From Nemertoderma westbladi (lineage: Eukaryota; Animalia; Xenacoelomorpha), in contig JAUCBJ010001381.1 of NCBI GenBank assembly GCA_032718475.1, forward strand, positions 1-64,000: a stretch of DNA of 64,000 bases. The letters are read 5' to 3'. The notes under the pieces were generated by a model. The model was not told the DNA's origin. It did not search any database and worked only from the letters and a program-made list of their open reading frames with translations. Of this stretch, positions 1-64,000 are shown piece by piece. Position 1 is the first letter of the stretch; each line of letters begins with the position of its first letter. The translations under genes and the position numbers were made by a program.

Positions 1-38
1 ATAGCCAATTAAACGAAATTTTGATTGGTCCGTTCTTA

Positions 39-351
39 AAATGTATCTCCTCCTACAATTTTGAGTATTTTGGTCTGAAAATTGGTGAGTACGTGCACTG
101 ACTATCCCTTTACAGAATCCTTAGAGGAATTTTTGAATTTCGTTTTCAAAATGATTTTATTGCACTTTTTGTGACACGAAGTCATCAAATTTTCAATTTT
201 TATAGACTACATAAGCTTTAATCTAACTTTTCTCGAAAACTAGAGCGAAATTCAAAAATCCATCTAAGGGTTCTGTTCAGGAGAGCAGGGCTTTCAAACA
301 AAAAAAAAATTAGCCAAATCGGATAAAGATTGAAGGAGGAGATACATTTTT
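39..351. mobile_element. Imperfect palindromic (MITE/foldback-like) element
   Basis: AAAATGTATCTCCTCC (39-54) vs GGAGGAGATACATTTT (~335-350). CAGAATCCTTAGAGGAATTTTTGAATTTCG (~113-142) vs CGAAATTCAAAAATCCATCTAAGGGTTCTG (~247-276). Termini and TSD not defined. Confidence 0.5.
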
Positions 352-497
352 AGTGACTAAAAGTGTCCAAAAAATGAAATAGGAGCAAATGACAAAAACA
401 AAATGTCCTTTTTTGAACCTTACCGCGAAATCTGTCTGTGAATATCAAAGAATGTCAGTTTAATAATGTCCGTCAGTTAGAATGATAAACTAACAAG

Positions 498-940
498 AAA
501 TTTCGATATGGGGTTTTCGGGGTCGGAGATTTCATTTCTGATGTTAATTTTTGTGTTTGGTAGAATCTAGACTGTCTGTCTGTCGGTCTGTATGTCTGTC
601 TGTTTGTCCATCAGTTGTCCGTCTAATTTTAACAAATCACACCAGCTAGCTAAAATTTCCATTGTGGGGGTTTTCGGGGTCGGGCATTTCATTTCCGATG
701 TCAATTTTTATGTTTGGTAGAGTCTAGGCTGTCTGTCTGTCTGTCTGCTAGTTGTCTGTCCAATTTGAATAAATCACACAAGATACCTAAAATTTCCATT
801 GTGGGGGTTTTCTGGGTCGGGCATTTCATTTCCGATGTCAATTTTTATGTTTGGTAGAATCTAGGCTGTCTGTTTGTATGTCTGTTTGCTAGTTGTCCGT
901 CCAATTATAATAAATCACACTGCCTAGCTAAAATTTCCAT
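498..940. repeat. Tandem ~140-150 bp units containing a (CTGT)n microsatellite, Helentron/HINE-like
   Basis: Three full units plus a partial one of AAATTTCCATTGTGGGGGTTTTCGGGGTCGG...GGTAGAATCTAGGCTGTCTGT. Embedded GTCY microsatellites are typical of DINE-1/HINE elements (family call is inference). Confidence 0.6.
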
Positions 941-1029
941 TATTGTGCTCTACCAGGATGGCAAGGAGAGCCATGAACATTATGCTGCAGGTGCTCATGG
1001 TGGATTGTGATCGAAAATTTGTCAGAGGG

Positions 1030-1172
1030 AGCCAAAACTGGTTTATATGGCTTCCAGCAAACATGAAACAGCCAAAATGCATGTAACCTGGTTTATATGG
1101 CTTCCAGCAAACATGAAAAAGCCAAAATTATGTAACCTGGTTTATATGGCTTCCAGTAAACATCAAAAAAGC
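1030..1172. repeat. ~50-bp tandem repeat, 3 copies
   Basis: TGGTTTATATGGCTTCCAGCAAACATGAAA..GCCAA repeated three times. Confidence 0.8.
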
Positions 1173-2037
1173 CAATCCCTCTGCCCTTCCTGCAACACGT
1201 TGACGTAGTGGCAGAGCTTAAAACTGAATTTGGATACTTCAGTTGAACTAAGGCTGCAGGAAATATCATTTGATGGAATCAGCTAAATCAAATATGTCAT
1301 ATAGAACGAAAAGTGCAATTAGTGTATAAAAAAACAGCCAAGACTTGGTCAGATATTTTAATAAGTGCCACCATCGGATTCAGCGACCTAAAAAACCCCA
1401 CAAGAATTATAATTGGTGTAATAAGACAAATCTGTGTGATTTTGAAATTTTTTATGGTACGAAAAGTGCAAGTAGTGAAAAAAGCCAAATATCTCGAAAA
1501 CGAAAAGTGATATTGCGAAACCGCGTCAAGATTTGAAATCTACATAAAATTTCGGTCTTAATGAAATAATAAAAAAAAAATGATTTTTTTTCACCAAATT
1601 CGACTACCCCCCCCCCCCCCCCCCCCCCCCCCTTAATGCTTCTTTGGAGTTCGGCAGGTGTGAAGTCCCCTGTTTCTATAGGTAGTGTCTTGTCATATAT
1701 TTTCTTTATTTTCATATATTCTCATACATGTTCTACTTATAATTGATTATTACTTGGAGAAAAGAAGAAAAGTAGTATTTTTCTTCTTTAAAAAAGTATT
1801 ATTTTTCTCACCAATGCAATCTCGCGGTATTTTATTTACCGAGCACAGCGAGGTTAATAAAGGGTTAAGAGAAAATTGAAAAAAAAATGTTCAAAGTTTT
1901 TCTCCTATGTAATATGTAATTTTATTCTTAAATTGTTACTTTTTGTTGCTTAATTCCTTAATAATGCGTTGTACTATGTGTATCTGTGTCGGTCACTGAA
2001 TACACTATATTCCACGACATGGTGTAGGAATGTCGTT

Positions 2038-2781
2038 ATGTCAAATGTCATATCTTCAAGGGTGATTATTTTTGTACTGTTTGTCACATTCAATTTCGCA
2101 GCTACTCAAATCACCAATGTAACTTCACAGAACTTAACATGCCCTATCGAACTAACTTGGTCAGTGTCATCAAAAAATATCCAGTTGCAAAATGTATACG
2201 AAGCCAGACTAGAGAAGTTTTTCGAAAGCAATAGATTAAATCGATTGGGAGTAAGGCCTGATTGCGTACGATGTGGAGTCATATCAGTGGTATTCACTGG
2301 GTGGTCCGACGAATACAAGGATGATGTAACTCTTAAGATATCGCCAGGCCTGTGCTTCATTGAAGGATATCGAGACCACTGTCTCGCGATTGGCGAAGAC
2401 GCCTGTGTCCATATGATCACAGTTTCCCTCCCAAACACTGAGCCTGATCCAGACCCAGAAATGAAAGAGTTCACTACCAATCTCTATGGTTATCTGTCCT
2501 ATTACAACTACCTTCAGATTAATCTCACTATGACACACTTTAATTGCCTGTTGCAGTGTTGCGACACCGGCCCATGTCCTACTCCGGAACACGACAAAAC
2601 CACAACACCCGCACCCACAACAACGGAAACAACACCCGCACCCACGGTGGAAACAGCACCCGCAACCACAACGGAAAACATTCCGGTTACAACAGATAAT
2701 AATTCGGCTAATATCAATAGAATGGTAAAGAGTCAGCTGGTTGGGTCCATTATTATTGCAATAGTTCTCCGAGAGTTCTAG
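2038..2781 (+). CDS. Secreted, probably GPI-anchored Cys-rich protein with Pro/Thr stalk (247 aa), possibly a divergent Ly6/uPAR three-finger protein
   Basis: First ATG of the 1969-2781 ORF. Signal peptide MSNVISSRVIIFVLFVTFNFAATQ. 10 Cys ending in CCDTGPC. TTPAPT mucin-like stalk. NNSAN small-residue site then hydrophobic tail LVGSIIIAIVL. Downstream ATTAAA (~2792) and AATAAA (~2849). Confidence 0.75.
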   Translation: MSNVISSRVIIFVLFVTFNFAATQITNVTSQNLTCPIELTWSVSSKNIQLQNVYEARLEKFFESNRLNRLGVRPDCVRCGVISVVFTGWSDEYKDDVTLKISPGLCFIEGYRDHCLAIGEDACVHMITVSLPNTEPDPDPEMKEFTTNLYGYLSYYNYLQINLTMTHFNCLLQCCDTGPCPTPEHDKTTTPAPTTTETTPAPTVETAPATTTENIPVTTDNNSANINRMVKSQLVGSIIIAIVLREF

Positions 2782-4419
2782 AACACAATTCATTAAAAAA
2801 AGATCCGGTGTTGGAATATAGACTATCTCCTAAATGTGGATCCTCCATAATAAAAGATAAGGATAGACTATGCGACTAATTACTGTCTGTAGTTAGTATA
2901 CTATCGATAACCATCTGAACTAATCTTATAATGTTGCATTGTTAACATTATTGACACTCCTTCCACTCACAGAGTATGAAGTTATACAGCACTTTATTTC
3001 ACACTTTATTTATTTATTCCCCAATTACTAAACTACCAACATTGTAATGTTATAAATTTCATAAATAATTTACCAATGTGGGTGTAATAAAACATTCTAG
3101 AACACTGTATTCATCATGTGCAACCATTTGCCGTATTAGTCTGGTTCCAAATCCTGAAAATACGCCTAGAAAGTGATGGCAAAGGCAAATTTGGGTAATG
3201 GCTGGCATCCAACGGTTTTAAGCTAAATCGAGTGTGCTGATTCCGAATCCGTCTGATGACAAGCTCAATTGTGAATTTTTGGGTCCCGTTTCACCATGGC
3301 AACAGGAGGTCATTTGCAAAACACCACTTTCTATTGACTCTACAGAATTTTAACCTTGACCTACCCTCCTTAACCGGCATCAGAGAATCCATTGAGCTAC
3401 ATTTTAGAACCCAGTTACAATGGCAACTGTTCGAGATACGTTTTTATATGTCGTTTTTACAGTAAATTTAGGTGAATTTTTGCAAATATCATTAATTTTC
3501 TAAACCATGCCAAATACGTGTTCCCCTTGGGCTAAAATCATGAAACATTCCAAATATATTGTCAATATGACCCTCTATATTTTTAATGGTGGCGCCATAA
3601 AAATGGATTAGCAGTTGCCATATATCCATGGAAACAAGCAAAATATAACCTGTATTATTATGTAATTATTGTACTTATTATGTAATTTGTATTGTAATTA
3701 TTTATTATAGACACAGATCCTTGTTGATTACCACAATGGAGGTTAATATAATACTATAATAGACACTGGTATACTTTACTACTCACTACAACTTAATTAT
3801 TGAACTATCAATTTTATACTGTCACAGTGTCACTCGAATTATAAAACGTCTCGCATATAAACCATATAAATACTACTAAGGGCTCTTTAAGAACACTTTA
3901 ACTTAATGTTTAGTAGGCCTATCTATATTATAATGTTATAACAAATGTACAGGACTCCGAGCTCCAAAATTCCGTATTATTTTAGCATTGTTTAAAACAA
4001 AACGATGGTTTCTTCAGTCAAAAATGAACGAATTTGCTGACAATGCTCGTTTAATTAAATTAACCCACGTCATTACTGAAGTCATTTTTTAAATTTTTTT
4101 ATATTTTTGGTTTAGGAGATATTTTGGTTGGAGTCAGAATCGAATTTATTTTTTACGTCGGAGCGGAGACCTCCGACTTTGTCAGTACTCCCTGCTATAT
4201 ATTATATTATTATGGTGTATTTAAGTTAAGTGCGAGATTTATGATTATATTAATATTATAACAATCACTATATTTGTTTTCAGTCATTCATAGTGAATGT
4301 ACAATCATTTACTTTTCAGTTTGAGAAAATTGATTATATCATTTCATTCATAGACCCATAATATCTCCAGCACACTAATAGGTGCTCAGTAAATTTAATA
4401 TCAGCAATCTGCATAGGAG

Positions 4420-4660
4420 ACACACCTCTAGGTCACCATAGAAACGCATTGAACCAACGGATCTACTAATCTTTATCGTTCATCTCCCAAGTCTCCATAG
4501 AAACAACTTATCAAATTCGCCCACAAGTTTAAAGGATCTTACCATTACATTCTCTATAGTCTAAACTACACCAGTAGGTAGATTTACACTATTTTCTATT
4601 TCATAAAAATCCTAAATCTCCAACACAATTTTTCAACCAAAACTGCTTCTACTAACTGTT
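4420..4660 (+). pseudogene. Possible degenerate 3' end of a CR1/L2-group LINE
   Basis: One frame reads LIKFAHKFKGSYHY, resembling the C-terminal ORF2 motif of CR1/L2 elements. Heavily decayed. Confidence 0.25.
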
Positions 4661-4829
4661 AAACTTATATCAAACGCATTTATCGTTATCGGCGAAAGCT
4701 TTTGGATTATTAAGAGTACACATAACATATAGGTTAACAAAAGTTAGATGTAAGCCTCCTATCTGGCATTCTATCAGTATACTATATACATACAATATAA
4801 ATGAGATAAGCTTTTCACTTTCAGACCTA

Positions 4830-7800
4830 TACAGTATAGATCGGTATAGGTTGATATATCTCGGCATTCACTCCATATAGCTCGGTATTGCTCCATATAA
4901 CTCGGTGTAGCTCTGTATTCACTCCATATAGCTCGGTATAGCACGGTATTCACTCCGTATAACTCGGTATTGCTCCGTATAGCTCAGTATTGCTCCGTAT
5001 AGGTCGGTATAGGTTGGTTTAGCTCAGTATAGCTCCATATACCTCGGTATAGCTCAGTATTCACTCTGTATAACTCGGTATCGCTCCGTATAGCTCGGTA
5101 TTCTTCCGTATAGCTTGGTATTGATTCATATAACTTTGTATAGCTCGGTATTGCTCTGTATAGCTCAGTATTGCTCCGTATAGGTCGGTATAGGTTGGTT
5201 TAGCTCAGTATAGCTCCATATACCTCGGTATAGCTCAGTATTCACTCTGTATAACTCGGTATCGCTCCATATAGCTCGGTATTCTTCCGCATAGCTTGGT
5301 ATTGATTCATATAACTTTGTATAGCTCGGTATTGCTCTGTATAGCTCGGTATTGCTCCGTATACCTCGGTATAGCTCTGTATTCACTCCATATAGCTTGG
5401 TATTGCTCCGATTAGCTTGGTATAGCTTGGTATTGCTCCGATTAGCTTGGTATAGTTTTACTCTGTATTACTCTGCGGTATTGCTCTGTATAGCTCGTTT
5501 TATCTCTGTATTCACTCTGTATAGCTCGGTATTGCTCCGTATAGCTCGGTATAGCTCTGTATTCACTCCGTATAGTTCGGTATTGCAACGTTTAGCTTGG
5601 TATTGCTCGGTATTGCTCCGTATAGCTCGGTATAGCTCGGGATTCACTCCGTATAACTTAGTATTGCTCCGTATAGCTCGGTATTGCTCTATATAGCTCG
5701 GTATTGCTCGGTATTGCTCCTTATAGCTCGGTATAGCTCTGTGTTCACTCCGTAAAGCTCGGTATTGTTCCTTATAGCTCTGTATAGCTCGCTATTCACT
5801 CTGTATAGCTCGGTATTGCTCCATATAGCTCAGTATAGCTCGGTATTCACTCCATATAGCTCGGTATTCACTCTGTATAGCTCGGTATTGCACCATATAG
5901 CTCAGTATTCACTCCATATAGATTGGTATTGCTCTGTTTAGCTTGGTATAGCTCGGTATTGCTCCGTATAGCTCGGTATTCACTCCGTATAACTCGGTAT
6001 TTCTCCATATAGCTCGGTATTGCTCCGTATTGCTCAGTATAGGTTGGTATAGCTCGGTATTGCTAGCTCGGTATTGCTCTGTATAGCTCGGTATAGCTCA
6101 GTATTCACTCCATATAACTCGGTATTGCTCCGTATAGCTCGGTATTCACTCCGTATAACTCGGTATTGCTCTGTTTAGCTTGGTATAGCTCGGTATTGCT
6201 CCGTATAGCTCGGTATTCACTCCGTATAACTCGGTATTTCTCCATATAGCTTGGTATTGCTCCGTATTGCTCGGTATAGGTTGGTATAGCTCGGTATTGC
6301 TAGCTCGGTATTGCTCTGTATAGCTCGGTATAGCTCAGTATTCACTCCATATAACTCGGTATTGCTCCGTATAGCTCAGTATTGCTCCGTATAGCTTGGT
6401 ATAGCTCGGTATTGCTCTGTATAGCTCGGTATAGCTCGGTATTCACTCTGTATAACTCAGTATTGCGCCGTATAGCTCGGTATTGTTCCGTATAGCTTGG
6501 AATTGCTCTGTATAGCTTGGTATAGCTCGGTATTGCTCCGTATAGCTCAGTATTGCTCCATTTAGATTGGTATAGCTCGGTATTGCTCCGCATAGCTCGG
6601 TATAGCTCGGAATTCACTCTGTATAACTCAGTATTGCGCCGTATAGCTCGGTATTGCTCTGTATAGCTCGGTATAGCTCAGTATTCACTCCATATAACTC
6701 GGTATTGCTCCGTATAGCTCAGTATTGCTCCGTATAGCTTGGTATAGCTCGGTATTGCTATGTATAGCTCGGTATAGCTCGGTATTCAATCTGTATAACT
6801 CGGTATTGCCCCGTATAGCTCAGTATTGCTCCTTATAGGTCGGTATAGGTTGGTATAGCTCAGTGTAGTTCCGTGTAGCTCGGTAGGGCTCGGTATTCAC
6901 TCTGTATAACTTGGTATTGCTCTGTATAGCTCGGTATTGCTCCATATAGCTTGGAATTGCTCTGTATAGCTTGGTATAGCTCGGTATTGCTCCGTATAGC
7001 TCAGTATTGCTCCATTTAGCTTGGTATAGCTCGGTATTGCTCCGCATAGCTCAGTATAGCTCGGTATTCACTCTGTATAACTCAGTATTGCGCCGTATAG
7101 CTCGGTATTGTTCCGTATAGCTCGGTATAGGTTGGTATAGCACAGTATTGCTAGCTCGGTATTGCTCCATATAGCTCGGTATAGCTCAGTATTCACTCCG
7201 TATAACTCGGTATCTCTCTCGGGGCAAATACCGCACCCTGGTTTGCCATTCCACAGGGTTGGTGTCGCAATGGAGTCAGATATGAGGCCCATCACCCATA
7301 TCTACTCTGGCGCACATGACCCACTATTGGCTGTTGCAGCTCATCTGCTGGGTCATGCCCTGTACCTTTGCTGCCAGGTGCAGGTCGCAGTGAAGTGCTC
7401 TCAGAGTGGAAATGAGAACACTCTACTCCTGACCAGCCATTGGTAGATCACCATCTGCCTGGTCAGGCCATATACCCCTGCAGCCAAGTATATGGGTCCT
7501 TAATCCAGGACCAAGGGCGTCCTTATCCCAGAACGAAGGGGGTCCTAGTTACAGGACCAGATTTGCCCTAGTAAGAGGGTCTATGCAGCTACAGGTGGCA
7601 CCTCCTTTATGCTGCATGGAGGTGGCAAGTTTTCTTGATCAATGACCTAGAATACCTGACCTAACTCGGTATTGCTCCGTATAGCTCGGTATTGTTCCAT
7701 ATAGCTCGGTATAGGTTGGTATAGCTCAGTATTGCTAGCTCGGTATTGCTCAATATAGCTCGGTATAGCTCAGTATTCACTCCGTATAACTCGGTATTGC

Positions 7801-8318
7801 TCCGTATAGCTCAGTATTGCTCCATATAGCTTGGTATAGCTCGGTATTGCTCCGTATAGCTCGGTATGGCTCGGAATTCACTCTGTATAAATCGGTATTG
7901 CCCTGTATAGCTCGGTATTGCTCCATATAGGTCGGTATAGGTTGGTATAGTTCAGTATAGCTACGTATAGCTCGGTATAGCTCGGTATAACACGGTATTC
8001 ACTCGGAATAACTTGGTATTGCTCCGTATAGCTCGGTATTGCTCCAAATAGCTTGGTATAGCTCGGTATTGCTCCGTATAGCTCGGTATAGCTCGGTATT
8101 CACTCCATATAACTCGGTATTGCTCCGTATAGCTCGGTATTGCTCCGTATAGGTCAGTATAGGTTGGTATAGCTCGGTATAGCTCTGTATAGCTCGGTAT
8201 AGGTTGGTATAGCTCAGTATTGCTCTGCATAGCTCGGTTTTGCTCCATATAGATCGGTATTGCACCGTATAGATCAGTATTGCTCCGTATATCTCGGTAT
8301 AGCTCGGTATTCACTCCT
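4830..8318. repeat. 10-bp satellite (GTATAGCTCG / GTATTGCTCC variants) with higher-order duplications
   Basis: Hundreds of degenerate 10-12 bp units. A ~182-bp block is duplicated at about 4980-5340. Interrupted at 7214-7661. Confidence 0.95.
7214..7661. mobile_element. 448-bp non-coding, hairpin-rich insertion (SINE-like retroposon) in the satellite
   Basis: GC-richer unique sequence flanked by the direct repeat TAACTCGGTAT (7203-7213, 7662-7672). (CT)n at the left end. At least 8 back-to-back inverted repeats. Confidence 0.6.
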
Positions 8319-10138
8319 ATTCAAGATCGAGTAAAGTAATGAGCGAGATAATTAATGAGCTGCACCGCGTCTGTATATAAAGGGTTTACCTTTACATATT
8401 CCTTATAGGCGCAACATTATATTCATTTGTTTGTCATCAATAGCTTGCATAGCTCCGCTAACAATTATTTCTGATTGTCTTACTGAAAGCACAAACTAGG
8501 CCAACTAAAACAACTGCAGAACTGAAAGAGACTCAACTAAACTACTGTGTGGCCACGAACTGTGTGTTTACATTGTATTTTAATTGCTGTAGTTCTGGAG
8601 GTGGGCTCTGTATTACTTTATTAGAATAAATATCGTAATAAATAAATGAATGTACTGTACTGTAAATGAAATTCAATAAAAATGTGCCAGATACGATAAA
8701 TTATCCACAGTTAGGATGTGATTGATTATCAGTTGAAATTAAATTGTTAAACTGTTTCATATGCAGTAAAACCTTTTTGCCATGTGGCTGTGCTTTGTGC
8801 TGGAGCCTAAAATAATTAAATTACAATATTATTATTTTATACTGTAATTATACATTTTTCGGAAAGTGTAATCTTAGGCCTAGGTTTCAGTGTGAAATAT
8901 ATAAATAATATATAATAATATATATAAAATGTTTGTAGAGGCTCTAATGTTAGACATGGACTGATGTACTTTTACGACACAGATATGGATTGGGTGCATC
9001 AGTGTGGCAATAAATTAATTAATTTTTAATTTAAATGTGTTTGAAAGCCTAAAGCAGATTTGATATTGATTTTGAATTGGTTATTAGCCACTCAATAAAT
9101 GTCGCAACCACGTAATTTCACAATATTAGCAATAATTTAATGGGAGTGCCTTAAAATATTACAATATCCATATTAAACTGTTTGCTGGACAGTGATGTGT
9201 ATACAAAGACTTCTTATTTCCATCGTTCTTATAAAATTAATTAATTTCTCAATATTGTTACCAATCATATATTTACGCTGCTGGCCTGCGCAGCAGTTTT
9301 GCCAGCAGCGCTCTAACAATAATAAACAACCCCCCCCCCCCCCCCCCCAACCTACACTCCTTCCTACTGTATTCTTATATAATATTGGAATGCTCCTGCT
9401 GTAACATAAGTCTGCTTTGCAAAGAATAATGAAATCTAAATGTGGCCGGCCTATATCTTAGCTTACTAAATATTGCTTATGAAGTGACAGGCCGATAATT
9501 TTACTAATTATTGAAATATTACTACTGGCATATATTATACAGTTGTATTTATTTATAATGGTATCTTTCACTATAAATTTTAACGAAGTTTATTAATTAA
9601 ATAAAAATTATAATTAACATAATAATATTAGTAAAGCAAGATATTCTCAACATACAGGGCATGTTAAATTAAAAATGTTGTAATATGAAATTATATTCCT
9701 GACATCAAATACAGAAACTTCGTCATATTACCATGCAGTAAGTAAAATGAAAACAATATTGTGCGATCTGGAGTTATCTGTACTATTAATTTTAATTATA
9801 TCATTGATCAAAATAATTAACAATAGAGTTAATGAATTGAAGACAAAGAACAAACAACACCAATAACTTTTTTGTTTGCATTTATAACACGAAGTTCGTC
9901 ATGGTAATTGTTGATGTTAAAATAACTGTATTATATAAAGATATAGTGGATTATTCTTATTTAACTACATGCACAGGCATTAATATAATTTAGTTAACCT
10001 GTTTATAGAAAATGTAGGGGGGTATTATAGGATTATTCTAGAACACATATATACTTAAATTTTGAATCAGATTTAGGATGTGGGAAAACGGATATTCCCC
10101 CCCTATAATAAACTAATAATGATATACATATTAGGGGG

Positions 10139-11321
10139 TGTTCGCGCTTTCAGACCTTTAGCAGTTTAACCTGCCAAATTGGGATGTCTTTTAGATGATA
10201 GATAGTCTTTAGCCTATGACAAGTATTTGATACACTACATTAGCCGAAACCAGTCTATGCGCGATCATTCACCCGCTGGATATACCCGGGAGACTGGATT
10301 CGGAAGCCTAACCGTATTGCGGGGTAGGCCTACTGTATTATTCGACTGATCGTAATATATATAATCTCTGACAAATATTATTCACTTTCGGGAAATATTA
10401 ACAGTTCCTTTAGGACGTGGCGCTTTAAGTATATAAACAGAGTTATGACTTAAACTAGACACAACGGGATGGCTATAGATTCACGTATATGGCGCATTCT
10501 TTAGGAGATGCTTCGTTATCAATCACGATCATACACAATACTGCACAATGCTGCACACCAATCTGCCGACCTTCACTAATTTTAGTCACATATAAGGAGA
10601 ACAACAGACAATACGTGTAGGGCCTATAAAATAGCATTAGATTCACTTCAAACCACTTAATGTAAGTCGCAATTGTTATATGTAACCGGTCTCTCTAACC
10701 TTTAGTATATCAAGAAGATTGGGGTGTCTGATTATTTATCAGTATTCCAAATATAATATTCCATCAACAAACATAATGAATAACCGACAGTAAAAGCAGT
10801 AAAATGTTAAGGTATAAATTGATATGATCGATTGGGTTAGGTATGGTATGTTCGGTATGTTTGTATGTATGTATGATAACGGATATACGTTCTATAATTA
10901 AGCCTACTAATGTTGGACTAAAGACTGAAACATGGAGGTTCCAAAGCCGGTGTTGTAGGCTGTGGACAAAATCACATACTGACTCAACTCCACGAGTTTC
11001 TATATACAATCTCTAACACAGAGGCAAAAAACGCTCTGATTGGTCGACCGAACAAAGAAGGAACAGAGAACAAAGAAAAGGTCCACGTATACAGCATCAG
11101 CTGTTAGCCGTCGTCATGGTAGCTACACTGTTTACAGAGGATTTGGCGCATTGCGTCATAAAATTGCTAATCATGTCCGCTAAAGTACACATAGAGAAGA
11201 AATGGCTTTTATGTCCTCTAAAACAACAGTATAGTAAGGACACGGCCTTTTATGCCTGTTAAACCAACTACAGAGTACTTTACGGGGAAAATAACCGGCT
11301 AATTACGCAAAAGCCTTTACA
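10139..11321 (-). repeat. 3' LTR (1183 bp) of the exonuclease-bearing element
   Basis: TGTTCGCG...CCTTTACA. About 10 differences from the copy at 23635-24816 by eye. Confidence 0.95.
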
Positions 11322-11399
11322 CCGCTCCCAGAAAATGGGATTTAAGTCTATAAAATATAACAAATCACAGTTTCTAAAATATAAAAATACTCTAAACAG

Positions 11400-14300
11400 T
11401 TAGTCTTTCTTACGCGGACGGCGTTTACGCAGTTTTTTGAGGCTAGCAAGAGTCCTTTTCTCTTTGGGGCAAGCCACTTTACTAGGAGGGCTGTAACTCC
11501 TGGGTGAAGGGTGCAATACAATTGCATCAGAAGGTTTAGGATTACGATCGGTGTATCCGCCGGTCGAGGTACCTGGTTGATCGATATCAACTTCAGTGGA
11601 GCGAGGTCTAACGGCCTTTAGGGCGCGTCTTAGGACAGCAGCTCCTACGGGTCCTTGACGGGTCGTCTGGACAATGGCGGTAGGCGGACCGTGAGTGGTG
11701 AGAAACTTCCTTGGTTTAATGGTTCTTTCCAGCTCACATTCTCGGGCTCGATATTCGTAGGGCCATCGAGATACTTCCTGTAACTCAGGGTGCGAGTTGA
11801 TAAATAAATCGCCATACTCAGGGTCTTGACGGATGTAATTGATCAAATGGTATGAAGTAATATCATTAGGATTGACGTTCCTAAGATATTTTCGAACAAA
11901 TTTGGTGGAAATACACTCACCAACACGCTTCATTAGTTCGTAACTCGGTGTGCGTGTTTTTTGTTCCACAGACGCGAATAAATAAGGATGGAACGAGTAA
12001 ACTCCCTCGTAAGAGCGTCCAGGGTAGTAGCGATGGCGGGACTCACAATGTAAATCCGCGTTCGCTTCCCAAGCTCGGATGTAGTGCAGGGTAATCATCT
12101 CATCTACGCTTTCTAAATCGCGGTTAAAGGGGCAATTATAACTGGCATGTCCCTTAAGTTGACAGTGGTGGCATTGGGTCATAAATTGGGGGCAGACTGC
12201 AAAAATATGCGAGTTATTAAGTCTGCAATACGCACAATAGATCTCCATCATCGGTTGTTCGTGGAAATAGGAGCAGGGTACGTCTGAGTCCATAGGGGTG
12301 AAATGGTCTCTCGATGTGCATAATCGACAACGTTTTCGAGAAACATAGTTGGCGTGTCGATAATCGTATGCGGTGAGACATTGTGGACCTTGATACCACT
12401 CCAAGACGTAATCGTTATCGCTGCTCCGGGGCGCTGTAGGCTGGATCGCTTCAGACTCTAAGCAGATTGGTTCGTCTTCCAATTGCATAGCTGAGGTAGG
12501 TGCGGCTGTCTCTGCAAGCGGACCCACTGTCTGAACTTCCACGACAGAATAACCCGTGGGTATTCGGGGTCTTTGTATAACAGATGAATGTAAGTTCTGT
12601 ATACAAACGTCCTGAAAGAGAGCAAATCCCGCGCTGTTTAGCTTCTCCGCAGCTGAGTCTCTTAGGCTGAGTTTGGTCAGAGCGCGGTCCTTGAACTGAC
12701 TATCAACGTTACGGAACGGAGTCAGAAAGCGCCTGAAACATTCGAAGCGGATGAATTTATTGTGTTCATCTAACTTGGCGAGTTTAGTTCCAAGTATTAA
12801 GGGATGGGCGCGTATGGTACTATTGCACACATCGGCTAGCCAACCGGCAAGTGCTGCGTTTTCAAAGATCGTGTATATAGCTAAGGAGGGACGAAGTGGA
12901 ACACTCATAAAGCTATACACGGCGCCAGGTGCGGTCAATGGTCCATCAAAGTATAAACGAGAATAATGATCTCCATATACTTGTTGGTAATTTATAGGAT
13001 TTCCAACCTTGAAATTCCATCTGTATTCTTGAAAGGCAAGATGTCCGATGGAGGTTCGTTGTACTTTAGTAATGCCGCTAGGTGTATTGGCATACATAGT
13101 GCGGAAGAAACCTCGGCCTTCTGACCAGGGAGCAATCAGCTGAGTATCCACGAAAGGGTATGGAATGTTCTCCATATTCCGAAAGTCGTTTTGTAGATCT
13201 CCATAAACAGCTGAGCCGATTTTAAGGATTCTTTCGTTAAACAACATCTCGAGCACGGGCTGGGGTAACATCGATCCATCGATACCCATGGCCGGTTTGC
13301 GCTCGGTGTCGGCAACGTAACGCTGCACGAGCTCGAATTGTCCATGTCGGAGTTTCTTTTGCGTCTCAGTAAGAGTTTCAAAAGAATAATCAATCACATC
13401 GGAACACGCTCGAGTAAATACGTGGGTAGAACCAGCGAGTCCTCGTATGTGTTTCATCCGTGTAGTTCCCAGTTCTCCAACCGGAACGCTACCTTCGTTG
13501 TCGTAGGTGACAACTCCATACATCTCGATAACGTTAAGAGTGTCATTCCACTCTTTAGTGGCGTTTTCGAGGGTCATTCCCACAGGATGCCACAAGGTAG
13601 CGCATTCGCTAGCATTAGGTAGGTCTCTATACTTTAAATATTGTGTGGTATATGTTTCCACATCTCCATATCGTTGTATTCTTTCCTCCTCGAATAACAC
13701 GTCAAGATTCCAGTGTACTAAACGAGTTTTGATGAATCCATCAAGATTATACGGAGGTATTGTTTCTTTCTCTATTCTGGAAACATTGTATGGTTTTCGA
13801 AATGAGTTTATTTTAACTAACTGATCCAGATGTTTATGCAGTTGTTCGAGTTCGACAAGATCGAGAGGATTTATGAGTGGTAGAAACCTCAGACTATGTG
13901 TAGGATCTTCCGGTTTTATCATGTAATATTGTGTTAGGTTGACGTAATAAGAGTGATCTTTGATCCCATAAAACGAGTCCGGTAAAGGTCTAGCGCGTAT
14001 GTTCACATCGTGTACCATGCGACGGACAAGATCCGCTCTATTGTCCGGAGGTTCAACGAGTATACCATCGACACGAGCGGCTTCGATGGGTGGACGTTGC
14101 AACATGGGAGCGTCAGCGATAAGATCTCTAGATCTTAGGTTGATATCAACCGGTTGGGGTTGTATCGTCGCAAAGAGTTTGTCTCCGAAATGGGGAACCA
14201 TCGAGGGATGAAGGATGGTTTTAGAGTAGAGATCCGTCATAAGGATTTGAGCTTCGGGTTTAGCTAAAGCTGCTTCTTCTCTCTCATCTATTTCTATATG

Positions 14301-15434
14301 TTTCTCCTCGAGCTGATTTTCCTCCGCTTGTTGTTGTAGACGCTCATCTAGGAACTCTTGTAAAGAGTAGGTTCGTCCACGTTCGATGTCCTCCTCGAGA
14401 TTTTGTACTTCTCTATCGAACTGGGGTAAAGCTAATTCCTTCACCGCTTGGACTTGTTGTTGCAATTTACGTTTCTCCAAACAATCGTAAGTTCCTTTTC
14501 CGATTTTCTGCCGAATAGCGTCTAACGCGTTTCGTACGACGCTCTCTTCGACTTCCGTAACGGGTTGTATCGAGGTGAAGCCGGGACGGTTGTGCGGGTT
14601 AAATGGCGATATTAGATGACCGCTTCCCAATCCAGCTAGGTAGGGTTGGCGAATATCTAGCGAGCCTACTACCGGAGTGCCACCAATCAACTGTTCGGGT
14701 AGCACTAGATCTTTGAACAGTGAGTACAGTTCGGGAGGATCCGTGATACTATTAGGATCAAGAGTCTGAGGTCTAACTGAGGAATGAGGAGGTCTGACCG
14801 AGTATTCCGGAACTCTGATCATTGGTTTATTCAAGGATCGTTTGAGCCGAGCGACCGTAGGTGATACGTCGAACAGGTTTCGCTCGAAACTCCCATAAGT
14901 ATATCGTGTAAAACTGTGTTTAGCGCAACGTCTCCGCGGATGTTTATGTCTTTCCGTTTGCTGATTGGGTCTAGGGCATTCGTCGCAGTAATACCAAAGA
15001 CGCACGTCCTGCAGGGGAAACGCGGGTGATCGTTCTCCAGTTTTACAATATTCCTCCATCTGTTCGAAGCTATCTGGGACGACAGGTAGCGGTCGATCGG
15101 CGGTAAGATACATCATAGTGAAATAGAGTCGTTTGAGTTCTATCATAGGATCATGATGTATACCTTGAGGATATCGAGTTTCGAGATTTTGTTGGCTGGC
15201 AATATTGAGATATGTCTCTCTCAGGAATTCCAGATAATCGTTGAAGTCGCTGGGTTTATCCGGCTCTTCAACGTCTTCCCTTTCGAGTTTGTTTCGAATA
15301 GAGTTCTCGTGTTCTATTCTCGGTTTATCGTTCCGACTCCGCTGGGTATGATATTTAAATAAAACCATTTCCCTTTCGGTATCTACATCGTCCGTATCGT
15401 TTAAATGAAAAATTATAACGTTCAATGACGTCAT
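11400..15434 (-). CDS. 1344-aa ORF: coiled coil, DEDDy-type 3'-5' exonuclease (WRN/EXD/RNase D-like), three CCHC-type zinc knuckles, basic NLS-like tail
   Basis: ExoI VVTYDNEG (~D645/E647). ExoII LPQPVLEMLFNERILKIGSAVYGD (~D746), then PFVDT. ExoIII-like PLRPSLAIYTIFE. Knuckles CRLCTSRDH..C, CAYCRLNNSHIFAVC, CHHCQLKGHASYNC. C-terminus KKLRKRRPRKKD. Confidence 0.8.
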   Translation of the reverse strand: MTSLNVIIFHLNDTDDVDTEREMVLFKYHTQRSRNDKPRIEHENSIRNKLEREDVEEPDKPSDFNDYLEFLRETYLNIASQQNLETRYPQGIHHDPMIELKRLYFTMMYLTADRPLPVVPDSFEQMEEYCKTGERSPAFPLQDVRLWYYCDECPRPNQQTERHKHPRRRCAKHSFTRYTYGSFERNLFDVSPTVARLKRSLNKPMIRVPEYSVRPPHSSVRPQTLDPNSITDPPELYSLFKDLVLPEQLIGGTPVVGSLDIRQPYLAGLGSGHLISPFNPHNRPGFTSIQPVTEVEESVVRNALDAIRQKIGKGTYDCLEKRKLQQQVQAVKELALPQFDREVQNLEEDIERGRTYSLQEFLDERLQQQAEENQLEEKHIEIDEREEAALAKPEAQILMTDLYSKTILHPSMVPHFGDKLFATIQPQPVDINLRSRDLIADAPMLQRPPIEAARVDGILVEPPDNRADLVRRMVHDVNIRARPLPDSFYGIKDHSYYVNLTQYYMIKPEDPTHSLRFLPLINPLDLVELEQLHKHLDQLVKINSFRKPYNVSRIEKETIPPYNLDGFIKTRLVHWNLDVLFEEERIQRYGDVETYTTQYLKYRDLPNASECATLWHPVGMTLENATKEWNDTLNVIEMYGVVTYDNEGSVPVGELGTTRMKHIRGLAGSTHVFTRACSDVIDYSFETLTETQKKLRHGQFELVQRYVADTERKPAMGIDGSMLPQPVLEMLFNERILKIGSAVYGDLQNDFRNMENIPYPFVDTQLIAPWSEGRGFFRTMYANTPSGITKVQRTSIGHLAFQEYRWNFKVGNPINYQQVYGDHYSRLYFDGPLTAPGAVYSFMSVPLRPSLAIYTIFENAALAGWLADVCNSTIRAHPLILGTKLAKLDEHNKFIRFECFRRFLTPFRNVDSQFKDRALTKLSLRDSAAEKLNSAGFALFQDVCIQNLHSSVIQRPRIPTGYSVVEVQTVGPLAETAAPTSAMQLEDEPICLESEAIQPTAPRSSDNDYVLEWYQGPQCLTAYDYRHANYVSRKRCRLCTSRDHFTPMDSDVPCSYFHEQPMMEIYCAYCRLNNSHIFAVCPQFMTQCHHCQLKGHASYNCPFNRDLESVDEMITLHYIRAWEANADLHCESRHRYYPGRSYEGVYSFHPYLFASVEQKTRTPSYELMKRVGECISTKFVRKYLRNVNPNDITSYHLINYIRQDPEYGDLFINSHPELQEVSRWPYEYRARECELERTIKPRKFLTTHGPPTAIVQTTRQGPVGAAVLRRALKAVRPRSTEVDIDQPGTSTGGYTDRNPKPSDAIVLHPSPRSYSPPSKVACPKEKRTLASLKKLRKRRPRKKD

Positions 15435-18400
15435 TAAGTTCGTCGTTATAGTCGTCTCGTTCTGATGGAAGAAGGAGCTGACATAAGTTCACTTGGTTTT
15501 GCCAAGTCTCGTTTTCCTTAAGGAGATCGATGGTATTCTCCTCATCGAAAAGTTGGTGGACATCGTCATTATCTGAGGAGTATGGTGTTCCCTCAGTTAG
15601 ATCATCTAACTCACTGCCCTCGACTTCCCATTCTCTCACTTGACATACCTGGTCTTTCGGTAATCTTTCCATGAGAGTTCTACGGGAAGGGCCAGTAAAG
15701 TACCAACCCACTCTAGTTCTTCCCGAATAAGCTTGTAGTGGTTGCGGTTGAGCGGGCCGTTTCTCCAATGTTTCGAGCGCTTCATGCGCGTTTTGACCGA
15801 TGAGTATTTGCACTCCAGGGTAATCGGTGTTGAATCTAGGTATTTCCAGCTGCTGGGTGAAATCGTCCTCATCCCAGTTATAAGGTTCCACTTGGGTGGT
15901 AGCGAAGTTCTTTATCGCCACCATTTTTACTGACCTTATACTATGTTCTCCTAGTTCATCCTGGGGGGTGGACAACGCACCTACATAATAATCCGCGATT
16001 ACTGTAGATTTCCAAACCTGCATAATTCCTGACATGTTTAAGCTTAGTTCGGAACTTGGGTTGTCCAGCAAAGATGTCTTCGGCTAGTTCTTTGTCGATG
16101 AATGTTCCTGTACTACCGGAGTCAAGGAATACATAACTCCTTTTAGGTCCGTGGACCCTTACCTGTACTACAGGAAATTCTCGGATTCCTACATTGGAAG
16201 GTGGCGCTTTCCAAGATGGTTGTCGATCAGAAGTAGTTAGGGTGAGGTCGCTGTCTGTGTCTTTTTCATACGTAAGTGCTCGATACACTGCGGTATTTAT
16301 CATGTAACAGGATTCACCTTCGTCGGAGAATTCGTCTGTATAGAATCCTTCCATCTCAGAACTTTGGTCAGTGTCGTTCACATCACTGAATTGGACATGT
16401 AGTTCGGAATCACTTACCTGACTCTGGCTGTTTCGCTCAAATTCAGTGTGCAACAAGATATGATGTTTCGCACCGCACTTTGCACACCTTGTGTCGGAGT
16501 AACAGGTTCGCCGTTGGTGTCCTTGTCTGAGGCAATTATAACACAACCGCTTATCCCACATGACTTCCCGTATCTCTGCTAATGATTTCTTCAGGAATTC
16601 ATCACACATATTCAAACGGTGGGTCCCGTCACATAGCGCACATTTCGGTTTGATGTTACTTACCTTATTTTGAATAACATTGTGCACACTCGTTCTTTCT
16701 TCGGGCTTTCTCACCTGAATTCTCTTAGGAGACGTAGGAGGAGTTTTTCTTACCTGTTCTCTCCTGTCATTGTTTCGAGACTTGAATTTACTTACCTGTT
16801 CTTTAGGCGTTTTATTGACATAATAAGATCTTTCAGTGTCTTTCCCGCTATCCTCTCCTTGAGAAGTCTGGCTTTCGCCGTCGTCTGTATAACACACTGG
16901 TGTTACCTTTCTCCTAGAAACGGGTTTCTCACTTACCTTGTTTTCCGGTGTCTTCTCTCTGGACTGTTTTAGGAGCTGTAATTTCACTTCTCCATCTAAG
17001 AATGACATGAGATCAGCCATGGTAGGGTCTCGTCGTTGTTGTTCCGTCATATATAACACTTTCTTATCCCAGCGTGTACCTACTCCACCCTTCGGTAAAG
17101 TAGAAGCCACGGCTCCAATAACCATAGAACTCTGATATTCATGAGACTTACCTAACCAATCTAATTGTCTACAGATCTCTTGAATCTCATCGGAAAACTC
17201 AATTATCCTGCTGCTAATGAACTTTCGGGGCGCTACTAATTTTGCATACAAATATTTAGCTATGTTATTCCTATTACCATACCTGATGTTTAGTGTATCC
17301 CAAACTTGTCTTAATCCGTCTGGATGTCCAATAAACTTTAACGCCATTAACTTGGGAGATCCTTCCAAGCACTCGATGAGGAATCTAAGTTTCTCTCCAT
17401 TAGATAGTACAGAGTTCTGTATGTTATCTTTATAATATTCATTAAAAGGTAACCATTTCATCTCATCTCCATTGAACTTGACTATCTCTCCCACCTTTAC
17501 CGCTTGACGGGCTTCGGTTCTAGCCATTTGACGCGTAAAACTTTCTTGGGCCATCGTGTTATTTAATATCGAGTTATCGGTATATAAATTTCTCGGATTA
17601 TGATCAGGTCTATAGGGAATATCATTATCAACAGGTCTATAATTACCCTTAATAGGGTTCACTATAGGAGTTTCTACTTCGCTAGCAGTATATATGCGTG
17701 TAGGCTCCACACCTTGCGCATGAGATACTTCAGACCTAACAGGTTGACACATTGTTACAGGGGGTGGTGGTATACCTCTTTGTGTATTTACTAATTTATC
17801 GCGTTCTAACGCGATACTTTGCTGCACTTCTTGCAACTCTAACCTACTTTCCCTTACTGTGCCCTTGAATTGCTGAACAGTCTCCTGCATCTGCCCGAGC
17901 AGGAGATCCATCCCCCTCGTCTCTCATCCACCCACTCGACCGCCGAAGCGGGAGCCGCCAACGTTGTAGCGGGCCGACGAGGGACAACGGGTGACAAATC
18001 ATTAATATTTCGCTCGGAGTCCAGGACATGAGCATTTACAAGGGTGGTTCTGTGTGGCACAGATAGCTTAGTGCTGTGCAGAGGGAATTTAGAGGTAGGT
18101 TCAGGGAGTACAGGTGTCTCTATCACCGAAGGGGTGGCTTCGGGAACAGGCCTAATTATTTCAGGCTCATCTACTATAGTAGGGAGTCTTTCTATTTCAA
18201 TTATTTGGTCTGTGGGTTCTGTACTACCTAAGTTTGTGTTATTTAGTTGCTTTCTAACAGCTGGGGGCAAATCCGGCAATTTCTGGCGGTGGGATATTCT
18301 TCTACGTCTGCTTAGACGAGATCTATTTCCTCCGCCTTCAGTATCGGTGGTATCGCCTTCCTCAGATGATGTATATCCCTGTCTTTTGGGAGTAGATCGA

Positions 18401-19829
18401 CTCATCATCTGCATATTACTAGCTGTTAACTGTTTATTGAAGTTGTCTTGCCTCTCTTGAAGATTTTCCAACTCTAGTTGGGTTGTCTCTTCAGATGCCC
18501 TCCGTTCTGCTTCTGCCACTGCCACTGCCGCTTTTCTTTCCACTTCGGCTGCTTTTCTTTCCGCTTCTGCCTCTGCCGCTGCCGCTTTTCTTTCCACCTC
18601 TACCGCCTTTCCTTCTGCTTCTGCCGCTGCCACTGCTGCTGCCACTGCCACTGTCTTTCTGTCTTCTATACGTTTTTTCTTTACTTGTTCTTCTTGAACC
18701 TTAGCGATGCGGATGCTTTCATTGAATTTTCTTGGTTCGCAGCTAACCTATCCACATCGATGGCGTCCAACACACGCTGGGCTCCTTCACTATTAGGGCT
18801 AAGTCCATCTAGCCTTCTCCTCAACTCTTCATCACCTAAAAAACGTTGATAGTCTGACAGATAGATGTCAATGGCATCCCTCTTATGCGGTTTCTCTGCC
18901 GTCGCTTCACTTTCCACTTGGGAAAATGTAGCGTCTGTTGATTCTCCATGGGTTGAGCGCTCATCCAGCTGAACTTTCCACTGAGCCGTTCCTTGAACCT
19001 GGAGACTCACCCGTTGAAACCAAGTCTTTACGGCAACTTGCAACAACGTGTCTTGTCTTCTTTTAGAAGCCTCCTCAAAGGCCGATAAGATTAGCCTGAT
19101 TCGTAGAATTCTTTCTCTAACTTGATAAAGCAGCTGTCCCTGCTCTTGAGGTCCTTGGGGTTGTTGAAACAGTTGTTCTTTTAGTCGCTCCATAGAGCTG
19201 AAGAATCCCTGTACATATCCTGCTGCTGACCTCTTCCACACAGCTGGATCGATGGTTTCTTTTGTTACCCCCATCCTATGTATGTCTTCCCAGGTAGCTT
19301 CCGATAAGTCAAACGGGAGTCCGGGTCTGGGGAAGTTCCATTGCGACTCGACAATAGACTTCAGTTCTTCCCTTGTGTATCCCGCATAACTATCCTTGGT
19401 CGATCACTTACTTCTCGCCCAATCAATCTGGTTTTCTTCCACCGCAATCAATACCCTAGTGAGTACGGCTGCAGGAAGGATGAGAAGGGGATCCAAATAA
19501 ACCGCATCCGTCATCTTTGCTCCGCACTCGGGTGTCAGCTCTACAGTATCCTCACTACTGGAGCTGTCGGGCCGTTGAGAAATAAGTTCTCGGCTCGCGG
19601 GTGGTTGCTGTTCCACTACTTCTTGGTCCCGCTTGACCTGAGCTCGAGTGCCTATGACAGACCTACGGTGTTGGACCAGCCTAGGTTCTGATATTACTAC
19701 TGGGGGAATGATCTTTCTTACAGTAGGAGGTGAGTTGAACTTCGGTCTAACACGTTCCACACTCCTGTCTGGGTCACATATGGTTGTATCTAGGAGACTG
19801 TCTGACAGGTTTTGCTTTGTGTCAGACAT
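15355..19829 (-). pseudogene. BEL-type gag plus aspartic protease, broken by one in-frame TGA and single-base frameshifts
   Basis: ORF pieces 19829-19404, 19274-18681, 18651-17854, 17911-15956 and 16071-15355 chain together: in-frame TGA at 19404-19406, shifts near 18725, 17913 and 16037. Motifs FNGDEMKW, EKLRFLIECLEG, triple Cys/His knuckle (CALC, CYNC, CAKC..HH), FLDSGS, VQILIGQ, TRVGW. Confidence 0.85.
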
Positions 19830-21156
19830 GTTGGTTTGTACAGTTGAATGCCTACTGCTATATTACAGTTTAAGCAAATCTAGTAATTCAGTATCACTGT
19901 TAGCCTAGTAATTAATTACCGATACTGCTACTCAGTGTAGCGTGATATATATATAATATATTAGAATACTGGTATGCTTATAGTATATATATAAGTATTA
20001 TTACAGACTAGGTTTGTCACAGAATACCGGTATGTAATTCCAGCACAAATATATATAAATATATAATAGGCCTATCGTGAATACCGGTATGCAGCTTACA
20101 CTTATAGTATATATAAGTATAATTATTAACTAGAATTAATTACAGAATACCGGTATAATTTCAGCCTAAAGTTTATAGAAATAAATATAATAAACCTATG
20201 GTAAATACCGGTATGTCAATTATTTTAAATAATTGAATTTCTGAATTTTTAGGGGTTACTTGGTTACTTTAATTTACTTTATTACCGTTATTTAAGCAGT
20301 AGTCCAACTGATATTTAGACCTAATTGATGTATTATTTATAAATCGTTTGAGTTGATTTATAATATATATATACCCGTTAAAATGGGTTTTTGTCAATAT
20401 TATTTGAAATAAATGTTATTATTTCTGGGGGGAGTCACTACACAGAAGCTGTGCGCTCTCAGTGGAGTGCTACTTGTTGGACACTAAAACAAATAATTCT
20501 AATTTACCTAAGTTACTTAATACTACAAATTACGTACAATTCGGGTGAGATTACAATCTCTAAATAAACACAAAAATTACAAGTACAAATTTTTAGGGTA
20601 ATTTTACAAGAAGTCTACTAACCAGCCTAACAAAGGGTTAGAATATCTGGTTATTACAACGGACAGGTTACTATGGTATTTGAAAATAATAAGTAGTAGT
20701 AAATATACTGCGTTGTCCAGATAGAAAAATACCACCGTCTGACGACTTATAGCCGTATCGCTATAAGTACTATGTTATGTATCACGGAGTGTTCCTACCT
20801 AGAAGTTAATTACCGCGGTCTACCAGAACCAACGTGCCTATTAACCACTTTACAACACAAATATACTGCCTACACACTAATCACCTTCGGAAAGCACTGT
20901 ACACTAAACCCTAAATTAGGTACAAGTACTTATACAACAAATAATCAGTAGTTAAAAATACTTGAACAGCTAAAAGAACCACGGTATCTGCCGGAGTGAC
21001 CAAAGCATAAAATCTCCAGTCTTTACCTACGCCAAGCAGCCCTGATGTAGTACCGGGGTTAGTTTAACTGTAACGGTATATATAACAAGCACAATTACTG
21101 TAGGAATAAACTTGGGGAATGAATGTTGCGAATAATCGCATAAACTCTGAATAATA

Positions 21157-23361
21157 AATATTACGCTGCGCGTACAGACTACTCAAACAAAATGCAGACC
21201 AAATGATGACAGACTACTATCAAGCCCAAACAAACTACGGTATATGCAGACTCCGAAATGGTTAGTTAGTATGCGTTCTAACCGAGTAGTACAACTTATT
21301 CTTTCGAGGGGGTTTACCTCACAGCTCTGGAAGCCCCTACGTTCCCAACTGGCACTTTATCGGACATACACTCTACACACACCGAAATCTCTCAAGACCT
21401 AACAACAGCCAGACAAAATCCAGCCTACAAATTATCTAAGTAAGAAATATTACGCTACCCGTACAGACTACACAAACAAGGTACAGACCAAACGCTGGCA
21501 GACTACTATCAAGCCTAAATAAACTACAATATATGCAGACTCCGAAATGGTTAGTTAGTATGCGTTCTAACCGAGTAGTACGACTTATTCTTTCGAGGAG
21601 GTTCACCTCACAGCACTGGCAGGAGGCCAAGTAAAAGTGTCTGAGTCTGTACTCCCAGATATTCCCATTGGCGATATCTCCTTTGCAGAAGTAAAGGCTG
21701 CTGCAAAGAGCATTAAGACCAATCGTGCCAGTGGAGTAGATGGTGTTCCCCCTGAGGTCTTTAAAATACCTGAGTGTTTAAAGCTCATCTATCCCATCAT
21801 AGTAGACATGTACCGTACAACAAGAGTCCCACAAGAAATGAAAACAAATAAGTTGGTGCCAGTTCCCAAGAAGGGCAACCTAACACTCTATGGTTCTTTT
21901 CGGGGAATCTCATTGATCTCGATTGCTGCAAAACTATACAATAGAATTCTATTAAATCGCATCAGGGATCCCATTGAGAGACTGCTACGTGGAAATCAGA
22001 ATGGGTTCCGTAAAGGTCGTGGGACCATGGAGCCCATTTTGGCACTTAGAAGGATAATTGAAGAATTATCAAAAAAGAAAGACAGGCATCTGGCTGTTAT
22101 CTTTGTTGACTTCTTCAAGGCCTTTGATTCAGTCTCTCGCTCACGTATGTTCAGCATACTTTCATTATATGGGATTCCTGATGAAATTATTGCAGCAATC
22201 AGATCAGTATACGATGGTTCGACAACATTTGTGTATACTGTTGATGGTGACACAGAACCATTTGAAGTGTTATGGGGCGTCCTCCAAGGAGACACACTTG
22301 CACCATTCTTGTTCATTATTGTGGTTGACTATGTTCTACGCATGTCCTTAGATCATCATAATGATGATGGGGTGATGATAACTCCACCTACTGGCTCCAG
22401 AAGTCGAGGAAATCCTGCCAAGTACCTAACTGATCTAGACTTTGCTGATGACTTAGGAGTACTCTCAGAATCATTAGAGGGAGCCCAGCGGCTCCTCAGC
22501 TCATTAGAACATGCTGCTTCTAGTGTTGGTCTTTTTATTAACTCCAGAAAGACCAAAATTCTGACAGTTAACTTTGAAAGTCCTCAGCAAGTCTCTGATC
22601 GGATGAGCATAAGCTCAAAGGATGGTATGCTTGAGCATGTGGACGACTTCTGTTACCTGGGATCATGGATCCGGAAGTCAGGTGAGGACCTTCGAATACG
22701 TAAGGGAAAGGCATGGGCAGCCTTGAATAGGCTTTGCAGGATTTGGAAGTCACCTAGAATTAATCGGAAACTTAAGGTCCGATTATTCAGAGCAGCAGTA
22801 GTTCCAGTACTCCTCTACGGGAGTCCATGCTGGGCTCTAACTGCTGAGAACACCAAATCTCTGGATGGCACATTCACAAGAATGCTACGCCGGGTACATT
22901 GTGTCAAGTACAATGCACACATCTCCAACCAGACACTATATAACATTGGAGGTGTCTCATTGGTTCCCCCAAGCTTGACACTAGAACAAAATCGCCTCCG
23001 CTTTGCAGGACATTGCTTTCGCCGTGAGGACCAGCCAGTGCATAATCTTGTACTTTGGCAGCCTCATGGAGTGAATAAGCATGGTGGACAGCCCATGACT
23101 TTCTTGAGACGCATCTTAAAGGACACTGGCCTTAAAGATGCGGATGATCTAGCAAATGTCATGGGTGATAGGGAGTTGTGGCGGTGCAATTTTGTTGACA
23201 AGCCGGCACAGCATTCTTAAAAATGCAGCTGCAATGCAGCATGCCGATCCTAGTAGCCCCTACTTTACTAACTAGTACTTTTTCGGACATATGCTCTACA
23301 CACACTACAGTCCCTTCAGACTTAACAACAGTCAGACAACAGTCTAGCCTACAAATTGTCT
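21157..23361. repeat. ~290-bp tandem duplication in the element leader; second copy split by a LINE
   Basis: Copy A is about 21157-21437. Copy B is about 21446-21622 plus 23257-23361. Confidence 0.85.
21623..23256 (+). mobile_element. 5'-truncated RTE-group LINE (RT domain and C-terminus), antisense inside the LTR element
   Basis: Uninterrupted 527-aa ORF 21637-23220 with PKKG, FRGISL, QNGFR, VDFFKAFDSV, QGDTLAPFLF, DFADD, YLGS, LLYG, RLRFAGHC. No endonuclease. It splits the duplicated leader unit at AG|CCCC. Confidence 0.9.
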
Positions 23362-23634
23362 GTACAATCTGAGCAGGCTTACACGCCTTCTGCTCAATAC
23401 TGGCCTACAAATAAATAAAACTGACAGAAATAAGTAAGCTCCAAAAGAAACAAGGGGTGTACAGTCCCTAATCTCTTAAACAGCCTACCGGTATACAATT
23501 TCACAATCGAATAATACTGCTGTACCTGTACTGCTGTAGGTACCGGTCCGGGTGGTTAGGTAGTCAGGCCTACTAGGTACCGGTTAACTGGTACTTCAGC
23601 TTTATTGCATACTGCAATACAGAAGCTATAAAAT

Positions 23635-24816
23635 TGTTCGCGCTTTCAGACCTTTAGCAGTTTAACCTGCCAAATTGGATGTCTTTTAGATGATAGATAG
23701 TCTTTAGCCTATGACAAGTATTTGATACACTACATTAGCCGAAACCAGTCTATGCGCGATCATTCACCCGCTGGATATACCCGGGAGACTGGATTTGGAA
23801 GCCTAACCGTATTGCGGGGTAGGCCTACTGAATTATTCGACTGATCGTAATATATATAATCTCTGACAAATATTATTCACTTTCGGGAAATATTAACAGT
23901 TCCTTTAGGACGTGGCGCTTTAAGTATATAAACAGAGTTATGACTTAAACTAGACACAACGGGATGGCTATAGATTCACGTATATGGCGCATTCTTTAGG
24001 AGATGCTTCGTTATCAATCACGATCATACACAATATTGCACAATGTTGCACACCAATCTGCCGACCTTCACTAATTTTAGTCACATATAAGGAGAACAAC
24101 AGACAATACGTGTAGGGCCTATAAAATAGCATTAGATTCACTTCAAACCACTTAATGTAAGTCGCAATTGTTATATGTAACCGGTCTCTCTAACCTTTAG
24201 TATATCAAGAAGATTGGGGTGTCTGATTATTTATCAGTATTCCAAATATAATATTCCATCAACAAATATAATGAATAACCGACAGTAAAAGCAGTAAAAT
24301 GTTAAGGTATAAATTGATATGATCGATTGGGTTAGGTATGGTATGTTCGGTATGTTTGCATGTATGTATGATAACGGATATACGTTCTATAATTAAGCCT
24401 ACTAATGTTGGACTAAAGACTGAAACACGGAGGTTCCAAAGCCGGTGTTGTAGGCTGTGGACAAAATCACATACTGACTCAACTCCACGAGTTTCTATAT
24501 ACAATCTCTAACACAGAGGCAAAAAACGCTCTGATTGGTCGACCGAACAAAGAAGGAACAGAGAACAAAGAAAAGGTCCACGTATACAGCATCAGCTGTT
24601 AGCCGTCGTCATGGTAGCTACACTGTTTACAGAGGATTTGGCGCATTGCGTCATAAAATTGCTAATCATGTCCGCTAAAGTACACATACAGAAGAAATGG
24701 CTTTTATGTCCTCTAAAACAACAGTATAGTAAGGACACGGCCTTTTATACCTGTTAAACCAACTACAGAGTACTTTACGGGGAAAATAACCGGCTAATTA
24801 CGCAAAAGCCTTTACA
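23635..24816 (-). repeat. 5' LTR (1182 bp) of the exonuclease-bearing element
   Basis: Direct repeat of 10139-11321. Minus strand carries TGACGCAA, CAGCTG, CCAATCAG and a TATA-like TATATAG in the putative U3. Confidence 0.95.
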
Positions 24817-24829
24817 GGGGGGCACCTAG

Positions 24830-27800
24830 GTATTAATCCATATAGCTCGGTATTGCTCCGTATAACTCGGTATTGATCTGTATAGCTCGGTATTTCTCCG
24901 TATAGGTTAGTATAGATTGGTATAGCTCGGTATAGCTCCTTATAACTCGGTATAGGTTGGTATAGCTCGGTATAGGTTGGTATAGCTCAGTATTGCTCCG
25001 TATAACTCTGTATTGCTCCATATAGCCCGGTATTGCTCCGTATAGCTCGGTATAAGCTCGGCATTCACTCCGTACAACTCGGTATTGCTCCATATAGCTC
25101 GGTATTGCTCCTTATAGCTCGGTATTGCTCTGTATAACTCTGATTGCTCCATATAGGTCGGTATTGCTCCGTATAGCTCGGTATAAGCTCGGTATTCACT
25201 CTGTATAACTCGGTATTGCTCCGTATAGCTCTGTATTGCTCCGTATAGGTCGGTATAGATTGGTATAGCTCGGTATAGGTTGGTATTCACTCCGTATAAC
25301 TTGGTATTGCTCCGTATAGCTCGGTATTTCTCCGTATAGGTTGGTATAGATTGGTATAGCTCGGTATAGCTCCGTATAACTCGGTATAGGTTGGTATAGC
25401 TCGGTATAGGTTGGTATAGCTCAGTATTGCTCCGTATAACTCTGTATTGCTCCGTATAGCCCGGTATTGCTCCGTATAGCTCGGTATAAGCTCGGCATTC
25501 ACTCCGTACAACTCGGTATTGCTCCATATAGCTCGGTATTGCTCCTTATAGCTCGGTATTGCTCTGTATAACTCTGATTGCTCCATATAGCTCGGTATTG
25601 CTCCGTAAGGCTCGGTATAAGCTCGGTATTCACTCCGTATAGCTCGGTATTGCTCCTTATAGCTCGGTATTGCTCTGTATAACTCTGATTGCTCCATATA
25701 GCTCGGTATTGCTCCGTATAGCTCGGTATAAGCTCGGTATTCACTCCGTATAACTCGGTATTGCTCCGTATAGCTCGGTATTGCTCCGTATAGGTCGGTA
25801 TCGATTGGTATAGCTCGGTATAGCTCCGTATAGCTCGGTATAGGGTGGTATAGCTCGGTATAGGTTGGTATAGCTCAGTATTGCTCCGTATAGCTCGGTA
25901 TCGCTCTGTATATCTCGGTATTGCTCCATATAGCTCGGTATTACTTCGTATAGTTCGGTATTGGGCAATTCCACCATTGATGTAACACTTACGTCGAAAA
26001 TAAAAAGTCATCTAATCAGCATAATTTTGGCATCAAAATGACGAGAAAGAATGAAATTTTCAATAAAAGTGACGGATTTTTAATATTTTTGAGGGTAACA
26101 ACTGGTTTTTCATTATTCAATATGAGGAAATTTTTTAACGTATTTTCAAATTTGTAGAAATTAATCCATGTCATTTTATAACATAATCTTACTACCATTG
26201 AAATTGTCGGAATAAGTAAGATAAATAAGAAAGGTAAATACACCAACCGAAAATTAGACATTTATTAGAAGCTATTGATAATAAAGATTAGAATATTGAC
26301 AGTATAGCATTGCATAATCAAAATTTTAAAAAAATTAGATTTGGCCTACATAATTATGTGAGTCCGTCACGAAAAGTACTTAAAGTTTTAATTTGGAGTA
26401 CACCACCCCGCATGTATATTGCACTGACAATCATTTTCCTTTGGGTTTACAGCCAATCCGATCCTTCCATTATGTCTGTGTGTTCTGTATTGCCGATGAA
26501 ATGTGTAATAGCAGCTTTACGGACTCACATATTTTTCGTTACGGACTCACCATATGGAAGGTTAGGTATGAATCATTCTGCTTTGTAAACATTATTCACT
26601 ATGTAAACTGAAAGTATTTACCTCGATTGTGCCCATCGACTCGACAGTCTGTCATATGGACTATCAAACGTATTCATACATTACCTGTAATGTGTTACTG
26701 TTGACACTGACCGACATTCTGCTTTGTGACTGTTAATAATGGTTAAAACTCCCCTCTGTGGGGCCGAGAGGGCCAAACGTCATCGACCACCAGAAGGGCT
26801 GTCGTTTCTAAGAACGCTGTAGTTCAGTGCGCCAGTGATATGGTGAATACAGTGAAATAAACGCTAAATAAGGTTAAAATAGTTAAAGTCAATAAATCAG
26901 AAATCGAAAGAATATCTTTGGAAATTAGTCTCCAACTTGTCTGGGAGAAAGAAAACTCAGCCTATTCATGGAATTTTGAACATCCATCAATGCAAATTGG
27001 ACAACCCGTCCAATTTGAAACCAGTTATTGTCACAAAGATGTTCAGCAATGATAAGCTCGAAGTTCGACACGACTTCCATGGATTGAATGAGCAAGGGAT
27101 GGATTGTGATAGTGACAATGAACCAACAACCCTTAATATATATGTCAACGCAATGTGATTGGTTGTATTTGACTTTGTTTGTGTGATTTCGGATAGAAAA
27201 CATTATCCTGGGCAGATAACGGCCACGATGGAAGATAGTGCCGATGTACGGCGAATGTTACCCAGCGGGAATGCATGGAAGTGGCCAGTGCAACTGATTA
27301 TTGTAAATCATAAATACAATGAAATATTGTTCAAAATTGATATTCCGAGCCAAAAAACTTCCCGTGATCGTGGTATTTATATTGTTAAAGTACTGGAAAT
27401 TGGTCACTTTGACTTCTTTGTAATATAAATCTATAGGATAGACTATGACAATATACACCAATTTACTCAATCGCATACATACATCAAATACATAAAGTAT
27501 TTTTTTTCATCAACTATTTAGAAACATAACTACCGTGAGTGATTTAAAGTACATTTTTAAATGTATATGATTTAAGCCATACGCTATTAAATCTATGTTA
27601 TGAATTTAATAAATGAACACCACAAACATTCACGATTCAGGTGAAATTCGTTTTCTAAAAAATAAAAGTCCATAACGATTTAAGTGTGAGTCCGTAACAT
27701 TTTTTTCTGTGAGTCCGTAACGAACAATTGACCCTAAAAATGTGGTTTAGCACCACATATTTCTGGTACTAATTTAAAAATTTAAAAATTTGATGTATCT

Positions 27801-28125
27801 ACTTTGCATTGTGAAAGTTATAACGTATGGCGTTAAATATTTCAAGAGAATTTGTCAAAATAAAATTGGGTGATTTTTCTTTGTCCATTTGCATGTGAGT
27901 CCGTAACGGGCACTATATTTAAAACATCCTATGAATCAAATGAGATACAACTCTTTTTGATCAAGTCAAAGTAAAGATGTACCATTAATCCATCAGCCAC
28001 CATAGGTAAATGTTATTTATATTGTAAAGTTACTAATTAAATATGCCAATTAATTTGGAAAATTGCGTACGAATGTGAGTCCGTAACGATGAAATTGCCC
28101 TATTGCTCCATATAGCTCCATATAC
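24830..28125. repeat. Second array of the 10-bp satellite, interrupted by a DNA transposon
   Basis: Same GTATAGCTCG/GTATTGCTCC units at 24830-25962, resuming at 28101-28125. Confidence 0.9.
25963..28100 (+). mobile_element. Internally deleted Sola2-like DNA transposon
   Basis: TIRs GGGCAATTCCACCATT / GGGCAATTTCATCGTT. 4-bp TSD TATT. About 7 subterminal GTGAGTCCGT(A/C)A motifs. Remnant transposase C-terminus (DFVCVISDRKHYPGQI...MLPSGNAWKWP) at 26900-27428. Confidence 0.75.
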
Positions 28126-30199
28126 CTTTTAGTGTGTACCCTGCTTGCCGACCTCATGGTCGGGAGTCAACTCGGCTGGATAAAAAGCGCCCTAATAACC
28201 TCTTTCCGATCCCTCTTTCCATTCCTTATATGATTTCAACGTCAAACCAAAATATAGCCCATTAACCAAAATCCCAAGGCAGGCAGGGGTCGGAGATTTG
28301 AATGGAATTTTCACCCATTGTTGATACTATAGCATATAGCTTGATTTCATTGGTGATGCCCTATTTGCAAAAATCTGTTAAGCACTTTATTTCGGATGGT
28401 GTCTAAAATTTATCTGATTAGTTTTTTATTAGTCTTAGTTTTTATTAATTGTGATTGATTCTATCCATTGGATTTTCGTATTTAAATTAGTAAACTACTG
28501 TAATTATCAGAACCAGGCATTAAGTTTTGAAAATCCTCTGAAAATTTGACATGTTTGAAGAATACCAATTTTGTAATATTGAGCTTTCAATTTTAATTAT
28601 TATTTATAAATTAATGAAATAAAAATTATCTGAAAAAATAATGGAAAATGACTAATAATAAATTGCTAAAGTACTAATAAGTATTAAAGAGCTAGTAATT
28701 TTAATTTTGTGTTAGCTAGTACTTTTTATTAAAATTATCATACAGTATTATCCCATAGCGTACTCTATTAATACACCATGTCCCAGAATATAGTGTCGTA
28801 ATTCAGTGACACGCCCCCCCCCCCCCCCCCCCTTATTTTTCTACAAATCTTAATGAGATTGCATGAAATTTGAAACAGAGATAGTTCCACCTCCCGACCA
28901 CTGACTGGGTGATCCAGAATTTTTATTTTTGCTTTCAATCTTTAGCTACAAGCGTTTAAAAAATTGTCTCCAGCGATATTACACCAGTTTCACCGCAGTT
29001 ATTATTCTAGCTTATAGCTGTTTGTTGGTACCAATGGAAAGCTGGCCCTGCTAGGATTTCAAATATGTAAGTAACACAATTTGAATTTCGTTGGAAAATA
29101 GCTGAGATATGGGCGTTCAAATGTTGCATGGTTATGCACCTGCGCGAGGCTATTATATTCTATTTAATAAATGCATCATAATCTGGAATATTTTGTTTAT
29201 CCAAATACGTAGCTGGGCAACAATGCATTACATCTTTAATCATACTATTAAGTAGCTATTCATACATTTAAAAAATGTTCCAGAATATGGTTTATTTATT
29301 AATAGAATAAAACGTCACCTTCAAGGCAGATCCGCCTAAGTCGATTTTTGCGGTTTTTTTGTTGAAAATTCGCACTTATGGTGTTTTGCCAAAACAAGGA
29401 GAACACCGTTTTCTGGTATTATCCCGTAACTATACGATAGTTGCGGGGTATTGCCTAGAAAACAAGGCATCCTCAATTAGGCAAAACACCATAAGTCCGA
29501 ATTTTTACAAAAAACACGCAAAATATATCAAATTATATCCAAGGCGTTTCGTACGTCCTTAATAATTTAGTGCGTAGTGCGCACGTAATACATGTGCGCA
29601 TTTGTTATTAGCTAATACGTGCTATCTAACATGTGTTAACTAGCACATGAGCAGGTGTTAGTATTACCTGTGAACGCAATAATAACAAATAAGCACATAC
29701 AATACAGCTAACACACTTGCGCACATGTTGGAAATTTTTGAATTCAAAATTCTAAAGTGTTCCATAAGTTTTTTGGATATTTTGGTATTAATTGCTTCTA
29801 AAATAAGTACGGGACTGTAGTTAGAATCATGTATCAATACAAATTGAACAAAATGTAGCCAAATGCAGAACTATAAGAACAAAATTTAGATTCAAGAAAG
29901 CGGAACTCTAAGTACAAAATATAGCCATGGGTGGTACTCTACAGTAAGAACAAAGTCTAGCTACGTCATGACGAATAATTAAAGACTGTTTTTTCTACAG
30001 TACGTGCCAACATTTTGGGGCAACTCTATCAGCAACTTGGTGAGCATGTCAGGTTGCCGATCAAGTTGATCTATGTAAACGCGAAGTTTGTTGCTGTATA
30101 AGATGCCTCATATAACGGAGACTAAAAGTTAATGGTTACTCAAATTAAGTTGCTTGTTGCTGACCAAGTTATCCAAAACGTCCGGAACCCCATAGCGAC

Positions 30200-30735
30200 T
30201 TGGACACAAACATTAAATGAAGGCCAGATATTTATCAGCGCCACAAGCATTAATGTGTGACAAACATTAATCAGGGGGACAAACATTAATCAGGAGGACA
30301 AACATTAATGTGGGACACAAACATTAATGAGGGACACAAACATTAATGAGGGACACAAACATTAATGAGGGACACACACATTAATGAGGTACACAAACAT
30401 TAATGAGGGACACACACATTAATGAGGTACACAAACATTAATGAGGTACACAAACATTAATGAGGGACACAAACATTAATGAGGGACACAAACATTAATG
30501 AGGTACACAAACATTAATAAGGGACACAAACATTAATGAGGTACACAAACATTAATGAGGGACACAAACATTAATGAGGGACACAAACATTAATGAGGTA
30601 CACAAACATTAATAAGGGACACAAACATTAATGAGGTACACAAACATTAATGAGGGACACAAACATTAATGAGGGACACAAACATTAAACGAGGGACAGA
30701 TATCCATCAAGGGCACAAACATTAATAAAGGGCAC
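30200..30735 (+). repeat. 19-bp minisatellite (GAGGGACACAAACATTAAT)n
   Basis: More than 20 tandem copies. Confidence 0.95.
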
Positions 30736-31329
30736 CATCATTGCATTCCATTCATGTTATCCCCCATGGCACTTAGTATGATTCCTGTTATCACCCATAC
30801 ACATACAATATATTACAGTATTACCTACAATTCTCATTACTGTCAAGCAATACAATAATAACAATAAATAATAACATATTAATTTGACCAATAATCTATG
30901 TTATTACCAATTGAGGGAAAGGATCAGGTTAAAGAGATGGTTTTTCTAACCAAAACAATAAACGACGTTGTTACAGTACTAATAAGGGAAGGAGTAAAAA
31001 AATAATTAACATGAAGGGGAGACTGGAATGGGGGGGGGGGGGTAACATGAATGGTGGGGGTAGGAGGTAAACTGAAAATATGGGGGTATAACAGACGGGG
31101 GGGGGGGGGGGTAGCAGCAAAACAGGCAGCTGAACAACGTAACCAAACGTCGCTTTCAATTAATTTCCATCTAATTAGGTAGATGGAATGTATACAAAGC
31201 GGCGCTACTTTGATCGAAGCTCACGTTCCCATGGTAGTATTTTTTCAGTATCAGTTTATCACTTATTATCTGATCGTCTGATGGCAAGCATCACCATCGC
31301 TCATATTAATATCCATTGGCAAGCATTCA

Positions 31330-31850
31330 CCCCTGTTTGTGCCCCTGATTAATGTGTGTCCCGCATCAATGTTTATGTCCCTCATTAATGATTGTATCCC
31401 TCATTAATGTTTGTGTCCCTCGTTAATGTTTGTGTCCCTTATTAATGTGTGTCCCTCATTAATGTTTGTGTCCCTCGTTAATGTCTGTGTCCATCATTAA
31501 TGTGTGTCCCTCATTAATGTTTGTGCCCCTTATTAATGTGTGTCCCTCATTAATGTGTGTCCCTCATTAATGTTTGTGTCCCTCGTTAATGTTTGTGTCC
31601 ATCATTAATGTGTGTCCCTCATTAATGTTTGTGATAATTGATGATTGTGACCCTGATTAATATCTGTGCCCCTTATTAATGCATGTGCCCTTGATTAATA
31701 TGTGTCCTAATTAATGTTTTTGTCCCTTATTAATGTTTGTACCACTTAATGTGTGTCCCTGATTAATGTTTGTGTCCCTGATAAATATTTGTATCCCAGA
31801 TTATACAGCATAAATAAATGTTTGTGTTCCCTCAATAATGTTTGTGTCAT
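31330..31850 (-). repeat. Same 19-bp minisatellite in inverted orientation, more degenerate
   Basis: (ATTAATGTTTGTGTCCCTC)n. Confidence 0.95.
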
Positions 31851-32941
31851 GGCCGCAATACAAACTAGTATATAAATGAGAAATTACGGGGTTTTGCCAG
31901 GTTATTGTTTCTGATTTAAGGGGTTTTACAGGTTGTTATTTCTGATTTAAGGGGTTTTGCCAGGTGGACTGAATTCCATATACTTGAATTTACGGTGTTT
32001 TGCAAGCCAATTATTGACTTGTGTGGTTCTGCCTCGAAGTGGGCATAAGTTACGGGGAACTGCCTTTGGCTTATAACTCAAAAATGGCTGGTAGAAAAGC
32101 TTCGGGGTTCTGCCAGACGAAAAAGCCGATATCGAATTACCCAAAAAGTCAAAAACATGAAAATCGAAAAAAATCGACTTAGGGGGTTCTGCCTTGAAGG
32201 TGACGAAAATAGCCTCGCGTCGTTGCAAAACCAAGCAAGATTTGAACGCTCATATCTCAGCTATTTTTCAACGAAATTCAAATTGTGTTACATATTTGGA
32301 ATCCTTGCAGGGCCAAACAGCTATAAGGTAGAAGAATAACTGCGGTGTAACTGGTATAATATCGCTGGAGACACTTTTTTTAAACGCATGTAGCTAAAGA
32401 TTGAAAGCAAAAATCGAATTCTTGCTCACCCAGTCAGTGGTCGGGAGATGAAACTATCTCTGTTTCAAATTTCATGCAATCTCATTACGATTTGTAAAAA
32501 AATTAGGGGGGGGGGGTGTAGGCGTGTCACTGAAATACGGAAAAAATGTTCTAGAACAAATAAAGTGTTCTAGAACCTTAATTTGATAGCTAACATTGTT
32601 TTAATTCATGATTGTATTGTAAGGAATTAAATTGAAAGTTTAATTGTTTATAAAAAACACTCCAGTTACAGAAAACTCCAATTTCTAGAATATGTAATAA
32701 CGCAAAGATTTATTAATTGGAATTGTAAGAAAAGTTTACAATTGGTTTAGGAAAATAGTAATAATTATGTAACTTTCTTATCTAGTCATTTACATTCAAA
32801 TGAATTAGCAAGTTTATGAATGAAATCAAATCATAATTATACTAATGAAACGAACAAATCTATTACCAGCTCTACCATAGTACTGGTACAATATATACCT
32901 ACGTTATCTGAGAGTACTGTTGGCCTGCAATAATAGTCAAA

Positions 32942-35705
32942 ATGAAAACACTTGCAAAGTTTTATTTTTCACAAAAGGTGTACACCTCATGTGGACAAGA
33001 TGATTCTAGCATAAGTAAGCAAGAACGAAAGAGGTTGCAATCTCTGAAACATCCAAACATAGAGGATCAATTTATAAGTTACGACCCATCAGATCCTTTC
33101 AATATGGATTTTTATGAATACGATAACATTGCAATGACAATGGAAAAACGTACTGAGAAAGAAACTATAACAGAATCAACTTACAATGTAAATGTAAAAC
33201 TGGGTCATAAAGTGTGTAATGAGGATCATAATGGTCGAACACACAATGATGATTTCTTCTACTATCGAATCCAGTTACAATCGGAGAAAGATAAATTTGG
33301 AAGAAATTTTGGTACTCGGCAATCTCATGAAGAAATAACCGTAATACCAATAGGTTTCAAGGTGAAAAAACCAAATGTGGAAGTTCTCGCTTATAACGAG
33401 AGAAATAAGAAGGAAAAAATAAAATTTGTGTTTTATTTTAATAAAAATGAAAAAACAGTTAATAACGCGTACGATCTAATAGTTAACGACCTAATGGGCG
33501 TGACGGATGCTGCAGAGTGGCAATTCTCAAATAAGAGTTCGCAAGGAGAATACAATAAAGTTGGTATGAAAAATTCTGATAATCTTAGGCCTAATGATAC
33601 CGAGTTTAAGTTTAAGCTTGAGTGCATGTACAAAGGAGAACAGCCAAAAAATTACTCACGACTTATGAAACTATTTAAAGGAACTTCTTGCATTCCGTAC
33701 AAAGATGTAGAACATCACAAAGTTCCCATTCCTAATCTCCTCAAGGCTGCAGTAATCTGGGTCGAAACGTTTGGCTTCGGTAATAATGACCTGTATGCGT
33801 ATGGAGATCCTAACATGATTGATTGTTTAAAAGTAAAAGACAAGTTTCTCGAAAACCTTGAAAAAAAGAACAAACTTCCCCTTGGAAATAAAGCAGTCGA
33901 TGCACGTTATCGACACATGGTTTGTAACATAGTAGTTGGATGTTTTCGAGATCACATTAGTGATGGTCACAAATGCTGTAATGCAGATGGCATTATTGAT
34001 CTGACAAACATGACGTGCAAATTATTCATGAATCACATTTGTAAAGCAATTAATCGTAATTCGTATGCCTCTGAAATAAGTGATGACAACTCTAACAAGT
34101 TGAGGGATCACATCAGAATGCGGTTTCCTGAGTTTGAGGGGTGCCACTTATCTACTGATACCCGGCCAATGCATTTGATAACACAGCATACACGATCCCA
34201 CGCAGTTGCGAGATCAAGGCAAGACCCTGGGAGATTTGGAAGGGCCAATTTTAATGGTCTCCCTCCAGTACACTGCCTGGACACAAGAACAGCGCCAGAA
34301 AGTAGATTGGAAAGGGTCAATTCTAATGAAGTCCATCAACGACAATACGTGGGCGTGAGAACAGCGCCAGAGAGGATATTGGAAAGGGTAAATTCTAATG
34401 AAGTCCATCAACGACAATACGTGGGCGTGAGAACAGCGCCAGAGAGGATATTGGAAAGGGTAAATTCTAATGAAGTCCATCAACGACAATATGTGGATGC
34501 GAGAACAGTACCAGAGAAGATATTGGAAAGGGTCAATTCTAATGAAGTCCATCAACGACAATATGTGGATGCGAGAACAGTACCAGAGAAGATATTGGAA
34601 AGGGTCAATTCTAATGATGAAGTCCATCAACGACAATACGTGGGCGTGAGAACAGCGCCAGAGAGGATATTGGAAAGGGTCAATTCTAATGAAGTCCATC
34701 AACGACAATACATGGATGCGAGAACAGTACCAGAGAAGATATTGGAAAGGGTCAATTCTAATGAAGTCCATCAACGACAATACGTGGGCGCAAGAACAGC
34801 GCCAGAAAGGATATTGGAAAGGGTCAATTCTAATGATGAAGTCCATCAACAACAATACGTGGGCGTGAGAACAGCGCCAGAGAGGATATTGGAAAGGGTC
34901 AATTCTAATGAAGTCCATCAGCAACAATATGTGGATGCGAGAACAGTACCAGAGAAGATATTGGAAAGGGTCAATTCTAATGATGAAGTCCATCAACAAC
35001 AATACGTGGGCGTGAGAACAGCGCCAGAGAGGATATTGGAAAGGGTCAATTCTAATAAAGTCCATCAGCAACAATATGTGGATGCGAGAACAGTACCAGA
35101 GAAGATATTGGAAAGGATCAATTCTAATGAAGTCCATCAACGACAATACGTGGGCGCAAGAACAGCGCCAGAAAGGATATTGGAAAGGGTCAATTCTAAT
35201 GATGAAGTCCATCAACAACAATATGTGGGCAGTGAGAGCAGCGCCAGAGAGGATATTGGAAAGGGTAAATTCTAATGAAGTCCTTCAGCGACAATACATG
35301 GACGCGAGAACAGTACCAGAGAAGATATTGGAAAGGGTCAATTCTAATGAAATTCCTCCAGGATTCTTTGATACGAATATACTATATCAAGCCAATAACA
35401 ACCGAGCTAGACTTTACGAGATATTTATATCACAAAGGGCAAATGATTTCAACTACAATCCTAATATGTCTGACATCACTTTTGAACAGTGGTTACGAGA
35501 AACAAATTTCAGAGAGGTTATACGATCAGAAACGAATCAGCAGGGAGTCAGCAGGGTAATGGTCAATTCTGACAAAGCCCATGGAGGTGAAGAGATTGAG
35601 TATAGCGTCATTGATCCAGTTAGCACAGCGCTATTGCACAATGACATGAAGGAATCGGATGTGGATGACTCGGGTACTGTTGAATATGCAAGCTTATCAC
35701 TTTAG
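32942..35705 (+). CDS. Intronless unknown protein (~920 aa) with ~15 tandem 24/25-aa repeats; one frameshift at ~35231
   Basis: CAAAATG start. The 777-aa ORF joins the 209-aa ORF once one extra A in a repeat unit (GGC-A-GTG) is removed. Unit RTAPERILERVNSN(D)EVHQRQYVGV. Confidence 0.65.
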
Positions 35706-36085
35706 GTTTTATAGATTATCAGTTTATCAATTACGCTGTACACGAAATGTTTGCATTGAAAGTATTTGTTTATGCAATATTATTGTCCTCTTATATTATA
35801 TATTATAGAAAATGCTATTATAATCAATGATTTGATATGATCAATGATATGGATTCTTCCACATTTAATTCAAAATTATTTGTTACTTTTAGTTAACCTA
35901 ACACCCAGACAATGTAAAACTGGCACAAAACAAAAACCAAGTTTACTAATAAAAAAACATAAAAAGAGAAAGAGAAAATGTTTATTTATCAAAATTAATT
36001 GAGCTAAACTGCAAGGCACAGTAACCGAAGAAAATTCCTCTAGCAAAAGGGAAATAAAATATATATAAGATAAAATGGTTGGAAG

Positions 36086-36850
36086 CTACAGTACTCCTTG
36101 GATGAAGGGGGGGGGGGGGGGGGGGGACTGTGGCTGTGCGGCGTTCCCAAGCCACATACAGACAGCCAGGTGTTGGAAGAGATGCCAGATTGTATCACCG
36201 GGGGGAAGCCCTCGGCGGAGTTCTAACAGCCGCCCAATCTCCCGGATCAATTGCGCCGACTGCACTTCCCACCCTCCAAGAGCTTCTACTACAAGTGGGA
36301 TGAACACCACCCCTGAAAAACGGAGGTCTGCAGAGTGCTCTGTCAGCTTGTTGTCCCTTGCCACAGTATGGGCGTGGCTGGGGTGCAATGCAGAACACTG
36401 GATGGTCAGAGACTGCAGGGCCATTGGCTGCCCTCTATGCCAGTATGGTATGTATACGTCAGCTGGGCAACTGTGTGAGCCGGCAACTTTCCACCAGGGC
36501 ACGAGAGCAACTGATTGTGCTGCGGAGAAAATGGCATCCCTGAGAGCGTCATGGTGGCTGATGCGGTCACCACCACCACCACACTTAACATTATGGTCCT
36601 AAAAGTTGTTGTACACTAACCCGCAAACTGGGCAGAGGGTCGGTCCCTACTCAGTACTGAAGGCATGACTGGTACTCCCTATCCAGTAGGTGTAGGCCGA
36701 GAGGAATGGATGGGATCACCTGCAGCCCGTCAACGGGATGTGGTAAGGATGTAGAATTAGAGATCAATGGAACGGGTGCCTGGGACAGTGGAGTGGAGTG
36801 TTAGAGGTATATTGTATAGGCCATGCCTTACAGGTGGAGGTCGGTATGCA
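36086..36850 (-). pseudogene. 3' fragment of a CRE-clade (restriction-like endonuclease) non-LTR retrotransposon
   Basis: CPVC..HNVKC, RISHHDALRDAIF, PADV, FIPLVVEALGGW, QHLAVCMWLGNA motifs. Contains stops. Confidence 0.8.
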
Positions 36851-37027
36851 GCTCTCAGTATGTACATATATTATATTATTAGTATTATATGTATTAGTAT
36901 TATATATATAGTATATATTATATTAGTATATATATATATAGTATTAGTATTATTAGTTATTTGGTATTATATTTGTGTGTATTAAAGTAAAGTGTCAGGC
37001 TTGTACTGTATAAACGTGTATTTAACA

Positions 37028-37043
37028 TGGTAGCAGAGCGTGG
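37028..37043 (+). promoter_or_regulatory. tRNA-iMet primer-binding site after an LTR remnant
   Basis: ...AACA|TGGTAGCAGAGCGTGG is complementary to the 3' end of initiator tRNA-Met. No internal region follows. Confidence 0.65.
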
Positions 37044-37197
37044 CTGTACTGGCACCAAACAGCTTTAGGCCTATTGAAAACTTATTTTAATATATAAATA
37101 TTGGTGTGGCAAAGACAGAGATCAACTACTATGGCGTCTCTAAAGGGTCAAAATATAAATGAATAAAAACCTCTATGAAACAAGAAAAATGCCTCCA

Positions 37198-37509
37198 TAT
37201 TTGTTACTGCAGTAATAAATAATTGTTACTGCAGTAGAAATTATTAATTACTGCAGTAATAAATAAAAATTATTTTTTACTGCAGTATGAATTATTTGTT
37301 ACTGCAGTAAAAAAAACTTTTATTTATTACTGCAGTAATAAATAATTGTTACTGCAGTAATAAATAATTGTTACTGCAGTAATAAATATTTGTTACTGCA
37401 GTAACAAATAATTATTGCTGCAGTAATAAATATTTGCTACTGCAGTAATAAATATTTGCTACTGCAGTAGCAAATAAATGTTACTGCAGTAATAAATAAT
37501 TGTTACTGC
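37198..37509. repeat. ~21-bp satellite built on the palindrome TTACTGCAGTAA
   Basis: About 14 copies of TTACTGCAGTAATAAATAATTG-like units. Confidence 0.9.
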
Positions 37510-40500
37510 TGTCCGGAATATTTCGGAATCCCGGACATCGAAAATATCACAGACCGAAAGAAAACATGTATTTCTTGCTTGCTAGTATATTACTCAGTTC
37601 GTATATATATCAGTATATGATAGGATAACGTACATACATAAATGTCAGATAACACAAAACTAAAACAGTAAAAACTAAAAGCACGGTGTACTCTACTGCC
37701 GTACTGCCTGACTGAACTACCAACTGAAAGCACCCAGCTGATCATCCTAAATACAGTATATTTGGGACACACTGGGCCCCAGAGAAAATACATATTTGCA
37801 CAACAGATACTTAGCTTCATGGATAAGACAAAACTAGTAAGACACAAATATGTTTACATAGAAAATTGATTAAAAATATCTTTCAAATATAAATTCAATC
37901 GCTTTCACCTTCACTTTCACTTTCATAGACTTGCATAATTTTACGTCTTGCGTCAATAGCAGCTTTACGTTTCGGTCGAACTACATCAGCTGTTTCAACC
38001 GTAGTTTCGGTCGAAGTCAATGTGGGTGTAGGGTCATGAACATCAGGGCACTCCAAGGGATAAAGACGCTTGATTGGCCTTACACAACTACCATTCTTAG
38101 TCCTTAATGTCACTGATCGTACATGACCATCTATACCTTTATGTAACTCGATGACCTTTCCTAATGACCACTGCATACGAGGTATCTTGTCACCAATCAA
38201 TACAACATCGCCGATATTTGGAGATCATATAATTTCCTTGGCTGTACCCCGATGAAACTCGCGTAATGTTGACAAATAATCCTTATTCCACAGACACCAT
38301 GCTCGATTAAGAATGTTCTCAAGATATTGATGGCGTTCGATTAGCCCCTCTCGAATTCCGAACGGAGGATCATTATTCAGATTGTTACTCTCTTCAATAT
38401 CGACAGGATATCCTGAGATGCGATGTCCGATGAGTAGCATAGAGGGTGTTAAGGGTTCTACTTCTCCAACGTTAGAACTAACATAGGTTAATGGCCGGTC
38501 GTTCATCATTGCTTCAACCTCTGTTACAATGTTCTGCAGAGCCTCGAAATCGATAATGCGACGTCCTAATGCCCTCTTCAAAATACTTTTCCCTATTCCG
38601 ATCAATCGCTCGTAGAGCCCTCCAAACCAAGGAGAATACGGAGGGATGAATTCCCAAGAACAACGTTGTGATAAGAGGTAACTCTGAACTGATGAGTCAC
38701 CTTGTAAGTCTCGTAAATCTAGGTCAGCACCAATGAATGTGGTTGAATTGTCACTTATAAAACGCGACGGACATCCTCTACGCGCTATAAATCTACGTAG
38801 CGCACATAATAAAGTTTTGACTGAATTGTCCCGTACGACTTCCCAATGGACAGCCCTAGATGAAGCGCACGTAAAAAGAACAAGGTATGCCTTAACAATT
38901 TCGTTGCATTCTTCCACTTGTAAAGCGCCTGTATAATCAACACCAGTTGTGTTGAAGGGCCGAGACACCTGGACACGATAGGCAGGTAAGGGAGGAATGG
39001 GAACTGATGAATAAGACGGTCCTTGAACACGAATGCAATTTTTACAACTACGGACTAAGGAGTTTACTCTCTGTCTGATACGAGGAATCCACCAGTTTTG
39101 TCTAATATGCATAATAGTCTGAGAAGCTCCCACATGCATGTGACGATAATGGAAATCCAAGATGATAAGTCGGTAATCCTATGTTTAGAAGGCAACAAAA
39201 TTGGAAATTTCGTGTTCCAATTTAAATCAGCGTAATCAATGCGACCCTTACTACGAATTATATTAGTGTCATCTAAGAAAAGTTGTAGTTGTTTTACAAG
39301 CACTGGTGTTCGTCTAAAACCCATGGGCTTATTTCCCTTTGTCGTAAGGAAATCCAAGACTTCAGTGAAAGTCTCACATTGGATTCTATGTACCCAATAA
39401 GTTTCGGCTGCCTTAATGTCATTAACACCGAGAACAGGAGCAATATTACAATAAGAGCTACTGTGACATTTGAGATTACGGACGAATCTCAGAATCCAGG
39501 CAGATACTCGTAATAAACGACTGTAGTCGCTATAATCGGCTGGGTTTAAGACATCGGTAATAACATTCCTTTCTCCATCTCCAAGAATGCTGGTAATCTT
39601 ATCGTTGTCGTTCTTCTCAGCATCAATAAGGTTACTAGCAACAGAAGCTATTACCACGGAATTTGGCCAACTGGTACAATCTGGTAACCAATCTGGGCCA
39701 TATTTCCACAAATCAGAAATAATAAACTTGGAATAATTGATACCCCTTGTTAAAAGATCACTTGGATTGTCATTCGTATCCACATGTTTGAATGTAGTAG
39801 TAGGTAGTAATTCTCGAATTTCTGAAACTCGATTACGTACATACGGTTTATCCAGTTTGATTGACTGTAACCAACATAGAGCAATAGTGCTGTCAGACCA
39901 TAGGAAAAGACAACCGCATAAAAATTCCTTGTAATAAATATTAGAAACGTAAGTTAATAGTCTAGCTCCAACTAAAATGGCAGTCAATTCCAACTGCGGC
40001 AAAGTGAGGCTGCCACTGGCTAAACGTTCAACACTCTTAACCGGAGTAACACGTGCCTTGGCTGTTACTAAAGCAGAACCATTGCTGTTAACCATGTAAA
40101 CAACGGCACCATAAGCCTTAGTTGATGCATCACAAAAGCAATGAAAATCAGTTTGGTCTGATAGTGGCAACATTCTAGGCATGGAGAAGGCGGATAATAG
40201 ATTCAAATCACAAACTAATTTTGACCAATCACGAGCCAGATTACTAGGAATGACGTCATCCCATTTCAAATTTAATTTCCAGAGTTCTTGAATTAGCATT
40301 TTAGAACGAATAGTAACCGGAACTAACCACCCATAAGGATCATATATCTTTGGAGCAGAACTAACAACATGGCGTTTTGTCAGTTTGTCAATGTCAGGAA
40401 CGTCAATTTTGCGGGTTGGAAAACCTAAGGTGTCTGCATTAATATTCCAATTAATACCAAAAATCAAGGCGTCAGGTTTGTCAGTTGTAGGACCGTCACC

Positions 40501-43500
40501 ATTCAGTCTAATAATGTTACTCAATTTCGGTGAATTTGTGAACCATTGTCGCAAAGGAAACCCACCTTCCCTTAAAATAGCGCGACTTTGAATGTAAAAA
40601 TCAATAAGTCGATCTTCGGATACCTCTGTATCCTGTAAATTGTCTACATACATATTTTGCAAAATTATTTTTGCAATAGGAGCATTACACTGTTTAAGGT
40701 GATGTTGAATAGTTGAGTTCAACAAAAATTGGCTACAGTTTGCACCAAATAAAACCACTTTAAATCTATAAGTCAAAATTGGACTATTAAGATCAAATGG
40801 ATCTTTAGGCCAAAGAAATCTAGTGACGTCACGGTCTATTTCGGCTAACACTATTTGAAAATAAGCCTTTTCAATATCAGAAATAGCACAGAAATTATGA
40901 ATACGAAAACGTAACAATAAATCATACAGTAGTTGATTTGTAGGCGGACCAGTTAACAAACAATCATTTAAACTGACATTGTTTTTACCGCTACCAGAAG
41001 AACAATCATACACTATACGTAAAGGAGTAGTGGCGGATTGCGGTTTTTCTACACCGTGGTGTGGTATATAGTGCACCAGATTACCGCTACGAGTGATTCC
41101 ATTGGATACAAAAATATCATCAACAGGAACTAATTCAATGAAATTTCTAGTTAACTGCTCATTAACTAAGTTATTGTAACAAGTTAGAAAGTCTGGGTTT
41201 CTACGTAATTTATTTAATGTAGATTCTAACCGTTTTCTACATAAACCGTAGTTTAGTGATAAATGGGCGTGGTTTTGTAACCATGGCAACCTTGTAATGT
41301 ACATACCATCACTATATTCAATGCTATTATTAAATTCAAGAATAGCTGTTTCGTGATCAAAATTGGTAGCATTCATATTAATACCAATTTCATCTAAACT
41401 CCACAAACGTTCTAAACATACAGAAACGTCATTACATTGGAGACATAATTCACTTGGTTTAACATTGCAATATTCAAAATTATGATTTACACTAATGCCA
41501 ATGTGCATAACAGAAATAACGTTATTTTGTATATGTGTATCAGAAATCTTACCAGAATGTACATTTCCTACTATGATATTACCCAAATTGGATGGTAATA
41601 CATTTACGTCATTTATAACATTATCATTGTAAACAAAATTGAAATACTGATCACTACCAATAAGTAAACAAATATTGGAAATGGAATCCCCACGGCAAGG
41701 ATCCGCTAAACTAAATCCTTGTAATGTAAACCGATCGACGATCGCGGAATGGCCCGGAGTCGACAAACGAGGCAATCTATCAACTAAAATAGCGTTTGTT
41801 TCCACGAAACCATCTGAGGTTTCAACGTTAAATGAAACTACATCGTACCATTGACACAATCCGTCACTATTAATCCCATCGATACCGATCCAAATCCGTT
41901 CCACAATAGGAAGATGTAATGATTCAGCAGCTTGGCGGAGCAATAGAGTACGTTGCGAGCCTTGATCGAAAAGCGCCCGCAACTTATAGGTACGACGATT
42001 ATTATCGCTAATAACCGGAACTACGGCAGTCGGTAGTAGCGTTGAATGGTTATCGGTAACCAGAGTAGAAAAGGAGACGGAGGCAACACTTCCCTTTGAA
42101 CCACTAGATGCAGTCGGTTGTCGGTTTGTGTCTCTAGAGCTAGATGCTTGGGATTGTAATAACGTGGAACCGTGAAGCACTGTATGATGGCGACTGTTAC
42201 AAACGAAACAATTTTGAGTCGAACACTTCGATAAGTTCGAATGTTCCGGTTTTAAACAGTTGGTACACAGCTTTAATTCATTGAAGCATTGAAGCATTGT
42301 AATTCATTGTGCTTTCTTATCAGGCGTTTTATATATATCGCAGAAACGAACGCTATGCTCACCCTTACACAGGAAGCATTTTATCGGCCTTATAGGTCTA
42401 TTAGTGAACGTCTTCGATGATGGAGATGAGACGGAGAACGAACCGGTGGTTCCGCCTCTGACGTCTTCCGGAGAAAACCTCTTCTTGTCGACCCAACCTC
42501 CCTTTCCCTTCGAAGAAATTGTTGGCTGGGATTCTAGCGAAGTTAACTGCTCGATCTCCTCTTGAAGAGCTTTACGTAGTTCGTCAAGGGTCCAATATGA
42601 AGTTCGAGCCGCACGATTAATGTTATCTCGGATTTTGGCGGGAAGTTTCCTCAACAAAATTTCAGAATAGACATATCCCGCCTCTTCCACATTACCACCG
42701 AGATTCCTAATGCCACGTATCTGAGCCTCGTACATAGCTCGGAACGCAGCAAGTTCCCGAGATGACGCACCCGGGGACTCCAAATCTAGAAGTAGATGTA
42801 AACGCGACCGCATAATTAATTGCGGTTTACCGAACGATTCGCGTAGTAACTGGACAGCTTCCTCGTAATCTTCGTTCGATCTTTGGAAGTTGTCGACTAG
42901 TCTGGCAGCATCTCCGCTGAGCTGCCCTTCTAGGTAGGAAAACTTCGTCGCCCCAGCTAAATCAGAACAGCTATGAACGGCGTCGTTAAATCTATCCCAA
43001 AAGTTAGTCCAGTCGACTGGATTGCCACTGAAAACCGGAAGCTTTAATACCGGAAGCTTCTGAGTTTTATGAGGGTTTGTAGAGGACGCACCTGATGTAT
43101 TATGATTGTGAGGATGTTGTGGTTGGCCCATATCATCGTGTGATAAGTTCTTCTTGCCCTCCCCCGGGTTATATCTGCACCGACCACAATTGATGCTAAA
43201 CTCCAATATGATATGATAAGAATAACAAACATACATATAATAATTAAGCAACAATAATTTCATTAATCACAGACTTATGTCACCATTGTAAATACCGATA
43301 GGCTACCAACTAATTAGCATTAGGCCTACATAAATAATTATTGCAGTAATCGGGTATACACTATTCCCCTTACATCCTCCCTCACAGGCAAAAGATCGGC
43401 TCGATCTTTACATTTACAAATAAAATTTACTTTCAGTTTAAAATTACACAACTGATTAAACAACTGATAACAATGGTAATATGAATCAATCATAAAACTA

Positions 43501-43630
43501 TACTCTTTCATCTAACAAAATTTCTTAACTTTAAATTAATAAACTTTCATTTTATACCATAAACAAATAATCAACTTACTACATACTGTATAATGTAATG
43601 TCAACAATAATCAACTTGTTTCCTTTATTT

Positions 43631-43849
43631 TTATTTACAATCACTACAGTACCATGTTTCTTCCGCAGGTTCATCAATAATACCGACACAATGAAAATGG
43701 AACCAATCAAAACAACGGTCACAACTTATCATTGATGGACCTTCTATAAACCATGGAATGCCACAAATCGGGCAAGGGTAAATTTCTGATTCATCTACAC
43801 CGTGATCGGTTATGGGTTTATGAGTACGATAGTTTAACACTGCGACCAC
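43631..43849 (-). CDS. PHD finger immediately downstream of and overlapping the Gypsy integrase end (+1 frame)
   Basis: CPIC..MISCDRCFDWFHFHCVGI..WYCSDC matches the C4HC3 PHD consensus. Confidence 0.85.
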   Translation of the reverse strand: MVAVLNYRTHKPITDHGVDESEIYPCPICGIPWFIEGPSMISCDRCFDWFHFHCVGIIDEPAEETWYCSDCK

Positions 43850-46800
43850 TCACAGGAATATTGGTAGGCAATGACGGTAAGTACGGTCCTACTCTAAGAC
43901 GCACATCATCCCTACTAATAACTCTAGTTTTATTATCACATAAACCATTTATATGCGTAATAGTAACATTCTTATTATCAATGTGGGTAACACGAAAAGG
44001 ACCCACAAACTTTGGTGCCAATTTACGATCAGTACCAGGATTAATGGAATGATTTTTGGCCCAAACAATATCACCCTCTGATATGACCTGATCCTTAACT
44101 TTTCGGTCAAAATTACGTTTCTGAGTAATTTGTGATTTCGCAATACACTTTCTAGCCAAATGCCATACTGATGACATTTGCTCTCCAATTAATTTTGCTC
44201 TTAAATCTGGTGTAAATTTTTCACCTTCAGGTAAAATAAAATTATCTGCTGGGCGCCTGGCCTCAAAACCATGCAAACAATAAAAAGGTGTTTGCCCAGT
44301 GGACGAATGAACAGTTAAATTGTATGCAAATTGCGCAATGGGTAATACTACATCCCAATCCCTTGATTTATGGTCAGTTAGAGAACGCAAAAGTCTAGTC
44401 ATAGTTTGTATCGTCCGCTCAGCCAGCCCATCTGACTGTGGATGGTAAGGTACCGTAAAAACCTTCCTTGTTAAACAACGTTGCGCAATTTCCTCAACCA
44501 GCTTTGATCTGAAATTCGGACCCTGGTCGGATAATAATATTTCAGGCGCTCCATACCGTAGCACAATCCGGTGCATAAACGCATCCGCTGTCGACTTAGC
44601 GCTGCCATCACACAAAGGAACAAACTCTGCATACTTTGTTAGATAGTCTATAAAGATAGCAATGTAGGTATTACAATTATCGGTGGGTACAAAAGCCCCC
44701 ATTAAGTCGACCCCAACCCTTTCAAAGGGTCTCTCCACTTCTATTGATTCCAATTCATGTCTTGTTCGTAGGTTACGAGTAGTAGCACACTTGGAACAAG
44801 ACTTATAATGGTTATTCACCTCACTATACATACCAGGCCAGTAATAAAATTTCAGTAGCGATTCATACACTTTAGAAGTTGCAAAATGACCAGACGAGTT
44901 ATCACCATGGTATGCATGTAAAATATCACCTCGTAAGGATTCTGGAACTACAGTTAACAGTCGAATTTTATGACTATCTTTAGACTTAAATCTATAATAA
45001 AGAACTCCGTTACTAAGTTCATAATTAGTTGCCTCCAAAACAATTCTTCTAGCTGCTTTCAATTGTATTGGTAAAGTACCATCTTCTAAATAATTGATTA
45101 TACACTTGAGTTTATTATCATTTCTTTGTTTTACAGATATATCTACTTTGAATGAATGAACATCAACTTCATCTTCAATAACAATCTCTGATACCTCAAC
45201 TGAAGACACAACTTTATCCAATGGACAGTTACCATTTTCCTTCTCCGAACAACACAAAGGGACTAGTCGACTCAATGCATCTGCATCTCTATTTTTTATT
45301 CCAGGTCTATATCGAATTTCACAGTTGAATTGACTCAACCAAAGTGCCCATCGAGCTAAACGACCCTCCAACTGTTTGGCAGTTAATAAACTGGTAAGTG
45401 CAGAATGATCGGTATAAACTGTAAACTTTCTCCCATATAGGTAAGGTCGAAAATGTTTAATTGCCCACACAACTCCAAGACATTCAAGATCACTTATAGA
45501 ATAATTATGTTCACTCCCTTGTAGAGTACGAGAAGCATAAGCCACAGGTTGTACACGACTACTATCATTAACTTGAGCTAACACAGCTCCCAACCCACTC
45601 CGAGAAGCATCAGTATGTAACAGAAAGTCGGCATTAAAATCCGCATGTGCAAGGCATGGTGGATTTGATAAAGCTTGTTTAATATCGTCCATCGCAGCTT
45701 GTTGCTCCTCTCCCCAAGTAAACCGTATGTTATCCTTCATCAACGATGTCAGTGCTTTCATTCTGTTTGCACAATGTGGTATATAGATTCTATAATAGGA
45801 TGCCAAACCAGTAAACATCCTAATCTCCTTCTTACTTGTTAAAGGTTTAATATTCAACAGCTGACTAACTTTCTCTGGATCTGGGTATCGTCCATTTACA
45901 TCAATAACATGACCCAAATATACTATACTCGGCATTGAAAATTTACATTTTGAAATCTTCAACTTAATTCCAACTTTACCCAAAGCCTCCAAGATTATAT
46001 CTAATCTCTGTATGTGCTCCAATGCACTAAATGCGAACACCAATATATCATCCAGGTAAACTAAACATATGATATATTGCAAACCAGAAAGAGTCATATC
46101 CATCATTCTTTGAAATGTAGGTGGTGCATTACATAGCCCATATGGCATGCGTTTAAACTGATACAATCCCAAATGTGTACCAAATGCAGTTTTACAACGA
46201 TCCTCCGACGCAATCTCAACAGTCCAATAAGCTGAATATGTATCTAATAAAGAACAATATAAACGTTTTGTGTCTGTAGGTTGTGGACCAATACAGTCAA
46301 TTAATTCTTGAATAGATGGCAAAGGATATGCATCTTTATGCGTCACTGCATTTAGTGGTCGAAAATCAATGCAGAACCTCAGCTCACCCCCTTTTTTCAA
46401 GGCAAAGACTGGACGAAATTGCCAAGGACTCTCTGAATGCTCTATGACATCCTTCTCTAGCATAGATTTTACATGTTCTTCAACTACAGGCCACTGCGAC
46501 CTTGGAACCCTATGTCCCCGAACCTTGATTGGACTAGCATCTCCCGTATTTATGTGATGTTGCACCCCTTTCACCAATCCCAAATCTAACTCATGTTGAG
46601 CAAAAACATCGCGGTGTTTATAAAGAACATCAGTTAATTTATCTTTCATTGACTCATCACTGTACTCATCCTCCTCAATATGTAATCGAGATATAAACTC
46701 ACCTCTAGACCAGGTTTTACGAGACTTCTCTCCCACTGGCATAGACATTATATTTTCATCATCTTCTGTAACAGAATAATCAGCTGTATTTTTAATACTT

Positions 46801-48959
46801 AGGCAATCAACTGACCCCAACTTGGTATGTTTATTAATCCTTATAGGAAATTCATTCAGATTCATTACCTGTACGGGAATACGCTGCAGATCATCTGGAT
46901 ATGAAATTGCAGTTGCAGCACAAACTCCATGTCGTTTATTTACATTCACACCTTGAGTAAATAATAATGGTTGTTTATTCGAGATAGGCAATGGTGAACT
47001 GAGCTCCCCTGATATCATCAAACGACTTCGTGGTGGTATAGTTACTATCTCGTTACACCACACAGCAGACACTGATCCATCACCCATTGGTCTCGATATT
47101 GTCTCTGTGGCAACGTCTTGCCCATTAACTATTAATACCATTTCTCCGCAAAAATTCCATTTCAATCCGCACTCAAATGCTCCTAATATATCCAGACCAA
47201 TTAGAAATTCATGACTCGGCTTCCTATTAACTTGTAATTCTACCAAATGTTCTACTCCACCCAAACACATTTTTATTTTTACACAACCCACAATATCTAG
47301 TGGATGCCCAGAAGCTGACTTTGTTTCAAAATATGGTTTCCTCAACTCAAACTTCATTGAACTGCATGATTGTATTTCTTCCAATACATCACTAGAAATT
47401 ATAGATATTTCGCTCCCAGTATCAACAAAAGCTCTCTTAGGAATACCCTCCAAACTCGAAAAAACAAAGCAACGTCTTAAGCATTGACCCTTCAATTGTA
47501 AATTAAATGATTTCTTCTGCTCAATTGTAACTGCAGATGAAGTAATAGGCTCTAGTTTGGATTTAACATCTACCATTTCATCATCCCTATAATCATCTTG
47601 GGTAAGATTTAATTTATCGAAGCCAACTTGAACTAAACTACAACCAGTTTCTTTAGAGGTAGATTCACGACAATTATCATTAGATTTGCTACTATGCTTC
47701 AATTTTTCCTTAAAACAGTCCATCTTTCGGTGCCCCAATTTTCCACAACCATAACACTTTACTGGGTTTCTACAATCTTTGGCCATATGCCCAATTCTAC
47801 TACAATTAAAACAAGTAATCTTCGGTTTTGTTGAACTCGAGTCAGAATAATTACTTGAGATTGGTTTAGAATTGCCCCTAATTGCATTTGTCTCCACTTC
47901 ATTTGTGTTAACAATTGATTTGACAACTGTATTTGAAAGTTCCATATCTAAAGCATAAGCTTTTCGAAATAACTCTTTCCAGGTTGATTGCACATTCAAT
48001 CGTCGCCATCCTCGAAGTCTTCCACTCAACTCACAACGAACATTAGATGCAAAGAAATCCTGCAGTATAGACTCTTCTCCATTCCCATCGAACTGTTCCC
48101 TACGACGGCGAACAGCCATCATGAATCGCTCTACGAATTCCGGCAAAGACTCATTGATCCCTTGTTTACATGTTGCTATATTAGAAGCTGTATTCTCCTT
48201 ATGATCAGATAATAAATCAATAACAGCTTTCTTCAATGACAGATAATCACTTCTGTCATCCTCTTCTAATGTTTCCTCCAACATCGTGTGTAAACGACCA
48301 ACTTTAGCCAGTAAACGATCCCTACGTTCATCCTGTGGAACCCTAGAGTCATCCATAATTCGATCATAATAATCATCAAACCATGTTTGTATAGACATCT
48401 TCTTTGGGTCGAAAGGTGGTATGGTCTCTGATAACTTCGTGCAGCGATGTATCTGGTGAGCACCTGTTCCTCTACTACCCCGGCCACTATCATCACCATG
48501 GTCACGGCGACCACTATTTGGTTCATTTGCAGTGTCTCTTTCATTCGATAGCATATCCTGAAGTTCTCTAAAACGACTATCTTCAGTCACCTTATGACTC
48601 TCCATTAAATTGGAAAAGAACTCATTTTGTTGCATAGCCATTGCTCTAGAATGTTCCTGCATAAATTGGTATTGTCTATCCATCATTGCTGTCGTCTGTT
48701 GTTGCATCAACTCGGCTTGATTCAACATCATTTGTTTAAACATCTCCATCATTCCCCATGTTGATTCACCCTTACCAGAAGCGACACTACCGTCATCTTC
48801 TTTGTTAAGTTGCTGACCATGACCTTGACTTTGACCCTGGCCCTTCTTGGTCGGGTCGTCCTTCTTCGACATTTGTTTGGCAGCTTCAATATCCTTGTGA
48901 TATTGACGACGTACGTCTAGTGGGTTTTGACGAGTTATCCTCTTCTCCAGTTTAAACAA
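43818..48959 (-). CDS. Gypsy gag-pol polyprotein (1713 aa)
   Basis: Two CCHC knuckles, VDTGS, YLDD, TDAS, HHCC, GVDLMG/SDQG/GLAER, GPF motif. No internal stops. Confidence 0.95.
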   Translation of the reverse strand: MFKLEKRITRQNPLDVRRQYHKDIEAAKQMSKKDDPTKKGQGQSQGHGQQLNKEDDGSVASGKGESTWGMMEMFKQMMLNQAELMQQQTTAMMDRQYQFMQEHSRAMAMQQNEFFSNLMESHKVTEDSRFRELQDMLSNERDTANEPNSGRRDHGDDSGRGSRGTGAHQIHRCTKLSETIPPFDPKKMSIQTWFDDYYDRIMDDSRVPQDERRDRLLAKVGRLHTMLEETLEEDDRSDYLSLKKAVIDLLSDHKENTASNIATCKQGINESLPEFVERFMMAVRRRREQFDGNGEESILQDFFASNVRCELSGRLRGWRRLNVQSTWKELFRKAYALDMELSNTVVKSIVNTNEVETNAIRGNSKPISSNYSDSSSTKPKITCFNCSRIGHMAKDCRNPVKCYGCGKLGHRKMDCFKEKLKHSSKSNDNCRESTSKETGCSLVQVGFDKLNLTQDDYRDDEMVDVKSKLEPITSSAVTIEQKKSFNLQLKGQCLRRCFVFSSLEGIPKRAFVDTGSEISIISSDVLEEIQSCSSMKFELRKPYFETKSASGHPLDIVGCVKIKMCLGGVEHLVELQVNRKPSHEFLIGLDILGAFECGLKWNFCGEMVLIVNGQDVATETISRPMGDGSVSAVWCNEIVTIPPRSRLMISGELSSPLPISNKQPLLFTQGVNVNKRHGVCAATAISYPDDLQRIPVQVMNLNEFPIRINKHTKLGSVDCLSIKNTADYSVTEDDENIMSMPVGEKSRKTWSRGEFISRLHIEEDEYSDESMKDKLTDVLYKHRDVFAQHELDLGLVKGVQHHINTGDASPIKVRGHRVPRSQWPVVEEHVKSMLEKDVIEHSESPWQFRPVFALKKGGELRFCIDFRPLNAVTHKDAYPLPSIQELIDCIGPQPTDTKRLYCSLLDTYSAYWTVEIASEDRCKTAFGTHLGLYQFKRMPYGLCNAPPTFQRMMDMTLSGLQYIICLVYLDDILVFAFSALEHIQRLDIILEALGKVGIKLKISKCKFSMPSIVYLGHVIDVNGRYPDPEKVSQLLNIKPLTSKKEIRMFTGLASYYRIYIPHCANRMKALTSLMKDNIRFTWGEEQQAAMDDIKQALSNPPCLAHADFNADFLLHTDASRSGLGAVLAQVNDSSRVQPVAYASRTLQGSEHNYSISDLECLGVVWAIKHFRPYLYGRKFTVYTDHSALTSLLTAKQLEGRLARWALWLSQFNCEIRYRPGIKNRDADALSRLVPLCCSEKENGNCPLDKVVSSVEVSEIVIEDEVDVHSFKVDISVKQRNDNKLKCIINYLEDGTLPIQLKAARRIVLEATNYELSNGVLYYRFKSKDSHKIRLLTVVPESLRGDILHAYHGDNSSGHFATSKVYESLLKFYYWPGMYSEVNNHYKSCSKCATTRNLRTRHELESIEVERPFERVGVDLMGAFVPTDNCNTYIAIFIDYLTKYAEFVPLCDGSAKSTADAFMHRIVLRYGAPEILLSDQGPNFRSKLVEEIAQRCLTRKVFTVPYHPQSDGLAERTIQTMTRLLRSLTDHKSRDWDVVLPIAQFAYNLTVHSSTGQTPFYCLHGFEARRPADNFILPEGEKFTPDLRAKLIGEQMSSVWHLARKCIAKSQITQKRNFDRKVKDQVISEGDIVWAKNHSINPGTDRKLAPKFVGPFRVTHIDNKNVTITHINGLCDNKTRVISRDDVRLRVGPYLPSLPTNIPVSGRSVKLSYS

Positions 48960-50263
48960 AAAAACAACAACAACTGAAATGGCTGGCGATCATAAGCCTG
49001 TGAAACTCCAATCCATTAAATTAAACGCTGTTCTCCAGTGGATGCAGTTGGTGGGACCTCCATGTGATAAGTTCTTCTTGCCCTCCCCCGGGTTATATCT
49101 GCACCGACCACAATTGATGCTAAACTCCAATATGATATGATAAGAATAACAAACATACATATAATAATTAAGCAACAATAATTTCATTAATCACAGACTT
49201 ATGTCACCATTGTAAATACCGATAGGCTACCAACTAATTAGCATTAGGCCTACATAAATAATTATTGCAGTAATCGGGTATACACTATTCCCCTTACAAT
49301 CGAATTGACCATGATAATCACCAGAATTGAAACGATTGTTGTCCTCTCTAATTCGTATGAACTTCTCACAACGTCGTATTGTGGAAGAAATTCGCATATC
49401 GTCCTTGGAATTCGTTTCTATATCCGCAGCAATGACGTCAGCCTCGACAATATGAGAATATATTTCCTCGTTGACATCGTTCAACTTCGATTGTTGAACT
49501 CGAAGAGCCTCGATAACATCCCGGATCGTGTCGACATCCGGATCGGTTACAAACTCCCTAGTGGCTGCGTCAACATAGATTAAACCATCGAGTTGAGTCA
49601 TTAGTCGAGACGCTACCGACTTGTGACCTCGTCGCTTATTTTTCAGGTGTCGTAAGGTGTCAGCATCCATGTCCATCACGCTATTACGTTGCCGTTAAAT
49701 CGGGATCCGTTGACCCAATACGCAAGCCTGATTGCTGACTACTGGACTAGCAGACAAGTCTGCTACTGCTAGTGCTGCGGTAAAACGATTAGGCTCTACC
49801 GGTATTACCGGTAAGAGTTATTAAATTGTCAGGACGACACTTTCCGGGCGAGTCCCGGGTCACCGCACCAAATGTCCGGAATATTTCGGAATCCCGGACA
49901 TCGAAAATATCACAGACCTAAAGAAAACATGTATTTCTTGCTTGCTAGTATATTACTCAGTTCGTATATATATCAGTATATGATAGGATAACGTACATAC
50001 ATAAACTGATAAATGTCAGATAACACAAAACTAAAACAGTAAAAACTAAAAGCACGGTGTACTCTACTGCCGTACTGCCTGACTGAACTACCAACTGAAA
50101 GCACCCAGCTGATCATCCTAAATACAGTATATTTGGGACACACTGGGCCCCAGAGAAAATACATATTTGCACAACAGATACTTAGCTTCATGGATAAGAC
50201 AAAACTAGTAAGACACAAATGTTTACATAGAAATTTGATTAAAAATATCTTTCAAATATAAAT

Positions 50264-53200
50264 TCAATCGCTTTCACCTTCACTTTCACTTTCATAGACT
50301 TGCATAATTTTACGTCTTGCGTCAATAGCAGCTTTACGTTTCGGTCGAACTACATCAGCTGTTTCAACAGTAGTTTCGGTCGAAGTCAATGTGGGTGTAG
50401 GGTCATGAACATCAGGGCACTCCAAGGGATAAAGACGCTTGATTGGCCTTACACAACTACCATTCTTAGTCCTTAATGTCACTGATCGTACATGACCATC
50501 TATACCTTTATGTAACTCGATGACCTTTCCTAATGACCACTGCATACGAGGTATCTTGTCACCAATCAATACAACATCGCCGATATTTGGAGATCATATA
50601 ATTTCCTTGGCTGTACCCCGATGAAACTCGCGTAATGTTGACAAATAATCCTTATTCCACAGACACCATGCTCGATTAAGAATGTTCTCAAGATATTGAT
50701 GGCGTTCGATTAGCCCCTCTCGAATTCCGAACGGAGGATCATTATTCAGATTGTTACTCTCTTCAATATCGACAGGATATCCTGAGATGCGATGTCCGAT
50801 GAGTAGCATAGAGGGTGTTAAGGGTTCTACTTCTCCAACGTTAGAACTAACATAGGTTAATGGCCGGTCGTTCATCATTGCTTCAACCTCTGTTACAATG
50901 TTCTGCAGAGCCTCGAAATCGATAATGCGACGTCCTAATGCCCTCTTCAAAATACTTTTCCTTATTCCGATCAATCGCTCGTAGAGCCCTCCAAACCAAG
51001 GAGAATACGGAGGGATGAATTCCCAAGAACAACGTTGTGATAAGAGGTAACTCTGAACTGATGAGTCACCTTGTAAGTCTCGTAAATCTAGGTCAGCACC
51101 AATGAATGTGGTTGAATTGTCACTTATAAAACGCGACGGACATCCTCTACGCGCTATAAATCTACGTAGCGCACATAAGAAAGTTTTGACTGAATTGTCC
51201 CGTACGACTTCCCAATGGACAGCCCTAGATAAGCGCACGTAAAAAGAACAAGGTATGCCTTAACAATTTCGTTGCATTCTTCCACTTGTAAAGCGCCTGT
51301 ATAATCAACACCAGTTGTGTTGAAGGGCCGAGACACCTTGTAAAAGCCTTTGCTGAATTGCCCCGTTATTTTTATTATTTTTACATTAAAATACTCTGTA
51401 GTTGATTTAATAGGTGTAAGAGACCGTATTATTGCTGTATCGGTGTTTTTTAGAGGATCTAAGAGCTATTTCCTCCGTATGTGTACTGTGGAAGGCATAG
51501 TTGATGATTCTATGGCAATTCCGTGACGCAAAAGGGGATAGATACTCTTGAACAGTAGTTACTATGACGACGGTTAACAGCTGATATTCATACGTGTCGA
51601 TTTTCTTTGTTCTACGGCATCTCTTAGTTCAGTCAGCCAATCAGAGCATTTTTATGGCTCTTGTACAGAAATTTCCTAGAAATCACGCAATGCATTATGG
51701 GCAGTGTTTACATTCTGTCCTGAGCCAGGAAAGAACGGCTTTGGAATATTTTGTGCTTTTCTGCTTTTAGCCTAACACTAGTAGGCTTAATTATAAGGAC
51801 ATATATCCGTTATCTTAATATCTCACTGGTTATCTCACTGCATTTATCATATCAACCAACCAAACATACATATCTTACTTAACATTACTGCTTTGCTGTC
51901 GGTTATTCATTATATTTGTTGATGAATTATTATATTTGGAATAACGATAAATAACCCCGAAAACCCAATATTCTTGATATACAGAAGGTAAGAGAGACAG
52001 GTTACATATAACGATTGTGACTTATGTTAAAGTGGTTTGAAGTGAATCTAATGTTATTTGATAGACCCTACATGAGTCGGTCTGTGTTCCTTTTATATGT
52101 GACTAAAATCAGTGAAGATCGGCAGATTAGTGTGCAGTATTGTGCAGCGTTGTGTATGAGCGAGACTGATAACGAAGCATTTCCTAAAGAATGCGCCATA
52201 TATGTGAATTGTAACTAAGCCATATCGTTGTGAGTAGTTTAAGTCATAACTCTGTTTATATAGATAGAGCGCCACGTCCTAAAGGAACTGTTAATATTCC
52301 CCGAAGGTGAATAATATTGTCAGAGATTATATAATACTGTCCGTCGAATAATACATTAGGCTTACATAGCAATAAGATTAAGCTGTCGAAGTCAATCTCC
52401 CGGGTATATCCAGCGGGTGAATGATCGCGCACAGATTGGTTTCAACTAGTGTAGTGAATCAAATACTTGTCAGAGGCTAAAAGCGATTTATTATCTAGAA
52501 GACATCCTAATTTGGCGGGTTAAACTGCCAAAGGTTAATAGATTCAAATCACAAACTAATTTTGACCAATCACGAGCCAGATTACTAGGAATGACGTCAT
52601 CCCATTTCAAATTTAATTTCCAGAGTTCTTGAATTAGCATTTTAGAACGAATAGTAACCGGAACTAACCACCCATAGGGATCATATATCTTTGGAGCAGA
52701 ACTAACAACATGGCGTTTTGTCAGTTTGTCAATGTCAGGAACGTCAATTTTGCGGGTTGGAAAACCTAAGGTGTCTGCATTAATATTCCAATTAATACCA
52801 AAAATCAAGGTGTCAGGTTTGTCAGTTGTAGGACCGTCACCATTCAGTCTAATAATGTTACTCAATTTCGGTGAATTTGTGAACCATTGTCGCAAAGGAA
52901 ACCCACCTTCCCTTAAAATAGCGCGACTTTGAATGTAAAAATCAATAAGTCGATCTTCGGATACCTCTGTATCCTGTAAATTGTCTACATACATATTTTG
53001 CAAAATTATTTTTGCAATAGGAGCATTACACTGTTTAAGGTGATGTTGAATAGTTGAGTTCAACAAAAATTGGCTGCAGTTTGCACCAAATAAAACCACT
53101 TTAAATCTATAAGTCAAAATTGGACTATTAAGATCAAATGGATCTTTAGGCCAAAGAAATCTAGTGACGTCACGGTCTATTTCGGCTAACCCTATTTGAA

Positions 53201-55838
53201 AATAAGCCTTTTCAATATCAGAAATAGCACAGAAATTATGAATACGAAAACGTAACAATAAATCATACAGTAGTTGATTTGTAGGCGGACCAGTTAACAA
53301 ACAATCATTTAAACTGACATGGTTTTTACCGCTACCAGAAGAACAATCATACACTATACGTAAAGGAGTAGTGGCGGATTGCGGTTTTTCTACACCGTGG
53401 TGTGGTATATAGTGCACCAGATTACCGCTACGAGTGATTCCATTGGATACAAAAATATCATCAACAGGAACTAATTCAATAAAATTTCTAGTTAACTGCT
53501 CATTAACTAAGTTATTGTAACAAGTTAGAAAGTCTGGGTTTCTACGTAATTTATTTAATGTAGATTCTAACCGTTTTCTACATAAACCGTAGTTTAGTGA
53601 TAAATGGGCGTGGTTTTGTAACCATGGCAACCTTGTAATGTACATACCATCACTATATTCAATGCTATTATTAAATTCAAGAATAGCGGTTTCGTGATCA
53701 AAATTGGTAGCATTCATATTAATACCTATTTCATCTAAACTCCACAAACGTTCTAAACATACAGAAACGTCATTACATTGGAGACATAATTCACTTGGTT
53801 TAACATTGCAATATTCAAAATTATGATTTACACTAATGCCAATGTGCATAACAGAAATAACGTTATTTTGTATACGTGTATCAGAAATCTTACCAGAATG
53901 TACATTTCCTACTATGATATTACCCAAATTGGATGGTAATACATTTACGTCATTTATAACATTATCATTGTAAACAAAATTGAAATACTGATCACTACCA
54001 ATAAGTAAACAAATATTGGAAATGGAATCCCCACGGCAAGGATCCGCTAAACTAAATCCTTGTAATGTAAACCGATCGACGATCGCGGAACGGCCCGGAG
54101 TCGACAAACGAGGCAATCTATCAACTAAAATAGCGTTTGTTTCCACGAAACCATCTGAGGTTTCAACGTTAAATGAAACTACATCGTACCATTGACACAA
54201 TCCGTCACTATTAATCCCATCGATACCGATCCAAATCCGTTCCACAATAGGAAGATGTAATGATTCAGCAGCTTGGCGGAGCAATAGAGTACGTTGCGAG
54301 CCTTGATCGAAAAGCGCCCGCAACTTATAGGTACGACGATTATTATCGCTAATAACCGGAACTACGGCAGTCGGTAGTAGCGTTGAATGGTTATCGGTAA
54401 CCAGAGTAGAAAAGGAGACGGAGGCAACACTTCCCTTTGAACCACTAGATGCAGTCGGTTGTCGGTTTGTGTCTCTAGAGCTAGATGCTTGGGATTGTAA
54501 TAACGTGGAACCGTGAAGCACTGTATGATGGCGACTGTTACAAACGAAACAATTTTGAGTCGAACACTTCGATAAGTTCGAATGTTCCGGTTTTAAACAG
54601 TTGGTACACAGCTTTAATTCATTGACGCGCTGTGCTTTCTTATCAGGCGTTTTATATATATCGCAGAAACGAACGCTATGCTCACCCTTACACAGGAAGC
54701 ATTTTATCGGCCTTATAGGTCTATTAGTGAACGTCTTCGATGATGGAGATGAGACGGAGAACGAACCGGCGGTTCCGCCTCTGACGTCTTCTGGAGAAAA
54801 CCTCTTCTTGTCGACCCAACCTCCCTTTCCCTTCGAAGAAATTGTTGGCTGGGATTCTAGCGAAGTTAACTGCTCGATCTCCTCTTGAAGAGCTTTACGT
54901 AGTTCGTCAAGGGTCCAATATGAAGTTCGAGCCGCACGATTAATGTTATCTCGGATTTTGGCGGGAAGTTTCCTCAACAAAATTTCAGAATATACATATC
55001 CCGCCTCTTCCACATTACCACCGAGATTCCTAATGCCACGTATCTGAGCCTCGTACATAGCTCGGAACGCAGCAAGTTCCCGAGATGACGCACCCGGGGA
55101 CTCCAAATCTAGAAGTAGATGTAAATGCGACCGCATAATTAATTGCGGTTTACCGAACGATTCGCGTAGTAACTGGACAGCTTCCTCGTAATCTTCGTTC
55201 GATCTTTGGAAGTTGTCGACTAGTCTGGCAGCATCTCCGCTGAGCTGCCCTTCTAGGTAGGAAAACTTTGTCGCCCCAGCTAAATCAGAACGGCTATGAA
55301 CGGCGTCGTTAAATCTATCCCAAAAGTTAGTCCAGTCGACTGGATTGCCACTGAAAACCGGAAGCTTTAATACCGGAAGCTTCTGAGTTTTATGAGGGTT
55401 TGTAGAGGACGCACCTGATGTATTATGATTGTGAGGATGTTGTGGTTCGCCCATATCATCGAATTGACCATGATAATCACCAGAATTGAAACGATTGTTG
55501 TCCTCTCTAATTCGTATGAACTTCTCACAACGTCGTATTGTGGAAGAAATTCACATATCGTCCTTGGAATTCGTTTCTATATCCGCAGCAATGACGTCAG
55601 CCTCGACAATATGAGAATATATTTCCTCGTTGACATCGTTCAACTTCGATTGTTGAACTCGAAGAGCCTCGATAACATCCCGGATCGTGTCGACATCCGG
55701 ATCGGTTACAAACTCCCTAGTGGCTGCGTCAACATAGATTAAACCATCGAGTTGAGTCATTAGTCGAGACGCTACCGATTTGTGACCTCGTCGCTTATTT
55801 TTCAGGTGTCGTAAGGTGTCAGCATCCATGTCCATCAC
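50264..55838 (-). pseudogene. BEL gag-pol copy 2, RNase H region deleted and replaced by a foreign LTR
   Basis: Near-identical to copy 1. CGA>TGA at 55551. Shared TGA at 50594. Lacks the equivalent of 38971-40194. Confidence 0.9.
51339..52535 (+). mobile_element. Diverged, 3'-clipped LTR related to the exonuclease-element LTR
   Basis: Reverse-complement homologue of 10155-11321 along its whole length. Starts precisely at TG. Lacks the last ~15 nt. Confidence 0.9.
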
Positions 55839-56300
55839 GCTATTACGTTGCCGTTAAATCGGGATCCGTTGACCCAATAGGCAAGCCTGATTTGTGATTG
55901 CTGACTACTGGACTAGCAGACAAGTCTGCTACTGCTAGTGCTGCGGTAAAACGATTAGGCTCTACCGGTATTACCGGTAAGAGTTATTAAGTTGTCAGGA
56001 CGACAATTTCCGGGCGAGTCCCGGGTCACCGCACCAAATGTCCGGAATATTTCGGAATCCCGGACATCGAAAATATCACAGACCGAAAGAAAACATGTAT
56101 TTCTTGCTTGCTAGTATATTACTCAGTTCGTATATATATCAGTATATGATAGGATAACGTACATACATAAATGTCAGATAACACAAAACTAAAAATATAA
56201 AGAGGCTAAAAACACAGTGTACTCTACTGCCGTACTGCCTGACTGAACTACCAACTGAAAGCACCCAGCTGATCATCCTAAATACAGTATATTTGGGACA

Positions 56301-56757
56301 GTGGGCGCTACGCTACTCCTATCTGCTAAGTGAGGGTAGGGGTGGGCGCTACGCTACTCCTATCTGCTACCCGAAGTTAGATGTGGGCGCTACTCCTATC
56401 TGCTACCCGAGGGTGGTGTGGGCGCTACTCCTATCTGCTACCCGAGGGTAGGGGTGGGCGCTACGCTACTCCTATCTGCTACCCGAGGGTAGGGGTGGGC
56501 GTTACTCCTATCTGCTACCCAAGGGTAGGGGTGGGTGCTACTCCTATCTGCTACCCGAGGGTAGGGGTGGGCGCTACTCCTATCTGCTACCCGAAGGTAG
56601 GGGTGGGCGCTACTCCTATCTGCTACCTGAAGGTAGGGGTGGGCGCTACTCCTATCTGCTACCCGAGGGTAGGGGTGGGCGCTACTCCTATCTGCTACCC
56701 GAGGGTAGGGGTGGTTGCTACTCCAATCTGCTACCCGAAGGTAGGGGTGGGCGCTAT
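56301..56757. repeat. 36-bp G-rich minisatellite
   Basis: (GCTACTCCTATCTGCTACCCGAGGGTAGGGGTGGGC)n, about 12 copies. Confidence 0.95.
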
Positions 56758-56987
56758 TTCTAACGCAAGTTTGGCTCCCAGTAATTCAACTGATCCTCTT
56801 AATAGAGTTGTATAATAGTATTGTATGTACCATTTAGTTTACTCATTTAGTTGGTGGTACAATATTACCGTGTTGGTGCACAGGTTTAGATGGTCTATGA
56901 CAATATAATTTACTATTATTAGTAAAAGTCCATCTGTGTTACTTATCGGATGATTATGAAGCGAACCAGTTTCCCAGAACTCCAAGT

Positions 56988-59224
56988 CAGATCCCCTAAG
57001 CGCCCATCTAGAACCATCCACACAAGATCCCCTAAGCGCCCATCTAGAACCATCCACACCAGATCCCCTAAGCGCCCATCTAGAACCATCCACACCAGAT
57101 CCCCTAAGCGCCATCTTGAACCATCCACACCAGATCCCCTAAGCACCCATCTAGAACCATCCACACCATATCCCCTAATCGCCCATCTAGAACCATCCAC
57201 ACCAGATCCCCTAAGCACCATCTAGAACCATCCACACCAGATCCCCTAAGCGCCCATATAGAACCATCCACACCAGATCCCCTAAGCGCCATCTTGAACC
57301 ATCCACACCAGATCCCCTAAGCACCCATCTAGAACCATCCACACCATATCCCCTAATCGCCCATCTAGAACCATCCACACCAGTTCCCCTCCGCCCATCT
57401 AGAACCATCCACACCAGTTCCCCTCCGCCCATCTAGAACCATCCACACCAGATCCCCTAATCGCCCATCTAGAACCATCCACACCAGTTCCCCTCCGCCC
57501 ATCTAGAACCATCCACACCAGTTCCCCTCCGCCCATCTAGAACCATCCACACCAGATCCCCTAAGCGCCCATCTAGAACCATCCACACCAGTTCCCCTCC
57601 GTCCATCTAGAACCATCCACACCAGTTCCCCTCCGCCCATCTAGAACCATCCACACCAGATCCCCTAAGCACCATCTAGAACCAACCACACCAGATCCCC
57701 TAAGCGCCCATCTAGAACCATCCACACCAGATCCCCTAAGCGCCATCTAGAACCATTCACACCAGATCCCCTAAGCACCCATCTAGAACCATCCACACCA
57801 GTTCCCCATCCGCCCATCTAGAACCATCCACACCAGATCCCCTAAGCGCCATCTAGAACCATCCACACCAGATCCCCTAAGCGCCATCTAGAACCAACCA
57901 CACCAGATCCCCTAAGCGCCCATCTAGAACCATCCACACCAGATCCCCTAAGCGCCCATCTAGAACCATCCACACCAGATCCCCTAAGCGCCATCTTGAA
58001 CCATCCACACCAGATCCCCTAAGCGCCCATCTAGAACCATCCACACCAGATCCCATCCGCCCATCTAGAACCATCCACACCAGATCCCCTAATCGCCCAT
58101 CTAGAACCATCCACACCAGTTCCCCTCCGCCCATCTAGAACCATCCACACCAGATCCCCCAAGCGCCCATCTAGAACCATCCACACCAGATCCCCTAATC
58201 GCCCACCTAGAACCATCCACACCAGATCCCCTAAGCGCCATCGAGAACCATCCACACCAGATCCCCTAAGCGCCATCTAGAACCATCCACACCAGATCCC
58301 CTAAGCGCCATCTTGAACCATCCACACCAGATCCCCTAAGCGCCCATCTAGAACCATCCACACCAGATCCCCTCCGCCCATCTAGAACCATCCACACCAG
58401 ATCCCCTAATCGCCCATCTAGAACCATCCACACCAGTTCCCCTCCGCCCATCTAGAACCATCCACACCAGATCCCCCAAGCGCCCATCTAGAACCATCCA
58501 CACCAGATCCCCTAATCGCCCACCTAGAACCATCCACACCAGATCCCCTAAGCGCCATCGAGAACCATCCACACCAGATCCCCTAAGCGCCATCTAGAAC
58601 CATCCACACCAGATCCCCTAAGCACCATCTAGAACCAACCACACCAGATCCCCTAAGCGCCCATCTAGAACCATCCACACCAGATCCCCTAATCGCCCAT
58701 CTAGAACCATCCACACCAGTTCCCCTCCGCCCATCTAGAACCATCCACACCAGATCCCCCAAGCGCCCATCTAGAACCATCCACACCAGATCCCCTAATC
58801 GCCCACCTAGAACCATCCACACCAGATCCCCTAAGCGCCATCGAGAACCATCCACACCAGATCCCCTAAGCACCATCTAGAACCAACCACACCAGATCCC
58901 CTAAGCGCCCATCTAGAACCAACCACACCAGATCCCCTAAGCGAAATCTAGAACCATCCACACCAGATCCCCTAAGCGCCCCTCTAGAACCACCCACACC
59001 AGATCCCCTAAGCACCATCTAGAACCATCCACACCAGATCCCCCAAGCGCCCATCTAGAACCATCCACACCAGTTCCCCTCCGCCCATCTAGAACCATCC
59101 ACACCAGATCCCCCAAGCGCCCATCTAGAACCATCCACACCAGATCCCCTAATCGCCCACCTAGAACCATCCACACCAGATCCCCTAAGCGCCATCGAGA
59201 ACCATCCACACCAGATCCCCTAAG
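56988..59224. repeat. 35/36-bp satellite with ~317-bp higher-order repeat
   Basis: (AGATCCCCTAAGCGCCCATCTAGAACCATCCACACC)n. The variant pattern recurs at 58031 vs 58348. Confidence 0.95.
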
Positions 59225-62200
59225 TGTAATGTTCGCTACACAGCGAATCATGAAAGGATAAACTACCCATTCAGATGTCTGACTAAAAGAGGGGAATCCG
59301 CTATACAGCAGTAACTTCCATGTATATTCAGAACTAAGAACAGCACATAATATATTTGAATCTCCCGCCACCATTGGATATCTTAGATCGACTATAACAA
59401 CTCTCCTTTTTTAGAGATACAAATTGGATCTGAATGTCTAGACTAAATAACCTATGAATGTATTTTAAACTCAATATACACTTATACATTATATCATAAT
59501 ACACTTTACACTGTATAATAATGTCCTAGTTCCTTTTTTTTTGAGATTTATTCGTGATGAATCTATATATTTCCACCTAGTTGACTATAATCAAGACGAT
59601 TGGGTTGACATTTGTCACGTGCACTTCGTCGAACACTTGGTGAGTCCAGATCGATTGTATTATCCATTGAATTGTCGCTTGAATTGTAATTCGATTGCGC
59701 CATATTGTCCGAATGATTTATTAGTTCAGCTTGGACTGGGCGGATAAATCTCCGATTCCGCCATAAGTTTCGTCCAGACGGAAAGCGTAACCGATATCTG
59801 CGATCATTGGCAGTTTCAATGACTTTAGCGATGCGATCCCATTTATTAGTTGATGTATTTTGCACTAGGACAGTGGTGTTTGTCGATATTGGCGTGAGTG
59901 CAAAAGCGGATCTGTTATAATAGTATTTCTGTTTCTCAGCTGTATCCAACCTTCGATGGTCGGATAAATCAGCACTTCTTTGCCATTCTGGCGAATAAGC
60001 ACGCCAATGAGTTGGTATTAGTGTCCGCGTAGGGTGTCCGAATACACGTTGTGCCGGGGATAGGCCATCAGAATTGGGAGTGTTATATAATTCTAACATG
60101 CCAGACTGAAATTCGTGACTTTCTATGTTACCGCCGGTTTTCGCCAATAAGTATTTAGCTTTTTTGACATTTGCTTCGGCATGTCCATTTCCCTGGGGAT
60201 GTTTAGGTGATGAGGGAGTCCATTTAACTCCCCAAGTCTGTAGGAATTTTGACATTGTTTCTGCAGCATATTGGGGTCCTTGATCCGTTGTTAGTGTGTT
60301 GGGTATACCAAGCATTGCAAATAAACGTCGCAATACCTTTATTGTATCGGTTGCAGAAGGTGCACTGGGAAACTTTTCGACCAATAGATATCCGGAATAC
60401 CTGTCGGCATATATTATGTAATATTGTGTTGAAAGTTGGTAAAAATCAGATGAGACTGAAACAAATGCTCGTTTTGGAATGTGTGCTTGAAGAAGTGGTT
60501 CATGAGGTAATGAACTCCGATATTTCTGACATTCTAAACATTTATTTACTGTGTTGGTGATATCAGTGGAATAACCGGGCCAGTATACGGATTGACGTGC
60601 GCGTCTTTTTGTGCGGTCTATTCCTTGGTGACTTGCGTGGAGTTTACGGAGAATATCATTAACTGATGTTGGTGGAATGACAATCTGATGTCCTTTCAAT
60701 ACGATACCATTTTCTATAGAAAGGTCATTGCGAATACTCTTAAACTTTTGAATGTATCCATTATTATTAGTATTTTGAAAGTTATTAGAGATTGCTGTAA
60801 TAAGTTCTTGATAATTAATGTCTCTGTCGGCGCATTTACGCAAATCGTCTACTATTAAGTCAGGTATTTCGAATGCAGCTATGTTTGTATCAATTGCATG
60901 CAGTGCCGAATTTTCCATTTCTATCAGATCATCATCAATATCTGGCTCTAGAACCGGTGCTCTAGACAGTGCGTCTGGGATTGAGTGTTGTTTTCCGTGT
61001 TCCCAAACTACGGAGAAACTGTAGTCGCTTAGTCTAGATCTATAATTGAGAATGCGAGTGTTATCGATCTCTATTAATCCATAGTTGTTGAATATTTGGA
61101 CCAGAGGTTTGTGGTCTGTGATAACAGTAAATTGGGGTATACCTGCCAAATACACATGACATTTTTTGATGGCCCATGTTATAGCTAAGGCTTCTAGTTC
61201 AATAACCGCGTATCTGGTCTCAACATCCTTCAAGAAGCGGCTTCCGCATTGAATTAATTTCTGAACTCCTGCCTGTTTTTGCAGTAGTGCAAACCCAAGT
61301 CCATTTAACCGTGATGCATCTGTTTTTAATATGGTTTCAGCGGTGGGATCGAACATTCCAAGAATTGGTGGGCTCAATAATATTTGTTTTGTTTTTTTGA
61401 ATGCTATAGAATGCTCTTCCATCCATGTAAAGTTGTTCTTTGTACTTAATAACTGGCGTAACGGAGTGGTTGCAGACGAAATTTCTTTGCTGAATGAACC
61501 CAATTGGTTTACTAATCCTAAGAAACTACGCAGGTCTGATCTGGTAGTAGGCACTGGAAAATCTGATATTGCACTGGTTTTCCGTTGATCAATTGAAATT
61601 TCACCATAAGAAATATGATATCCTACAAAGTTGATCTGTTCTGCGCACATGATTGACTTCGATTTGTTTACTGTTAAATTATGGTATGCACACCTCTCAA
61701 GTACATTGCAAACAGTTCTGATAAGATCTGGTAGGGTTGATGTACCTATACCAATGTCGTCAATGACCTTTTGAACATTTATACCGGCCATAGCATGATC
61801 CCCGCGAAATGAATAACTGTCACCTGTAGACACAAATCCCATAGGTGATCTCAAGTATTTGTATTTCCCAAATGGAGTTATAAAGACAGTGAGATCTTGT
61901 GCTGCTGAATCTAATGGCATTTGCCAATAGCCTTTAACTAAATCAATTTTACTGAAAAATCTGTCATTAAGTGAAAATCCACTGATTGCCTCGGCTGGGG
62001 TTTTGGTATGATATGCGGTTCTCTCTACCTGTGTATTTAATTTGGTTAAATCGGCACATATACGAACCTCACCATTCTGTTTTGGAGTGACCACGATGGG
62101 ATGGCACCATGATGTAGGTATATCTCCTACAGGTTCTATTATTTCACGTTCTACCATGTATTCTAATGCCTTTTTGGCTTTGTCTCGCATTGCATATGGT

Positions 62201-64000
62201 ATTTGACGCGCAGCATGGATTGCAAATGGTTTTACTTCAGATTTCAATGTTATGGTCATTGGTGAACCAACAATGTTTCCCTTCATTGGACGTAGTTCGG
62301 TAGAATCATCGAAAACTTTATGGTATACAGTTTGTAATTTTTCTGTTATCATTTCAATGAGGTCTGGCGTTAGATGGTGAACATTTGGTATAGTTTTAAT
62401 CCATTCCTCTCGTTTCTGCCATACTGGTTTATGCTTATCATTGGAAGCTATTGTTTGAGTTGTATCAACTGTGTTGAAATCAGTGGAATCTTTTATACCA
62501 CTTATGTGATTTGTATATGATGGATTTGGGAATTCAGGTGGTATAATGTGCAGTGCTTGACATGTCTCAAGTGATAGATAAAATCCAACAACATCGTAAC
62601 ATACCACAACCAAGGTAGTTGTTTGTTTATTACCAGCGGTTATAGAAGCTTTAAATGTACCAATTTGTTCTAAGCTTTTTCCAGCAACCGATGATAAATT
62701 ATGCTTCAGTTTTGGTTCAAGAACCAATTTATTAACGATACCTGTATTGTTGAATGTTTCCAAACCCATTACAGTTCTCCCAGCTCCTGTATCAGCCAGT
62801 GCAGTAACAGTAATTGGTGATACTAGACCTTCTGGGATTATGTTTACGTTTAAATATGCATTATTTCTTTTTACTATTGTGTTAATTTCACTATTAATTA
62901 TATCTATATTGTCGTAATTATCGTAATTGTTAAAAATTGTTAATATGTTTAACTCACCATCATCGTTGTTAAATGTGGGGGAATCTTCATCCTGTTCATC
63001 AGATATGGATGAAAATTCATCGTTTGACTCTGAAATGCAAATTGCCCTTATTGATTTCGAAGGACAAACTGGGGCAAAATGTCCGATTCCACCACAACAA
63101 ATACATTTCGACCGCGATGCTGGACAAGGTTTCGATTTATCCCGATGATTATTTTGACCACAGTGGAAACAGCGTTGATAAGTATTTTTAGGATTGCTGT
63201 TTTTCTCGTGGATTTCCGTCTTCTGTGTGTTAAATAATCTCCCATTTGATTGGTTCGTTTTCCATTTACGTTTATTGTAATCAGTTTTTGTTGTGTTTAC
63301 ACTATTATCATTTGAATAATATGTGCCTTTGATCGCCCCGAGAGATAAGGTTGCAATTCGAGCGGTTTCTAGTCCTATGATAAATTTCCGTGATTCATTG
63401 AAACTCAAAGGAGGGTCCTTGGCAATGAGTTTTTCTTTATCTTCTTCTTCTGACATTGCAAGAATTAATAATGCTGTGTGTAAACGGTCCGTTGTAACAG
63501 TTTTTGTATTAGCATATTCTCCTAATTCTTCGATTTCATTGCAAAGTGACGTATATGTTTGTCTGTCTTTCTGCTTTATGGTTAACAGAGCACGCCAGTC
63601 AAGATTGGTATTTCGTAGAGATCGTAAATAATCTTTTATATCGTTTTGAATTTCGTCTACATTTAGATCTGTGTTTGCTGGAATTCCCAATGTTCTATTA
63701 ACAATCTTCAGGAAACCTGGGGAACAACAATCCCAGAATGCTGATAACTGAACATCGTGTGTGCGTTGACTGAGGGCCATTAGGTTTGAATAATTTATCC
63801 ATAAAGGTATCCATTCATTAAATTTCCTGAAATCAGTATCTGATTCGAGAATAGGGGGTCTGCGTGGTGAAAGTTTTGGATGTTCAGAATTATTGCGATT
63901 CAGACCTCTATTATCGTCTGCGTATTCTGCAGTTAAACCAATTGTTGCGGTCCTGGCAGCAATTGCGTTTTCTCGTGCCTGCTTGCATTTTATATGTGCT
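59225..64000 (-). mobile_element. Mag-like Gypsy retrotransposon, truncated by the window edge; probable 3' LTR ~59225-59521
   Basis: TG start right at the satellite edge. Purine tract on the minus strand at ~59522-59542. Long gag-pol ORF. Confidence 0.85.
59563..63999 (-). CDS. Mag-like gag-pol polyprotein (5'-partial)
   Basis: The frame stays open from 63780 to the window end. CFHC/CICC knuckles, ADTGA, VIDD RT motif, TDAS, HASHQG..C..C, TDQGPQY, NGHAE. Confidence 0.92.
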   Translation of the reverse strand, partial: AHIKCKQARENAIAARTATIGLTAEYADDNRGLNRNNSEHPKLSPRRPPILESDTDFRKFNEWIPLWINYSNLMALSQRTHDVQLSAFWDCCSPGFLKIVNRTLGIPANTDLNVDEIQNDIKDYLRSLRNTNLDWRALLTIKQKDRQTYTSLCNEIEELGEYANTKTVTTDRLHTALLILAMSEEEDKEKLIAKDPPLSFNESRKFIIGLETARIATLSLGAIKGTYYSNDNSVNTTKTDYNKRKWKTNQSNGRLFNTQKTEIHEKNSNPKNTYQRCFHCGQNNHRDKSKPCPASRSKCICCGGIGHFAPVCPSKSIRAICISESNDEFSSISDEQDEDSPTFNNDDGELNILTIFNNYDNYDNIDIINSEINTIVKRNNAYLNVNIIPEGLVSPITVTALADTGAGRTVMGLETFNNTGIVNKLVLEPKLKHNLSSVAGKSLEQIGTFKASITAGNKQTTTLVVVCYDVVGFYLSLETCQALHIIPPEFPNPSYTNHISGIKDSTDFNTVDTTQTIASNDKHKPVWQKREEWIKTIPNVHHLTPDLIEMITEKLQTVYHKVFDDSTELRPMKGNIVGSPMTITLKSEVKPFAIHAARQIPYAMRDKAKKALEYMVEREIIEPVGDIPTSWCHPIVVTPKQNGEVRICADLTKLNTQVERTAYHTKTPAEAISGFSLNDRFFSKIDLVKGYWQMPLDSAAQDLTVFITPFGKYKYLRSPMGFVSTGDSYSFRGDHAMAGINVQKVIDDIGIGTSTLPDLIRTVCNVLERCAYHNLTVNKSKSIMCAEQINFVGYHISYGEISIDQRKTSAISDFPVPTTRSDLRSFLGLVNQLGSFSKEISSATTPLRQLLSTKNNFTWMEEHSIAFKKTKQILLSPPILGMFDPTAETILKTDASRLNGLGFALLQKQAGVQKLIQCGSRFLKDVETRYAVIELEALAITWAIKKCHVYLAGIPQFTVITDHKPLVQIFNNYGLIEIDNTRILNYRSRLSDYSFSVVWEHGKQHSIPDALSRAPVLEPDIDDDLIEMENSALHAIDTNIAAFEIPDLIVDDLRKCADRDINYQELITAISNNFQNTNNNGYIQKFKSIRNDLSIENGIVLKGHQIVIPPTSVNDILRKLHASHQGIDRTKRRARQSVYWPGYSTDITNTVNKCLECQKYRSSLPHEPLLQAHIPKRAFVSVSSDFYQLSTQYYIIYADRYSGYLLVEKFPSAPSATDTIKVLRRLFAMLGIPNTLTTDQGPQYAAETMSKFLQTWGVKWTPSSPKHPQGNGHAEANVKKAKYLLAKTGGNIESHEFQSGMLELYNTPNSDGLSPAQRVFGHPTRTLIPTHWRAYSPEWQRSADLSDHRRLDTAEKQKYYYNRSAFALTPISTNTTVLVQNTSTNKWDRIAKVIETANDRRYRLRFPSGRNLWRNRRFIRPVQAELINHSDNMAQSNYNSSDNSMDNTIDLDSPSVRRSARDKCQPNRLDYSQLGGNI

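What the first reader, a model, noticed from the sequence alone, without database searches (positions are those of the whole stretch)
10139..24816. LTR element in which pol is replaced by a DEDDy 3'-5' exonuclease plus zinc-knuckle module
Seen: BEL-type gag and protease run, via a single +1 shift near 15400, into 1344 codons with no RT, RNase H or integrase motifs. Instead there are Exo I/II/III-like motifs (ExoIII has YxxxE rather than YxxxD), three knuckles, a coiled coil and a basic tail. Repaired, the pieces form one ~2800-aa polyprotein. The LTRs differ at about 10 of 1183 sites and the TSD is intact, so the element moved recently. One stop and four 1-bp shifts over 8.4 kb are roughly what that divergence predicts, so the ORF was probably intact at insertion. 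Known: DEDDy exonucleases have been reported as extra ORFs or extensions in some rotifer and nematode LTR elements that still carry pol. Inference: this is a non-autonomous family that supplies capsid, protease and an RNA-binding nuclease, borrows RT/IN in trans, and may use the nuclease for primer or RNA processing or against small-RNA silencing.
Basis: partly seen in the sequence, partly recalled or inferred. Interest (0 to 1): 0.88.

Follow-up and report, generated by a model that had tools for sequence, protein, structure and literature searches.

The report
Pol-less retrotransposon with RNase-D-like cargo
A young BEL/Pao jumping gene has capsid and protease genes but no copying or integrating enzymes of its own, and carries a long, conserved gene without known relatives whose likely RNase D-like domain probably binds RNA rather than cutting it; the missing enzymes were likely deleted at the joint between the protease and this gene.

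Summary
Confirmed: LTRs 99.2% alike, 5-letter target duplication, BEL/Pao gag and protease, then a ~1335-codon frame without RT, RNase H or integrase. The frame is real family cargo: related contigs differ by 13% with almost no gaps. An RNase D/WRN-type DEDDy domain is moderately supported (NCBIfam RNase D, E 0.004, only family hit; own profile, 0 of 500 shuffles reach it). Corrections: (1) the in-register ExoIII motif is Y858-x3-S862, not YxxxE, so the fourth acidic residue is likely missing and the domain may be a pseudo-nuclease; (2) the '+1 shift' at 15406-15412 does not look like a one-letter lesion: contigs from four runs leave this copy on both sides, one for about 390 letters, which fits a deletion joint where relatives carry extra sequence, most likely pol; (3) an unmentioned antisense LINE RT fragment sits in the leader. 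A continuous Gag-protease-nuclease polyprotein as family norm is therefore unproven (about 30%). Gag+protease-only derivatives (ATHILA, Fatima) and DEDDy cargo (rotifer Juno/Vesta) are known; this cargo in BEL/Pao was not found in my searches. New variant of a known kind.

The parts
10134..10138 (.). target-site duplication GGGGG (left copy)
10139..11321 (-). 3' LTR (TG...CA), 99.2% to the 5' LTR
11322..11329 (-). polypurine-tract-like run just before the 3' LTR
   Evidence: sequence; function inferred
11400..15406 (-). long accessory frame, about 1335 codons from the joint (1362 stop to stop), no RT/RH/IN; no database relative for aa 560-1260; coding constraint among copies
12132..12329 (-). 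three CCHC-type zinc knuckles (aa 1054-1119)
   Evidence: (zf-CCHC_3 E 0.002)
12819..13577 (-). RNase D/WRN-type DEDDy-like domain (aa ~638-890): D663, E665, D764 present; ExoIII Y858 with Ser862 at the fourth acidic position; ~40-aa insertion after ExoI
15406..15412 (-). out-of-frame joint between protease linker and long frame; likely deletion or recombination breakpoint
15412..16170 (-). BEL-type aspartic protease (DSG motif, C-terminal GW..GP) and acidic linker, one frame change near 16.1 kb
16171..17923 (-). BEL gag core: DUF1759 (17093-17476) and nucleocapsid knuckles
17924..19829 (-). long N-terminal Gag extension with Ala/Glu-rich coiled-coil-like repeats; one stop and two frame changes
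19830..23634 (-). 5' leader with ~124-nt and ~290-nt repeated units; no TGG-type primer site and no self-priming complement found
21629..23256 (+). 5'-truncated LINE (RT frame open 21571-23220, no endonuclease), antisense, secondary insertion; RTE-like by recalled motifs
23635..24816 (-). 5' LTR
24817..24821 (.). target-site duplication GGGGG (right copy)

Best explanation
This is a recently inserted BEL/Pao element with gag and protease but no RT, RNase H or integrase, likely a pol-deleted derivative of a family that carries a long conserved accessory gene behind pol, and that gene likely encodes an RNA-binding, probably catalytically impaired RNase D-like domain with zinc knuckles. Shown: absence of pol in this copy, the young LTR pair, coding constraint on the accessory frame among copies, and that other copies carry different sequence at the protease/accessory joint. 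Inferred: the missing piece is RT-RH-IN; the derivative is copied and integrated with enzymes from a complete relative (as ATHILA and Fatima gag+protease forms are thought to be), or lost pol after insertion; in intact relatives the accessory protein grips the element's own RNA (3' end or a stem-loop through the exonuclease fold, single strands through the knuckles) to shield it or escort it to export and packaging, in the way Egalitarian, Exuperantia and Exd1 use the fold for binding. It can act in trans, since derivatives without it exist.
For: No pol domain in the frame; loose ends face each other across the break, at 15406 (28, 15, 1, 3 contigs in runs X1, X3, X4, X5) and 15412 (6, 2, none listed, 1); X5 record 30 (581 letters) fits only 15412-15598, with 21 other letters, and about 390 letters lie on nothing in 15150-15750, although other X5 contigs do fit the start of the long frame; none of the 4 listed one-letter length differences lies at the break; depth falls to 27-61 thousand at 15402-15485 in X1 against 0.2-1.2 million in the adjoining bins, and to 0 at 15423-15464 in X4. 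Constraint: 11 listed contig pieces in the frame, 3841 letters, 12.8% other letters, 3 gaps, against 58 gaps in 5 flank/leader pieces of 2148 letters; 8 of 11 listed variable places in its first 75 codons are third positions, p 0.009. Domain: the only 2 NCBIfam hits among 18,950 models are RNase D (E 0.004, 0.016); a profile of 35 bacterial WRN/EXD2-type exonucleases scores 13.2 bits, 0 of 500 shuffles reach it (best 1.9); the broad 69-sequence profile aligns ExoI on D663/E665 and ExoIII on Y858; 46 of 69 fetched exonucleases have L[ST]xxQxxYxxxD, and the only in-register match in the frame ends in Ser862. Joints 12480->15286 (X4 depth 2918, also X5) and 11553/11562->14282/14291 (X1, X3) skip the domain. 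Precedents: ATHILA (passages), Fatima (passages), rotifer ORF3 and TelKA2n (main text), binding without catalysis (passages).
Against: No RT or integrase sequence of this family was seen directly; no genome is held and no listed contig is long enough. The start of the long frame shows no match to the BEL integrase tail (234 of 500 shuffles score as well; no DUF5641 at E 10), which a simple post-integrase extension might be expected to show. Other loose ends near the linker (15562, 15565, 15406) are only 12-87 letters long, so a short alternative linker without pol is not excluded for many copies. Domain support is moderate: Pfam and PDB sequence searches miss it, the narrow profile places ExoI and ExoIII elsewhere, the single-sequence fold failed (pLDDT 32), and the alignment-guided model is circular. 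Whether Ser862 is shared by other copies is unknown. The RNA-binding role is analogy only.
Confidence: 0.52

Rival explanations
1. One reading: an established non-autonomous lineage in which pol was replaced, Gag-protease-exonuclease-knuckles being one polyprotein joined by a short variable linker; this copy only has a mosaic or damaged linker.
For: Depth is about equal on the conserved blocks either side of the linker (X1 0.9-1.0 vs 1.1-1.2 million); most loose ends at 15562 and 15406 are short; no integrase-tail match at the start of the frame; both sides are under coding constraint.
Against: Equal depth is also expected if pol lies between; one contig 89% alike in the linker runs on about 390 letters without reaching the conserved frame start; no one-letter variant is listed at the break; no listed contig bridges the joint (4830 pieces not shown).
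Confidence: 0.3
2. The domain is an active 3'-5' exonuclease (Glu876 or another residue serving as fourth ligand, or only this copy being altered) that trims element RNA, primer ends or small RNAs.
For: D663, E665, D764 and Y858 are kept; the alignment-guided model puts its last helix at aa 867-892, which holds Y872-x3-E876, and two prolines follow Y858; rotifer cargo exonucleases keep their acidic residues, with a DEED variant.
Against: Spacing from the PL[ST] motif fixes Y858, not Y872, as the ExoIII tyrosine; Y872 lines up with the later non-catalytic 'IY'. The Ser codon differs from Asp codons at two letters, unlikely as decay in a copy whose LTRs differ by under 1% (inference).
Confidence: 0.25
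3. The resemblance to exonucleases is chance; the frame is an orphan accessory gene (for example an RNA-export factor like Cer1 CERV) with knuckles only.
For: No Pfam/PDB hit; failed single-sequence fold; strong similarity limited to about 60 residues around ExoII.
Against: A blind library scan gives only RNase D; four motif blocks appear in the right order, with correct ExoIII spacing; 0 of 500 shuffles.
Confidence: 0.12
4. The antisense LINE RT in the leader is a part of the element and supplies its reverse transcriptase.
For: The RT frame is open over 549 codons inside the LTRs.
Against: Antisense, 5'-truncated; contigs run on past 21629 into longer copies (45 in X1; a 2356-letter X5 record), 21 X4 contigs end at 23256 with unlike flanks (agreement 0.48), and an X3 contig joins 21593 to 23276 without it.
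Confidence: 0.03

Closest known systems
BEL/Pao (Belpaoviridae) LTR retrotransposons
   Same: DUF1759 gag, three-part Gag knuckle region, DSG protease with GW..GP tail, TG...CA LTRs, 5-letter target duplication.
   Different: No RT, RNase H (Peptidase_A17) or integrase/DUF5641; long orphan accessory frame; 1.18-kb LTRs; no TGG primer site.
Non-autonomous gag+protease-only ATHILA (Brassicaceae) and Fatima RLC_famc1.4/1.5 (wheat)
   Same: Intact LTR ends, gag and protease kept, RT-RH-IN gone; ATHILA forms arise by a ~3-kb internal deletion, and some ATHILA carry an ORF downstream of gag-pol (passages).
   Different: Those are plant Ty3/gypsy-type lineages; here an animal BEL/Pao; their ORF has no assigned function; parent with pol not shown here, and whether the deleted form is itself amplified is not shown.
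DEDDy ORF3 of bdelloid rotifer Juno/Vesta LTR elements and Terminons (PMC5408684)
   Same: RNase D-like DEDDy domain as accessory gene behind the protease/pol region; a non-autonomous TelKA2n keeps its ORF3 without most of pol.
   Different: Rotifer elements keep pol and the invariant acidic residues; not BEL/Pao; here the domain lies in a ~1335-aa protein with knuckles and likely lacks the fourth acidic residue. Kinship of the two domains not tested (sequences not available).
Egalitarian, Exuperantia, Exd1 (exonuclease folds used for RNA binding)
   Same: DEDD fold whose known job does not need catalysis; Exu and Exd1 lost the active site (passages of 10.1101/2025.08.03.668247).
   Different: Host genes; no sequence match to them was found; Egl keeps all catalytic residues.

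Membership tests
BEL/Pao LTR retrotransposon (autonomous) | BEL-type gag (DUF1759) with knuckles and aspartic protease | tested here: met
   (5 of 5 hits are BEL polyproteins)
BEL/Pao LTR retrotransposon (autonomous) | LTRs with TG...CA and a 4-6-letter target duplication | tested here: met
BEL/Pao LTR retrotransposon (autonomous) | RT-RNase H-integrase after the protease | tested here: not met
   so a BEL/Pao-derived, non-autonomous element, not an autonomous member
BEL/Pao LTR retrotransposon (autonomous) | primer-binding site after the 5' LTR | tested here: inconclusive
   no TGG-type site (the neighbouring BEL has one); no self-priming complement (best 7 letters, 41 of 100 shuffles as good); host tRNA set not available
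Non-autonomous gag+protease derivative (ATHILA/Fatima type) | gag and protease present, RT-RH-IN absent, ends intact | tested here: met
Non-autonomous gag+protease derivative (ATHILA/Fatima type) | autonomous partner with the same ends | not testable with these tools
   no genome; contigs too short; the window's complete BEL has unrelated ~260-letter LTRs
Non-autonomous gag+protease derivative (ATHILA/Fatima type) | several insertions sharing the same deletion joint | tested here: inconclusive
   no listed contig bridges 15406-15412, list cut
DEDDy 3'-5' exonucleases (RNase D/WRN/EXD group) | sequence or fold similarity to the family | tested here: inconclusive
   moderate: for; negative; circular
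DEDDy 3'-5' exonucleases (RNase D/WRN/EXD group) | ExoI DxE and ExoII D | tested here: met
   D663, E665, D764 (ExoI placed only by the broad profile)
DEDDy 3'-5' exonucleases (RNase D/WRN/EXD group) | ExoIII YxxxD | tested here: not met
   Y858-x3-S862 in register
DEDDy 3'-5' exonucleases (RNase D/WRN/EXD group) | metal-dependent 3'-5' nuclease activity | not testable with these tools
   needs a bench assay

The most novel reading that the evidence does not exclude
A self-sustaining non-autonomous BEL/Pao lineage that has swapped its whole RT-RNase H-integrase cassette for a 1300-residue pseudo-exonuclease/zinc-knuckle protein, made as one polyprotein with Gag and protease and kept by selection across copies 13% apart, trading an RNA-shielding or anti-silencing factor for the partner's enzymes.
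Probability: 0.27. Interest if true: 0.72.

Novelty: new variant of a known kind. Interest (0 to 1): 0.46.

Why it matters
Either way a BEL/Pao family carries a large, selected accessory protein with an RNase D-like domain and knuckles, for whose aa 564-1063 no relative exists among 1.84 billion representatives; exonuclease cargo was described from rotifer non-BEL elements and I found none for BEL/Pao. If the domain is a binding-only pseudo-nuclease, the element parallels host RNA-transport and piRNA factors (Egl, Exu, Exd1) and offers a testable case of transposon RNA protection or counter-silencing. If pol is merely deleted, the layout is the animal counterpart of the known ATHILA/Fatima gag+protease forms and the interest lies in the cargo alone.

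Tried and rejected
Relatives of the long frame: none in the word-index search (aa 560-1200 near lengths; aa 560-1260 shorter), none in the representative library (aa 564-1063), none in metagenome or viral contigs, none in phages, only noise in plasmids (5 rows at E 2-10, one of them an RNase D), none among earlier findings by sequence or place. The first ~560 residues were searched only against Pfam, NCBIfam and PDB sequences. Gag relatives with flanks: none. ESM Atlas gave no answer. Single-sequence AlphaFold failed. The model built with 34 bacterial exonucleases as alignment reached pLDDT 54 (78 of 256 residues at 70-90) and matches RNase D, EXD2, NrnC, WRN, but this is circular and not counted; VIA-align was not obtained. 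Idea that the frame begins with a BEL integrase tail: not supported. Idea that it begins with the BEL protease-RT linker: not supported (132 and 201 of 500 shuffles; 966 of 2000); both tests used only six sequences and have low power. Self-priming, spliced or not: not supported; hairpin after the 5' LTR not significant (z -1.4). No RNA holder listed; X5 is only guessed to be RNA, so nothing is said on expression. The 11 top rows inside the long frame show no third-position bias (5/3/3); they mostly mark letters private to this copy, and both tables are cut to the best-supported rows. Depths are sums over contigs and are not copy numbers. Nematode exonuclease precedent: paper not held, not found in listings. 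Figures and supplements of the rotifer paper were not seen; they bear on how its motifs compare.
Full report
1. The element. A self-comparison of the window gives two repeats, 10139-11321 and 23635-24816, 99.16% alike over 1183 columns (9 mismatches, 1 gap), with TG...CA ends and GGGGG on both outer sides. The coding strand is minus. Six pieces are separated by one stop and four frame changes. Pfam finds DUF1759 (E 2.8e-11) and weak protease and knuckle matches in 17923-15956; a longer-protein search with this piece returns 5 proteins, all BEL/Pao polyproteins at 20-26% identity; a profile of these five scores the gag-protease piece 130.7 bits and the protease C-half 9.8 bits, and finds nothing pol-like in the last frame. 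That frame is 1362 codons stop to stop; chance of such a frame is about 1e-28. So 'gag and protease, then a long frame without RT, RNase H or integrase' is confirmed for this copy. One LTR indel in 2366 letters predicts 3.6 over 8.4 kb, so the count of breaks is compatible with decay, on very thin statistics.

2. The leader holds a + strand frame of 549 codons with a LINE-type RT (RVT_1 E 6.7e-29, DUF6451; 'RTE-like' is my recalled label). It is a secondary insertion: 45 X1 contigs and a 2356-letter X5 contig run on beyond 21629, 21 X4 contigs leave at 23256 with unlike flanks, and an X3 contig joins 21593 to 23276. Without it the element is about 13.05 kb. No TGG-type primer site follows the 5' LTR, unlike the neighbouring BEL. 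Earlier notes of this scan report self-priming BEL/Pao elements; here the best complement in the LTR is 7 letters (41 of 100 shuffles as good) and the best spliced one 6 (61 of 100), so priming is unexplained.

3. The long frame is real family cargo. No genome is held. Five public runs hold part of the stretch (7 listed); four were laid. All parts of the element are far deeper than the flanks in X1, X3 and X4 (depth is no copy number). The 11 listed contig pieces inside the frame (3841 letters) differ at 12.8% with 3 gaps; 5 flank or leader pieces (2148 letters) differ at 6.3% with 58 gaps. Of 40 listed variable places around the joint, 8 of 11 on the frame's side and 18 of 29 on the protease side are third positions (p 0.009, 0.001; 130 rows not shown). 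Joints 12480->15286 (X4 depth 2918, X5) and 11553->14282 / 11562->14291 (X1, X3) show derivatives without the exonuclease-like part: it is likely dispensable in cis.

4. The joint. If the last frame change were a one-letter lesion of a continuous frame, other copies should align across it with a one-letter gap. One search lists 4 such gaps, none there. Instead contigs leave this copy on both sides: at 15406 looking upstream (28, 15, 1, 3 contigs in X1, X3, X4, X5) and at 15412 looking downstream (6, 2, none listed, 1). X5 record 30 fits 15412-15598 at 89% and its other ~390 letters lie on nothing in 15150-15750, although other X5 contigs fit the conserved start of the frame. Depth sinks at 15402-15485 (X1 27-61 thousand against 0.2-1.2 million in the adjoining bins; X4 zero at 15423-15464). 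No listed piece bridges the joint (4830 not shown). This is the pattern of a breakpoint where relatives hold a longer piece; since RT follows here in BEL/Pao (established layout; P0001-P0005), pol is the likeliest content. It is not shown: further loose ends at 15562-15673 show a variable linker, most are short, and a short pol-free linker in many copies remains possible. Tests for remnants of the integrase tail or of the protease-RT linker at the start of the frame were negative but weak.

5. The domain. Large searches find no relative. Pfam and PDB sequences miss it. A blind NCBIfam scan gives only RNase D (TIGR01388 E 0.004, NF008089 E 0.016, far below cut-off). Profiles built from bacterial exonucleases fetched score aa 725-786 at 13.2, 6.1 and 2.8 bits (35, 53, 69 sequences), with 0 of 500 shuffles reaching any; hhalign gives probability 90% for the narrow profile and 20% for the broad one. 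The broad profile sets ExoI on D663/E665, ExoII on D764 and ExoIII on Y858; the narrow one and MAFFT place the outer motifs elsewhere. Motif spacing decides ExoIII: 46 of 69 exonucleases read L[ST]xxQxxYxxxD, 40 of 69 have W 3-4 residues before it, and the single match of that spacing in 1362 residues is YFDGPLTAPGAVY-SFMS, with Ser862 at the acidic position. I put the DEDDy fold at about 85% and impaired catalysis at about 65% given the fold. Structure prediction adds nothing independent. Three knuckles follow at aa 1054-1119.

6. How it likely works. Shown: this copy encodes (in broken form) Gag and protease and lacks its own RT and integrase; LTR identity and target duplication show recent reverse transcription and integration. 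Inferred: either a complete relative supplied the enzymes or pol was lost after insertion. In intact relatives the accessory protein likely binds the element's RNA through the exonuclease fold and knuckles to protect it or to route it to export and packaging; precedents are folds that bind without needing catalysis (Egl, Exu, Exd1; passages) and an element-encoded RNA export factor (Cer1 CERV; abstract). An active trimming nuclease and a counter-silencing decoy are the rivals.

7. Comparison and novelty. DEDDy accessory genes are described behind pol in rotifer Juno/Vesta elements, with catalytic residues intact, and a non-autonomous TelKA2n keeps its ORF3 (PMC5408684, main text parts 1-3 of 5; passages of PMC6431247 and PMC5718144). 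Gag+protease-only forms with a ~3-kb pol deletion are the commonest ATHILA type (934 of 2322; passages) and occur in wheat Fatima (passages). Earlier unchecked notes of this scan list Gypsy elements with live or dead exonuclease cargo. My searches found no BEL/Pao element with exonuclease cargo (0 papers; 79; passages of PMC8220671 and PMC2774666 have no 'exonuclease'; earlier findings), within an open-access library only. Verdict: new variant of a known kind; the headline 'pol replaced family-wide in one polyprotein' has about 30% support; interest 0.46.

Noticed in passing
window 37510-56300 (-): A second, complete-type BEL/Pao element with ~260-letter LTRs and a TGG-type primer site, partly duplicated in tandem at about 99% (gag, RT, Peptidase_A17, integrase pieces). 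Its LTRs are unrelated to the element studied.
   Followed up: partly
window 43818-48989 (-): An unbroken 1723-codon Gypsy-type gag-pol frame (protease, RT, RNase H, integrase, SH3) nested in that BEL element.
   Followed up: no
window 51339-52533 (+ in the element's sense): A solo LTR 78% alike to the studied LTR, lacking its last ~16 letters, stands where the other BEL copy has ~1.2 kb of pol: replaced rather than inserted. Shows an older related LTR family.
   Followed up: partly
window 32912-35275 (+): A 787-codon frame with about 15 tandem 24-residue repeats; no convincing Pfam or NCBIfam family. Upstream lie inverted repeats 28797-29154 / 32208-32539 and opposed 19-letter minisatellites.
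   Followed up: partly
window 23560-23634 (-): No recognisable primer site after the 5' LTR; a short hairpin instead (not significant); this spot is also poorly covered by other copies. Priming unexplained.
   Followed up: partly
window 12480/15286 and 11553/14282: Deep contigs show internally deleted derivatives that drop the exonuclease-like domain but keep the start of the frame or its tail.
   Followed up: no
window 4834-8310 and 24841-25961: The element lies between arrays of one 10-letter satellite; 36-letter satellites at 56311-59224.
   Followed up: no
window 14987-14918 (-), aa 168-191 of the long frame: A further Cys/His cluster (CxxC...HxH...CxxH) near the start of the long frame, possibly a metal site; seen by eye.
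   Followed up: no
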